Shown: one piece after another, positions 1 to 32,000 of the stretch
Numbering within the stretch: the first letter of the stretch is position 1
How the letters are laid out: each line of letters opens with the position of its first letter
From: Candidatus Saccharimonadota bacterium
Lineage (GTDB): Bacteria; Patescibacteriota; Saccharimonadia; Saccharimonadales; UBA4665
NCBI GenBank assembly: GCA_963716945.1
Contig: OY970322.1
Location: forward strand, 900,001 to 932,000
DNA length: 32,000 nucleotides
Reading direction: 5' to 3'
Translations under genes and position numbers: made by a program
The notes under the pieces: model-generated
What the model was told of the DNA's origin: nothing
Database searches by the model: none
Seen by the model: the letters and a program-made list of their open reading frames with translations, nothing else

Positions 1-1
1 C

Positions 2-400
2 TATATCATATGAACGGAAAGCCCGGAAGCTGATGATGTGCTGCAGGTAGTCGCGGGCCGGGAAATCGCCGTAAGACAGATGCGTGGTTCTGCCCAGGTC
101 CTCGAAGCCGCTGACGGCGTCGACGGCCCGCTGGTTGTATTTGTCGTAGTTCTCTCGAATGTCGTCGTCTGCGCTAAGCAACGGCTCGTAAGTATCGCCG
201 ACCTCCTCTTTGGTCTTGCCCGCCAGGACATCCGGCACCCAGGCATCGTCATAGGTGTGGTAGCGGACGGCGTCCTTGAGCGTGCCCGGCTTCCGGGACA
301 TGCCCGGCGGCATGGGGATGTCCCACTGGTCGTCGGTTATTCGTTTGATGGACTTTTGAAGCTCCCGGTTAGACGTGATAAATAATTCTTGGATTGTCAT
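2..400 (-). CDS. TIGR03086/DinB-like (mycothiol maleylpyruvate isomerase N-terminal-like) metal-binding protein; first 133 codons only, gene continues beyond the left window edge
   Basis: Absent from the supplied track because there is no stop inside the window. Own translation from ATG 400..398 gives MTIQELFITSNRELQKSIKRITDDQWDIPMPPGMSRKPGTLKDAVRYHTYDDAWVPDVLAGKTKEEVGDTYEPLL...GRTTHLSYGDFPARDYLQHIISFRAFRSYDI, open to position 2. AAGGGGG Shine-Dalgarno lies 7 nt upstream. The DDQW..P.P, WVPDVLAGKTxEEVGD and HLSYGDFP blocks match my memory of the TIGR03086 family. Confidence 0.6.
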   Translation of the reverse strand, partial: MTIQELFITSNRELQKSIKRITDDQWDIPMPPGMSRKPGTLKDAVRYHTYDDAWVPDVLAGKTKEEVGDTYEPLLSADDDIRENYDKYNQRAVDAVSGFEDLGRTTHLSYGDFPARDYLQHIISFRAFRSYDI

Positions 401-494
401 CGTGCTGCCCCCTTACGTTATTTATTAATTCTACACCCGCCGAGCTAGAATCGAGACGCAAAAAATCGGCAAGTCCAAAGCCGGGCCACAGGGC

Positions 495-524
495 TTGCCC
501 GGACTTGCAACGACCGTGTATAAT
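495..524 (+). promoter_or_regulatory. Candidate sigma-70-type promoter of the marR-like operon
   Basis: TTGCCC (495-500), 18-nt spacer, TATAAT (519-524) preceded directly by TG. It lies 40 nt upstream of the ATG at 565. Confidence 0.45.
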
Positions 525-546
525 AATAGTTAGTTACCTAACTATT
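525..546. promoter_or_regulatory. Palindromic operator candidate (MarR autoregulation site)
   Basis: Perfect 9-bp inverted repeat AATAGTTAG-ttac-CTAACTATT lies immediately downstream of the -10 and 19 nt upstream of the marR-like start. This position is typical of MarR-family autorepression. Confidence 0.5.
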
Positions 547-564
547 TAACAATCCAGGGGTAGT

Positions 565-990
565 ATGAACGGCGGGGAAGAACTGCTTTTGTCGACGCTA
601 ATCAAGCGTTGCGGCCGGGCGATTGACGATGACATTAACCGGATGCTCAAACAGCATTCGATTGCCCGGAGCCAATACCGGGCGCTCTACTATGTCGCCC
701 GTTACGGCGAGCCGGCGCAATCGGACCTGATAAAGGTCATGCGCGTTCAGCCCTCGACCCTGACTTCTATCATTGACGGGCTGGTGCGCAAAGGCTGGCT
801 GGTCCGTGTCAAAGACAAGCACGACAAGCGGATCAACCGGTTGAGGCTAACCTCCGAGGGAACCAAAACATTCGGGCAAATCCCCGACCCGGCGCGCAAG
901 CTCCAGACACTGATTCTCAAGACTCTGGACAAGCAGGAAGCCCGGCAATTAGGCGTATCCCTCGAGAAAATTATCAACCAACTAAGCTAA
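565..990 (+). CDS. MarR-family transcriptional regulator
   Basis: 141 aa. Winged-helix MarR pattern: SQYRALYYVARYGEPAQSDLIKVMRVQPSTLTSIIDGLVRKGWLVRVKDKHDKRINRLRLTSEG. It is followed 10 nt later by the next gene. Confidence 0.85.
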   Translation: MNGGEELLLSTLIKRCGRAIDDDINRMLKQHSIARSQYRALYYVARYGEPAQSDLIKVMRVQPSTLTSIIDGLVRKGWLVRVKDKHDKRINRLRLTSEGTKTFGQIPDPARKLQTLILKTLDKQEARQLGVSLEKIINQLS

Positions 991-1000
991 AGGAGGCATC

Positions 1001-1552
1001 ATGGCAAAACAAGACGGCAAAACGGCATTACTGGTAATGGACGTGCAGCCCGGCATAGTCGAGCGGCTCGACAACCCGGACGAATACCTGGCAAAGGTCA
1101 GGGCGGCCGTGGCTGCGGCCCGCCAGAGCCGGATACCGGTCATTTACGTGGTGGTCGGCTTCCGCCCTGGCCTGCCGGAAATCAATCCGCGCAACAAATC
1201 CTTCGGCGCTATCAAGCAAACCGTCCGGCCGTCCATGATCAACCCGCAGCCGGCCCTGCCGGTCGAAGATGGCGATATCGTCGTGGTCAAGCGGCGGGTC
1301 AGCGCCTTCAGCGGCAGCGACCTGGAAGTCGTGCTGCGCGGCCAGGGCGTCAGCCACCTGGTACTGACCGGCATCGCGACCAGCGGCGTCGTGCTGTCAA
1401 CGGTCCGGGAGGCGGCCGACAAGGATTTCCAGCTGACCGTACTGTCGGACCTGTGCGCCGATTTCGATCCCGAAGTCAATGCCGTGCTGCTGGAAAAAGT
1501 CTTCCCCAGGCAAGCCGAGGTCATCAGCAGCGAGGAATGGCCGAATGTTTAA
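1001..1552 (+). CDS. Isochorismatase-fold (cysteine hydrolase superfamily) protein
   Basis: 183 aa. AAGGAGG SD. LLVMDVQ (Asp), VVKRRVSAFSGSDLEVVLRGQG (Lys) and HLVLTGIATSGVVLSTVREA blocks are typical of the fold. The expected nucleophile Cys position reads Val (see findings). Confidence 0.75.
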   Translation: MAKQDGKTALLVMDVQPGIVERLDNPDEYLAKVRAAVAAARQSRIPVIYVVVGFRPGLPEINPRNKSFGAIKQTVRPSMINPQPALPVEDGDIVVVKRRVSAFSGSDLEVVLRGQGVSHLVLTGIATSGVVLSTVREAADKDFQLTVLSDLCADFDPEVNAVLLEKVFPRQAEVISSEEWPNV

Positions 1553-3242
1553 CCGGCTCCGCGAACACGGCCAGCTGAGCAGCCCCAACTATAAATGGGT
1601 AGCCTTGGCCAATACCACGCTGGGCGTCGTTATGGCGACGATTGATTCGTCGATTATGCTGATCGCTCTGCCCGATATTTTTCGCGGCATCAAGCTCAAC
1701 CCGCTGCTGCCGGGCAACAGTTTTTACCTGTTATGGATGATATTGAGCTTCCTGATTGTCAGTAGCGTGCTGGTGGTCAGCTTCGGCCGGCTGGGCGACA
1801 TGTACGGCCGGGTCAAGATGTATACGCTCGGCTTCTTTATATATACCGTATCCTCGATATTATTGACGGTTACCTGGATGCACGGCTCGTCGGCAGCATT
1901 GTATCTGGTTCTTATGCGGGTAGTCCAAGGTGTCGGAGCGGCTTTCATTATTGCCAACTCGGCGGCCATATTGACCGATGCCTTCCCGGCCAGCCAGCGC
2001 GGCATGGCGCTGGGCATCAATAACGTGGCCGGCATTAGCGGCGTGTTCATCGGTCTGGTCCTGGGCGGCTTGCTGGGGCCGATTGATTGGCGGCTGATTT
2101 TCCTGGTGTCGGTGCCGTTCGGCATAATCGGTACCCTCTGGGCTTATTACATGCTGGAAGACCCGAACGATACGACGGGCGGGGGCAGCATTGATTGGCT
2201 CGGCAATATCACCTTTTCGCTGGGTCTGATCCTGGTCATGATAGGTATCACTTACGGTATTGAACCGCACGGCGTCCACACTATGGGCTGGACCAGCCCG
2301 GCCGTCCTGGCGGAGCTTATCGGCGGCGGGGTGTTGCTGGCGGCTTTCGTCTACATCGAGAATATCGTCAAGGAACCGATGTTCCGGCTGCACCTGTTCA
2401 AGATCAGGGCTTTCACGGCCGGGGTGCTATCGAGTTTCTTATCGTCCGTCGCCAGAGGCGGCTTGATGTTCATGCTGATTATCTGGCTGCAGGGCATCTG
2501 GCTGCCGCTGCATGGCTACAGCTTCGACCGGACCCCGCTGTGGGCCGGCATATTCATGCTGCCCTTAACGGCCGGCTTCCTGGTTGCCGGACCGGTTTCG
2601 GGGATCCTGTCGGACAAGTTCGGCTCGCGGCCGTTTGCCACGGCCGGCATGATCGGTTCGGCGGCTTCGTTCATCCTGCTTGAACTGCTGCCGATAGACT
2701 TTAACTATTTGGCTTTCGCCTTTATCCTGCTGCTGATGGGCATCTCGATGGGCTGTTTCGCTTCGCCCAACCGCGTAGGTGTCATGAATAGCCTGCCGCC
2801 GGAAGAGCGCGGCGCCGGCGGCGGTATGAACGCCACCTTTCAGAACTCGGCCCAGGTGCTGTCAATCGGGATTTTCTTCACGCTGATGATCGTCGGGCTG
2901 GCGGCCAAGCTGCCCAGCCATTTATACGCCGGCCTGACCAAGTACGGCGTGGCGCCGGCGGTAGCGGCAAGCGTGTCCCACTTGCCGCCGGTGTCGGTGC
3001 TGTTCGCGGCTTTCCTAGGCTACAATCCGGTCCAGCAACTGCTTAAACCTCAGGTGTTCCAGTCCATACCGAAGCACGACCAGACCGTGTTGACCGGACA
3101 CGCCTTTTTCCCGCAACTCATCAGCCAGCCGTTTTCATCCGGCTTGCGCGAAGCTTTCGCCTTCGCCATTATCGCCTGCTTGATCGCGGCGGCGGCTTCC
3201 TGGTTCCGCGGCAAAAAGTACGTCCACGGCGACAACGATTAG
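1545..3242 (+). CDS. MFS transporter, DHA2 (EmrB/QacA-like, ~14 TM) family
   Basis: Track ORF 1479-3242. The likely true start is ATG 1545 (MFNRLREHG...), overlapping the upstream stop as ATGTTTAA. VALANTTLGVVMATIDSSIMLIALPDI and GRLGDMYGRVKMY motifs are present, and the protein is hydrophobic throughout. Confidence 0.85.
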   Translation: MFNRLREHGQLSSPNYKWVALANTTLGVVMATIDSSIMLIALPDIFRGIKLNPLLPGNSFYLLWMILSFLIVSSVLVVSFGRLGDMYGRVKMYTLGFFIYTVSSILLTVTWMHGSSAALYLVLMRVVQGVGAAFIIANSAAILTDAFPASQRGMALGINNVAGISGVFIGLVLGGLLGPIDWRLIFLVSVPFGIIGTLWAYYMLEDPNDTTGGGSIDWLGNITFSLGLILVMIGITYGIEPHGVHTMGWTSPAVLAELIGGGVLLAAFVYIENIVKEPMFRLHLFKIRAFTAGVLSSFLSSVARGGLMFMLIIWLQGIWLPLHGYSFDRTPLWAGIFMLPLTAGFLVAGPVSGILSDKFGSRPFATAGMIGSAASFILLELLPIDFNYLAFAFILLLMGISMGCFASPNRVGVMNSLPPEERGAGGGMNATFQNSAQVLSIGIFFTLMIVGLAAKLPSHLYAGLTKYGVAPAVAASVSHLPPVSVLFAAFLGYNPVQQLLKPQVFQSIPKHDQTVLTGHAFFPQLISQPFSSGLREAFAFAIIACLIAAAASWFRGKKYVHGDND

Positions 3243-3276
3243 CCGGCCGCGGCCCCTACAAACGCCAAGCTTATAT

Positions 3277-3305
3277 TTGACCAAACGTAGTTTTTGTGGT
3301 ACTTT
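3277..3305 (+). promoter_or_regulatory. Candidate promoter TTGACC-17-TACTTT
   Basis: TTGACC 3277-3282, 17-nt spacer, TGgTACTTT with hexamer at 3300-3305. It ends 11 nt before ATG 3317, implying a very short leader with no SD. The same architecture recurs at 10731-10759. Confidence 0.4.
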
Positions 3306-3316
3306 AACTGCAATTT

Positions 3317-3964
3317 ATGAGTAATCCGTATTTCGATGCCTGCCGGCAAGCCGCGGCTAATATAGACGTCCCGGCTTTGTCCGAACTTGAGCCGGCGGCC
3401 GCCATAGGCCGGGGCAGTTTCTTCGCTTTTTCCCCGCTGGGCCAGCTTAGCCTGGGCGGGCCTAAACCGGTTTATGCCGGCCTTAAAAGGCCTAACATCG
3501 CGCTCTGGCGGCCGATAGTCCGCCTGGAGCAAGAACTCACCTTCATCGCTACAGTGATTGACCACAGCCCCGAATTCCAGGCTCTGGTGCCGGCATTTAT
3601 GGGTTTGGTCGCCATCGAGGGCGAGGAAGAGGCGACGGCTATACTAACCGAGGACGCGTCGGAAGGCGGACGGCACGCGGTCGTCTCGAGGCCGGCCAGC
3701 CCGGATGTGCGCCGCATGCTGATGAAACCGTTTGAGCAGCCGGCCGGTAATGATGCCGAGCTAAACCGGGTAAGGTGCAATCGTATTTTGGCATTTAACG
3801 TTAGTGGCCGGCAGCGGCTGCTTGATTTTACGCCGTTTCCGGTTAACAACGTTAGCGGTCATGCCTCATACACCGCCAACTCGTTGCCGGCCATGGACCT
3901 GGCGGCCGAGACGACGATACGGGTACCGGCGGATTCGCCTTTGGGCCGGCACCTCGTCCGGTAA
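3317..3964 (+). CDS. Hypothetical protein (no recognisable family)
   Basis: 215-aa ORF with moderately GC3-rich codons (about two thirds in the first 70 codons by hand count) and its own promoter-like element. No motif recognised. Confidence 0.45.
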   Translation: MSNPYFDACRQAAANIDVPALSELEPAAAIGRGSFFAFSPLGQLSLGGPKPVYAGLKRPNIALWRPIVRLEQELTFIATVIDHSPEFQALVPAFMGLVAIEGEEEATAILTEDASEGGRHAVVSRPASPDVRRMLMKPFEQPAGNDAELNRVRCNRILAFNVSGRQRLLDFTPFPVNNVSGHASYTANSLPAMDLAAETTIRVPADSPLGRHLVR

Positions 3965-4023
3965 TCCGTTTGTCAGGCGGCCGGAACGGACGGGTCACCA
4001 GCCGCTTATGCTATATTGAAAAC

Positions 4024-4350
4024 ATGCATTATCTGGGCCTACGGCATAAGTACGAACGCCGGCAAGGTTTGAAGAAACAGCGCGAGACGCCTTATACGGT
4101 TTTCCTGGATAAGCTGACTTTTGTCGTCGGCGTGATCGGCCCTTTCACCGTCTTGCCGCAGATTTACAGCATCTTCTCATCGCGGTCGGCGGCCGGCGTT
4201 TCGCTAACTACCTGGGTCCTGATATTTATCGTGACTTTCCCCTGGATTTTGTACGGTATCGCCCACAAGGAGAAAAACATCATCGTTAGCTTTATCCTAT
4301 GGGAAATGGTTAACCTGGCAGTGGTTATCGGCGTGCTTATGTATGGCTGA
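4024..4350 (+). CDS. PQ-loop / SemiSWEET-like 3-TM membrane protein
   Basis: Track ORF 3970-4350. The likely start is ATG 4024 (MHYLGLRHKY...). FVVGVIGPFTVLPQIYSIFSSRSAAGVSLTTWVLIFIVTFPWILYGI carries the PQ motif and the W..YG pattern of SemiSWEETs. Confidence 0.6.
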   Translation: MHYLGLRHKYERRQGLKKQRETPYTVFLDKLTFVVGVIGPFTVLPQIYSIFSSRSAAGVSLTTWVLIFIVTFPWILYGIAHKEKNIIVSFILWEMVNLAVVIGVLMYG

Positions 4351-4379
4351 GAATGAGGAAGCTCTACCGGGCAGGGGGC

Positions 4380-4529
4380 CTATTGGCCGTATTTTTGGCC
4401 GCCATAACCGCTAGGGGCGCTGTCATGGTTCGTCTTGGAGTCGCCTGTCAGGATACCGATAATCGTGGAGAAGCCGAACAACGAGACGATGCTCATGCCG
4501 ATAGTCACCAGAAACTGCTGGCGCGTCAT
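4380..4529 (-). CDS. Small single-TM protein (49 aa)
   Basis: Track ORF 4380-4619 begins at a GTG. Codons 4530-4619 are A/T-rich at third positions, whereas from ATG 4529 (MTRQQFLVTIGMSIVSLFGFSTIIGILTGDSKTNHDSAPSGYGGQKYGQ) GC3 is high like other genes here. A possible own promoter is TTGACA (4626-4621), 17 nt, TAAGCT (4603-4598). The antisense ORF 4353-4553 has poorer codon bias. Confidence 0.45.
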   Translation of the reverse strand: MTRQQFLVTIGMSIVSLFGFSTIIGILTGDSKTNHDSAPSGYGGQKYGQ

Positions 4530-4637
4530 TTCCCGATTGAGAACTTGCTCTAGTTTAGACACCTGTACCCCGCCTGTCCACGTTCTTTTCAATATTAAGC
4601 TTACGCTTCGGCCCGTCACCTGTCAATCTGTAAAACA

Positions 4638-5255
4638 TCAGTTGGCCACGGCCGTGTAGGTAACTTGGCTGGCGTAAGCGCCGCTAGGCACGCTGGTGTC
4701 GGCGCAAACTCCGTACCAGACCGTCGTCGTGACCGCCGGGTCGGCCGCCGTCGAGGTGCTGGCGAGCGTATCGGCCGTTTGGTTGCTGGCTTTGATGCCG
4801 GCAAATAGCGTGCCGCTGGGGCTGACATTGGACTGGGCGGTTGTCGGACCGGCACCGAAACTGCCCAAGCCGTCCACCCGGTAACCCCAGGCATTGCCGG
4901 ACAAAGCCGCCGGGCTGGCCAGAGTGCCGCTGCCGGCACTAATCGAAGAGCTGCCGTTGATCAGGCCGGTATTGGTACTATTGTCAGCCAGGGTCAGCGT
5001 ATAGCCGTTGGTATCATCGGTCATAACTGAAGCGGTATCGCTTTGGATGGTGCATTTGCCGCCGGCGGCCGGCGTTATGTTAAGGCTGACATTGCCGCTG
5101 CTAACGAGAGTGATACTGCAGGCCGAGCCGTAAACGCAGGAATTGTAGCTGCCGCTGCCATAAGTACCGGTAGCGTAGGCCAAGACTCTGGGGCTGACCC
5201 AGGCCGCGGCGGCGGTTAAAGCCAGAACCGAAAGCCAGACCAGACGCCTGGCCAT
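4638..5255 (-). CDS. Secreted Thr/Ser/Gly-rich beta-rich surface subunit, paralogue 1 (WxL-like / SCPU-like)
   Basis: 205 aa with a signal peptide (MARRLVWLSVLALTAAAAWV). It shares ...SDTASV.TDD.NGYTLTLA...NAWGYRVDGLG.FGAGPT...TVWYGV.ADTS.PSGAY...VTYTAVAN-COOH with 6178-6774 and 6929-7567. Its start overlaps the upstream stop (TAATG at 5253-5257). Confidence 0.6.
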   Translation of the reverse strand: MARRLVWLSVLALTAAAAWVSPRVLAYATGTYGSGSYNSCVYGSACSITLVSSGNVSLNITPAAGGKCTIQSDTASVMTDDTNGYTLTLADNSTNTGLINGSSSISAGSGTLASPAALSGNAWGYRVDGLGSFGAGPTTAQSNVSPSGTLFAGIKASNQTADTLASTSTAADPAVTTTVWYGVCADTSVPSGAYASQVTYTAVAN

Positions 5256-6166
5256 TATGGTTTAGCTTTTTTGGCTTTGGCCGACCGGCGCCGATAGGCA
5301 TAGCGTAAGACGCCCAGTAGGATTATCACGAGCAGGATGGCGCCCAGGACCAGGCGCACCGTTTGCGACATCACGAACACCCATTTGGTCGGCAGAGTTT
5401 TGTGCTGGTTAAGGAAGCTGACCGTACCGGTTACCTTGAAAATGCCGATGGCCGGCGCTTTGTTCCAGCTGATGGTTACCCGGCGGACGGTTTGGGGCAG
5501 GACCTCTTTGGTCGTGTTTAAGCTGAGTTTCGAGCTGCCGAAAGCGTCCCGGACGTTAACCTGAATGGTGGCGGGGTAATGGATGGTGCCGTCGTTTTCC
5601 AGCCGCAGGACGGCCGTTAATGGCGGTTTCTGGAAAAGGTCGGATTGCCAGCTGGCTACTTCGCCTTTTCTGGTGACCGGGCCGGCGGCTTGAATGTAGA
5701 ATATTTCGCCGACGCGTTCGTTAAGGGTTATGCCGTTGGCGCTCTTGGGGTATTGGGTCTGGGCGAAAACAGCCGCGTAATAGCCGCCAGGGGGCGTGTC
5801 GGCGGGCATATTGATAGCGTAATTAACGGTAATCGATTGGCCGGGATTAACGTGACCCCCGGGCGTCGAAAACGAGAACCAGCTCTTAACGTTCGGGGCG
5901 GTCGGCAGAAACGTAAAATCCGGCGTGTAGTCTTCGCCCTTGACCCGGTACGGAGTGCTATAAATCTGAAAACTGTACGGCGCGGCGCCCTGGTTCAGCA
6001 CTTGCAGCGAACCTTTATATATCGAACCGGGCCTAATCGTCGGGCTGGCGGAAGTCGGCGTCATAGTTATGGCCTGCGGGGCCGCGTGGGCCGATCCGCC
6101 GCCCAACGAAAGCGCTCCGAACAAGACCAGGCCCGCGACAATTGGCAACCGGTAGAGGCGTCTCAT
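5255..6166 (-). CDS. Two-domain surface protein with C-terminal membrane anchor (DUF916/DUF3324, WxL-interacting-protein-like)
   Basis: 303 aa. Signal peptide MRRLYRLPIVAGLVLFGALSLGGGSAHA. The first half is ...IRPGSIYKGSLQVLNQGAAPYSFQIYS...VKSWFSF...VNPGQSITVNYAINMPADTPPGGYYAAVF. The second half is ...LRLENDGTIHYPATIQVNV...VLPQTVRRVTISW. A C-terminal TM helix (LVLGAILLVIILLGVL) precedes a basic tail RYAYRRRSAKAKKAKP. This layout matches CscA/DufA-type proteins as I remember them. Confidence 0.6.
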   Translation of the reverse strand: MRRLYRLPIVAGLVLFGALSLGGGSAHAAPQAITMTPTSASPTIRPGSIYKGSLQVLNQGAAPYSFQIYSTPYRVKGEDYTPDFTFLPTAPNVKSWFSFSTPGGHVNPGQSITVNYAINMPADTPPGGYYAAVFAQTQYPKSANGITLNERVGEIFYIQAAGPVTRKGEVASWQSDLFQKPPLTAVLRLENDGTIHYPATIQVNVRDAFGSSKLSLNTTKEVLPQTVRRVTISWNKAPAIGIFKVTGTVSFLNQHKTLPTKWVFVMSQTVRLVLGAILLVIILLGVLRYAYRRRSAKAKKAKP

Positions 6167-6177
6167 GCTTATTTAAT

Positions 6178-6774
6178 TCAGTTCGCGGTAGCAGTATACG
6201 TAACACTATTGGTGTAGGTGCCCGAAGGCTGGCTGGTGTTGGCGGCCACGCCGTACCAGATGGTCGTCGTATCGCTGGAAGCGACGCCCGAAGTCGTCTT
6301 CAGGGTGTTGGGTGAAGCCGTGGCCGGCACGGCGGCGAATTTGATGCTGGCGCTGATGGCGGCGCTGTTCTGGCCCGAAGTGGGACCGGCGCCGAAGCCG
6401 CCGATGCCGTCAACCCGGTAGCCCCAGGTGTTGGCGGCCATGACTACCGGCGTGGTTTGGGTACCGCTAGAAGCTGGGATGGTGTCGGAGCCGGATACTA
6501 GCGTGGAGCCGGCGCCGGTTTCGGCGAGCTGCAAAGTATAGCCGGATGAGTCATTAGTGCTGACAGTCGCCGTGTCGCTGGCGATGGTCTGGGCACCGGA
6601 GCCGGTCGGCACGACGTTGACGTTAACCGTGCCGTTAGTCGTGAAGAGGCTTATGACAGGGCTAATTGTTGAACTGATGGTCGTCGATGCGGTCAAGGCC
6701 GACACGGCGGCCGAAGTACCGAACAGCAACAGGATTGGCAGCACTAGCAGAGATGATAGTTTTAATTTTTTCAA
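6178..6774 (-). CDS. Secreted Thr/Ser/Gly-rich surface subunit, paralogue 2 (WxL-like / SCPU-like)
   Basis: 198 aa. TTG start at 6774 with a strong GGAGGA SD 6 nt upstream. Signal peptide MKKLKLSSLLVLPILLLFGTSAAVSALTA. It has the family C-terminus TIWYGVAANTSQPSGTYTNSVTYTATAN. Confidence 0.65.
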   Translation of the reverse strand: MKKLKLSSLLVLPILLLFGTSAAVSALTASTTISSTISPVISLFTTNGTVNVNVVPTGSGAQTIASDTATVSTNDSSGYTLQLAETGAGSTLVSGSDTIPASSGTQTTPVVMAANTWGYRVDGIGGFGAGPTSGQNSAAISASIKFAAVPATASPNTLKTTSGVASSDTTTIWYGVAANTSQPSGTYTNSVTYTATAN

Positions 6775-6803
6775 GTAAACTCCTCCAAGAACCCCTAATG
6801 GCT

Positions 6804-6826
6804 ATTTATGCTTGCTATATTAGCAT
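6804..6826. promoter_or_regulatory. Palindrome overlapping the predicted transcription start (operator candidate)
   Basis: TTATGCT-tgctatatt-AGCATAA is a 7-bp inverted repeat. The same right arm can alternatively pair with the inner TGCTA (6811-6815 with 6819-23) because TGCT is tandemly duplicated. Confidence 0.4.
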
Positions 6827-6829
6827 AAC

Positions 6830-6858
6830 GAATTACAAAATTAAGGCTTAATTAAATC
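6830..6858 (-). promoter_or_regulatory. Candidate internal promoter for paralogue 2 and downstream genes
   Basis: Read on the minus strand: TTGATT (6858-6853), 17 nt, TGTAAT (6835-6830). It sits inside the 154-bp AT-rich spacer between paralogues 3 and 2. Confidence 0.4.
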
Positions 6859-6928
6859 AAAAGGCTGTGTATAAAGCGGCGATTTACCCTACCCACCCTT
6901 ATAAAATTGTTGCAAAATTACCTACGCG

Positions 6929-7567
6929 TTAATTAGCGGTGGCAGTATAAGTGACGCTGTTGGTGTAAGTACCGGTCGGCTGGCTGGTGTTGGCGGCCAC
7001 GCCGTACCAGACAGTCGTTGTATCGTTAGACGCCGTACCGGAAGTAGTCTTAATGGTGTCAGGCGAGCCGCTGGCCGGCACGGCGGCAAACTTGGCGCTG
7101 CCGATAGCGGCACTGCTCTGGCCCGAGGTGGGACCGGCGCCGAAGCCGCCGACGCCGTCAACCCGGTAGCCCCAGGTGTTGGCGGCCACGACCGCCGGGC
7201 TGGCCTGGGAACCTGAGGAGGCCGGAATGGTATTGCCGCCCGATACGAGATTGGAGCTGGCGCCGGTTTCGGCCAGGTTAAGCGTATAGCCTGAGGAGTC
7301 GCTGGTGCTGACGGTAACGGTGTCGCTGGCAATCGTCTGAGCGCCCGAGCCGGTCGGCACGACGTTGACGTCAACCGTGCCGTTGCTTGTCAGCAAACTG
7401 ATAACCGGACTAAGAGTGGAGCTGATGGTCGTAGCGGCGGTCAAGGCCGACACGGCGGCCGAAGTCCCCAGCGTGGCCAATAGAATAACGCCGGCCAGCA
7501 GCGGCAAGCGCAGCTGGCGTACCAGCGGTTCAAGACGGATAGATCTGTTCGTTTGTTGATTTTTCAT
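6929..7567 (-). CDS. Secreted Thr/Ser/Gly-rich surface subunit, paralogue 3 (WxL-like / SCPU-like)
   Basis: 212 aa. It has an extended basic N-terminus, then LLAGVILLATLGTSAAVSALTA. It is very similar to paralogue 2, including identical 34- and 35-nt DNA tracts. C-terminus TVWYGVAANTSQPTGTYTNSVTYTATAN. Confidence 0.65.
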   Translation of the reverse strand: MKNQQTNRSIRLEPLVRQLRLPLLAGVILLATLGTSAAVSALTAATTISSTLSPVISLLTSNGTVDVNVVPTGSGAQTIASDTVTVSTSDSSGYTLNLAETGASSNLVSGGNTIPASSGSQASPAVVAANTWGYRVDGVGGFGAGPTSGQSSAAIGSAKFAAVPASGSPDTIKTTSGTASNDTTTVWYGVAANTSQPTGTYTNSVTYTATAN

Positions 7568-7763
7568 GTTTTTTTAATTTAATTATCAATATTGTATAGG
7601 CAAGGAGCTCAAATACACAAGCTTTTTAAATACTTTAGCCGCCGGGGTTTGGGGAACGGCTCCATGCAGGTTGTCGCCCATATAAAGCTCATGTTATGAT
7701 TTTAACCAGTGGCTCGTGGAGACGGGACTTGAGATGTTTATTAATACCTAACGGAGGGGTCTT

Positions 7764-8177
7764 ATGACGGCGCGCCTACCGACGCTTGGCGGTGATGCTA
7801 ACAACTGGGGCAGTGTTCTGAACGACTACCTCCAGCAAGCGTTGGCCGCTGACGGTACCTTGGTTACAAGCAGCACCAACTCTTACACCGGTTTGGCCAA
7901 CACCAACCTGGCCAGCGGCAGCAAGCCCGGTATCGTTCAGTTGGCAGGTGATCTCGGCAGCACGGCGGTGTCGCCGACGGTGACCGGCCTGCAAGGCAAC
8001 GCCGTTTCGGCGACCGCGCCGACTGACGGCTATGTTTTGACCTGGAGCGCCGCCGGCAGCCAGTGGCAGCCGGCGGCCGCCAGCGGCGGCGGGGGCGGCT
8101 TCACGGGCGACCTTGACGGCGGCAACGCTACTTCGGCATACGGCGGCACTTCCTCGATAGACGGAGGCACATCCTAG
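7764..8177 (+). CDS. Phage tail-fibre-like small protein (glycine-rich C-terminus)
   Basis: 137 aa with a GGAGGGG SD. LPTLGGDANNWGSVLNDYL and GIVQLAGDLGSTAVSPTVTGLQG...PTDGYVLTW...QWQP are blocks I associate with phage tail-fibre/minor-tail N-terminal modules. The stop is 1 nt before the next start. Confidence 0.5.
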   Translation: MTARLPTLGGDANNWGSVLNDYLQQALAADGTLVTSSTNSYTGLANTNLASGSKPGIVQLAGDLGSTAVSPTVTGLQGNAVSATAPTDGYVLTWSAAGSQWQPAAASGGGGGFTGDLDGGNATSAYGGTSSIDGGTS

Positions 8178-8178
8178 G

Positions 8179-9213
8179 ATGTCGACGACGATTCAGTTCA
8201 GGCGTGACACGGCCGCTAACTGGACTGCGGCCAATCCGACTTTGGCCCAAGGCGAAGTCGGACTGGAAACCGATACCAGTTCTTATAAAATCGGTGACGG
8301 CGCGACCTCTTGGGCCAGCCTGAGCTATAACCAGCTGGCACCCGAAATTACTAGCCTGTTGATGGACGGCCAGACTAACGACCCGTCAGCGCCCAGTTCG
8401 GGCGACCTGACCGTTTATAGCAAAGCTATCGGCGGCCGGATGATGTTGAAGCAAATCGGGCCCAGCGGGCTGGCGACGGCCCTGCAGCCTTTCCTGGCCC
8501 GCAACAAGGTCGGTTACTGGGATCCGCCCGGCAACGCCACGACCGTACCCGGCGTTTTCGGCTACACGGCACCGACGGTGCTGGGCACGGCCACGGCCAG
8601 GAACATCGCAACGACTAACTTGTTTAACCGGATGCGGCGGCTGGGTTTCGTGTCTTCGGCCACGGCCGGCAACCTGAGCGGCGCCTATTTGACGGTGGCC
8701 CAGGTCACGGTTGGCGACGGTTCCGGTAACGGCGGTTTCTACAAGATCTGCCGTTTCGGTTGCAGCGACGCGGCGACGGTGGCCGGCGCCCGGCAGTTTG
8801 TCGGCGTCAGCTCAACGGTATCGGCACCTACTAATGTCGAGCCCTCGACCTTGACTAACTCCATCGGGGTCGGCCATGGCGCGTCCGACACCAACCTCAA
8901 GATATTTTATGGCGGTTCAACGGCCCAGACACCGATCAGCCTGGGCGCAAACTTCCCTGTTAACACGTTGAGTACCGATGTTTATGAGCTGGCTCTATTC
9001 GCGCCGACCAATTCCAACAATACCGTTTACTACGAGGTTACCCGGATTAATACCGGCAATGTCGCTACCGGCACTCTAACCGGTACGGCCGGTACGGCCC
9101 TGCCGTCTTCGACGACCCTTTTGGCCTACCAGCGGGCTTGGCGTAGCAACAACGCCACCGCCAAGGCCGTCGGGCTGGATATTATGAGCGACTACATCGA
9201 GACGGATAACTAG
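8179..9213 (+). CDS. Tail-fibre/receptor-binding-like protein, tandem paralogue A (Mtd/HylP-type N-terminal module)
   Basis: 344 aa. The N-terminus IQFRRDTAANWTAANPTLAQGEVGLETDTSSYKIGDGATSWASLSY matches the conserved N-terminal module of phage hyaluronidase/major-tropism-determinant-type fibres. The remainder is not recognised. It abuts the next gene (TAG then ATG). Confidence 0.6.
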   Translation: MSTTIQFRRDTAANWTAANPTLAQGEVGLETDTSSYKIGDGATSWASLSYNQLAPEITSLLMDGQTNDPSAPSSGDLTVYSKAIGGRMMLKQIGPSGLATALQPFLARNKVGYWDPPGNATTVPGVFGYTAPTVLGTATARNIATTNLFNRMRRLGFVSSATAGNLSGAYLTVAQVTVGDGSGNGGFYKICRFGCSDAATVAGARQFVGVSSTVSAPTNVEPSTLTNSIGVGHGASDTNLKIFYGGSTAQTPISLGANFPVNTLSTDVYELALFAPTNSNNTVYYEVTRINTGNVATGTLTGTAGTALPSSTTLLAYQRAWRSNNATAKAVGLDIMSDYIETDN

Positions 9214-10245
9214 ATGGCCGTACAGATTCAGTGGCGGCGTGATACGGCGGCTAACTGGACCGCTAACAATTCGGTGCTGGCCCAAGGCGAACCGGGGTTC
9301 GAGACGGATACCGGAGCTTACAAAATTGGTGATGGTTCGACTGCCTGGAGCTCTTTGTCTTACGGCAATTATTCTTCCAACCCGATCGCCGCCATGTTCG
9401 CCGACCAAGCCAGCGGCAACGATCCGGCCGCGCCGGCGGCCGGCAAACTGCTGGTTTACGGCAAAACCATTGCCGGCCGCATGATGCTGAAACAAATCGA
9501 CCCGTCCGGCCAAGCCACGGCCATGCAGCCTTTCCTGGCCCGCAACAAGGTCGGTTACTGGATTCCGCCCGGTAATGCCACGACCGTGCCGGAAGTCTTC
9601 GGCTACACCGCGCCGACCGCCATGGGTACGGCCACCGCGGCCAACGTGGCGACGACCAACTTGTTCAACAGGATGCGCCGCTTGAGCTACGTTTCGTCTA
9701 CGTCCGCCGACTCCTATTGCGGCCAACGGGTCGCCGTAGCCCAGGTTTGCATAGATTCCGGCTTTTACAAGATTGTCCGCTTCGGCATTAGCGACGCTAC
9801 CCTGGCCTCGCCGGTCAACATGTTCATCGGCATGAGCGCTACCACGGCCGCGCCGTCAGGCGGCGCCGAACCGTCGACGCTGCTTAACAGTATCGGCGTC
9901 GGCCACGCTTCTACCGACACCAACCTCAAGATATTTTACGGCGGCACGACCGCCCAGACGCCGATTGACCTAGGGTCTAATTTCCCGATCAACACGACCA
10001 AGGTCGACGCCTACGAGCTGGCGCTGTTTTCGCCGCCCGGCGCCGATAACAACGTCTATTACGAGGTTACCCGGATTAATACCGGCAATGTCGCTACCGG
10101 TGTCCTGACGGGTGATACCGGCGGCGTGGAGCTGCCAGCCCCGTTAACGCTTCTGGGCTACGGTTACCACTGGCGCTGCAACTTGGGTACCGGCGTCGCC
10201 GTCAGCCTGGATATCATGAGCGACTATATCGAAACCGACAACTAG
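9214..10245 (+). CDS. Tail-fibre/receptor-binding-like protein, tandem paralogue B
   Basis: 343 aa and collinear with paralogue A. It has the same N-module (IQWRRDTAANWTANNSVLAQGEPGFETDTGAYKIGDGSTAWSSLSY) and the same C-terminal end (LDIMSDYIETDN). Divergent patches lie in between. Confidence 0.6.
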   Translation: MAVQIQWRRDTAANWTANNSVLAQGEPGFETDTGAYKIGDGSTAWSSLSYGNYSSNPIAAMFADQASGNDPAAPAAGKLLVYGKTIAGRMMLKQIDPSGQATAMQPFLARNKVGYWIPPGNATTVPEVFGYTAPTAMGTATAANVATTNLFNRMRRLSYVSSTSADSYCGQRVAVAQVCIDSGFYKIVRFGISDATLASPVNMFIGMSATTAAPSGGAEPSTLLNSIGVGHASTDTNLKIFYGGTTAQTPIDLGSNFPINTTKVDAYELALFSPPGADNNVYYEVTRINTGNVATGVLTGDTGGVELPAPLTLLGYGYHWRCNLGTGVAVSLDIMSDYIETDN

Positions 10246-10658
10246 AGGCCGGCCGCGCGGGCATAATTCTTGAGCCGCAGCCAGCCGGCGATAGCTGCCG
10301 GTTTTGTGGCGGTGACCGGCGCCGACTGGTAGATAACACCGTCGTGCCGGGCATCGACATGGGCCATTATGGTTTTGTACTGGCTTAATATGGCCGGGGT
10401 CAATGTTATGGGTGCCGAATTGAACCTGCCCTTATAAACAAGCGGCATGACATTCTCCGGACTGTTGCTGAGGACCTCCCGTATCCGGCCATGGCTATCA
10501 ACCAAGATGTAGCGTGCCGGAGCGATGGATGCCGAAATGATAACGCTACCGCCCGCAGTCAGAGGGGCCGCTAAGACCGTCCCGGGCCACAAGACGGCCA
10601 AAAGACAGATCACCACTGGTCCGGCGAAAGCCGGCAACCTCCTGAAAAAGTTCGACAT
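10242..10658 (-). CDS. Hypothetical exported or N-terminally anchored protein
   Basis: 138 aa. The N-terminal hydrophobic segment FAGPVVICLLAVLWPGTVLAAP is followed by a beta-rich region. Its stop overlaps the fibre B stop as CTAG. No family recognised. Confidence 0.5.
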   Translation of the reverse strand: MSNFFRRLPAFAGPVVICLLAVLWPGTVLAAPLTAGGSVIISASIAPARYILVDSHGRIREVLSNSPENVMPLVYKGRFNSAPITLTPAILSQYKTIMAHVDARHDGVIYQSAPVTATKPAAIAGWLRLKNYARAAGL

Positions 10659-10663
10659 AGGTC

Positions 10664-10685
10664 AAATAATAGTAAACTATTATTT
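10664..10685. promoter_or_regulatory. Perfect 10-bp inverted repeat (operator or 5-prime hairpin candidate)
   Basis: AAATAATAGT-aa-ACTATTATTT lies 6 nt upstream of the minus-strand start at 10658. Confidence 0.4.
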
Positions 10686-10730
10686 ACTTAGGGTAAATAA
10701 AGTTTCATAGCATAAGCTTTATCGCCGGTT

Positions 10731-10759
10731 TTGACTCTTCCCTATAGGTATGTTACTTT
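10731..10759 (+). promoter_or_regulatory. Candidate promoter TTGACT-17-TACTTT
   Basis: TTGACT 10731-10736, 17-nt spacer, TGtTACTTT with hexamer at 10754-10759. GGGAG SD precedes ATG 10785. Confidence 0.4.
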
Positions 10760-10784
10760 TACTGGGTAAAAGAGCTGGGAGAAT

Positions 10785-11369
10785 ATGTCGGAGCTGCGAA
10801 AAACATTGGCTGCATCAGGCGCGGTTATCGCCACCGGCGGCGCCTTGTTATTGTCCGGCTGCGGCAGCGGCGAATCGCCGGCAGATAAATACCAGGCCGG
10901 CCAGGCCCGCTATAGCCGCATCAGCCGCGTCGCCCGAAAGTTTGTCCGGGCCATGACCCATGAGGCCGAAGCGCCTGAGGACAGTTGGGTTCCTTCATCC
11001 ATATCATGTACCCGCGCCGTAAAGGTCGGCTACCTTGGCAACAGCCAAGTCGAAGAACTTAAAACGCCGCGCCGGCACCTGCGCCCCGGCGACGAGTGCG
11101 TAATTACGGTCGGCGCCGATAAGCAGATTGAAGCAACAATATATATTGACAAGCCGGAAGCGGCCTTCGACGGCAATATCATAGAAGACATCAGCGTGAC
11201 CGGCCTGGCCGGCTGCAGCGTAGAATTCACCAACACCCAGCCGCCCGAGGGCTGGTTAGTCTGGTATCCTTACAGCTCTTCCGGTAGCCCGACTAATGTC
11301 GGGCAGGCTGAGCGATTAGATAACGACGGTATAGGTTGTCTCGATACCATCATGTCGGTCCTGCTCTAA
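10785..11369 (+). CDS. Putative lipoprotein, unknown function
   Basis: 194 aa. Lipobox-like signal ...GGALLLSGCGSGESP. No family recognised. Confidence 0.6.
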   Translation: MSELRKTLAASGAVIATGGALLLSGCGSGESPADKYQAGQARYSRISRVARKFVRAMTHEAEAPEDSWVPSSISCTRAVKVGYLGNSQVEELKTPRRHLRPGDECVITVGADKQIEATIYIDKPEAAFDGNIIEDISVTGLAGCSVEFTNTQPPEGWLVWYPYSSSGSPTNVGQAERLDNDGIGCLDTIMSVLL

Positions 11370-11758
11370 GATTGCGCGGGTGCGTCCTGCAGTACGGCCA
11401 GGATGTTGCCGGCCGGGTCCTTGAACCAGGCGATGTCCGGCCCGCGGTTGGCGGCTAGTCCGCGGGCGATGCCGTCCTCGCCGGTCATACTGTCATAATG
11501 CTCGAATGCCACGCCCCTGGCTTTGAGTTCCTTGACGGCTTCGTCGATGTCGTCGACTGCGAAGTTCAGGATAGTGAAGCCGGCCGGGCGGTGGTCCGGC
11601 TTGCCATAAACGAAGACCGTGCCGCCATTGGGTAATTGCAGTTTAAGGCCCATCTCGCTGCTGTTGGTTTCGAGTTCCAGGACTTCAGTATAGAATTTTT
11701 CGGCGGCCGCGAGATCATCTACCGAGAAACCGCTGAACGCCGCTCTTACTTTGAACAT
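11366..11758 (-). CDS. VOC (glyoxalase/bleomycin-resistance/dioxygenase) family protein
   Basis: 130 aa. FSVDDLAAAEKFYTEVLELE...FTILNFAVDDIDEAVKELKARGVAFE...WFKDPAGNILAVLQ is typical of the VOC fold. GAGGGAGGGTGG SD. Confidence 0.8.
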   Translation of the reverse strand: MFKVRAAFSGFSVDDLAAAEKFYTEVLELETNSSEMGLKLQLPNGGTVFVYGKPDHRPAGFTILNFAVDDIDEAVKELKARGVAFEHYDSMTGEDGIARGLAANRGPDIAWFKDPAGNILAVLQDAPAQS

Positions 11759-11796
11759 GCCACCCTCCCTCTTAATATTCCGATATTCCAGGCTGA

Positions 11797-11805
11797 ATTA
11801 TAACA
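11797..11805 (-). promoter_or_regulatory. Extended -10 element (TGTTATAAT) upstream of the VOC gene
   Basis: The minus strand reads TGTTATAAT (TG-n-TATAAT), 38 nt upstream of ATG 11758. Confidence 0.45.
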
Positions 11806-11821
11806 GCTTCCTGTGAGCGCT

Positions 11822-12589
11822 TCATGAAGCCGCCGGCCGGCGTTTCCGGGCGGCCTTGGGCGGTTGAGGCGGCAGTTTATCTATCTCGTGGGCCAAAGGC
11901 GCGACCTTGAAGCCTAAGACCAGGGCGAAAGTCACGGCGAAGCCGCACAGCACCGACGGGAAACCGACGACATTAAAGCTGCGCAAAATCACGACCCCGA
12001 ACGACGGCAGCAAGAAGGCCAGGTTGCCGGTCTTGAACCACCACAAGCTGCGCTTAACGGTTTCGGATGCGGCCCTTTGTTGCTGCCGGTCGGCCACGAC
12101 CAGCGAAACCAGAATCACGCCGAAGTAGTAAATCACGTACAGCCAGTTAGTGATAATCGGGCTGGTGAAAATAATGTAATTGCCGCCGCAAATGGCCGTC
12201 AGCACGCCCGGGACCAGGACGTAGTATAGGATATAGGGCACGGCCAGGATATAGCAAGCCTTGACGACTTTGCGTTCACGGTAGCCGGCCAGCCGGGAAG
12301 CCAAGTCGACACTGATCGGCGGCAGCAGCGTAATCGCGAAGTAGCCGAGCCGGGCCCAGTCGGTGCTGGCGCTGGCCACGCCGGTACAGATCATGAATTC
12401 GCACAGTTGGAAAACCGCCAGGAAAACCAGCAGGCCGACAATCGGCAGCTGCAGCCGGCGGTAACCGTAGCGGATCAGAACCATCAGCATCAAGGCGACC
12501 TCTATCACGCACGTCGCAATCATAACCGGCGGCGTGAAGCAACCGAAAGTCGTGCCGCCGTCCCCGCCCGGCGATAGCAGTCTATTCAT
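11822..12589 (-). CDS. Polytopic membrane protein, unknown function
   Basis: The track ORF extends to a TTG at 12640. ATG 12589 (MNRLLSPGG...) sits exactly 6 nt downstream of TATAGT (12601-12596), suggesting a leaderless mRNA. About 7 hydrophobic segments and a basic Pro-rich C-terminal tail. Confidence 0.55.
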   Translation of the reverse strand: MNRLLSPGGDGGTTFGCFTPPVMIATCVIEVALMLMVLIRYGYRRLQLPIVGLLVFLAVFQLCEFMICTGVASASTDWARLGYFAITLLPPISVDLASRLAGYRERKVVKACYILAVPYILYYVLVPGVLTAICGGNYIIFTSPIITNWLYVIYYFGVILVSLVVADRQQQRAASETVKRSLWWFKTGNLAFLLPSFGVVILRSFNVVGFPSVLCGFAVTFALVLGFKVAPLAHEIDKLPPQPPKAARKRRPAAS

Positions 12590-12652
12590 AAGCAAACTAT
12601 AGCGCCTGCAGCCGCCGGAACGCAAATTGGCGGCTGCCAAAGTATACTTAAC

Positions 12653-13264
12653 ATGATGGCTAATAAAACCGTGCGTTATTTGTTGCTGGGCCAGTTCAGC
12701 CTGTTTGGCTTTCTCCTGATTTGTTTGGCATTAATTCCCCATTTCCTCTTCGAATCTAACGAGGGCGGCGTCAGCAACTACGGCCTGTACGCCAGGACGG
12801 TCGTACCGTATACGCTGGCTTTCGGTCTCTGCGGGTCGCTGACGCTGCGGTCAGCCCTTGTTATGCCTAAGCAAACGCCGTCTTATAAAGCCCTGCGGGG
12901 CTGGCTGGCCGCCTTGGGCATTTTGCTAATCGCCGTGCTGGTCTCGACATACCCTTATAAGGTCAACGATACCTTGAATGCCATCCACGTTGATGCCGGC
13001 ACGGCACTGGCGTTCCTGGAACTGGGGCTGGGCGCCTGGTTCGCGCTGGGCCTGGTGCGCGACCTGAAAAACGGGGCGTTATTCGCGCTGCAGCTAGCCG
13101 GCTTCGGCCTCGGCGTCCTGACCCACTTCGGCGCCATCCACATCCTGTTCGTCACCGAGCTGCTGACGAGCCTGGCGTTCGGCACTATCATGGTGCGGAC
13201 CGTGGACGGCCTAACTTCGGCCGGCCGGCCTGGCGATTTTAAGCGTAAGCAATTGCAAAATTGA
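12653..13264 (+). CDS. Polytopic membrane protein, unknown function
   Basis: 203 aa with about 6 hydrophobic segments. The tandem ATGATG start lies 4 or 7 nt after TATACT (12643-12648), so the real start may be 12656 on a leaderless mRNA. Confidence 0.6.
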   Translation: MMANKTVRYLLLGQFSLFGFLLICLALIPHFLFESNEGGVSNYGLYARTVVPYTLAFGLCGSLTLRSALVMPKQTPSYKALRGWLAALGILLIAVLVSTYPYKVNDTLNAIHVDAGTALAFLELGLGAWFALGLVRDLKNGALFALQLAGFGLGVLTHFGAIHILFVTELLTSLAFGTIMVRTVDGLTSAGRPGDFKRKQLQN

Positions 13265-13288
13265 ATATTTAGAAGTATAGTACCCTGA

Positions 13289-14227
13289 ATGTCAAGGCCC
13301 CGCGTAGAACTTGCCAACCATGAAGCCGTCTACGGCTTTTACGAAGCTTACCGCCCCAGCATGGCCGGGGCCCGTTTCGGCCATGCCGTCTTAAGCCAGA
13401 TCTATCCGGTTACCTTGGACTTCGCCGAAGGCGCGAGAGGCGATATCAGGAGCCTGGCCGCCGATGGCGCCGGCTTCGCTATCAGCTCCAACCACCTCAG
13501 CGACCGCGACCAGTTCATGCTGGCCTCTTTCCCGACTGAAGATGAAGCCCTGGCTTTCCTAATGGGGCATACCAGGATACCGGCCAAAGAAGCCGTGCAA
13601 AACGCGCCGCTACCGGCTCTGGGCCGGGAAATTGTCCGCCGCGGCGCCGACATGATGGGAGCGGTCCCGGCCTTCCGGGTCAAAGACCGGTTTGACGGCA
13701 TCGAAAGGTCAGACAGGGATCCGGCCGAGGCGAAGCTGCAACAGGCGGCCAGCGAAGGGCTCAAGAGAGTCCTGGTCCAGGGATTACTTGAGGGCGACCA
13801 TATTGTTTCTTTCGACGAAGGCGAACGCAACCGCGTTAATTTGCTTGAGGTCCAGCCGCTTAAGCGGGGCCGCGTCGATATCGTCGAGGCCGTCCGGGCA
13901 GCCGACCCGTCAATCGAGATAGCGACCATGCCGATAGCTATGTATTACCCTCAGTCCATAGTCGACGGCAAACTCAAACTCGATTACCGGCACCCCGTCG
14001 TCCATGTCGGACGGCCGATAACCGAACCGGTCGACACCTTGGAAAAACTGGAAACGGTCTTGCGGCCGGCCCTGCAAGAAAACCTTGACACTGCCGTCGA
14101 GATGGTAAAAGACCGGGACGGCGAAGAGGCCGTGCTGCCGGAAGATGAATTGATTAACGTCCTCAAGGCCATGGCCGACGAGAGACGGCGCCAGAAGCTC
14201 GAACGCGCGGCAGCCAAAGCCGCTTAG
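13289..14227 (+). CDS. Lysophospholipid/glycerol-3-phosphate acyltransferase family (PlsC-like, HX4D) protein
   Basis: 312 aa. Block I SNHLSDRD (HX4D), block III FDEGERNR, block IV IATMPIAMYY. It has a charged C-terminal extension. Confidence 0.6.
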   Translation: MSRPRVELANHEAVYGFYEAYRPSMAGARFGHAVLSQIYPVTLDFAEGARGDIRSLAADGAGFAISSNHLSDRDQFMLASFPTEDEALAFLMGHTRIPAKEAVQNAPLPALGREIVRRGADMMGAVPAFRVKDRFDGIERSDRDPAEAKLQQAASEGLKRVLVQGLLEGDHIVSFDEGERNRVNLLEVQPLKRGRVDIVEAVRAADPSIEIATMPIAMYYPQSIVDGKLKLDYRHPVVHVGRPITEPVDTLEKLETVLRPALQENLDTAVEMVKDRDGEEAVLPEDELINVLKAMADERRRQKLERAAAKAA

Positions 14228-14228
14228 C

Positions 14229-15917
14229 CTACTCGGCCGCCAAATCCCGCCGGTTGAAGATAAAAGCGCCCAGCACGCACAACACCGCCGCTATAGCCGC
14301 TATAATAGCATTAGTGCCCCAAGCGGGATTAGCGGCCGGAGCGAAAACGACCTGGTTAAGGATTGACGTGTCCAGGATCCAGTGGTTGAGGTTGATGCCG
14401 GAGCTGACCATCGATATCAGGAACGACCATGACAGCACGCCATAAGCCAGCAGGCTGGTCAGCCGCGGACGGACGGCAAAAGTAAAAACTCCGACTCCGA
14501 CGGTTATTATTGCCGGCACCAGGGCGTTGGCCGTAGCCGACAGCAAGGTGCCTGTAGATACGCTCAGGTGCTGGCTGGCGGTACCGGCCCAAACCCCTAT
14601 ACCGGTCGCGGCACCGGCCAGAATTATGACCGAAAGCGCCAGGAAGATCCGGCCGGCCAGCCAGCTCAGCCGGCCGAACGGCTCGACCAGGAAATTATCC
14701 AGATAGCCGTCGGCTTCGTCCCGGCGGATGGCCGACATGCTGCTGGCGGCGTAAGCCATAATGAAAATCATTTGCAAGAAGAAAATAATGCCCAGGAAAG
14801 CTGTCACGCTGGCGGTTTGGGCCTGGTGGGCCAAGCGGTTCAGGATATGCTGGGCGCTGGCCGATTCGGCGAAAGCCTTAGCGGCCGATTTGGTCATCAG
14901 GCCGTAAAGCAGGGCGGTCGCAAAAATTCCCGACAACCAGCCAAGGTTGACGGCCCGCGTCAGGCGGATGGTTGCCGGGAGCGGCGAATTCAACATGGCA
15001 GTCCGCGGTTCGGCCGTGTCATTATCGGCTAAAACACCCTCGCCAAGGTCACGCCGACCGGCGAAAAACACCGCCAGGCCGCCCAATATCACGGTCACGG
15101 CAGCTATCGGCAGCAGCCAGACCGGCCGGCTATCGGCCAAGGGCTGGACCTTTTCTATCCAGCCGAACGGGGTGATGTTCAACAGCCAATGGGCGCTGGT
15201 AATATCACCCACCGCGCGCATCAGAAAGCAAATGCCGAAAACCGTCGCTGCCACGCCGCTAGCCCGCGCCCGGGTCGGCAATATTTGGCTGGCCAAGGCC
15301 CCGGCCATCATGAACAGCGCTATTCCGGCAACTACCGTAAACGCAAATAATAAGGATGCGCTGGCCCTAAAACCTAAACCGTGCGCCTGGCCTATCAACA
15401 AGAAAGCGGCAGCTATAACCACGAAAAAAACGCCCAGGCTTAAGCCCAGGCCGGCTATGGCGTTAGCCGTCGCCCGCCGGGCCGAGGTCGGACCGCTCAA
15501 CAGCACCTCCCAGCGCCCCGCATCTTCTTCGCCGCGCAAAGTTTTAGTGGCTAGCAATAGAGCCCAGACAGCCCCGATCATGACCATGGCGCCCAGAGTA
15601 TTCCAGGTTACGACACTGCCGACCGAAGCGCTACGTTTTATCGGTCCGAGCAATATTTCGATACCGATGTTGTTGCTGAAGGTCGCCACTACCTGCTGGC
15701 GGGCCGCTTCGGTGTGATAAGTATCGACGAACCCGATGGCTTTGGAAGCCACAAAACCACCGAACACCAGGGCCCACAAGGCCGCGCCGCGCATAGTACG
15801 GCGGGCGACGAACCGGCTAATAACGGTTTGCGGCGAGCGCGAGCGCTTCATCGGCAAAGCGGCAGCGGCAGTCTTACTCATCGCCGATGGATTGGTTACG
15901 GACTTCTTTGTCGCCAT
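14229..15917 (-). CDS. ABC-2-type exporter permease (large, ~12 TM)
   Basis: 562 aa and hydrophobic throughout. It lies immediately downstream of, and overlaps, the ATPase gene. The start is uncertain: ATG 15917, or ATG 15881 forming ATGAGTAA with the ATPase stop. Confidence 0.75.
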   Translation of the reverse strand: MATKKSVTNPSAMSKTAAAALPMKRSRSPQTVISRFVARRTMRGAALWALVFGGFVASKAIGFVDTYHTEAARQQVVATFSNNIGIEILLGPIKRSASVGSVVTWNTLGAMVMIGAVWALLLATKTLRGEEDAGRWEVLLSGPTSARRATANAIAGLGLSLGVFFVVIAAAFLLIGQAHGLGFRASASLLFAFTVVAGIALFMMAGALASQILPTRARASGVAATVFGICFLMRAVGDITSAHWLLNITPFGWIEKVQPLADSRPVWLLPIAAVTVILGGLAVFFAGRRDLGEGVLADNDTAEPRTAMLNSPLPATIRLTRAVNLGWLSGIFATALLYGLMTKSAAKAFAESASAQHILNRLAHQAQTASVTAFLGIIFFLQMIFIMAYAASSMSAIRRDEADGYLDNFLVEPFGRLSWLAGRIFLALSVIILAGAATGIGVWAGTASQHLSVSTGTLLSATANALVPAIITVGVGVFTFAVRPRLTSLLAYGVLSWSFLISMVSSGINLNHWILDTSILNQVVFAPAANPAWGTNAIIAAIAAVLCVLGAFIFNRRDLAAE

Positions 15918-16785
15918 ACAGGGACAGGAAAAGCTCCTCGAGCGAGGGTTCGCGGCTTAGCAAGGTCTTGGGGTGGGCCGCGGCGATGACGCCCAGCAGC
16001 TGGTCGACCGGACCATGCACCTGGCAGGTCAGCTGGGAACCGGTTACGCTAACGGCACTGACGCCTTTGAGGTGCTCGACTTTGGGAGGCTTGCCGTCGA
16101 ACGTGGCTTCGACCGTCAGGGCCGACAGGTGGCGCATTTCGGCCAGGGTACCGAGTTCGGCCAGCTTGCCTTCACGCAATATGCCCACCCGGTCGCATAA
16201 GGCCTCAACTTCGCCCAGGATGTGCGACGACAGGAAGACGGTTTGGCCATTGTCCTTGGCTTCCAGGACGGATTGGCGGAAAGCCTGTTCCATAATCGGG
16301 TCCAAGCCGCCGGTCGGTTCGTCCATCAGCAGCAGATCGGCCCTGGTCGACAGGGCGGCGATCAGGTTGATCTTTTGGCGGTTACCCTTGGAATAAGTCC
16401 TGACTTTTTTGTCCGGCTCAAACCGAAACCGCTTGACCAGCTCGTCGCGGTAAGCCGTGTCCACCTGTCCGTGCAGCCGGCCCAGCAGGTGCAGCGTTTC
16501 GGCGCCGGTCAGGTTCGGCCAGAACGACGCTTCGCCCGGTACGTAAGCCAGGCGCCGGTGGGCTTTAATCTTGTCCTTTTGGGCGTCGACACCGAATATT
16601 TCAGCCCGGCCGCCCGAAGGCTTGATCAGGCCCAGCAGCAGCCGCAGGGTAGTCGTTTTGCCAGCGCCGTTGGGGCCTAAATAGCCGAGAATCTCGCCTT
16701 TCTTGACTTCCAAATCCAGCGGTGCCAAAGCCGTGAACGAGCCGTAACGTTTGGTTAAGCCTTTTATGCTGATCGCGATGTCCAT
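15874..16785 (-). CDS. ABC transporter ATP-binding protein
   Basis: 303 aa. Walker A GPNGAGKTT, signature YSKGNRQK, Walker B LLLMDEPTGGLD, H-loop SSH. Confidence 0.9.
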   Translation of the reverse strand: MDIAISIKGLTKRYGSFTALAPLDLEVKKGEILGYLGPNGAGKTTTLRLLLGLIKPSGGRAEIFGVDAQKDKIKAHRRLAYVPGEASFWPNLTGAETLHLLGRLHGQVDTAYRDELVKRFRFEPDKKVRTYSKGNRQKINLIAALSTRADLLLMDEPTGGLDPIMEQAFRQSVLEAKDNGQTVFLSSHILGEVEALCDRVGILREGKLAELGTLAEMRHLSALTVEATFDGKPPKVEHLKGVSAVSVTGSQLTCQVHGPVDQLLGVIAAAHPKTLLSREPSLEELFLSLYGDKEVRNQSIGDE

Positions 16786-16881
16786 TCTGGCCCCCGGGTT
16801 CTAAATAATTACACTCTTATAATAGTCACAGAAAGCCCCTCAATATGCAATTGTGATTACGGTTACAGGGTAAGGCGCCGG

Positions 16882-18756
16882 TTATTGCGGTTTTTCGGCG
16901 ACGTAAGTAATGAACCAGGCGTCCTCATCCGGCTTGGCCTCATAGTCGTCATACTGCTTGACGGGTCCGAAACCGCTGTGGGCCAGCAGCTGCCTTATCT
17001 GCCCTTCGGCGAAGGGGTAGACCCTAAAGTAGCCCAGGTGCTGGTCGGCACCATGCTGTTTGGCAAAATACTCCAGGTACATGAAGTCCTTGCCCGGCTC
17101 GCCCATATGGTCGCGGTTAGGCCGGGCCCGCACATTGCCGGTATAGACCACCTCCGGCGGTACGAAATCATTGGGGCTCCACCGTTCCGGGTCGTAGAAC
17201 TTACGATAATTGCGTTCGTCCAGCACCAGTATGCCGCCCGGTGCCAGCAGCTCCTTGAAATTGGTTAATACCCGCTTCATGTCTTCCGTGCTGCCGAAGC
17301 AAGACAAGGAGTTGCCGAGAATCATGATTATGTCGAAGGTACCCCTCAGTCGGGCCAGCTTGGCGTCAAGGTGCCGCCAGTCAAACATCGTGAAGGACAG
17401 GTCCAGGCCTTTGCTCTTGGCATAATCGACGGCTTGGGCCGCCAGCGTCCATTCGATTTCGTTGGATAGGACATCGCAGTCGCGGGCGTGGTTGGTACGC
17501 AGCCAAACGACCTCGGCACCGACGCCCATACAGGCGTCGAAGACTTTGAGCTTTTCGCGCCCCAGTTTTTGCTGCTGGGCCGCTATGAGCTTATCTAGGA
17601 AGGCGGCCTCGCCTTGCCTGAGACGTTTCGGCGGGTCGACGAACCGTGACCAGGCCTGGGCCAGCGGCGGACTTTCGTACAGGGCCTCCAGCGACCATAA
17701 AATATCTTCCTTATCCAGCTCGTCGATATAATCGAAGACCAGTTTGCCGTGCTGCAGTCCGACGCTTTGGGTGTTGTGGACCAGATGCTTGACATACTGG
17801 ATATAGTCACGCCATAGGGCTTCGCCCGGGCAGAGTAGTTGCAGGGTCCGCTCTTCACTCAAGCCCGGCTCTTCGAAAAGCATGGCGCAAGTCCTGACCC
17901 AAATGCCGATCTCGGTAGTCCAGCCCAAACCGGGGACATAATCATTCAAGGCTTGCTTGGCTATCTGGGGGTCGACTTGTAAAAGGCGGATGCCGTTTTC
18001 CTTGTGCTTGCGCAAGTAGGTTTCCCAGACCGGTTTGTTTGCGGCGTAGTCCTTCTTCAGGACTTTTTGCGAAATCGGTAAGATCCGCGTGGCTTGCGGG
18101 GCGTAACATTGGTGCCCCCATTCATTGACCAGTTCGAACCCGGTGGTCGGCCGGAGATGCTCCAGCAGCGAGGGGTAGGCGCTGAAAAAGTCTCGCGGCA
18201 AATGCGAATCCACCCCGACGTAAGTGTCTTGCAAGCCGTAGAAAACCGACATCAGCATGTCGCGGCGGTGGGTGTTGACGTCATTGAGCTTTTCGCCGCC
18301 TAGCAGTTTGGCAAAGTCGGTTTGCAATGTCGCCAGGTGGCTGGACAGCAATTCCTCGGCCAGGTCTAGCCGCCAGAGCGTTTGTAAGCCGGGGCCTTTG
18401 ACGTCTTTTTCGATTGACTTATTAATAGCCGAAAGTACGGCTTCGGCCGCCTCGGCGCTCGGCCGTACCGAAGGTATCGAAGATGCCGGAAAGATCCCGT
18501 TGTAAGCCGGCGCGCCGGCCGCTGCCGGCATCGGAAAGCCGGCCATTTCATAAATATCTTCGGTGCTCAACTCAAGCTGGGCGGCTATCTTGCTCAGCTT
18601 AATCGGGTCCGGTGAAGCGAACTGGCCCTGTTCAAGTCTGGCGATTGTGGAATAATCGACACCGCTGGCGTGGCCCAGCTGGCGCAGACTGAGCTGCTTG
18701 GCCTCGCGCGCCGAACGAATGAAATCACCGAGTTTAGCATTCCCTATCCGTGACAT
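16882..18756 (-). CDS. Fusion protein: N-terminal XRE-family HTH + unrecognised ~260-aa middle domain + C-terminal SAM-dependent methyltransferase resembling glycine/sarcosine N-methyltransferases
   Basis: 624 aa. HTH: LGDFIRSAREAKQLSLRQLGHASGVDYSTIARLEQGQ (aa 8-45). MTase motif I is VFDACMGVGAE (aa 405-415), followed by FDIIMILGNSLSCFG and APGGILVLDERNYRKFYD. These parallel the GNMT blocks VLDVACGTG / FDAVICLGNSFAHL / GGLLVIDHRNYD that I remember. No (D/N/S)PP(Y/F/W) or PCQ DNA-MTase motif is present. Confidence 0.7.
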   Translation of the reverse strand: MSRIGNAKLGDFIRSAREAKQLSLRQLGHASGVDYSTIARLEQGQFASPDPIKLSKIAAQLELSTEDIYEMAGFPMPAAAGAPAYNGIFPASSIPSVRPSAEAAEAVLSAINKSIEKDVKGPGLQTLWRLDLAEELLSSHLATLQTDFAKLLGGEKLNDVNTHRRDMLMSVFYGLQDTYVGVDSHLPRDFFSAYPSLLEHLRPTTGFELVNEWGHQCYAPQATRILPISQKVLKKDYAANKPVWETYLRKHKENGIRLLQVDPQIAKQALNDYVPGLGWTTEIGIWVRTCAMLFEEPGLSEERTLQLLCPGEALWRDYIQYVKHLVHNTQSVGLQHGKLVFDYIDELDKEDILWSLEALYESPPLAQAWSRFVDPPKRLRQGEAAFLDKLIAAQQQKLGREKLKVFDACMGVGAEVVWLRTNHARDCDVLSNEIEWTLAAQAVDYAKSKGLDLSFTMFDWRHLDAKLARLRGTFDIIMILGNSLSCFGSTEDMKRVLTNFKELLAPGGILVLDERNYRKFYDPERWSPNDFVPPEVVYTGNVRARPNRDHMGEPGKDFMYLEYFAKQHGADQHLGYFRVYPFAEGQIRQLLAHSGFGPVKQYDDYEAKPDEDAWFITYVAEKPQ

Positions 18757-18758
18757 AC

Positions 18759-18774
18759 GTTGAATATCCTCAAC
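18759..18774. promoter_or_regulatory. Operator candidate O1 (GTTGA-N6-TCAAC)
   Basis: GTTGAATATCCTCAAC lies between the -10 and the start codon and covers the SD. Confidence 0.5.
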
Positions 18775-18777
18775 AGC

Positions 18778-18806
18778 AATATAGAACTCGTGTTGAAGAT
18801 TGTCAA
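18778..18806 (-). promoter_or_regulatory. Near-consensus sigma-70 promoter of the XRE-methyltransferase gene
   Basis: Minus strand: TTGACA (18806-18801), 17 nt, TATATT (18783-18778). A GAGGA SD lies in the 21-nt leader before ATG 18756. Confidence 0.6.
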
Positions 18807-18808
18807 CA
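18791..18808. promoter_or_regulatory. Operator candidate O2 (TGTTGA-N6-TCAACA)
   Basis: TGTTGAAGATTGTCAACA overlaps the -35 hexamer. Its centre is 33 bp from the centre of O1. Confidence 0.5.
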
Positions 18809-18825
18809 ATAGCTGGCCGTCTCGG

Positions 18826-18921
18826 CTACAACGAGCCCAGCAGGGCCAGCGCTACCGCGCCCAGGGCGACGTAAATCCACGGTTTACGGGATTTGTTTTC
18901 GGGACCGTTTTCTTTGGTCAT
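18826..18921 (-). CDS. Possible 31-aa single-TM peptide (below the track size cut-off)
   Basis: Own translation gives MTKENGPENKSRKPWIYVALGAVALALLGSL then stop. The ATG is 16 nt after the stop of the upstream gene. GC3 is about 70 percent by hand count. No convincing SD. Confidence 0.3.
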   Translation of the reverse strand: MTKENGPENKSRKPWIYVALGAVALALLGSL

Positions 18922-18937
18922 ACCGCCGGCCTATGGC

Positions 18938-19357
18938 CTAGTCTTTGGAGGCAGTAATGTTGACCATCCAGTTGATGTTGTACTTATCGGTCAGGGAGCC
19001 GAAGGTATCACCCCAGAATTCCTTTTTGAGAGCCGATTTGACTTCGCCGCCGGCACTGAGCTTGTCGAATATTTCGCGCAGCCTGGTTTCGTCGTCGCCG
19101 CCCAGTGACAGGTCGATTTTGGCGGCGGCCGAGCTGGCCCTCTCGGTGTCGCTGGCCATCAGCTTGATGTCGCCGCCCTCCAGCCGGGCATGCATCAGCC
19201 AATCCTTTTTGGTACCGTTATCGTCCATGCCCGAATCCGGCACGTCGGCATAAGTCTGCACCGTCAGTTCGCCGCCAAAAATACTCTTATAAAACTCCAT
19301 CGCTTCGCGGCAGTTGCCGTTAAAGTACAAATACACGTCCAAGCTTACGTCACTCAT
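18938..19357 (-). CDS. PhnB-like VOC-fold protein (3-demethylubiquinone methyltransferase-like domain family)
   Basis: 139 aa. YLYFNGNCREAMEFYKSIFGGE...LMHARLEGGDIKLMASD...FWGDTFGSLTDKYNINWMVN is the classic PhnB-like pattern. AAGGAG SD. Confidence 0.75.
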   Translation of the reverse strand: MSDVSLDVYLYFNGNCREAMEFYKSIFGGELTVQTYADVPDSGMDDNGTKKDWLMHARLEGGDIKLMASDTERASSAAAKIDLSLGGDDETRLREIFDKLSAGGEVKSALKKEFWGDTFGSLTDKYNINWMVNITASKD

Positions 19358-19425
19358 GGGATACTCCTTAACTTACTGACTAAATTGTGCCACAAACCGA
19401 CAGCCAATAGTAGGGCGCCTTGTCT

Positions 19426-19668
19426 CTAATCGCCCCCCCCCCTGAAAGCCTTGACCAGGCCGTAAACGGCTATAACGGCCCAGGCGGCGTTCAGCCCGAC
19501 CGACGGGAAAGCCCGGTGAACCGAAGAATTAATAATTATGCCGGCCGCCCCGAAGAGGTTGAGCAGCTGGAACGCTTTAGACTCTGACGCCAGCTGCTTG
19601 GTCGACACCAGAAAATAGGCGGCGAGTATGAACGCCGCTCCCGCCCAACCGATAATCGTGTAAAGCAT
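19426..19668 (-). CDS. Small 2-3 TM membrane protein (CBU_0592-like)
   Basis: 80 aa: MLYTIIGWAGAAFILAAYFLVSTKQL...FQLLNLFGAAGIIINS...NAAWAVIAVYGLVKAFRGGGD. The family assignment is from memory only. Confidence 0.5.
   Translation of the reverse strand: MLYTIIGWAGAAFILAAYFLVSTKQLASESKAFQLLNLFGAAGIIINSSVHRAFPSVGLNAAWAVIAVYGLVKAFRGGGD
19433..19442. repeat. Homopolymeric C10 (G10 on the coding strand) tract
   Basis: Ten consecutive C at 19433-19442 encode the GGG of the C-terminal ...FRGGGD of gene 19426-19668. Confidence 0.9.
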
Positions 19669-19692
19669 TAGGCTTACTTTATCATGTCCGGT

Positions 19693-20730
19693 TCAGGCTG
19701 TCGCCGCGTCCGGCAGTTTGGCGCCGCCGGTATTTACTATGAGGATTTTTTTATCCTTGGGAATACCGGCCTGCAGCTGCAGCAACAGCGCCAAGCCGGC
19801 GATACCCGAAGGCTCGCAATTAATCCCCAGCGCATGGGCGAGCTCCAGGGCCTCATCCAGCTTCGCCTCCTCTATTAAATAGACGTTGGACTGAGGCCCG
19901 CAAAAACCGGCGTAGCGGTATAGGCGCATCCACTGTTCGTCGAAATGCACGAACGGCAGGTGCGGCGCGTAGAGTTTGTCAGCCTTGGAATCGGGATTGT
20001 TGGTCGTGGCCGCCATGAAGTTGCAGCCGCGGAGCTGCTCGACGCTGCCCTGGAAGCGGGGGTCGTGTTTCTGCGAAGAAACTTCCTTTTTGTTGACGTT
20101 TAAGACGTTCTCGAAGAGATGCCCGGTGCCAAACGGGATGAAGCAGTAGTCAGGCGACGAGTTAATGATTTCGTAACCCAGCCAGTCATAGAAGCGGGTG
20201 GTCGGGCCCAGCGCCTCGCTGGAGGTTATGTCGAAACCGTCCGGATTATGCGTTAGCTCCAGGATTTCCTGCCAGTCGAGGGCTTTGCGGCTGAGGTCGG
20301 TCTTATAGATTTCGCAGCCCAGCTGTTCCATCCGCAACAGGTTTTCGTCCGATATATTAACATCGACCAGGACCTTGAGGTTAGGCAGCTTGTATTTGCG
20401 CAGTTGGCACTGGATGGCGGTCGCGGCCGAACCGGAGGAAATTATCGACATCGAGGGCAGCGGGCCCCGGGTCTGCCCGGTTTTCTTGGCCATCAGGAAA
20501 TCCCGGTAGGAAACGACTATTTCCCAAGCCATCCGGTCCTTGTGCGTGCCGGTCGGGTTGCTGCTCTCATCCTTGAGCCAGACGTCAGAAAAGCCGGGGA
20601 CTTCGATCTTATATGTCGCAGTGGCCGGAAATTTGGGATTATCGGAGGGGAACTCCGGCTTGAGCGGGTCGTCTTCGGACGCGATTACAATTGATTGCAA
20701 TATGGATTCTTCGGCCGGCGACAAACTCAT
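19693..20730 (-). CDS. Pyridoxal-phosphate-dependent enzyme, fold type II (threonine synthase / cysteine synthase-like)
   Basis: 345 aa. The PLP-lysine motif region DESSNPTGTHKDRMAWE compares with NPTGSFKDR in threonine synthases. IPFGTGHLFENV is the glycine-rich loop. Substrate not inferable. Confidence 0.7.
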   Translation of the reverse strand: MSLSPAEESILQSIVIASEDDPLKPEFPSDNPKFPATATYKIEVPGFSDVWLKDESSNPTGTHKDRMAWEIVVSYRDFLMAKKTGQTRGPLPSMSIISSGSAATAIQCQLRKYKLPNLKVLVDVNISDENLLRMEQLGCEIYKTDLSRKALDWQEILELTHNPDGFDITSSEALGPTTRFYDWLGYEIINSSPDYCFIPFGTGHLFENVLNVNKKEVSSQKHDPRFQGSVEQLRGCNFMAATTNNPDSKADKLYAPHLPFVHFDEQWMRLYRYAGFCGPQSNVYLIEEAKLDEALELAHALGINCEPSGIAGLALLLQLQAGIPKDKKILIVNTGGAKLPDAATA

Positions 20731-20892
20731 AATCTACTTTGCCCTTTGCATCTTGCTAATAAGTTACCAGCAAAAGGCGTTCAGGTACACCTTTTTGTGG
20801 CTCCGGCGGGCCGGCAATTGGCATTTACCGGCTTTTTAGTATAGAATATTGTGACTTAGCTGGAGTTAATCGAGGAAGCCGCTATCGCTTTG

Positions 20893-21783
20893 ATGCCCCC
20901 TGCCGGTGAAAGACCACGTGAGGTTTCGGACCGGCCTGACATTGATGAGTTCATGCGGACCGTGCAAACGGACGTCAGGCATGATTTGGGCGACAACTTT
21001 CTGCCGGGCGTTCACCGGGCTTTTCGGCAGGAGTACGCTTATGCTTTGCTCGACGAGTCGGCCGGGCGGCTGAGGCCCGCCTTGGTCCGGGGCACGGCCG
21101 AGGCTTTCGATTGTGACGGCCCGGCCGTCAGGCAACTGTCCCGAGCCATAGAACTGGTTCACGGGGCCTCGCTGATAGTGGACGATTCCCCAGTCCACGA
21201 CAACAGCTCTTTGCGGCGCGGGCGGCCGGCTTTCCATGTCGAATTCGGAGCCGACAAAGCCGTTAACACGTCTATCGCGATGTTGGCCAGCGCCTTTTAT
21301 GAGTTTTCGGCAATTGAGGATGCCGGCGGCGAGCTGGTGCAATATGCCTCCAGAAAAATCGGCGACCGGGGCATGTGTCTCGGCCAGGCCATGGACCTTG
21401 CCGGTTTCGGTGAGGACGGGGAACCGGTAACGCTGGCGAAACTCGACGACACGGCCGTCAAGAAGACCGGTTCGGCATTCGAGATAGCCGTCGTCGGCGT
21501 AGCGATTATGCGGCGGGCGCAACCCGGCATTATGAGCGCGCTGGAAGATTATTCGCGCTTACTGGGCATCGCTTTCCAGGTCAAGGATGACCTGCTCGAC
21601 GAAGGCGACGGCCGCGGCAAGAACAGTTACCTGGAACACCTGGGCGAACAAGGTGCCAGGCAGCATTTCGACGGCTGCTCGGCCATGGCTGGCGAAGCGC
21701 TTGACGGTTTGCCGGACGGCCTGGACACCGCCAGGCTAAGGGAAATCATTGCCTATGTCGGCCGGCAACTGGCCGGGCATTAA
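20893..21783 (+). CDS. Polyprenyl (farnesyl/geranylgeranyl) diphosphate synthase family
   Basis: The track starts at TTG 20890 and ATG 20893 follows directly. First Asp-rich motif: LIVDDSPVHDNSSLRRGRP. Second: FQVKDDLLD. Confidence 0.8.
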   Translation: MPPAGERPREVSDRPDIDEFMRTVQTDVRHDLGDNFLPGVHRAFRQEYAYALLDESAGRLRPALVRGTAEAFDCDGPAVRQLSRAIELVHGASLIVDDSPVHDNSSLRRGRPAFHVEFGADKAVNTSIAMLASAFYEFSAIEDAGGELVQYASRKIGDRGMCLGQAMDLAGFGEDGEPVTLAKLDDTAVKKTGSAFEIAVVGVAIMRRAQPGIMSALEDYSRLLGIAFQVKDDLLDEGDGRGKNSYLEHLGEQGARQHFDGCSAMAGEALDGLPDGLDTARLREIIAYVGRQLAGH

Positions 21784-21796
21784 ACTGAGCGGATAG

Positions 21797-22843
21797 CTAG
21801 CCGCCGGTAACGGTCAGGACGATGATGCCGATAATGTACAGCAGCAAAACGGCCAGCGAATCGATGCCCATGCGCAAAAAGACCCGTTTGGGCCGGACAA
21901 TCAGGCCGATGATATAAATTCCGGTCAACAAGATGCCCAGGCCGGCGAACCAGATATCGCTGGGCGTAGCGTGGGCCAGCACGGCGTGGCCGCTGATGAT
22001 GTCGCAGAGAATGAAAAAGGCCGGCATAATGGCGTTGCCGCCGAAAATATCGCTCATCGCCAGCTTGTAGTCGCCCAGCTTGATAGAGCTGAGGCCGGTG
22101 CTGATGTTAGGCAGCGAACCGGACAGGGCGATAAATGTCGCGGCGAACAAACCGCTGCCGATACCGAAGGCGGTAGCCAGCTGGCTGCCGGTGTTTTCAA
22201 TGATATAGCCCGATACCAGGGTGACAATGGAAGCCACGAACAAGATGGCGAAGACTTTGGCCATCGAAGCGGCGCGCAGCGGCGGGTGGTTGACTATCTG
22301 GCGGCGCTCATGGTGTTCGCGGCCGGGCGTCGCGGCGACGGCCTCGCTCTTCCAAGGCAACCCCTTCCGGGCCCGATAAACCAGCCACAGGCCGACCAGC
22401 CAGAGGGCCAATATGAGTATCGAAGCGAAGCTGATACTGGTGTGGGGCACAACCGCCGGCGTCCGGATAGCGATGATTGCCGTAACGGTGACCAGAATAA
22501 CCACGGCCGCTTCCAGCACCAGGGAGAGCGATGCCGCCGAATAGGTTAAGGCCGTGCGGCTTTTCATGCCGGCGTCCAGCAGGCACAGTACTACGGTTTG
22601 CATGGCGATGCCGCCGATCAGGGTGCCGATAATAATGTCGTAGTGGTGCTGCGCGGCGGCCGTGATGACCACTGCCATCTCCGGCAAACTGGTCGTTATG
22701 CCCAAGATCAGCAAGCCGCCGAAGGCGCTGCCAAGCTTGTATTTGGCGTCCAACGCGTCAGTCGTCCGGGTCAGCCAAACGCCGGCAATCCAGGTCGCGA
22801 TGGCGGCTACGGTGAACTCCAGCACCAGTGAGACATGGGACAT
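21797..22843 (-). CDS. Ca2+/cation antiporter (CaCA, sodium/calcium exchanger membrane region) family
   Basis: 348 aa and polytopic. Two alpha-repeat signatures: GITTSLPEMAVVI and LSGSLPNISTGL. Confidence 0.75.
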   Translation of the reverse strand: MSHVSLVLEFTVAAIATWIAGVWLTRTTDALDAKYKLGSAFGGLLILGITTSLPEMAVVITAAAQHHYDIIIGTLIGGIAMQTVVLCLLDAGMKSRTALTYSAASLSLVLEAAVVILVTVTAIIAIRTPAVVPHTSISFASILILALWLVGLWLVYRARKGLPWKSEAVAATPGREHHERRQIVNHPPLRAASMAKVFAILFVASIVTLVSGYIIENTGSQLATAFGIGSGLFAATFIALSGSLPNISTGLSSIKLGDYKLAMSDIFGGNAIMPAFFILCDIISGHAVLAHATPSDIWFAGLGILLTGIYIIGLIVRPKRVFLRMGIDSLAVLLLYIIGIIVLTVTGG

Positions 22844-22916
22844 CTTAAGGTTTATAATAGCACCTTTGTTTGAGCGGCAGTCTATTTGCCGCCGCCGGCG
22901 ATTAGGTCATACTGTT

Positions 22917-23597
22917 ATGGTGCTCGGGCTACTTATATCCTTGGCCTTATTGGGGCTGGCTTCAATCGATCCGGTCGGTATCGCGGCGGTGCTGGTCTTG
23001 CTGGCGCATAAGCGGCCGCTGGCACGCAGTTTTATATTCTTAGGCGGCAGCCTGACGGCGCTGCTGGCGGGCGGCCTGGTCTTAGCTAAAGGTTTCGGGT
23101 TGGCGGTGCTGCGGTTTGAAAAAACCCATGCCTGGCTGGTACCGGGCGTCGAAACGCTAGCCGGCCTGGTGCTGTTGGCTATCGGCGCGGTACTGGTCTG
23201 GCAGCTGAAAACCGGCCGGTCAAGCGCCGAACCGTCGGCTGCCATGATGAAACGCTTGCGGCTTGGCGACCTGCAATTATTCGTGCTGGGCGCGGTAATC
23301 GTGACCGTCCAGTCGATCGCCGACGTGGTTTTCGTTATCGCCATGATCCATGTCGGACAGCTTAATTTATCAACGGCGGCTATAGTGGCGGCAGTCGGGG
23401 TTTATGCGGTCGCGGCCCTGGTGCTGCAGCTGGCGGCCGTCGCGGCCTACCGGCTGGCGCCGCCTGATAAGCGAGCCGCCACTCTGGCCAAGGTCCATGG
23501 CTTGCTGGCCGGTTATTCCGGCCAGGCCTTGGTTTGCGTCAGCCTGCTGCTGGGCTGCGGGCTGCTAGGCGCAGGGCTGCTGGGATTTGGGCGATAA
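22917..23597 (+). CDS. GAP/Sap-like (DUF2910-type) membrane protein
   Basis: The track ORF 22662-23597 overlaps the antiporter. The plausible start is ATG 22917 (MVLGLLISLALLGLASIDPVGIAAVLVLLAHKRPLARSFIFLGG...). The family call is from memory of Sap-like proteins. Confidence 0.5.
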   Translation: MVLGLLISLALLGLASIDPVGIAAVLVLLAHKRPLARSFIFLGGSLTALLAGGLVLAKGFGLAVLRFEKTHAWLVPGVETLAGLVLLAIGAVLVWQLKTGRSSAEPSAAMMKRLRLGDLQLFVLGAVIVTVQSIADVVFVIAMIHVGQLNLSTAAIVAAVGVYAVAALVLQLAAVAAYRLAPPDKRAATLAKVHGLLAGYSGQALVCVSLLLGCGLLGAGLLGFGR

Positions 23598-24399
23598 CGT
23601 CGGAAGCTATCAGGCCGGGCTCGGTTTGGGCGGCGGCTGCCAGATCGCCGGCCAGGCCGTGCAGGTAGACGGCGGCTTCGACGCTTTTTACTTGCTGGGC
23701 GAGCAGGCCGGCGATTACGCCGGACAGCACGTCGCCGGTGCCGGCCGTGGCCAGGCCCGGATTGCCGGTCGGATTTTCGTAAACTTCACCGTCGGGACGA
23801 GCGACTACGGTACGAGAGCCCTTTAAGACCAGGGTTACATGGTGGTCTTGGGCAAAACGGGCGGCCGTCCGCTGGCGCCGATCCGGGCCGGCCGGCGGCT
23901 TGCTACCGGTCAGTTTTTGGTATTCGCCGGTGTGCGGTGTCAAGATGACGGCTGGGTTGCGGAGGCCGGCTTGCTCCAATAAATTCAGCTTGGCGCTGAA
24001 AGCCGTAATCGCGCCGGCATCAATGATTACCGGGATGTTTATTTTTGACAACAGAAGCGGGGCGATGGCGGCGAAAGCCGGTGACTGGCCCGGGCCGATA
24101 ATAACTACCGAGACTTTGCGGCCGGTAACGAAAGCCTCGGCTTCGTCGGCGGCCGCCGGCAAGGCATCGGCCAGGCGGAGGGTCATAACTTCCCTGACCC
24201 GCCTTTCGAGTTTGTCGATTACATCCGGCCGCGACGCGATGGTCACCAGCCCGGCCCCGGCCCTCAGCGCCGCTTCGGCCGCCAGCAACGGCGCGCCGAC
24301 CATGCCCGGCGACCCGCCGACAACCAGCACATGGCCGAAGTCATACTTATTGGCGTCAGCAGACCGCTTCAGCAAATCATGGAAAATATCTTCGAACAT
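23539..24399 (-). CDS. nnrD: ADP/ATP-dependent (S)-NAD(P)H-hydrate dehydratase (YjeF C-terminal domain)
   Basis: 286 aa. KYDFGHVLVVGGSPGMVGAPLLAAEAALRAGAGLVT and GNPGLATAGTGDVLSGVIAGL motifs. AGGAGTAGGGG SD. It is 6 nt downstream of the permease stop. Confidence 0.85.
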   Translation of the reverse strand: MFEDIFHDLLKRSADANKYDFGHVLVVGGSPGMVGAPLLAAEAALRAGAGLVTIASRPDVIDKLERRVREVMTLRLADALPAAADEAEAFVTGRKVSVVIIGPGQSPAFAAIAPLLLSKINIPVIIDAGAITAFSAKLNLLEQAGLRNPAVILTPHTGEYQKLTGSKPPAGPDRRQRTAARFAQDHHVTLVLKGSRTVVARPDGEVYENPTGNPGLATAGTGDVLSGVIAGLLAQQVKSVEAAVYLHGLAGDLAAAAQTEPGLIASDVIAQIPAALRLAARSPAAG

Positions 24400-24405
24400 C
24401 AGCCC

Positions 24406-25140
24406 CTACTCCTGCCGGCGAATAGTTACCGAACCGAGCACCAGGGCCACGACGGCGAAACCGAGGACGACCGCCAGGTCGCGCGTCAAGCTGCCGGACC
24501 AGAAGGCTTTGGCGGTCACTTGCTTCATGGCATCGACGCTGTAAGTCAGCGGCATGATGTCGGCGAACCACTGCAGCGGTTTGGCCATGTGGCCGCGGGC
24601 GACGAACAGGCCGCAAGTCAGCAGCTGCGGGAAAATTAAAGCCGGCATAAACTGGACGGCCTGGAACTCGGTCGTCGCGAAGGCGCTGACGAACAGGCCC
24701 AGGCTAGTTCCCAAAAAGGCTGAGAGGACGGCGCTGATCAGCACCGGCGCCGTGCCGCCAAGCACCGTCACCCCCAGACAGCCTAGGGTCACCGCGCATA
24801 CGAAAGACGCTTGCAGCAGCGCCAGCAGCGAAAATGCCAAGGCGTAGCCGAATACGAAATCCAGCTTCGAAGCCGGCATCGTCATCAGCCGGTCCAGCGT
24901 GCCGCTGGTCCGCTCGCGCAGGGTCGCTATAGAAGTTACTATGAACATAATTACCAGCGGAAAAATGCCCAGGATCATCGGCGCCAACCGGCCGAATGTC
25001 TGCGGCTCGGCCTGGAAGGTGTATTTGAGTATGACCAGCAGCAGCGACGGCACCAGCAGTATGAGGGCGATCGTCCGCGGGTCGTGCCGGAGCTGGCGCA
25101 GCACGCGGGCCGCGGTGGCTAGGGTCCTGCGCGGGCTCAT
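24406..25140 (-). CDS. ABC-2-type transporter permease
   Basis: The track ORF extends to 25344 inside the ATPase gene. The likely start is ATG 25140 (MSPRRTLATAARVLRQLRHDPRTIALILLVP...), overlapping the ATPase stop as ATGA. Six hydrophobic segments. Confidence 0.8.
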   Translation of the reverse strand: MSPRRTLATAARVLRQLRHDPRTIALILLVPSLLLVILKYTFQAEPQTFGRLAPMILGIFPLVIMFIVTSIATLRERTSGTLDRLMTMPASKLDFVFGYALAFSLLALLQASFVCAVTLGCLGVTVLGGTAPVLISAVLSAFLGTSLGLFVSAFATTEFQAVQFMPALIFPQLLTCGLFVARGHMAKPLQWFADIMPLTYSVDAMKQVTAKAFWSGSLTRDLAVVLGFAVVALVLGSVTIRRQE

Positions 25141-25847
25141 GCCTGTTCCCCGACCAGTTTGATGAAACTCTCCTCGACGGTTTTGGTCTTGGTCCGGTCG
25201 CATAAAGCGTCCGGGGTGTCGTAAGCCAGCAGCCGCCCGCCGCGGACCAGCAGCAGATCCTGGCAACGGCCGGCTTCCTCCATAACGTGGCTGGAAATCA
25301 GCAATGTCGTCCCGTTGGCCGCCAACTCGGTGAACATAGCCCACAACTGCTGCCTGAGTACCGGGTCAACGCCGACCGTCGGTTCGTCGAGCATCAGGAT
25401 TTTGGGACTGCCTAAGAGCGCCACCGCCAGCGACACGCGCGACCGCTGGCCGCCCGATAGGCTGCCCGCCAACTGGCCGGACTGCGGTTCAAGTTCGACT
25501 TGCTTGATTAGCTTGTCGGCCTCTTGTTTGGTCCGGCCGCCCATAGCCGCGAAATAGCGCACGTTCTCGCGCACGGTCAAGTCCGGGTAGACGGAGACGG
25601 ATTGGGTCATGTAGCCGATCTTGGAACGCAAGGCGGCCGAACCGGCCGGCTGCCCCAGGATTCGGGCACTGCCCGAACCGATCCGCTGGCGGCCGACCAA
25701 GGTCCGGATAAGCGTGGTTTTGCCGGCTCCGGACGGACCTAATAATCCGATAATGTGCCCCTCCGGCAAATCGACCGTTATGCCATCAAGTATTTTTTGG
25801 CCGCCCAAAGCCACCGATAGATTCTTTATTTCTATAGCCGGGCTCAT
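25137..25847 (-). CDS. ABC transporter ATP-binding protein
   Basis: 236 aa. Walker A GPSGAGKTT, signature LSGGQRSR, Walker B ILMLDEPTVGVD, H-loop SSH. Confidence 0.9.
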   Translation of the reverse strand: MSPAIEIKNLSVALGGQKILDGITVDLPEGHIIGLLGPSGAGKTTLIRTLVGRQRIGSGSARILGQPAGSAALRSKIGYMTQSVSVYPDLTVRENVRYFAAMGGRTKQEADKLIKQVELEPQSGQLAGSLSGGQRSRVSLAVALLGSPKILMLDEPTVGVDPVLRQQLWAMFTELAANGTTLLISSHVMEEAGRCQDLLLVRGGRLLAYDTPDALCDRTKTKTVEESFIKLVGEQA

Positions 25848-25901
25848 GTCTAAAGCATAGCAAACGGCGGCCGTAATACAATTTGCCTCGACTGGCCGGG
25901 C

Positions 25902-27137
25902 TTAGCTTGAGGCCCGGTGGCTACGGGCGAGTTTCGGCCGCCCGGCGATTAAGCCCAGTCCGGAAGCCAAAAGCGCTGACAAGCCGCCGACCGCCAAACC
26001 GACCCGCGGGTTGGAATGGTCGGCGATGAAACCGATAATCGGGCCGCCAATCGGCGTCGTGCCCAGGAAAGCCATCGTCCACAGCGACATTACCCGACCG
26101 CGCATAGCCGGCTCGCTGGTCAGTTGCAAAGTGGTGTTGCCGGTCGATATGAACATGATTGACAGCGCCCCGGCTATAGTCAATACGACCAGAGAAGTTA
26201 TGATGCCCGAAACGACCGCCGCCAGCAAGAGGCTAAGGCCGAAGGCGACGGCGGCAGTGATAAGCTGTTTCTGGCCGGCGGCTTTTTGGCCGGCCGTATA
26301 CAAGCCGCCGAACACCGAGCCGATAGCCATGGCCACGGTCATGGAGGCGTAAGTGCCGGCGTTGCCGTGCAGCGTAACCGTCGCCAGCAACGGCAGGATG
26401 ACCGGAAACTCATAAGCGAAAGTGCCGATAATAAACATCATTAGCAGCGTCGCCCTGAGCCGCGGTACGCTCAGTACGTAACGGATGCCAGCCCTGATCT
26501 GGCCGCCGGCCCGTTCCGAGTGCTGGGCCGGATGCAGTTCGCTCTTGCGCATCATCAGCAGTGCGACCAGGACCGCCACATAAGAAGCGGCGTTAATCAG
26601 GAAACACGGGCCGATACCGACGCTCAGGATTAAGACGCCGGCTATGGACGGGCCGATAATGCGGGCGCCGTTAACGATTGTCGAGTTGAGCGTGACGGCG
26701 TTCTTGAGGCGGTCGCGGCCGACCATTTCTATGAAAAAGGTTTGGCGCGACGGATTATCGACGACGGTCACCAGGCCCAGGCCGACGGCCAGACTATAGA
26801 TCATCCATAGGTGTATGCTGTTAGTCACTACCAGCAGCCCCAGTATTAACGCCAGCAGCCCGGCTATGGTCTGCGTACAGTACAGGATACGCCGCTTGTC
26901 AAACCGGTCGGCGATCACGCCGCCCCAGACCCCGAACAGCAGGATGGGCATAAACTGGGCCGCCACGACCAGGCCGATCTGGGTACCGGAATGGGTCAGT
27001 TTCAGCACCAGCCATGACAGGCCGATAGTTTGCATCCAGGTACCGCACATCGACAGCCCCTGGCCGAATATAAATAACCGGAAGTTGCGGACCTGCAGCG
27101 ACGCGAACGTCCGCCTCAATACACTTTGCACGCGCAC
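25902..27137 (-). CDS. MFS transporter (EntS/MFS_3-like, 12 TM)
   Basis: 411 aa with a GTG start. FRLFIFGQGLSMCGTWMQ and GGVIADRFDKRRIL are typical of this MFS subfamily. Confidence 0.8.
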   Translation of the reverse strand: MRVQSVLRRTFASLQVRNFRLFIFGQGLSMCGTWMQTIGLSWLVLKLTHSGTQIGLVVAAQFMPILLFGVWGGVIADRFDKRRILYCTQTIAGLLALILGLLVVTNSIHLWMIYSLAVGLGLVTVVDNPSRQTFFIEMVGRDRLKNAVTLNSTIVNGARIIGPSIAGVLILSVGIGPCFLINAASYVAVLVALLMMRKSELHPAQHSERAGGQIRAGIRYVLSVPRLRATLLMMFIIGTFAYEFPVILPLLATVTLHGNAGTYASMTVAMAIGSVFGGLYTAGQKAAGQKQLITAAVAFGLSLLLAAVVSGIITSLVVLTIAGALSIMFISTGNTTLQLTSEPAMRGRVMSLWTMAFLGTTPIGGPIIGFIADHSNPRVGLAVGGLSALLASGLGLIAGRPKLARSHRASS

Positions 27138-27257
27138 CTCACTTTTGTTTAGCCCGCTTTACTCTTATTATACGCCTTCCGAATCGGGCGGTCCGGTGGA
27201 CAAGCGGCAGCTTATTTTGTTAGAATGCCTGAATCACCTAGAATTGCCGGTTAACTC

Positions 27258-28406
27258 ATGACTAAAAAGCATCAACCCATTAAGGTCGCCGTAGCTGGCG
27301 TTGGCAATTGTTTCTCGGCCCTCTACCAGGGCTTCGCCTATTATAAGAAGCACAGCGGCAAGGACATACCCGGTCTGATGTTCGACGACATCGGCGGTTA
27401 TGCGCCGACCGACGTCGAGGTGGTGGCCGCTTTTGACATCGATAAGCGGAAGGTCGGCAAGCCGGTTGGCGAAGCGATTTTCGCCAAGCCTAACTGCGTC
27501 CGGGTTTTCATGCCGAAAGTTCCGGCCGGCCCGGTCGTCCAAATGGGACCCGTTCTGGACGGCGTTTCCGACTATATGCTGGCTCAGCCGGAAGACGAAA
27601 GTTTCCGGATTGCCAAAGCTAAGCCGGTCGACGTCGTCAAGGTGCTCAAGGACAGCGGTGCCGACATCCTGATCAATTACCTGCCGGTCGGTTCGCAGCA
27701 AGCGACGGAATTTTACGCCCAGGCGGCGATTGACGCCGGCGTGGCGTTCCTCAACTGCATCCCGGTCTTCATCGCCAGCGACCCGAAATGGGAGAAGAAG
27801 TTCATCAAAGCCGGCCTGCCGATCGTCGGCGACGATATGCGCAGTGCTTTCGGAGCCAGCATTTTGTCGCAGGTTCTGCAGGAGCTGGCCTTCGACCGGG
27901 GTTTCGTGGTCGACTTCCACCAGCAAATCAATATCGGCGGCAACACCGATTTCAACAACATGATGGTCCAATCCAGGCTGGCTTCCAAGAAGAAGTCCAA
28001 AGAGAACGTCATCCGCGCCCAGAACGAGCTGCGCGGCATACCAGTCCCCAAGCACAGCCTGTTCGCCGGACCCAGCACTTATCTGCCTTACTTGCAGGAC
28101 AACAAAGTCGCCTATTTCAACCTGCGGTTGCGCGGCTTCGGTGACGCTCCGGTTACGGCCGACATCAAGCTGTCGGTCCAGGATTCGGAGAATAGCGCCG
28201 GCGTCGTGATTGATGCCATCCGCTATCTTCAGGTAGCCCGCGAACTGGGCGTGGTCGGCGCCCTACGCGGACCCAGTGCCTGGACTCAGAAAACCCCGCC
28301 GCAACAGATGACTTATGCCGATGCCAAAGCGGCCTGCGAAGCCCTGGCCAAGCGCCAGATACCGCCGGCGCACGCCGCCAAGGCCAAGGCAGCCAAAGCC
28401 CGTTAG
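27258..28406 (+). CDS. ino1: Inositol-3-phosphate synthase (myo-inositol-1-phosphate synthase), Mycobacterium Ino1-type
   Basis: 382 aa. VAVAGVGNCFSALYQG, LINYLPVGSQQATEFYAQAAIDAGVAFLNCIPVFIASDPKWEKKF and GLPIVGDDMRS...NIGGNTDFNNM align closely with the M. tuberculosis Ino1 sequence as I remember it. Confidence 0.85.
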   Translation: MTKKHQPIKVAVAGVGNCFSALYQGFAYYKKHSGKDIPGLMFDDIGGYAPTDVEVVAAFDIDKRKVGKPVGEAIFAKPNCVRVFMPKVPAGPVVQMGPVLDGVSDYMLAQPEDESFRIAKAKPVDVVKVLKDSGADILINYLPVGSQQATEFYAQAAIDAGVAFLNCIPVFIASDPKWEKKFIKAGLPIVGDDMRSAFGASILSQVLQELAFDRGFVVDFHQQINIGGNTDFNNMMVQSRLASKKKSKENVIRAQNELRGIPVPKHSLFAGPSTYLPYLQDNKVAYFNLRLRGFGDAPVTADIKLSVQDSENSAGVVIDAIRYLQVARELGVVGALRGPSAWTQKTPPQQMTYADAKAACEALAKRQIPPAHAAKAKAAKAR

Positions 28407-28468
28407 CGCTTGAGGCCGGCTATTTTTCTTAAGCTCTATTTAAGAATAAGGCGTGTAGGATTTAGAAT

Positions 28469-28942
28469 ATGAAAAAAGCCGTGCTCACCGGTTTCGTGGT
28501 CTTGTCGTTTATCGTCTACAGCCTGCACCAGCGCAGCGACGGCTCGGCTAACGTTATTAAGCCGTCGGTGGTCACGCCGGCCGCCGCGCCGGCCGCCTCC
28601 TCGAGCGGTACTGATAATTCGAGCGGCAGCGCCTCAACCGCCCCTACGCCGGCCGCAACCTACAAAGACGGCCAGTACACCGGTACCGCGGCCGACGCCT
28701 ACTACGGCTTCATCCAGGTGCTGGCGGTCATTAGCGGCGGCAAGCTGACCGACGTCCAGTTCCTGCAGTACCCTAACGACCGTTCCAACTCGGTAGCTAT
28801 TAACTCTCAAGCCATGCCTTACCTTAAGCAGGAAGCCCTGCAGGCCCAAAGCGCCAACGTCAATATAGTTTCCGGCGCGACCGACACCAGCCAGGCTTTT
28901 ATCCAGTCACTGTCATCAGCTTTGGACAAAGCCAAGTCCTGA
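28469..28942 (+). CDS. FMN-binding domain protein with N-terminal signal/anchor (flavinylation substrate)
   Basis: 157 aa. N-terminal MKKAVLTGFVVLSFIVYSL, then an Ala/Pro/Ser linker, then an FMN_bind-like domain ending in NIVSGATDTSQAF. The SGAT Thr138 codon is at 28880-28882. Confidence 0.75.
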   Translation: MKKAVLTGFVVLSFIVYSLHQRSDGSANVIKPSVVTPAAAPAASSSGTDNSSGSASTAPTPAATYKDGQYTGTAADAYYGFIQVLAVISGGKLTDVQFLQYPNDRSNSVAINSQAMPYLKQEALQAQSANVNIVSGATDTSQAFIQSLSSALDKAKS

Positions 28943-29670
28943 TGAAACGGACCTGGCTGATTATGGGCATGCCGATTAGCGTCGTTATAAATGACCGGCT
29001 GCCGGACGAAGCCGCTTTCCGGGAAGTGCGCGATTACTTCCGGTCCGTCGACAGCCGCTACAGCCCCTACAAACCGGACAGCGAGGTTTCGAGAATCAAC
29101 GGCGGCCTGCCCGCATCACAATGGACCCGAGAGATGAAAGCCATCTTGGAACTTTGCCGGCAAACCAAGGACCAGACCAACGGCTACTTCGACGCCTTTC
29201 GCGGCAGCCAGTTTGATCCGTCCGGCCTGGTTAAAGGCTGGGCCATCAACAACGCCGCCGGCCTGCTTAAGAAACGCGGCCTCAAAGACTTTTACATCGA
29301 CGCCGGCGGCGACATCCAGGCCGGCGGCCGGCCGTGGAGCGTCGGCATCCGCAATCCGTTTAACGGGGACGAGATCGTCAAGGTCATAAATATTACGACT
29401 CAAGGCGTTGCGACATCCGGCACCTATATCCGGGGCCAGCACATTTACGACCCGGTTAACGGCAAGGACGAGATTAAGGACGTCGCCTCCTTGACCGTCA
29501 TCGGCCCTAATATATATGAGGCCGACCGTTTCGCAACGGCAGCTTTCGCCATGGGCAAAGCCGGCATTCGCTTCATCGAGTCGCTAAAGGGTTTTGAGGC
29601 GTATATGATAACCCGCGATAAACTGGCTACCCTGACCGGCGGCTTCGAGCGGTACGCGGGGGCGGCATGA
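28942..29670 (+). CDS. apbE: FAD:protein FMN transferase (ApbE family), short form without signal peptide
   Basis: 242 aa. IMGMPISVVI...FREVRDYFRSVDSRYSPYKPDSEVSRING and GWAINNAAGLLKKRGLKDFYIDAGGDI, ATSGTY and ADRFATAAF blocks are typical of ApbE. The start overlaps the upstream stop (TGATG) and the stop overlaps the next start (ATGA). Confidence 0.8.
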   Translation: MKRTWLIMGMPISVVINDRLPDEAAFREVRDYFRSVDSRYSPYKPDSEVSRINGGLPASQWTREMKAILELCRQTKDQTNGYFDAFRGSQFDPSGLVKGWAINNAAGLLKKRGLKDFYIDAGGDIQAGGRPWSVGIRNPFNGDEIVKVINITTQGVATSGTYIRGQHIYDPVNGKDEIKDVASLTVIGPNIYEADRFATAAFAMGKAGIRFIESLKGFEAYMITRDKLATLTGGFERYAGAA

Positions 29671-31178
29671 ACTTGATTGACAATCTTCTGGACCGTATAA
29701 CCATGTACCGGCTGCTGCTGTATTACCTGCTGGTCCTGCTGGGCGCAGCGATGGTACTGGGCAAGCTGGGTTACCTGGGCTACGGCGCGAAATCAATCGC
29801 CGAGAGCACCGTCTACCTGCTTCTGGTCTGCTGGGTTACGAACCGGGTGTTCGCCTATGTTTTCGAAGCGCCGGCCAACCCGGAATCGCCGCTTATCACG
29901 GCCCTCATCCTGGCGCTGATTATCACGCCGCCGGCCTCAATTCAGGATTTCGTGTTCCTAAGCGCGGCCGGCGGCCTGGCTATCGCCTCCAAATACATCC
30001 TGGTCATCCGGCAGCAGCATATCTTCAACCCGGCGGCCATAGCCGTCACGCTAACGGCTTTCGGTGCCGGCCAGTCGGCCAGCTGGTGGGTCGGCAATAC
30101 CAAGCTGCTGCCGCTGGTCATAATCGGCGGCCTGCTGCTGGTCCGCAAGATCAGGCGCGGCCAAATGGTAGCGGTTTTTCTGGCGACGGCGCTGGCTATG
30201 ACCATGCTGCTGACAATTATTAACGGCAACGGCCTAGACGCGACCCTGCGCAACTTCACGCTGCATTCGTCGCTCTTTTTCCTGGCCTTCGTGATGCTGA
30301 CCGAACCGCTGACCTCGCCGACGAGGGCCAAGCAGCAGCGCTGGTACGGCGTGCTAGCCGGGGTCTTATTCCCGCCGCAAGTCCATCTGTTCAGCCTTTA
30401 TTCGACGCCTGAACTTACGTTGTCCGTCAGTAACGTGTTCTCTTACATAGTCAGCCCCAAGGTCAGGTTGCTGCCTAAGTTGACCCAACGGCTGGCGTGG
30501 GGAACGTCGATTAAGGATTTCGTGTTCCTGCCCGAGCGGAAATTTGACTACCTGCCCGGCCAATACATGGAATGGACGCTGCCGCATAAACGGGTCGATA
30601 GCCGCGGCAGTCGGCGTTATTTCACGCTGGCGTCTTCGCCGACCGAAGACACGCTGCGGATTGGCGTCAGGTTTTATGATAAGGGCAGCAGTTATAAGCG
30701 GGCCATGCTGTCGATGGACCGCGGCACGCCTATTGCCGCCGGGCAGGTCGGCGGCGATTTCACGCTGCCGGATGACCGCGGCCGCAAGCTGGTTTTCATC
30801 GCCGGCGGCATCGGCATTACGCCTTTCCGCAGCATGCTTAAGTACCTGGTCGATACTTCTGACAAACGGGACATCACACTGATCTACTCGGAGCGCGACC
30901 CGGCCGACCTGGCCTATCATGACGTTCTAAAAGCCGCCCAGCAGCAAGGCGTAAAAGTCGTCTACACCCTAACCGACAAAAACGCCCAGCCACTGGCCAA
31001 TATGCGCCTGGGCAAAATCACGCCGCAGATGATTGCCGAAGAAGTCCCCGATTATGAAGACCGCTTATTCTACATATCAGGCTCGCACAGCATGGTGAAA
31101 GCCATCGAAGCCGAGCTGCACTCGCTGAGCGTGGCCGAGCACAATATCAAGACCGACTTCTTCCCAGGCTACGCTTAA
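29667..31178 (+). CDS. Fusion of an RnfD/NqrB-like polytopic membrane domain with an FNR-type FAD/NAD(P)-binding oxidoreductase domain
   Basis: 503 aa. The membrane half ends in FVMLTEPLTSPT (compare the RnfD/NqrB DP.TSP signature). The C-terminal half has RRYFTLASSP (RxYS FAD motif) and FIAGGIGITPFRSM (NAD(P) motif). Confidence 0.7.
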   Translation: MNLIDNLLDRITMYRLLLYYLLVLLGAAMVLGKLGYLGYGAKSIAESTVYLLLVCWVTNRVFAYVFEAPANPESPLITALILALIITPPASIQDFVFLSAAGGLAIASKYILVIRQQHIFNPAAIAVTLTAFGAGQSASWWVGNTKLLPLVIIGGLLLVRKIRRGQMVAVFLATALAMTMLLTIINGNGLDATLRNFTLHSSLFFLAFVMLTEPLTSPTRAKQQRWYGVLAGVLFPPQVHLFSLYSTPELTLSVSNVFSYIVSPKVRLLPKLTQRLAWGTSIKDFVFLPERKFDYLPGQYMEWTLPHKRVDSRGSRRYFTLASSPTEDTLRIGVRFYDKGSSYKRAMLSMDRGTPIAAGQVGGDFTLPDDRGRKLVFIAGGIGITPFRSMLKYLVDTSDKRDITLIYSERDPADLAYHDVLKAAQQQGVKVVYTLTDKNAQPLANMRLGKITPQMIAEEVPDYEDRLFYISGSHSMVKAIEAELHSLSVAEHNIKTDFFPGYA

Positions 31179-31187
31179 GGATAAACT

Positions 31188-31994
31188 CTAGCGCCAGCCC
31201 GGCAGTATCAAGCCGCTCGGTAAACGCCGGCCGCCGTTATAGACATACGGCTCGCCCTCGCCATGTTCTCGGCTTCGCCGGTTGAGCGCCCTTCTCATGC
31301 CCCTCGGCACCCGGTGGGCGCCTTGCCAGCGCCTGATGTTATACGGGTTCCGCCGGTAGGCCTCGATGAAGGGCTCTTCGGCATCCAAACCCATAATCAG
31401 CCCTACTACCCTGACCTTTTTACCCGCCATCATCTCGGCCGTGCCTTTTTTGATTTCCGGTATCTCGCACTCGGTCTTGTCGTCATTCCATTTATGGGTA
31501 GCGCCGGATGGGGCGACACCTATGACCACATTGCCTTGCGCCAGCCATTCGGCGATTTCTTGCTTGATCTTGCCGTTATGCCGGCCCACATGGCCGTCGG
31601 GCAAGACTTCGGCTGCGGCAGAATTGCGGAAACTTTCGCTCTGCGGATAGCTGAAATAGATGCGGTCGCAAAGCCATTGCAGCACCTGCACGCAAGGCAT
31701 AAACTCATGGCCGACGCGGTATTTCAAGACCGATACCATTTTATTAATGATGATGCCCGTTTCGAAATCATTGCGTTCGTGCTTTTCCCGGCGTAACGGA
31801 TTAGTTACGGCACCCAGACCCAGGGCCGGATCAATCAAATTATCATGGGTGGTTGCCACGTAATAGCTTTTGCCGCCTTCAAGATCTTTCCTGACGAAGC
31901 GGCGGCGCCTATCGGTCATCACGGCGTCTGATTGCTCGACAAAGCTCGACACGGCCGTGCCCCCAAGACCCTCCATGACGGTATTGCCTATCAA
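31188..31994 (-). CDS. Possible acyltransferase-family (HX4D) protein; N-terminus may lie beyond the window
   Basis: 268-aa ORF reaching to within 6 nt of the right edge. ATTHDNLID fits HX4D and GVAPSGATHK could be the block III equivalent. Otherwise unrecognised. Confidence 0.4.
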   Translation of the reverse strand: MIGNTVMEGLGGTAVSSFVEQSDAVMTDRRRRFVRKDLEGGKSYYVATTHDNLIDPALGLGAVTNPLRREKHERNDFETGIIINKMVSVLKYRVGHEFMPCVQVLQWLCDRIYFSYPQSESFRNSAAAEVLPDGHVGRHNGKIKQEIAEWLAQGNVVIGVAPSGATHKWNDDKTECEIPEIKKGTAEMMAGKKVRVVGLIMGLDAEEPFIEAYRRNPYNIRRWQGAHRVPRGMRRALNRRSREHGEGEPYVYNGGRRLPSGLILPGWR

Positions 31995-32000
31995 GTCCAG

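Follow-up and report, generated by a model that had tools for sequence, protein, structure and literature searches.

A conserved gene cluster of Saccharimonadia that may encode an usher-less surface fibre with a WxLIP-related membrane partner

Which kind of surface system is encoded by a compact cluster of secreted-protein genes in a Saccharimonadia genome, a fibre, a WxL-type complex or a coat? The window, meaning the whole stretch of 32,000 nucleotides that was analysed, is DNA of a CPR/Saccharimonadia genome, and the named relatives were Saccharimonadales/Saccharibacteria. According to the ORF list and the sequence, five genes lay in one orientation on the minus strand and formed an operon-like locus. 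The four main ORFs were found where a first-pass annotation, which had proposed a divergent WxL/csc-like locus, had placed them: subunit 1 (6929-7567, 212 aa), subunit 2 (6178-6774, 198 aa, with a TTG start preceded by a GGAGGAG ribosome-binding site), the membrane-anchored partner (5255-6166, 303 aa) and subunit 3 (4638-5255, 205 aa). The reported TAATG stop/start overlap at 5255 was confirmed in the sequence, and it couples the subunit 3 gene translationally to the partner gene. Subunit genes 1 and 2 were separated by an AT-rich spacer of 154 nt on the minus strand (6775-6928) with a strong Shine-Dalgarno sequence at its end. This spacer may serve as an internal promoter or for processing, and a consensus promoter/terminator scan of it was uninformative. 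The intergenic stretch from which the operon and the Mtd_N tail-fibre-like genes diverge (7568-7763) is presumed to be the promoter region for both; the consensus promoter scan gave one plus-strand match there, at 7671-7700, no more than in shuffles. The proteins of the locus had no Pfam match and no name in public records. As the earlier reading had stated, neither a sortase nor an LPXTG protein was encoded in the window, and a dedicated signal peptidase, as often used by Taf/TasA-type fibres, was also absent from it.

The genes were found together in other genomes as well, as the proposal of the first-pass annotation required. A subunit gene adjoined the partner gene in 38 of 38 Saccharimonadia loci and in 21 of 22 other CPR loci. 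With one gene order kept across about 30 independent Saccharimonadia loci, the arrangement goes far beyond what chance would produce. The word-indexed search returned 158 homologues of the partner and 1139 of subunit 2 (identity 70-93%), and the exhaustive search returned 1146.

The partner had been described as having a signal peptide, two beta-rich halves and, at the C-terminus, a TM helix with a basic tail, and the AF2 model (pLDDT 88.9) bore this out. It contained an N-terminal signal helix, two Ig-like beta-sandwich domains (residues 33-160 and 168-266) and a TM helix (268-300), with a mature form of about 30 kDa and a pI of 10. In the Foldseek search, the top PDB match was E. faecium WxLIP (9i1y_A, with E 2.2e-12; also 9i25_C), followed by CfaA, CsuC, FimC, Caf1M and PapD with E values of 1e-9 to 1e-7. 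The TM-scores against WxLIP and the chaperones were 0.47-0.58, and every class of chaperone-usher chaperone was matched by the fold. RbmA was also retrieved (E 3e-10), with a TM-score of 0.25 and an rmsd of 14.5. In Pfam, the window partner sequence itself gave no direct DUF916 or DUF3324 match, and its relatives gave weak PF06030 (WxLIP_PGBD) matches in 13 of 39 members, on the correct domain. In hhalign, the partner family profile matched a Pfam-verified Paenibacillus WxLIP at 97.3% (E 1.8e-11, 220 columns, both domains) and an Arthrobacter DUF916 protein at 98.7% (E 3e-16), compared with 1.2% for FimC. The first-pass annotation had let its proposal depend on similarity of the 303-aa protein to DUF916/DUF3324; such similarity was found by Foldseek, by hhalign and, weakly, by PF06030, and the proposal was not refuted on this point. 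The partner is genuinely related to the Gram-positive WxLIP (DUF916/DUF3324), with a fold like that of the chaperone-usher chaperones.

The three proteins of about 200 aa are paralogues, and the alignment showed the motif string claimed for them in all three, up to the ...VTYTATAN C-terminus. The identity to subunit 2 was 78% for subunit 1 and 41% for subunit 3. The mature subunits had masses of 16.5-17.3 kDa, a pI of about 4.1 and a Thr+Ser+Gly+Ala content of 57-59%. Subunit 1 consisted of a signal peptide (...AVSA, directly followed by LTAATTISSTLSPVISL) and a pilin-like beta domain reaching VTYTATAN, and its mature form (about 171 aa, 16.5 kDa) was Cys-free. The mature subunit 2 (about 172 aa, 16.8 kDa) started with the amphipathic segment L-T-A-S-T-T-I-S-S-T-I-S, which from its sequence is a candidate donor strand; in the AF2 model (pLDDT 78.7), residues 21-36 were below 50. 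Across the upstream type, this N-terminal segment was 80-90% conserved, alternated apolar residues with Ser/Thr and was disordered in the monomer model. Moreover, long relatives of the subunit domain carried the same segment directly before their C-terminal domain. Subunit 3 (mature form about 178 aa) had the beta domain in common with subunits 1 and 2 and possessed four Cys that are conserved; where the other two have the amphipathic strand, it carried an N-terminus rich in Gly, Tyr and Cys (TYGSGSYNSCVYGSACSIT). This downstream type was a distinct orthologue group with exactly four Cys in 31 of 34 members, while the upstream-type group, which includes subunit 1, was Cys-free in 36 of 41. The C-terminal strand of the subunits showed an invariant Gly at -14 and a Tyr/Val/Tyr alternation. 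The domain occurred both in small domain-only proteins and in large proteins with N-terminal RCC1/FN3/propeller modules.

All three subunits matched the NCBIfam model NF058581 (CPR_Pam_pilin_C) over nearly its full length, at sub-threshold scores (17.7-25.6 bits against an NCBI cutoff of 55). The E values were 4e-4 for subunit 1 (profile 15-147 of 148), 1.1e-5 for subunit 2 (25.6 bits) and 0.003 for subunit 3, and long relatives of the domain reached up to 40 bits (E 3e-10). The suggested SCPU/Csu resemblance was also recovered, weakly: of 73 members, 6 matched SCPU, the best of them with E 0.004. Foldseek gave no significant match, WxL-like or other, for the subunit model; the best pilin-like match was the PapGII pilin domain (E 0.16). 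The claim that the subunits are WxL proteins failed in the Pfam search (no WxL match at E<=10) and in the profile-profile comparison with WxL (10.7%, 15 columns, not significant). Resemblance to WxL was confined to a pair of short motifs in collinear order, D-x-x-G-[WY]-x-L and T-[WY]-T-[AL]; the C-terminal strand scored 25.6, above all 30 shuffles (maximum 14.3). The reading of Tyr for Trp in these motifs held, as a Pfam-positive Paenibacillus WxL protein ends in ...TYTATS and both motifs are collinear. The WxL interpretation of the locus thus stood for the partner and fell short for the subunits.

The first-pass annotation had tentatively added a 49-aa TM ORF as a fifth member. It proved to be a conserved fifth gene, likely of about 60 aa (4380-4562, minus strand). 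Related loci contained 29 homologues (30 matches with the window ORF), which mostly followed immediately after the subunit 3 gene. They were about 58 aa long, started with MSKL(D/E) and aligned from about residue 20 of the window ORF, which is open to 4619. From this length and start, the likely start codon is the GTG at 4562, and not 4529 (49 aa) or 4619 (79 aa). The protein comprised MSKLEQVLNREMTRQQFL, a single TM helix and a ...SGYGGQKYGQ tail, and matched NCBIfam NF038009 ('twin-arginine translocation system-associated protein') below threshold (E 1e-12, 48 bits, cutoff 100). This small membrane protein is a conserved accessory.

Taken as a whole, we lean towards the locus encoding a surface fibre of a monoderm CPR bacterium that depends on Sec, has no usher and is assembled by beta-strand complementation. 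All five products would be exported or inserted by Sec, as suggested by the signal peptides and TM helices in their sequences. On the outer side of the membrane, the anchored two-Ig partner would catch each subunit of about 17 kDa and lend a beta-strand to its incomplete Ig-like domain, as we infer from the WxLIP homology and the chaperone-like fold. Candidates for the lent strand are the conserved R151-V-G-E-I-F-Y-I-Q after the flexible 138-150 loop and the conserved N-terminal Q-A-I-T-M-T-P. The two Cys-free upstream subunits could then polymerise head to tail as a shaft, in which the conserved amphipathic segment at each mature N-terminus (LTASTTISSTIS) would be donated to the subunit before it. 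The four-Cys subunit 3 lacks a donor strand and could only accept one, which would make it the initiator or adhesin at the distal tip. The TM helix of the partner would keep the fibre attached to the cell, and the system probably serves to contact or adhere to the host bacterium.

The fibre reading is weakened by the sub-threshold scores of all Pam-pilin matches and by the lack of a significant structural match for the subunit model. The sequence homology that can be demonstrated for the partner also speaks against it, as this homology is to WxLIP and the clients of WxLIP are not known to polymerise. In a WxL-type complex without filaments, the acidic subunits would stay single or form small oligomers held by the basic anchored partner, via strand insertion and/or cell-wall binding, and serve as a platform for adhesion, the role proposed for the WxL/csc clusters of Firmicutes. 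The homology over both domains, the top structural match, the cluster composition, the small and large forms of the subunit domain (paralleling small and large WxL proteins, including a Paenibacillus RCC1-WxL protein) and the two collinear motifs with the high-scoring C-terminal strand all fit such a complex. However, the subunits match the Pam pilin C-domain model and not Pfam WxL, their overall profile-profile homology is not significant, and the window holds no LPXTG protein or sortase. In addition, the disordered amphipathic N-terminal strand, missing in one paralogue, has no obvious role outside a polymer. We therefore regard the non-filamentous complex as a serious but rather unlikely alternative.

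When compared on the same contigs, the subunits were also better conserved than the partner. This unusually high conservation counts against a fibre, since it is atypical of exposed adhesive pilins. Together with the 58% Thr/Ser/Gly/Ala and the absence of Cys, it would suit a glycosylated sheet, coat or matrix on the cell surface, which the partner, like RbmA/PamR, would only tether to the membrane; RbmA was among the top Foldseek matches, and the RbmA-like tether of the Pam preprint (32.8 kDa) has the size of the partner. Such a scaffold is improbable, as the RbmA superposition is poor compared with those of WxLIP and the chaperones, no S-layer-type domain or repeat was found in the subunits with Pfam and NCBIfam, and the data give no hint of a two-dimensional lattice. 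The reading that unrelated hypothetical secreted proteins lie side by side by chance, favoured only by the absence of curated annotation, has a negligible probability and was ruled out by the synteny data: subunit and partner genes were adjacent in 59 of 60 loci, two genes are translationally coupled and both families are large.

Compared with chaperone-usher pili (classical Fim/Pap, alternative CFA/I and archaic Csu with SCPU subunits), the favoured fibre would share pilin-sized subunits, an N-terminal amphipathic strand, the Gly at -14 and the alternation of residues in the C-terminal strand. The partner fold resembles CfaA, CsuC, FimC, Caf1M, PapD, SafB and DraB (Foldseek E 1e-9 to 1e-7, target TM-score 0.5-0.58). 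However, the window system has neither usher nor outer membrane, its partner is anchored rather than a soluble periplasmic chaperone, and hhalign revealed no sequence-level relationship to chaperone-usher proteins (FimC 1.2%, FimA/F/G/I below 1%). Chaperone-free donor-strand fibres of monoderms and archaea, namely the haloarchaeal Tat-fimbriae TafA/C/E/F, TasA, archaeal threads and bundling pili, consist of small Ig-like subunits joined by a donated N-terminal strand, with a two-domain protein as tip or initiator and a terminal subunit anchored in the membrane (PMC11821415). The donated-strand concept is the same, and in one related locus a 546-aa pilin-like protein matched the TafC family (42.7 bits). 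The window proteins showed no homology to Taf proteins, and those fibres differ in lacking a two-Ig chaperone-like partner.

The WxL/csc clusters of Firmicutes comprise WxL proteins, a WxLIP (DUF916/DUF3324) and a small LPXTG protein (Siezen 2006; Hassan & Williamson 2023, PMC10599100). The window locus resembles them in its homologous partner (hhalign 97-99%), which has the same order of signal peptide, two Ig domains and TM helix and shares the basic character of the L. plantarum WxLIPs, and its combination of at least two small subunits and one partner fits the published cluster definition (PMC10599100). It differs in having Tyr for Trp in both subunit motifs, no LPXTG protein or sortase, and a CPR host.

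The locus ties the WxL system to the Pam pilus of Candidatus Mycosynbacter amalyticus (Saccharimonadia; Troman et al., bioRxiv 10.64898/2026.03.03.709456), and no such link was found in the literature searched. The Pam system uses PamC, PamD and PamR, each with a signal peptide, two Ig domains and a C-terminal TM, and tail-fibre-like and MFS genes occur around pam operons (bioRxiv 10.64898/2026.03.03.709456). By contrast, the window has one anchored partner, an additional conserved 60-aa membrane protein and no ATP synthase genes near the locus. Its subunits are single-domain proteins without the N-terminal beta-sandwich domain, and are far smaller than PamB (38.7 kDa), PamE (38.6 kDa) and PamA (55.3 kDa). 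On the other hand, both systems share superphylum, class, Sec signal peptides on all components and the lack of an usher and an outer membrane. The partner has the architecture described in the preprint for PamC/PamD/PamR, the conserved strand directly N-terminal to the pilin C-domain sits where Pam pilins have their donor linker, and one single-domain subunit lacks a donor strand, as PamT does. Tail-fibre-like Mtd_N genes and an MFS transporter also lie near the window locus. The Pam pilus is the closest described system, and the window locus looks like a stripped-down relative of it.

The four minus-strand genes proposed in the first-pass annotation were all present when the open reading frames of the window were read: subunit 1 (6929-7567, 212 aa), subunit 2 (6178-6774, 198 aa, TTG start), the partner (5255-6166, 303 aa), and subunit 3 (4638-5255, 205 aa). 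The TAATG stop/start overlap between the partner and subunit 3 genes was also found in the sequence, and translation of subunit 3 is coupled to that of the partner. The small membrane protein on the same strand (4380-4562), suggested as a possible fifth member of 49 aa, was a genuine gene: related loci contained 29 homologues, which mostly lay immediately after the third subunit gene. The suggested length was not upheld. The homologues had about 58 aa and started with MSKL(D/E); therefore, translation in the window probably begins with the GTG at 4562, for a protein of 60 aa instead of 49 or 79. Start codons across the locus were annotated inconsistently. The Logan gene caller likewise chose the 49-aa start, and the exact 198-aa translation of subunit 2 from its TTG start was absent from a collection of 15 billion proteins, while its neighbours were present. 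Subunit genes 1 and 2 were 79% identical in DNA with a longest identical run of only 35 nt, indicating an old duplication, and gene conversion between them was rejected on these values. The promoter and terminator scan gave match counts equal to the shuffled expectation.

The partner was basic (pI 10), and its AlphaFold2 model (pLDDT 88.9) consisted of a signal helix, two β-sandwich domains, a C-terminal TM helix (268-300), and a basic tail. The earlier description as a signal peptide, two β-rich halves, a C-terminal TM helix, and a basic tail was thus borne out, and the modelled architecture was that of the WxL-interacting proteins (WxLIPs; DUF916, DUF3324, and a TM helix) of Firmicute WxL/csc clusters. 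The top Foldseek match was the Enterococcus faecium WxLIP 9i1y_A (E 2.2e-12, TM 0.43/0.47), and 9i25_C, described as 'WxLIP bound to long WxL', was matched as well. RbmA came next (E 3e-10, TM only 0.25), followed by CfaA, CsuC, FimC, Caf1M, PapD, SafB, and DraB (E 1e-9 to 1e-7, target TM 0.5-0.58), and chaperones from every chaperone-usher class were among the matches.

The direct Pfam scan returned no WxL, DUF916, DUF3324, or SCPU match at E ≤ 10 for any of the five window proteins, that is, neither DUF916 nor DUF3324 for the partner, which had no NCBIfam match either, and neither WxL nor SCPU for the subunits. The PDB sequence searches with the partner, both single-sequence and profile, gave no WxLIP, WxL, PapD-type, or Pam entry, and no PapD-type Pfam family was among the 25 most-matched across 39 partner relatives. 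PF06030 (WxLIP_PGBD) was weakly matched by 13 of the 39 members of A3, the partner alignment widened with remote CPR members, always in the first Ig domain (profile positions 20-117 of 121); with 15-19 bits, these remote relatives stayed under the cutoff of 27.3. In addition, a tblastn search of 7.3 Gb of plasmid sequence with a single remote member gave only seven records at E ≤ 10, of which four were genes annotated as DUF916 and one was an unannotated Embleya ORF (E 3e-8). The Paenibacillus urinalis match sits in a genuine WxL cluster. Two members of this cluster exceeded their Pfam cutoffs, a WxLIP (PGBD, 33.4 bits) and a small WxL protein (30.1 bits), and a further protein of 1048 aa combined RCC1 with WxL. 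In hhalign, A3 matched the Pfam-verified Paenibacillus WxLIP with 97.3% (E 1.8e-11, 220 columns, both domains) and an Arthrobacter DUF916 protein with 98.7% (E 3e-16), compared with 1.2% for E. coli FimC; the alignment restricted to Saccharimonadia (A1) matched the Arthrobacter protein with 94.5%. These profile results and the Foldseek matches countered the possibility that the partner had no DUF916/DUF3324 similarity. On profile and model evidence, the partner is a WxLIP homologue, whose kinship with the classical pilus chaperones is limited to the fold.

The three subunits were paralogues, subunits 1 and 3 being 78% and 41% identical to subunit 2, and the alignment confirmed that the motif string recorded from the sequence was common to all three through the C-terminal VTYTATAN. 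After predicted AxA cleavage, they had masses of 16.5-17.3 kDa, a pI of about 4.1, and 57-59% Thr/Ser/Gly/Ala. Their layout was a signal peptide, a strand of about 12 residues, and a single domain, with no N-terminal domain. CPR_Pam_pilin_C (NF058581) was matched by all three (E 1.1e-5, 4e-4, and 3e-3) over profile positions of about 15-147 of 148, with 17.7-25.6 bits, under the cutoff of 55. The exhaustive profile search collected 1146 relatives with two architectures: domain-only proteins of about 200 aa, and proteins of 343-1773 aa carrying the domain at the extreme C-terminus after RCC1/PD40 propellers, FN3, TIG, and other modules. The long relatives also matched the Pam pilin model, with scores of up to 40 bits. 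The PDB sequence searches with the subunits (single-sequence and profile) gave no relevant entry, and Foldseek of the subunit model (pLDDT 78.7) gave no significant match (best E 0.046), the low-probability matches being jelly-roll capsids and the PapGII pilin domain; the PDB copies searched did not contain the PamA/B structures 25PZ/25QA. Weak matches to SCPU, the family of archaic Csu-type pilins, were given by 6 of 73 subunit family members (best E 0.0043), which lent the proposed SCPU/Csu resemblance weak support; no window protein matched SCPU at E ≤ 10. Furthermore, relatives of subunit 2 were consistently more conserved than those of the partner on the same contigs (for example, 87 vs 74, 85 vs 70, 83 vs 62, and 77 vs 50% identical to the proteins of the window), a pattern not usually expected of a surface-exposed or adhesive protein.

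Two subunit types were distinguished. The upstream type (6929-7567 and 6178-6774; 41 sequences) had no Cys in 36 of 41, and the downstream type (4638-5255; 34 sequences) had exactly four conserved Cys in 31 of 34. The mature N-terminus of the upstream type was (L/A)TASTTISSVISPVISL, conserved to 80-90%, and its first twelve residues alternated apolar residues with Ser/Thr and were disordered in the AlphaFold2 monomer. In the downstream type, this strand was replaced by TYGSGTYGSCQYGxxCSIT. Moreover, the upstream-type N-terminal segment also preceded the C-terminal domain in the long relatives. In PamA/PamB of the Pam pilus of Candidatus Mycosynbacter amalyticus, a linker strand in the same place before the C-terminal domain is donated to the neighbouring subunit (bioRxiv 10.64898/2026.03.03.709456).

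Relatives were mapped with HMMs built from our own alignments over 60 fetched loci encoding partner relatives, which split by sequence relatedness into 38 Saccharimonadia-type and 22 other-CPR loci. About 30 Saccharimonadia loci had one order: upstream subunit gene(s), partner, divergent subunit, and small TM protein. With the more diverse subunit HMM, a subunit gene lay within 1.5 kb of the partner gene on the same strand in all 38 Saccharimonadia and 21 of the 22 other-CPR loci, an adjacency in 59 of 60 loci overall, which removed the possibility that the homologues never co-occur in other genomes. As with Pam, a restriction to CPR bacteria with conserved operon context was found, most of the 60 record titles being CPR lineages. 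The named relatives of the subunit and partner families were nearly all Candidatus Saccharimonadales/Saccharibacteria, and the genome, earlier described as GC-rich and outside Firmicutes, is therefore that of a CPR (Patescibacteria) bacterium of the class Saccharimonadia. About nine related loci had titles of Verrucomicrobiia, Chlamydiae, or Gammaproteobacteria (L005, L011, L043-L045, L047, L053, L055, and L060); such MAG labels on CPR-type loci probably reflect mistakes in binning or taxonomy. Two Actinobacteria also had close relatives of the CPR partner, adjoining weakly WxL-like ORFs: Embleya sp. (L061; NZ_CP108785.1, 5674-6738), whose ORF scored 79.7 bits to the CPR partner profile in a region with no annotated feature in the PLSDB table, and the Arthrobacter plasmid pA58H3 (L063; 5035-6687). 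Because Actinobacteria are known hosts of Saccharibacteria, horizontal transfer of partner-like genes between an actinobacterial host and its Saccharibacteria epibiont is conceivable.

The 60-aa protein and its homologues carried a degenerate twin-arginine-like motif, (T/S)-R-(K/R/Q)-x-F-L (T-R-x-x-F-L in the window), before the TM helix, and the family had a conserved tail, P-G-Y-G-x-x-x-Y-G-P. It matched NF038009, 'twin-arginine translocation system-associated protein', with E 1e-12, below the cutoff. The YG-rich tail resembled the YG-rich N-terminus of the Cys-containing subunit 3. A larger operon (16-16535) was found in a 1.19-Mb CPR chromosome (L028; OY970378.1), encoding three partner paralogues, a 364-aa CPR_Pam_pilin_C match (35 bits), a 546-aa pilin-like protein with a match to the TafC family of haloarchaeal Tat-fimbriae (42.7 bits), a short subunit of 217 aa resembling those of the window, an IS1595 transposase, and a giant protein of 2312 aa. 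This operon looks like a composite of a short-subunit module and a pam-like module. A Tat-fimbriae reading was set aside, as the TafC match belonged to the long protein of this operon and to no window protein.

The rest of the window encoded transporters and small-molecule enzymes. No sortase, signal peptidase, usher, or ATP synthase was encoded in the window according to the ORF and family scans, and no window ORF had a plausible C-terminal LPXTG sorting signal, the sole pattern match being without a downstream anchor; the absence of an LPXTG protein and sortase reported from the first reading was thus sustained. Three tail-fibre-like genes on the plus strand (7764-8177, 8179-9213, and 9214-10245) were divergent to the locus. 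Two of them were tandem paralogues with the phage Mtd_N domain (major tropism determinant N-terminal; E 5e-16 and 5e-17), and all three lacked an obvious signal peptide. One or two Mtd_N genes lay divergently upstream in about 20 of the 38 Saccharimonadia loci, and MFS genes were neighbours as well. A tail-fibre-like protein likewise co-localises with pam operons (bioRxiv 10.64898/2026.03.03.709456). A 215-aa ORF at 3317-3964 (+), between an MFS transporter and a PQ-loop gene, had no Pfam or NCBIfam match, and it was also called as a gene beside the locus on the independent Logan contig L064. The cluster at 27258-31178 (+) encoded a myo-inositol-1-phosphate synthase-like protein, an FMN-binding protein, an ApbE flavin transferase, and an NQR/Rnf-like protein fused to an NAD-binding oxidoreductase domain, a redox/membrane-lipid-related content that is atypical of minimal CPR genomes.

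Across the CPR, the genes for the secreted subunits and for the anchored partner, a WxLIP homologue, form an obligate pair, the modelled fold of the partner is chaperone-like, and the subunits resemble the Pam pilin domain in sequence. In the model proposed here, the partner would capture subunits at the membrane surface via strand complementation, and its TM helix would tether the fibre. The upstream-type subunits would polymerise through their own N-terminal strand, while the Cys-rich subunit 3, presumably unable to donate a strand, may be the distal tip or initiator, comparable to PamT. One partner would then do the jobs that the published Pam model divides among three paralogues, PamC, PamD, and PamR (bioRxiv 10.64898/2026.03.03.709456). 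As a whole, this strand-complementation fibre, drawn from sequence and structural models, is somewhat probable in our judgement.

The main rival is a non-polymerising WxL-type surface complex. The homology of the partner to WxLIP would suit such a complex. The subunits were compared with WxL using a shallow and a diverse profile in local, global, and Viterbi modes, and shuffled columns served as controls. The subunits, earlier read as possible divergent WxL proteins with Tyr-for-Trp motifs, gave no Pfam WxL (PF13731) match at E ≤ 10, and the locus thus had no set of at least two adjacent WxL proteins; WxL was also absent from the 25 most-matched families in a scan of 73 subunit family members. 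Against the Paenibacillus WxL subfamily profile, hhalign gave 10.7% over 15 columns of the C-terminal strand only, not significant overall, and the strand scored 25.6 against 11.2 ± 1.7 (maximum 14.3) for column shuffles. The G-Y-T-L and T-Y-T-A motifs were collinear with GWAY and TYTA of Paenibacillus WxL (posterior up to 0.7 and 0.9); the forced collinear alignment, again not significant overall, also set SGYTL against GGWAY (posterior up to 0.7). The C-terminus of a Pfam-positive WxL protein of Paenibacillus reads ...TYTATS, indicating that Tyr-for-Trp is a natural variant within WxL. Both motif correspondences thus appear real and in register, but domain-level WxL homology was not demonstrated, and the profile comparison was rejected as evidence for it, since only two motif islands aligned. 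We consider the non-polymerising complex rather unlikely.

The WxLIP homology of the CPR partner points to a relationship between WxL clusters and Pam-type pili as usher-less systems of monoderm cells. A broader view, which we hold as doubtful but worth stating, is that Firmicute/Actinobacteria WxL/csc clusters and CPR Pam-type pili are one ancient usher-less monoderm family, in which small subunits are presented or polymerised through strand complementation by an anchored protein with two Ig domains ('WxLIP/PamC-D-R'). The Saccharimonadia locus would be a minimal intermediate form, because its single-domain subunits keep WxL-like motifs and its partner is homologous to WxLIP. If so, WxL proteins themselves would be assembled, and possibly polymerised, by donor-strand complementation. 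CPR bacteria represent a very large share of bacterial diversity and live attached to host cells. To our knowledge, almost nothing is known about their attachment machinery, and the first non-type-IV CPR pilus was described as late as 2026. The locus occurs widely in Saccharimonadia with very strong conservation (more than 1100 family members, subunits 70-93% identical), and it is missed by both Pfam and the NCBI Pam model. It is far simpler than the published pam operon and is therefore attractive as a minimal system in which an usher-less anchored chaperone would build a fibre. Through the partner-WxLIP homology, the CPR system is also connected with the WxL clusters of enterococci, listeriae, and lactobacilli, for which the molecular mechanism has, as far as we know, been unclear since 2006; the connection offers both fields testable predictions, namely strand complementation and possible polymerisation.

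Compared with classical chaperone-usher systems, the likeness of the partner was structural only (Foldseek). No usher-like or large β-barrel ORF was present in or beside the locus, and membership was rejected at the sequence level by hhalign (1.2% for FimC and <1% for FimA/F/G/I of E. coli). The difference from WxL clusters is that the window has a 60-aa single-pass membrane protein and no CscD-type LPXTG protein. The searchable literature contained no paper joining WxL or DUF916 with CPR bacteria; the Pam preprint did not mention WxL, and the Southlakia Tn-seq paper did not mention such a locus. The products of the pam operon are pilins of 38.7, 38.6, and 55.3 kDa, a tip pilin of 25.6 kDa, and three two-domain proteins with a membrane anchor, and the cell that carries the operon has no outer membrane (bioRxiv 10.64898/2026.03.03.709456). 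In contrast, the window subunits are single-domain proteins of 17 kDa without an N-terminal domain that score below the NCBI Pam cutoff, there is one partner instead of three, and a mini-protein is added; two-domain and multi-domain subunit relatives were found elsewhere. The likeness to Pam lies in the PapD/FimC-like fold of the modelled partner with its C-terminal TM helix (268-300; Foldseek E 1e-9 to 1e-7). The upstream-type subunit sequence, with a conserved amphipathic N-terminal strand that is disordered in the monomer model, would be compatible with donor-strand exchange. The Pam-type pilus itself has already been described; what is new here is the WxLIP homology of the CPR partner and the simpler short-subunit variant.

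Follow-up and report, generated by a model that had tools for sequence, protein, structure and literature searches.

A phage-type tail-fibre gene trio beside Pam-type pilus genes in a Saccharibacteria chromosome, a candidate device for adhering to host cells

Described systems and layout of the locus

How the ultrasmall epibionts of the CPR/Patescibacteria find and hold their hosts is a central question, and pili have so far been the main candidates. Among phage proteins, PblA and PblB of Streptococcus mitis phage SM1 are tail-fibre proteins without signal peptides that are also bacterial surface adhesins. Both come from an intact prophage, whose holin/lysin-mediated release brings them to the surface, whereas the window described here, that is, the whole 32-kb stretch of a Candidatus Saccharibacteria chromosome that was analysed, has no prophage or lysis genes.

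The CPR Pam system, which consists of the pilins PamA/B, the chaperones PamC/D, PamT, and PamR, occurs in the same phylum as the window. PamA is 55 kDa, PamB is 39 kDa, and PamC/D possess a C-terminal TM helix; Troman et al. (2026 preprint) also mentioned, without analysis, that a gene for a "tail fibre-like protein" is consistently co-localised with pam (bioRxiv 10.64898/2026.03.03.709456). The WxL/WxLIP clusters of Enterococcus and other Firmicutes share the logic of small secreted proteins combined with a two-Ig-domain protein having a C-terminal TM helix (PMC10599100). No fibre genes have been described in those Firmicutes clusters, whereas our locus belongs to another phylum and contains fibre genes. 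Mtd of Bordetella phage BPP-1 is a trimeric receptor-binding protein at fibre ends, with two trimers per fibre (PMC2408619). The two Mtd trimers on each fibre end parallel the order of one stem gene and then two head genes in our locus.

As the sequence-only reading had stated, the locus has three tightly packed, abutting ORFs on the plus strand (137, 344, and 343 aa), separated by 1 and 0 nt. Together they make up a phage tail-fibre kit of one stem (g1) and two lectin-like heads (g2 and g3). The features of the trio are as follows.

7671-7700, plus strand: promoter-like site of the trio from a consensus scan (TTGTCG, 18 nt, TG-n-TATGAT; extended -10)
7764-8177, plus strand: g1, fibre stem/adaptor ORF, 137 aa, without a signal peptide
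7773-7844, plus strand: g1 N-terminal motif LPxxGGDxxNWGxxLNDYLQQ, invariant across orthologues
7911-8075, plus strand: single DUF5907-like repeat of g1, followed by a Gly-rich linker
8109-8174, plus strand: g1 C-terminal tail DGGxAxSxYGGxxxIDGGxS, matching the tails of the small ORFs located upstream of Mtd_N genes in phages
8179-9213, plus strand: g2, A-type head, 344 aa; Mtd_N at 8191-8307, variable linker, body at about 8404-9210, ending in DYIETDN
8483-8520, plus strand: 38-nt tract identical to 9524-9561, encoding QPFLARNKVGYW; probable gene-conversion tract
9031-9071, plus strand: 41-nt tract identical to 10060-10100, encoding YEVTRINTGNVATG; probable gene-conversion tract
9214-10245, plus strand: g3, B-type head, 343 aa, paralogue of g2; Mtd_N at 9226-9342, body at about 9445-10242

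The core of the promoter-like site, AAAGCTyATGnTATnAT with an upstream TTGCC, aligned in 8 of 9 related genomes at about 65 nt 5' of the g1 start, and a Shine-Dalgarno sequence, GGAGGGG, lies downstream of it. Orthologues of g1 were present in 8 genomes with 53-69% identity. The region of aa 55-119 of g1 was 50% identical to one of the repeats in a 582-aa protein from a viral contig of 301 kb, and that of aa 3-58 was 48% identical to a 151-aa ORF located directly 3' of the tape-measure gene on a phage contig, where the N-terminal motif of g1 is found again. The tail-fibre blocks noticed earlier in g1 are therefore real according to these phage and viral matches, but they are weaker than the module of g2 and g3, the match to DUF5907 (E 3e-3) being under the Pfam cut-off.

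The C-terminus of g1 is DLDGGNATSAYGGTSSIDGGTS, ending 1 nt before the start of g2. An abutting upstream ORF with such a DGG...DGG tail was found for 38 of 74 phage Mtd_N ORFs, compared to 47 of 4642 ORF ends overall, and the two ORFs were never fused. On these comparisons, g1 followed by g2 is the canonical phage unit of a small DGG...DGG-tail ORF abutting an Mtd_N ORF.

The paired head proteins

A Pfam search matched Mtd_N (PF18454) at aa 5-43 of both heads, at E 5e-16 (58.8 bits) for g2 and E 5e-17 (61.9 bits) for g3, well over the gathering cut-off of 26.3 bits. The signature is FRRD...GEVGLETD in g2 and WRRD...GEPGFETD in g3. The same N-terminal module of about 50 aa is shared with the solved streptococcal prophage hyaluronidases (HylP; PDB 2yvv, 2c3f, 2dp5) at E ~1e-5, and the N-terminal domain is also common to Mtd of BPP-1. 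Thus, the Mtd/HylP-type module that had been recognised by eye was confirmed by profile search. The similarity to HylP did not extend to its catalytic triple-stranded beta-helix, since PDB sequence matches were confined to query residues 4-122 and the body here is instead predicted to be a beta-sandwich.

The fold of this body, which the sequence-only reading could not name, is predicted to be a concanavalin-A/legume-lectin-like beta-sandwich (jelly roll). The AlphaFold2 model of g2 (pLDDT 90.7, pTM 0.79) contains the jelly roll of the concanavalin A-like lectin/glucanase superfamily, and Foldseek matched it to legume lectins and arcelins with a probability of 1.00, E values of 1e-6 to 2e-7, and TM values of 0.5-0.63 over about 250 columns, and to SO2946 in the same range of E values. 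The assignment of the heads as lectins is made at the level of the fold (TM 0.5-0.6, 10-12% identity). Matches of the g2 model to phage and giant-virus proteins reached E 4e-34, the viral ones being labelled ConA-like, and the bodies also matched phrog_13925 (E 9e-26 for g2 and 1e-27 for g3). More than 2000 homologues of g2 were found, and the head body occurred in 3653 representative clusters, always C-terminal, in proteins of 259-1604 aa. Phage fibre proteins very commonly carry this ConA-like body as their C-terminal module.

The tip of Mtd is of the C-type-lectin fold and undergoes diversification through a retroelement, whereas that of g2 and g3 is ConA-like and highly conserved. No RT domain (Pfam scans) and no template repeat (repeat search) were found in the 32 kb, where the only repeats were the g2/g3 and pilin duplicates. 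We rejected a DGR variable protein of the Mtd type as an explanation of the heads, on account of their ConA/legume-lectin-like body and the lack of a hypervariable region.

Single-copy head homologues of 336-345 aa were located on phage contigs, four at 60-66% identity and one (L044) at 40%; on one of them, L033, genes for terminase and major capsid were present as well. The fibre proteins of such uncultured phages (IMG/VR L033, L034, L035, L040, L044, L120) have the same two-domain architecture of Mtd_N and lectin body, and their loci show the same preceding small DGG...DGG-tail ORF and the same DYIETD-type C-terminus. The phage copies lie singly within virion gene modules and are annotated as hypothetical, whereas the genes of the window are chromosomal, duplicated, and beside pilus genes. 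Furthermore, the head body is 60% identical to that of Rhodobacter phage RcKemmy gp22, which occupies the tail-fibre position as the final tail gene before holin and endolysin in a phage that has a tape-measure gene.

The similarity to RcKemmy, which is a GTA-like phage, bears on the idea that the trio supplies fibres to a phage-like particle (GTA, tailocin, or resident phage) encoded elsewhere in the genome, as the dispersed fibre loci do for the Rhodobacter GTA. Lack of signal peptides is normal for lysis-released particles, and the window covers 32 kb of a genome of about 1.1 Mb. However, Pfam scans of the main window ORFs and PHROG scans of 20 ORFs agreed with the earlier statement that the 32 kb contain no capsid, terminase, portal, baseplate, tape-measure, integrase, or lysis gene, and no tube, sheath, baseplate, or capsid gene of a tailocin, contractile injection system, or GTA was seen in the window either. 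No virion gene module surrounds the Mtd_N genes in the 32 kb. In the related Saccharibacteria loci, the called genes matched no phage Pfam family and searches with window proteins found only cellular neighbours, the PHROG scan being confined to the window. Moreover, the conserved partner of the trio is a pilus cluster and not a particle cluster, and we know of no conserved GTA or tailocin described in Saccharibacteria. We therefore consider that fibres for a distant particle are quite an improbable explanation.

Duplication and conservation of the heads

The two long genes are collinear, as had been claimed, with 65-66% protein identity and 66.5% DNA identity. The nearest homologues of the heads were in Candidatus Saccharibacteria/Saccharimonadales assemblies, at 64-92% identity and all of 338-349 aa, and the exact protein was located on a 1.10-Mb contig. 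Across genomes, the A- and B-type copies formed separate clades, each repeating the species tree (bootstrap of the A clade, 99%). The values of pN were 0.09-0.19 against saturated pS values of 0.68-0.89, and omega, where computable, was about 0.06 for A and about 0.11 for B. Judged from their sequences, g2 and g3 arose by an ancient duplication and have been held under strong purifying selection.

The 38- and 41-nt identities between g2 and g3 are exact and far beyond chance. That is, when the codon order of the g2/g3 alignment was shuffled 5000 times, the longest run of identity averaged 17.6 +/- 3.6 nt, the probability of a run of at least 38 nt was 0.0002, and two such runs occurred in 0 of 5000. 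The paralogue pair of another locus (L001) has a 74-nt identical run overlapping the position of the 38-nt tract. The tracts probably reflect short-tract, sporadic gene conversion and not mosaic assembly.

The A and B types differ by fixed substitutions at four positions only (F7W, L29F, R141A, and G156S), two of which are in the Mtd_N docking domain. Variability of the heads was even over strands and loops, with its sole peak in the linker at aa 51-80, so that the proposal of a mosaic whose localised divergent patches signal alternative specificities was not supported; comparison across related genomes revealed no patch-specific hypervariability. Even to phage copies from contigs ranging over 38-72% GC, the heads retain 60-66% identity, which is unusual conservation for a receptor-binding tip. 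Because of this conservation, a generic ligand or a structural role fits better than host-specific recognition.

These data also bear on whether the trio could be what is left of a decaying prophage, or phage cargo carried neutrally without a cell function. All three proteins are indeed of phage type. However, the ORFs were intact in every genome examined, they occupy an orthologous position across species in loci of 42 to 58% GC, pN is far below pS, both paralogues have been kept since an old duplication, and the promoter is conserved; no tRNA gene was found in the window, and integrase and inverted or flanking repeats were likewise absent. The idea is thus already contradicted, and we regard it as extremely improbable. 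The same layout in at least 8 Saccharibacteria genomes, the paralogue clades repeating the species tree, and the low pN bear out the earlier view that the genes are host-encoded.

Pilus-type neighbours and the reading of the locus

The sequence-only reading had called the trio an orphan. This description does not apply, since g1 and g2 themselves form a standard phage two-gene unit and the trio always lies beside a Pam-type pilin/chaperone cluster. In the window, the neighbours are as follows.

4638-5255, minus strand: small Pam-like pilin, 205 aa, with a signal peptide; CPR_Pam_pilin_C E 3e-3
5255-6166, minus strand: p303, chaperone-like; signal peptide, a pair of Ig-like beta domains, C-terminal TM helix; PamC/PamD-like and WxLIP-like
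6178-6774, minus strand: small Pam-like pilin, 198 aa, with a signal peptide; CPR_Pam_pilin_C E 1e-5, below cut-off
6929-7567, minus strand: small Pam-like pilin, 212 aa, with a signal peptide, divergent from g1; CPR_Pam_pilin_C E 4e-4, below cut-off
10242-10658, minus strand: sp138, ORF for a 138-aa secreted protein, convergent with g3, whose stop codon it overlaps by 4 nt

The two pilin-like genes at 6178-6774 and 6929-7567 are a tandem duplicate with about 80% nt identity. Against NCBIfam CPR_Pam_pilin_C (NF058581; cut-off 55 bits) the pilin-like proteins scored 17.7-25.6 bits, which counts against a Pam assignment; they are single-domain proteins of about 20 kDa, whereas the Pam pilins are larger, and no PamR was seen in the window. 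On the other hand, the profile of the small-pilin family matched the C-terminal domain of bona fide Pam pilins in hhalign (probability 89.5%, E 2e-6, 33% identity, 120 columns). The protein sp138 matched no family in Pfam, PHROG, NCBIfam, or PADLOC searches; its homologues at the same position in L002, L007, L008, and L118 make it a frequent, not universal, neighbour.

In every relative with enough flank, the trio adjoins such a cluster of pilin-like genes and a membrane-anchored PapD/WxLIP-like chaperone. Six genomes have the order pilin-like, p303, pilin-like, divergent from g1-g2(-g3); two further genomes have these families, in a different order, within 3 kb, and L118 and L119 show the same layout again. 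In L116, which is of another lineage, a g1-like gene that retains the DGG...DGG tail and a single g2-like gene (67% identical) come first in a canonical pam operon, where three pilins score 151-160 bits against the cut-off of 55 and a PamR-like gene, two p303-like genes, MazE, and MFS are also found. This arrangement agrees with the M. amalyticus neighbourhood in bioRxiv 10.64898/2026.03.03.709456. The 205-aa pilin-like protein of the window is 32% identical (E 5e-15) to a small pilin within the L116 operon, and p303 is 23-26% identical (E 2e-20 to 2e-25) to its two chaperone-like genes. Our locus thus has the co-localised tail fibre-like gene of the Pam system, and p303 shares the C-terminal TM helix of PamC/D.

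The p303 family was found in Saccharibacteria only. Its AlphaFold2 model (pLDDT 88.7) gave E. faecium WxLIP as the best Foldseek match (9i1y, 9i25; E 1e-12), followed by RbmA, CsuC, FimC, PapD, Caf1M, and CfaA. Since one of the WxLIP entries is bound to a WxL protein, and a role in stabilising WxL on peptidoglycan has been proposed for WxLIP (PMC10599100), the lectin fibre might bind the wall of the cell itself and not the host, and so anchor or organise the pilus system as WxL/WxLIP do on Firmicutes peptidoglycan. The very high conservation of the heads would suit an invariant self ligand. However, no WxL domain was detected in the pilin-like proteins, because they match no Pfam family at E <= 1, and their sequences show WGY and WYG instead of a WxL motif. 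In addition, phages of many unrelated hosts use the same head domain, so the head is not specific to Saccharibacteria walls, and the lack of signal peptides makes export as difficult to account for here. We think that a self-wall anchor is unlikely.

Inspection of the sequences revealed no signal peptide or hydrophobic N-terminus in g1, g2, or g3, whereas the pilin-like proteins and p303 have them. This is the chief weak point of the adhesin reading and disfavours simple surface display. No export route for the trio was identified, and no holin/lysin was found nearby. An intracellular anti-phage decoy would need no signal peptides: cytoplasmic fibre parts would mis-assemble onto the fibres of infecting phages via the DGG-tail/Mtd_N interface and yield non-infective progeny, or, released by lysis, would mask receptors (superinfection exclusion). 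Such cross-assembly is conceivable in view of the 60-66% identity of the phage copies and of a stem/head junction that recurs in many phages, and a mimic would be expected to be strongly conserved. Nevertheless, no PADLOC defence family matched the trio or its neighbours, the orthologues track the species phylogeny and show none of the turnover that is usual in defence islands, and the stable pilus-gene linkage in two gene orders is left unexplained. A decoy is accordingly doubtful in our judgement.

The best reading, which in our estimate could equally well prove right or wrong, is that the trio is a domesticated phage fibre serving as a glycan-binding adhesin that cooperates with a Pam-type pilus in Saccharibacteria. 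It is based on the phage-fibre homology, the predicted lectin-like fold, the pilus linkage in two gene orders, the old duplication, the purifying selection, and the conserved promoter-like site. According to this adhesin reading, a phage tail-fibre module would have become a permanent chromosomal component of the Pam-type pilus locus. The product of g1 would act as a short stem/adaptor whose C-terminal DGG...DGG tail docks the Mtd_N domain of a head, and g2 and g3 would be two alternative heads, probably trimeric, each joining an Mtd_N docking domain to a ConA/legume-lectin-like beta-sandwich. The assembled fibre may bind a glycan on the envelope of the epibiont's host bacterium, or on its own wall, and may act alongside the neighbouring pili in cell-cell attachment. 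We infer the trimerisation, the tail/Mtd_N docking, the export, the glycan binding, and the host-attachment role; expression or localisation data for the trio were not found, and the supplement of the Pam preprint makes no mention of the fibre protein.

A bolder version, which we offer only tentatively, is that an entire receptor-binding unit of a phage, the stem together with its Mtd_N-docked lectin head, was captured by episymbiotic Saccharibacteria, possibly from phages attacking the same hosts as the epibionts, and was wired into the Pam pilus locus for host recognition. The head would then have been duplicated in one lineage, the two heads competing for or sharing one stem via the DGG-tail/Mtd_N interface, with export occurring without a signal peptide. 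If this capture is true, a phage fibre would function in the absence of a phage, within an organelle for cell-cell attachment in bacteria.

For phage biology, the head body represents a very widespread and unusually conserved ConA-like fibre tip of phages and giant viruses. The split junction between the DGG-tail ORF and the Mtd_N ORF probably defines the docking of interchangeable heads on fibre stems, and has potential use in receptor-binding-protein engineering. For the epibionts, the trio is a candidate device for adhering to host cells. The locus offers a testable second component beside pili, namely a fibre of phage type whose heads are lectin-like and whose genes are linked to those of the newly described Pam pili, in a lineage close to the cultured Ca. 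Mycosynbacter amalyticus.

The three genes and the fold of the heads

The trio consists of three adjoining plus-strand genes, which we call a stem (or adaptor) and two heads:

7764-8177, plus strand: g1, stem, ORF of 137 amino acids (aa)
8179-9213, plus strand: g2, A-type head, ORF of 344 aa, starting 1 nt after g1
9214-10245, plus strand: g3, B-type head, ORF of 343 aa, starting 0 nt after g2

The two heads are collinear, and their identity is 65-66% in protein and 66.5% in codon-aligned DNA. The sequence-only reading had assigned both an N-terminal module of the Mtd/HylP type, and this was confirmed by matches to the phage hyaluronidase N-terminus and to the Pfam domain Mtd_N (PF18454), which lies at aa 5-43 of g2 and g3 and scores well over the gathering score. 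The solved phage hyaluronidase N-termini matched the heads solely over Mtd_N and the next linker (query residues 4-122). Because the match is confined to this module, hyaluronidase was ruled out as the identity of the heads. The remaining residues of the heads (about 285 aa) matched PHROG 13925, a family of unknown function, with E values of 1e-26 to 1e-28.

An AlphaFold2 model of g2 was built from an alignment of 66 sequences, a distant phage subfamily among them. The model is all-beta, with a pLDDT of 90.7 and a pTM of 0.79. In the Foldseek search against the PDB, SO2946 of Shewanella (function unknown) ranked first, ahead of dozens of legume lectins and arcelins (probability 1.00, E 1e-6 to 2e-7, target-normalised TM 0.5-0.63, about 250 columns, 10-12% identity). 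Among predicted viral structures, the matches were uncultured Caudovirales proteins (E down to 4e-34, identity up to 46%), proteins labelled ConA-like, and giant-virus proteins with collagen repeats. These matches point to a predicted concanavalin-A/legume-lectin-like jelly roll, at fold level only, as the fold which the sequence-only reading could not name.

Two giant viruses also have the ConA-like tip of the g2 body (8404-9210) at protein C-termini: Fadolivirus in an uncharacterised protein (44% identity, rmsd 1.6 A) and Indivirus in collagen-repeat proteins. Thus, phage fibres share the domain with giant-virus proteins, of which some are collagen-like. The C-terminal YxxxD of the head (DYIETDN) was considered as a type VII signal and rejected, because the same ending is conserved in the phage copies and builds the last beta-strand of the model.

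Phage relatives of head and stem

A profile of the g2 and g3 bodies found 3653 representative clusters (counted at the 50% identity level) at E <= 1e-3, and 1087 at E <= 1e-30. In the best 150 of the 3653 clusters, the body domain forms the extreme C-terminus of proteins of 259-1604 aa, some of which carry collagen repeats or DUF2793 at the N-terminus. As a fibre tip, the head body is common among phages. It shares 60% identity with gp22 of Rhodobacter phage RcKemmy, whose gene follows that of a GTA-type tail protein with a TIM barrel and precedes the holin and endolysin genes. The identity was 46% with a Curvibacter phage protein and about 30% with proteins of Microcystis, Pseudanabaena and Flavobacterium phages. 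All of these cultured-phage homologues are annotated as hypothetical.

Full-length homologues with both Mtd_N and the body were found on IMG/VR phage contigs, one per contig. Four of them (341-345 aa) show 60-66% identity and lie in DNA of 38-72% GC; a fifth (L044, 336 aa) shows 40%. One of these contigs, L033, gave clear terminase and major-capsid matches. Several of the phage heads nearest to g2 (60-66% identity) are on high-GC contigs (L120, L034/L035; GC 66-72%), so the actinobacteria on which Saccharibacteria live are possible hosts of the donor phages as well.

The orthologues of g1 are 53-69% identical and have the following parts in common:

Part 1: invariant N-terminal motif LPxPG(G/A)(D/N)xxxWGxxLNDxxQQ
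Part 2: single DUF5907-like repeat
Part 3: C-terminal DGGxAxSxYxxxxxIDGGxS tail

The N-terminal motif recurs with 48% identity in a 151-aa ORF directly 3' of the tape-measure gene of a 67.5%-GC phage contig, and a protein with multiple repeats, encoded on a 301-kb viral contig, contains the middle repeat. Searching viral contigs with the single g1 sequence yielded no more than two relatives, both partial matches; an alignment-based scan added one more.

In phage contigs with a full-length head homologue, the upstream neighbour is a small, often collagen-like ORF that abuts or overlaps the head gene and ends in a DGG...DGG tail. We scanned the fetched phage and prophage loci (L015-L030, L033-L112) for (D/N)GG...(D/N)GG at the end of a small ORF. 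Under a strict pattern, 38 of the 74 ORFs with the Mtd_N motif had an abutting upstream ORF with the tail, and more were seen by eye; the background was 47 of 4642 ORF ends (about 1%), those 38 included. Proteins in which tail and Mtd_N are fused numbered 0 among the scanned loci. We regard g1 and g2 as a canonical phage unit and infer, from gene order only, that the DGG...DGG tail is the docking site of Mtd_N. The junction is widespread in the scanned loci and has the look of a general rule by which fibre heads dock or modules are exchanged.

Genomic setting and linkage to pilus genes

The nearest homologues of g2 come from Candidatus Saccharibacteria or Saccharimonadales, and the identical protein is encoded on a contig of 1,099,440 bp. 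The rest of the window encodes ordinary cellular functions (MarR, isochorismatase, MFS and ABC transporters, glyoxalases, inositol-1-phosphate synthase, ApbE and others), and the GC content of the trio is only slightly raised (0.60-0.62 versus 0.585). Pfam and PHROG scans found no phage structural genes in the 32-kb window. The trio might supply the fibres of a particle that has its other genes elsewhere in this genome, but we consider this distinctly unlikely. The window also held no tRNA and no Rfam element, and a prophage or integration island was ruled out in the absence of phage structural genes, tRNA and flanking repeats. Since the trio matched no PADLOC defence family, a known defence system was likewise ruled out as its identity. 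Farther along, a 624-aa protein with an N-terminal HTH and a C-terminal methyltransferase (16882-18756, minus strand) gave weak PADLOC matches to mad2 and capH; possibly it is a regulator or methylase related to defence.

Upstream of g1, and divergent from it, are the genes of four secreted proteins:

4638-5255, minus strand: pilin-like protein
5255-6166, minus strand: p303, chaperone-like protein
6178-6774, minus strand: pilin-like protein
6929-7567, minus strand: pilin-like protein

The three pilin-like proteins (about 20 kDa) scored 18-26 bits against NCBIfam CPR_Pam_pilin_C, under its cut-off of 55, and matched no PDB sequence. Compared by profile, they aligned with bona fide Pam pilins over the C-terminal domain of the latter (probability 89.5%, E 2e-6, 33% identity), and the C-terminus ...YTATAN is common to both. 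In the confident model of p303 (pLDDT 88.7), the chain begins with a signal peptide, has two Ig-like domains and ends in a transmembrane helix. This architecture agrees with that described for PamC and PamD, chaperones of the CPR Pam pilus (bioRxiv 10.64898/2026.03.03.709456). Its best structural match was Enterococcus WxLIP (E 1e-12), followed by RbmA and the chaperone-usher chaperones CsuC, FimC, PapD, Caf1M and CfaA. The cluster at 4638-7567 (minus strand) thus resembles both CPR Pam and Firmicute WxL/WxLIP clusters. Since p303 is closer to WxLIP than to the PapD-type chaperones, the Pam and WxL surface systems of monoderm bacteria may have a common ancestry. A WxL/WxLIP-type role, in which the trio would bind the cell's own wall as an anchor, seems unlikely to us.

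The pilin-like gene beside g1 is tandemly duplicated (6178-6774 and 6929-7567, about 78-80% nt identity), the second duplication in the g2/g3 locus. Among related Saccharibacteria loci, L002 and L118 have two copies and L001, L003, L004 and L006 have one. On the other side, sp138 (10242-10658, minus strand) encodes a 138-aa secreted protein of unknown function with twin arginines in its signal region (FFRRLPAF). It is convergent with g3, overlaps the g3 stop codon by 4 nt, and occurs in matching position in L002, L007, L008 and L118.

The arrangement pilin/p303/pilin divergent from g1-g2(-g3) was found in six species-level genomes, and L118 and L119 show the same layout. In two more genomes, p303-like and pilin-like genes lie within 3 kb in another order; in three further genomes the locus ends at the contig edge. 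L119 is without the second head and has in its place a membrane protein with a weak PKD match. Like the PamR-like protein of L116, this 368-aa protein (9086-10192 of L119) combines a basic N-terminus with a TM helix. The gene order is different in a lineage that is farther away (L116/L117 and 20 further similar places):

1: g1-like gene carrying the N-terminal motif and the DGG tail of g1
2: single g2-like gene, 67% identical
3: p303-like gene and small pilin
4: three pilins (CPR_Pam_pilin_C, 151-160 bits)
5: second p303-like gene and PamR-like gene
6: MazE and MFS transporter

This gene set is the neighbourhood given for Ca. Mycosynbacter amalyticus in the Pam preprint, whose similarity network has "a tail fibre-like protein" at its centre, without further analysis; its supplement mentions neither the fibre protein nor a proteomics table. 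In the canonical pam neighbourhood of L116, the g1-like gene is closely preceded by a heliorhodopsin gene (6393-7160) and by an ORF of 69 aa whose motif DRKDFLK is Tat-like (7281-7490).

Because the linkage to Pam-type genes is kept in two different gene orders, the trio is not an orphan, as had been claimed from the sequence. It makes up the fibre part of a Pam-type locus, of which the window holds a reduced variant with small pilins.

Evolution of the heads and proposed working

In the tree, A-type and B-type heads form separate clades, each repeating the species topology, with 99% bootstrap support for A. Taken together, A plus B exclude both the phage copies and the one head of L116. Monophyly of all Saccharibacteria head copies had 24% support only. 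Between orthologues, pN was 0.09-0.19 versus a saturated pS of 0.68-0.89, and omega, where computable, was about 0.06 (A) and 0.11 (B). A functionless prophage remnant is contradicted by this selection and by the synteny, and is very improbable.

Site variability is even over strands and loops, with its maximum in the linker (aa 51-80); patch-specific hypervariability was not found. A diversity-generating retroelement was rejected, with no RT, no template repeat, and heads that are conserved rather than hypervariable. The heads do not look like an arms-race receptor tip. Only four positions differ consistently between A and B, namely F7W and L29F in Mtd_N, R141A and G156S; the pair in Mtd_N, the proposed docking domain, hints at different modes of attachment for A and B.

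The two tracts of g2 and g3 noted earlier as exactly identical (38 and 41 nt) are real. Across 5000 shuffles of the codon order, the mean length of the longest identical run was 17.6 +/- 3.6 nt; P was 0.0002 for a run of at least 38 nt, and none of the 5000 contained two such runs. In L001, the two head copies share a 74-nt identical run that overlaps a window tract in position. The pS between the window's two heads (0.60) is also lower than that between orthologues (0.68-0.89). The simplest account is therefore occasional short-tract gene conversion between the tandem copies.

A promoter-like TTGCC-N17/18-TGnTATnAT lies about 65 nt upstream of g1 and is kept in 8 of 9 genomes. In the 196-nt leader, which is also the intergenic region between the trio and the divergent pilin operon, an Rfam scan matched no RNA element, riboswitches included.

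We think that the trio may well be a domesticated phage fibre, although we hold this with no more than even confidence. In this working, g1 would form a short stem, on which g2 and g3, presumably as trimers, would be mounted through Mtd_N as alternative heads. The proposed docking parallels that of Mtd in the Bordetella phage, where Mtd trimers sit at the fibre ends, two per fibre (PMC2408619). The lectin-like heads would bind glycans in cell-cell attachment, acting together with the pili encoded nearby. Chief among the objections is the absence of signal peptides from g1, g2 and g3, whereas every pilus protein has one; no export route for the trio was found either. Proteins that stay inside the cell could instead act as an anti-phage decoy using the generic stem/head interface; we regard such a role as rather unlikely.

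Of the elements of the domesticated-fibre reading, the phage fibre, the lectin fold and the Pam pili are of known kinds, and the co-localisation of fibre and Pam genes takes up one sentence in one earlier preprint. What is new is that the head family has been identified, with its fold and its modular structure in phages, that stem and head follow a junction rule, that A and B go back to an ancient duplication and are under purifying selection, and that Pam-type linkage is shown to outlast rearrangement.

Follow-up and report, generated by a model that had tools for sequence, protein, structure and literature searches.

An XRE helix-turn-helix fused to a mobile GNMT-type methyltransferase cassette, a possible autoregulated enzyme-regulator

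The window analyzed here, a 32 kb (32,000-nucleotide) stretch of DNA, contains a single, unbroken open reading frame with an ATG start that encodes a protein of 624 amino acids (Table 1). A PLP enzyme (19693-20730) and a VOC/PhnB-like protein (18938-19357) are encoded upstream of it, and an ABC-2 exporter (14229-16785) downstream. An earlier note, made from the sequence alone, had read the product as an XRE domain, a middle region and a methyltransferase, and Pfam, NCBIfam and PDB profile matches bear out this anatomy. An orthologue with the same colinear layout is found in a second organism, at locus L002. Since this sole full-length orthologue was called as two separate genes in its assembly, it could be argued that separate genes have been joined artificially, by misassembly or a frameshift, or that the fusion is a pseudogene in decay, and a frameshift-fused artefact was indeed what the note had named as fatal to its proposal. 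However, the split is caused by a single extra C in a C-run, deletion of which restores a colinear protein of 623 amino acids with 76% identity to that of the window. The window frame is uninterrupted on a contig of 1.1 Mb, the junction between middle domain and methyltransferase is kept in 70 of 149 representatives of the wider family, and all three parts of the fusion are under purifying selection, with pN of 0.10-0.23 against pS of ~0.85 in every domain when the window and L002 genes are compared. The artefact explanation is effectively refuted by these observations and has next to no chance of being correct; the three-part fusion is a genuine single gene, and a very rare one.

Table 1. Position of the gene, the domains of its product and its control elements in the window
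Feature	Position	Strand	Description and basis
Complete gene	16882..18756	-	624-aa product: XRE HTH, linker, new middle domain, GNMT/GSMT-type methyltransferase (ORF list, homologues, purifying selection vs L002 orthologue)
Stop codon	16882-16884	-	
GNMT/GSMT-type class I SAM-dependent methyltransferase, aa 361-624	16885..17676	-	SAM pocket and acceptor pocket predicted intact by sequence
New conserved alpha/beta middle domain, aa 126-360 (~235 aa)	17677..18381	-	Possibly PLD-like topology, no HKD motif
Low-complexity, probably flexible linker and one helix, aa 71-125	18382..18546	-	AF2, alignment
XRE-family helix-turn-helix DNA-binding domain, aa 8-70	18547..18735	-	Pfam, PDB, AF2
Putative operator O2, palindrome TGTTGAGGATATTCAACG	18758..18775	.	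Between -10 box and start codon; exact match
Sigma-70-type promoter	18778..18806	-	TTGACA (18801-18806), 17-nt spacer, TATATT (18778-18783)
Putative operator O1, palindrome TGTTGACAATCTTCAACA	18791..18808	.	Overlaps -35 hexamer; exact GTTGA-N6-TCAAC

The assignment of the N-terminus to the XRE family stands, the match to Pfam HTH_3 over aa 13-67 (E 2e-9, 37.7 bits, cutoff 23) lying well above the gathering score; HTH_31 is also matched (E 3e-6, 27.7 bits, cutoff 27), the PDB matches include the XRE regulators 2OFY and C.AhdI, and the blocks within aa 11-40 are modeled by AF2 with a pLDDT of 84-93. Among the defence models of PADLOC, Control_protein (E 0.003) and capH (E 6e-6) give weak matches. 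Membership in the controller (C) proteins of restriction-modification systems was considered and rejected: those are small (~80 aa) stand-alone helix-turn-helix proteins, encoded beside R and M genes and associated with C-boxes, as opposed to a fusion of 624 amino acids, no R or M genes are located nearby, and the matches are weak. In an architecture survey of the representatives (the Pfam scan covered 113 of the 149), a helix-turn-helix attached to the remainder of the chain occurs in three cases only, the window protein, its L002 orthologue and a further orthologue, P0003 at locus L001, in agreement with the suggestion that the combination of XRE and GNMT-like domains is unusual.

The promoter of the gene matches the consensus at 11 of 12 positions; within 6 kb just one other site does so, and it is on the opposite strand. 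The two palindromes previously pointed out in this region are real and are exact copies in the promoter; the whole window has just two copies of GTTGA-N6-TCAAC, at 18759-18774 and 18792-18807, and both extend to the wider form TGTTG-N8-CAACA. Their centers are 33 bp apart, and O2 includes the Shine-Dalgarno sequence GAGGA (18767-18771). Upstream of the L002 and L001 orthologues the half-sites of O1 are conserved and the flanking DNA has diverged, and for O2 the three orthologous promoters share an unchanged TGTTGAGGA-N3-TCAAC. The presence of two conserved palindromes in the gene's own promoter is consistent with their being bound by a dimer of the XRE domain. Because the palindromes are conserved in the orthologues and absent from the rest of the window, the layout points to autorepression, which strengthens the idea, raised in the earlier note, that the protein is an autoregulator. 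Neither riboswitches nor other Rfam RNAs were detected in the window, and it contains no tRNAs.

The C-terminal domain is matched by the NCBIfam model for glycine/sarcosine N-methyltransferase, NF051855 (E 7e-21), over aa 365-622 and model positions 24-256 of 259. The score of 75 bits for the window protein, with 68-117 bits for its relatives, is far under the equivalog cutoff of 350; the protein is thus related to this family but stands outside the equivalog, as part of a distinct subfamily, and its methyl acceptor may be something other than an amino acid. Among solved structures, GSMT gives the best match (5H02/5GWX, E 2e-10 over aa 402-622), with GNMT matched as well, and Pfam Methyltransf_25 (aa 405-508) scores 26.3 bits, just below its cutoff of 27, compared with 40-48 bits for relatives. 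The class I motifs are readily recognized (DACMGVG at 407-413, N432-E433, D459-W460 and LGNS at 480-483). In an alignment of 70 family representatives, D407, G411/G413, N432-E433, W460, G481-N482-S483, D513-x-R515-N516-F/Y517, Y538, W369 and R378 are invariant. The acceptor-pocket residues R515, N482 and Y538 are therefore present and invariant in all 70 sequences, R515 and N482 aligning with the DQRNY and LGNS blocks of GSMT, and we take their equivalents to be the residues that bind the glycine substrate in the GNMT and GSMT structures. As had been claimed, the DNA-methyltransferase motifs DPPY/NPPY and PCQ are missing; a regular-expression search of the 624-aa protein for [DNS]PP[YFWH], PC[QK] and ENV returned nothing. 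The PADLOC model of the N6 DNA methylase mad2 aligns with nothing beyond the Rossmann core (28-54 bits, E 2e-7 to 3e-15; 28 bits for the window protein), whereas the GlySarMtase match extends over the whole domain with 75-117 bits and exceeds mad2 by 50-60 bits. The profile searches thus place the domain with GSMT and not with DNA methyltransferases, in line with the small-molecule type that the note had favored. Taken at the level of its conserved residues, the methyltransferase is most likely catalytically intact and would N-methylate a small amine or an amino-acid-like metabolite.

Between the two recognizable ends, no Pfam, NCBIfam or PADLOC family covers the region from aa ~75 to 360; in the earlier note, no motif had been recognized over about aa 100-360. 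The linker has a pLDDT of 26-52 across aa 71-120 and is poorly aligned among relatives. The full-length model has a pLDDT of 63, and its Foldseek matches are all methyltransferases of a generic kind; the middle domain was then modeled separately, with a pLDDT of 90.2 and a pTM of 0.87. Its best Foldseek matches, which are marginal (E 0.03-0.2, probability 0.7-0.89, TM 0.38-0.43), are the PLD-fold proteins PssA, SauUSI and PLD together with the sugar-binding domain of TrmB; a search of viral folds in BFVD with the same model found nothing. The HKD catalytic motif of the Phospholipase D superfamily is absent: neither H.K....D nor G[ST].N occurs in the 624-aa protein, and the conserved columns are instead Y, G, D, S, P, R, D and H (the near-invariant Y178, G180, D182, S183, P186, R223, D235 and H250). 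A match of 47 residues to the homing endonuclease I-Bth0305I in the PDB profiles (E 0.014) was treated as chance because the fold search gave no support for a Vsr or restriction-endonuclease fold. The pattern of polar residues, sharply invariant at D-S-H, R, D and H, is more suggestive of an active site than of a pocket with a regulatory role. An exhaustive search of 1.84 billion proteins retrieved 205 representative clusters with the middle domain; a word-indexed homologue search with a profile of 32 middle-domain sequences, which is far less sensitive, retrieved five proteins.

Together, the middle domain and the methyltransferase with its invariant pocket are a widespread mobile cassette of ~200 clusters, which elsewhere is joined to class III cyclases, a caspase, two-helix membrane anchors and PotC-like permeases. 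In the closest relatives with the full cassette, a class III cyclase is found at the C-terminus (Pfam Guanylate_cyc, E 2e-7; PADLOC PycC, E 2e-6), an EACC1-type caspase forms the N-terminus of one representative, and in two others a PotC-like permease is fused to the middle domain. N-terminal membrane helices are present in 110 of 149 representatives and would place the cassette at the membrane. In a single case, P0159, the gene forms a tight operon with an ABC importer whose binding protein has its nearest matches among those for GABA, opines and polyamines (E 1e-52 to 1e-61); neither the N-terminal 200 amino acids of P0159 nor its upstream gene has relatives in the PDB. When the neighboring genes were clustered all against all, the only recurrent partners were a small XRE gene, located upstream in four cyclase loci, and DUF2600. 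Since it is attached to such varied parts in other bacteria, the cassette, swapped among signaling, protease, membrane and transporter modules, is probably a new sensor-enzyme unit.

The orthologues provide a further view of this modularity. P0003, at locus L001, has the same helix-turn-helix, middle domain and operators, and its methyltransferase is replaced by an ornithine cyclodeaminase gene (376 bits, cutoff 350) that overlaps by 4 bp and is translationally coupled; the logic of a regulator with its cargo is directly displayed at this locus. The L002 gene stands alone between purine and pyrimidine genes. Except for a polyprenyl synthase at one locus, the flanks of L001 and L002 have nothing in common with those of the window, and no synteny is conserved among the three orthologues.

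On the basis of these data, we propose, as a reading that is quite possible though somewhat short of an even chance, that the protein combines enzyme and regulator in one self-contained, one-component unit, which is negatively autoregulated and acts on a small amine. A dimer of its XRE domain would bind the two TGTTG-N8-CAACA operators in its strong promoter, covering the -35 box with one and the ribosome-binding site with the other, and by such binding the protein would set its own level. The remainder of the chain, the possibly PLD-like middle domain and the intact GNMT/GSMT-type methyltransferase, would bind and N-methylate a small amine or an amino-acid-like metabolite, and occupancy of this part by the acceptor and/or by SAM/SAH might alter DNA binding. 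If so, the supply of enzyme would follow that of its substrate, with a regulator and the enzyme it regulates fused in one chain. The data establish the three domains and their intact fusion, the conserved promoter and operators, the invariant methyltransferase pocket and the mobility of the cassette; from these we infer autorepression, the control of DNA binding by a ligand and the chemical class of the substrate. The link to amines is favored by the PotC-like permease fusions and the importer operon of P0159, the idea of an effector domain by analogy with TrmB, whose sugar-binding domain ranks with the top fold matches to the middle domain, and self-containment by the lack of conserved synteny. 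Against an autorepressed amine enzyme count the catalytic appearance of the middle-domain residues, a fold likeness with E > 0.02 and TM about 0.4, and the fact that there is only one importer operon.

The main rival is that the cassette belongs to a conflict or anti-phage module, in which it would sense or make an infection-related small molecule or sense a change in SAM status and feed interchangeable outputs, namely cNMP synthesis, caspase proteolysis or membrane anchoring, the output in the window being transcription or the tight self-repression of a potentially harmful enzyme. Besides the cyclase and caspase fusions, the small XRE gene upstream of four cyclase loci and a patchy distribution without synteny, this possibility draws on the neighbors of relatives, which include AbiE; DndB with TacA and a recombinase; TIR_2; a 1300-aa SIR2_2 protein with an integrase; patatin with an E1/E2/JAB CBASS-like pair; and integrases, a TrwC relaxase, a C5 methylase and SspH. 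Also, a gene for a PycTM effector adjoins the cyclase-fused gene of P0004. Such defence and mobile-element contexts, together with the cyclase and caspase fusions, would fit a role in conflict better than one in metabolism. However, the neighborhood evidence is anecdotal, PycTM occurs in that one lineage only, in convergent orientation to the cyclase gene, and beside no other cyclase-fused homologue, and a mycobacterial LipJ-type cyclase is a better match to the cyclase domain than PycC. Moreover, recognized defence genes are absent from the window and from the L001 and L002 loci, scans of viral contigs gave no matches, and PADLOC models cover the cassette only by the generic Rossmann match. 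We regard this explanation as rather unlikely. A more sweeping form of it, to which we give slightly less credence, is that prokaryotic conflict systems employ the cassette as a previously unrecognized sensor or signal-generating module. It would read SAM status, or else read or produce a small methylated molecule, and its interchangeable outputs would be the synthesis of cyclic nucleotides, with an effector of the PycTM type, caspase proteolysis, an action at the membrane, or transcription, the window protein being the form that is coupled to transcription.

It is more doubtful that the helix-turn-helix is a mere autoregulatory handle in the style of C proteins or M.SsoII and that the cassette modifies a macromolecule or a lipid, the PLD-like domain handling nucleic acid or phospholipid and the methyltransferase acting on DNA, RNA, protein or a lipid head group. 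The weak matches of the helix-turn-helix to Control_protein and C.AhdI, that of mad2 to the Rossmann core, the likeness of the middle domain to phosphatidylserine synthase, PLD and the PLD-type nuclease domain of SauUSI, and the frequent membrane helices would all be compatible with such a role. It is opposed by the absence of DPPY/NPPY, PCQ, ENV and HKD motifs and by the margin of the GSMT model over mad2 across the whole domain, including the acceptor-pocket residues, and, as stated in the earlier note, no restriction, helicase or nuclease partner is located nearby in the window. Least probable of the functional alternatives, and one to which we attach very little weight, is that the gene acts in a local pathway with the PLP enzyme, the VOC/PhnB-like gene and/or the ABC-2 exporter, and regulates them. 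All these genes are close together on the same strand, the PLP enzyme is an orphan PALP-family protein, and no strong promoter was called in the 96-bp gap to the ABC ATPase gene. Yet the fusion gene has its own strong promoter, no operator copies occur elsewhere in the window, and the same neighbors are not found beside the L001 or L002 orthologues. With neither the PLP enzyme nor the PhnB-like gene adjoining an orthologue, the flanking genes are not conserved, and the pathway with these two genes that had been suggested is therefore unsupported.

If the model of an autoregulated one-component enzyme-regulator holds, the middle domain would be a new protein domain family of ~200 clusters that is absent from Pfam and whose partner methyltransferases make up a separate, strictly conserved branch of the GNMT type. 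The gene would then be a small and experimentally tractable example of an enzyme that is joined to its own repressor and has well-defined candidate operators. As the cassette is shared by cyclases, a caspase, membrane anchors and polyamine-type permeases, identification of its ligand would account for a whole set of unannotated signaling or defence proteins in soil Actinomycetota and other bacteria, and a new methylated metabolite or signal could emerge.

Among known proteins, GSMT (5H02/5GWX) and GNMT (1XVA, 1R74) can be aligned end to end with the C-terminal domain, and share with it motif I (DAxxGxG), the acidic residue of beta-2, DW, LGNS, D-E/Q-RNY, the Y-C/G motif and an N-terminal W..F/Y..R element, each of them invariant across the family of the window protein. 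The family of the window protein differs from them in having its own invariant N-E at the end of beta-2 and in that its methyltransferase always follows the new middle domain, here with a helix-turn-helix fused as well. A likeness to Pycsar is seen in the sister clade, in which the C-terminal class III cyclase matches PycC weakly and, in one lineage, a PycTM gene lies next door, and a likeness to CapH of CBASS in the weak match of the helix-turn-helix; however, the window protein has no cyclase domain and the window no PycTM-like gene, only the relative P0004 having both. In the literature searched, no PycC with this N-terminal cassette was described, and no Pycsar-methyltransferase or helix-turn-helix-GNMT fusion was found. 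The archaeal sugar-responsive regulator TrmB (2F5T, 3QPH), which controls an ABC sugar importer, follows the logic proposed here for the window protein, with a DNA-binding head and a non-catalytic, effector-binding domain of PLD fold. Its sugar-binding domain resembles the middle domain at a marginal level (probability 0.87, TM 0.42-0.43, E 0.2) and without sequence similarity. TrmB has a winged helix and no enzyme domain, whereas the window protein has an XRE helix-turn-helix, a methyltransferase and a middle domain in which sharply invariant polar residues suggest catalysis. Self-regulation by DNA-binding enzymes and regulators is known for methylases of the M.SsoII/M.EcoRII type, which carry an N-terminal repressor region, and for restriction-modification C proteins, Ada, BirA and PutA. 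Although the window protein differs from these in that its enzyme is of the GNMT type and not a DNA methylase, in its extra domain of 235 amino acids and in having no restriction partner, it resembles them in that an N-terminal DNA-binding module would repress the gene of its own enzyme, through candidate operators positioned over the -35 box and the ribosome-binding site.

Profile searches bear out the three-part anatomy that the earlier note had claimed for the fusion protein. Residues 13–67 match Pfam HTH_3 (E 2e-9, exceeding the cutoff), and residues 405–512 are matched by generic class I methyltransferase models of Pfam; between them, the middle region previously described as unrecognised is indeed covered by no Pfam, NCBIfam or PADLOC family (aa ~75–360). 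The NCBIfam glycine/sarcosine N-methyltransferase (GSMT) model aligns over positions 24–256 of 259 to aa 365–622 (E 7e-21), and the closest solved structures are GSMT 5H02/5GWX (E 2e-10, aa 402–622), followed by glycine N-methyltransferases (GNMTs). The fusion protein scores just 75 bits, whereas the equivalog cutoff is 350, and so is not itself a GSMT equivalog. The proposal that its C-terminus resembles GNMT/GSMT enzymes rather than DNA methyltransferases nevertheless holds: the [DNS]PP[YFWH], PCQ and ENV motifs of DNA methylases are not found in the protein, and the PADLOC match to mad2, the MADS system's N6 DNA methylase, extends over the Rossmann core only and lies 50–60 bits below the score that the same proteins reach with GSMT; the fusion protein is not placed with the DNA methylases. 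Nor is the fusion protein a member of Pycsar (PycC cyclase plus an effector such as PycTM).

The full fusion protein is matched by only seven proteins in a collection of 5.8 billion sequences. One of these, the closest orthologue, comes from a short contig of the Logan assemblies (L002), where tblastn places the whole 624-aa query colinearly, split over two frames. A single surplus C within ACCCCGT (2215–2225) causes the break and divides the gene into two called ORFs; it probably reflects an error of sequencing or assembly, not a true pseudogene, and once it is removed, a read-through of 623 aa with 76% identity is obtained. Between the two genes, pN (Nei–Gojobori) is 0.23 for the helix-turn-helix, 0.19 for the linker, 0.10 for the middle domain, thus the most constrained part, and 0.15 for the methyltransferase, against a pS of ~0.85, which indicates purifying selection on all parts. 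The possibility, raised earlier, that the architecture is a frameshift-fused assembly artefact is thereby effectively excluded.

For the middle domain, 205 clusters were recovered at E ≤ 1e-3 when 1.84 billion representatives were searched exhaustively with a profile, and no Pfam family covers it in any of the 113 representatives scanned. AlphaFold2, given a 32-sequence alignment, yields a confident α/β model (pLDDT 90.2, pTM 0.87). Foldseek finds no match to it in the PDB below E 1e-3; its top list consists consistently of phospholipase-D-fold proteins, namely E. coli phosphatidylserine synthase, the PLD-type nuclease domain of SauUSI, Streptomyces PLD and the PLD-like sugar-binding domain of TrmB, a marginal resemblance (probability 0.7–0.89, TM 0.38–0.43). 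The fusion protein contains no HKD motif and is not a canonical PLD enzyme. We therefore regard the middle domain as new and its topology as probably PLD-like; it may be catalytic or ligand-binding. Its near-invariant residues are Y178, G180, D182, S183, P186, R223, D235 and H250 (protein numbering).

Among 149 representatives examined, the middle domain occurs with an N-terminal membrane anchor in 64, with anchor and methyltransferase in 46, as a soluble protein with the methyltransferase in 24, and as a soluble domain alone in 15, a class that includes fragments. A helix-turn-helix is absent from all 149 (Pfam was run on 113). In 70 of 70 methyltransferase-bearing representatives, selected at pairwise identity ≤ 50%, the residues of both pockets, for SAM and for a GNMT-type acceptor, do not vary (D407, G411/G413, N432-E433, W460, G481-N482-S483, D513-x-R515-N516-F/Y517, Y538, W369, R378), which speaks for catalytic activity and for a single, conserved class of acceptor.

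Features of the fusion gene, its control region and the compared loci (positions are those of the window unless a locus is named)
Feature	Position	Strand	Remarks
Fusion gene	16882-18756	-	one unbroken ORF, 624 aa, ATG start
Promoter TTGACA-17 nt-TATATT	directly upstream of fusion gene		11/12 consensus match
Palindrome O1, TGTTGACAATCTTCAACA	18791-18808		overlies -35 hexamer
Palindrome O2, TGTTGAGGATATTCAACG	18758-18775		between -10 box and ATG; includes GAGGA ribosome-binding site
31-codon ORF, MTKENGPENKSRKPWIYVALGAVALALLGSL	18826-18921	-	hydrophobic tail; contains hairpin 18870-18888
ABC-2 exporter ATPase + 562-aa permease	14229-15917 and 15874-16785	-	96 bp downstream of fusion gene
PALP-family PLP enzyme	19693-20730	-	remotely related to threonine/cysteine synthases, 35 bits vs cutoffs >260
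Terpenoid-type genes	20890-21783; L001 652-2949; L003 4446-5561; L010 12537-13661	+ (window)	
Ornithine cyclodeaminase	L001 9032-10060	+	passes equivalog cutoff; 4-bp overlap with regulator stop codon
PycTM-family gene (Pycsar membrane effector)	L003 10180-10755	-	26 bp from 3' end of the P0004 gene, convergent; also L004, L005, L015
PotABCD-like ABC importer	L024 3364-7209	+	follows P0159 in a tightly overlapping operon
Patatin + E1/E2/JAB pair	L024 7276-10386	-	adjoins importer operon

The two GTTGA-N6-TCAAC palindromes are the sole copies in the 32-kb window, and relaxed searches gave nothing further of conviction. Both recur at the same positions upstream of the L002 orthologue and of the 51–55% identical orthologue P0003 (locus L001), within intergenic DNA that has otherwise diverged. 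This conserved footprint is the strongest guide to function available, and from it the fusion protein is predicted, most likely, to repress its own promoter. The 31-codon ORF, between the VOC/PhnB-like gene and this promoter, may encode a small membrane peptide or have arisen by chance.

The genes around the fusion gene in the window are unremarkable. Downstream lies an ABC-2 exporter pair, whose ORFs share 44 nt if each is taken from its first in-frame start; upstream lie a VOC/YjdN-like gene, a small membrane protein, the PALP enzyme, which is an orphan, and a polyprenyl synthase. Co-transcription of the exporter with the fusion gene is conceivable. None of these neighbours is conserved beside the orthologues, except a polyprenyl synthase in L001, and no operator copy was found near any neighbouring gene; the pathway with PLP and PhnB-like genes suggested in the earlier note is therefore unsupported, while its observation stands and its interpretation is otherwise upheld in part. 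The L002 gene lies alone between purine and pyrimidine genes, and the fusion gene behaves as a self-contained unit moving on its own. Terpenoid-type genes lie 2–5 kb from cassette genes in four unrelated loci (polyprenyl synthases of the window and L001, 35% identical; DUF2600 of L003 and L010, 34% identical), which may reflect coincidence or a weak link in function.

The clues to the function of the cassette, that is, the middle domain plus methyltransferase, diverge: some point to the metabolism of small amines, others to conflict or defence. We tentatively favour an autorepressed one-component protein, in which the helix-turn-helix would set the amount of an attached two-domain sensor-enzyme cassette that may act, using SAM, on a small amine-type metabolite. 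Amine metabolism is suggested by the GNMT-type acceptor pocket, by fusions in which the middle domain alone is joined to a PotC-like ABC permease, and by the cassette gene P0159 (L024), whose operon encodes an importer binding protein closest to GABA-, opine- and polyamine-binding proteins. P0003 retains the same helix-turn-helix, middle domain and operators, with the methyltransferase absent and a translationally coupled ornithine cyclodeaminase instead; the enzyme domain is in effect swapped, and this arrangement shows that helix-turn-helix and middle domain can serve as regulator of an amino-acid enzyme.

The main rival, which we consider rather unlikely, sees the cassette as a module of conflict systems, of which the fusion protein would be the transcription-coupled form. 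In its favour, the commonest form in the closest clade, from soil Actinomycetota and Solirubrobacterales, carries a C-terminal class III cyclase, with a small XRE gene recurring upstream of such members, and another partner is an EACC1-type caspase; cassette genes also neighbour AbiE, DndB/TacA with a recombinase, TIR_2, a large SIR2_2 protein with an integrase, the patatin with its E1/E2/JAB pair (typical of type II CBASS), integrases, a relaxase, a C5 methylase and SspH. A PycTM gene adjoins the cyclase-fused P0004, yet PycTM is restricted to one lineage, converges on the cyclase gene and accompanies no other cyclase-fused locus, and the cyclase is closer to LipJ-type cyclases than to PycC. 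Also speaking against a defence role for the window, viral contigs gave no matches, and no recognised defence gene occurs in the window or at the L001 and L002 loci. Enzyme–regulator fusions are of a known kind; this one is built on an undescribed domain family.
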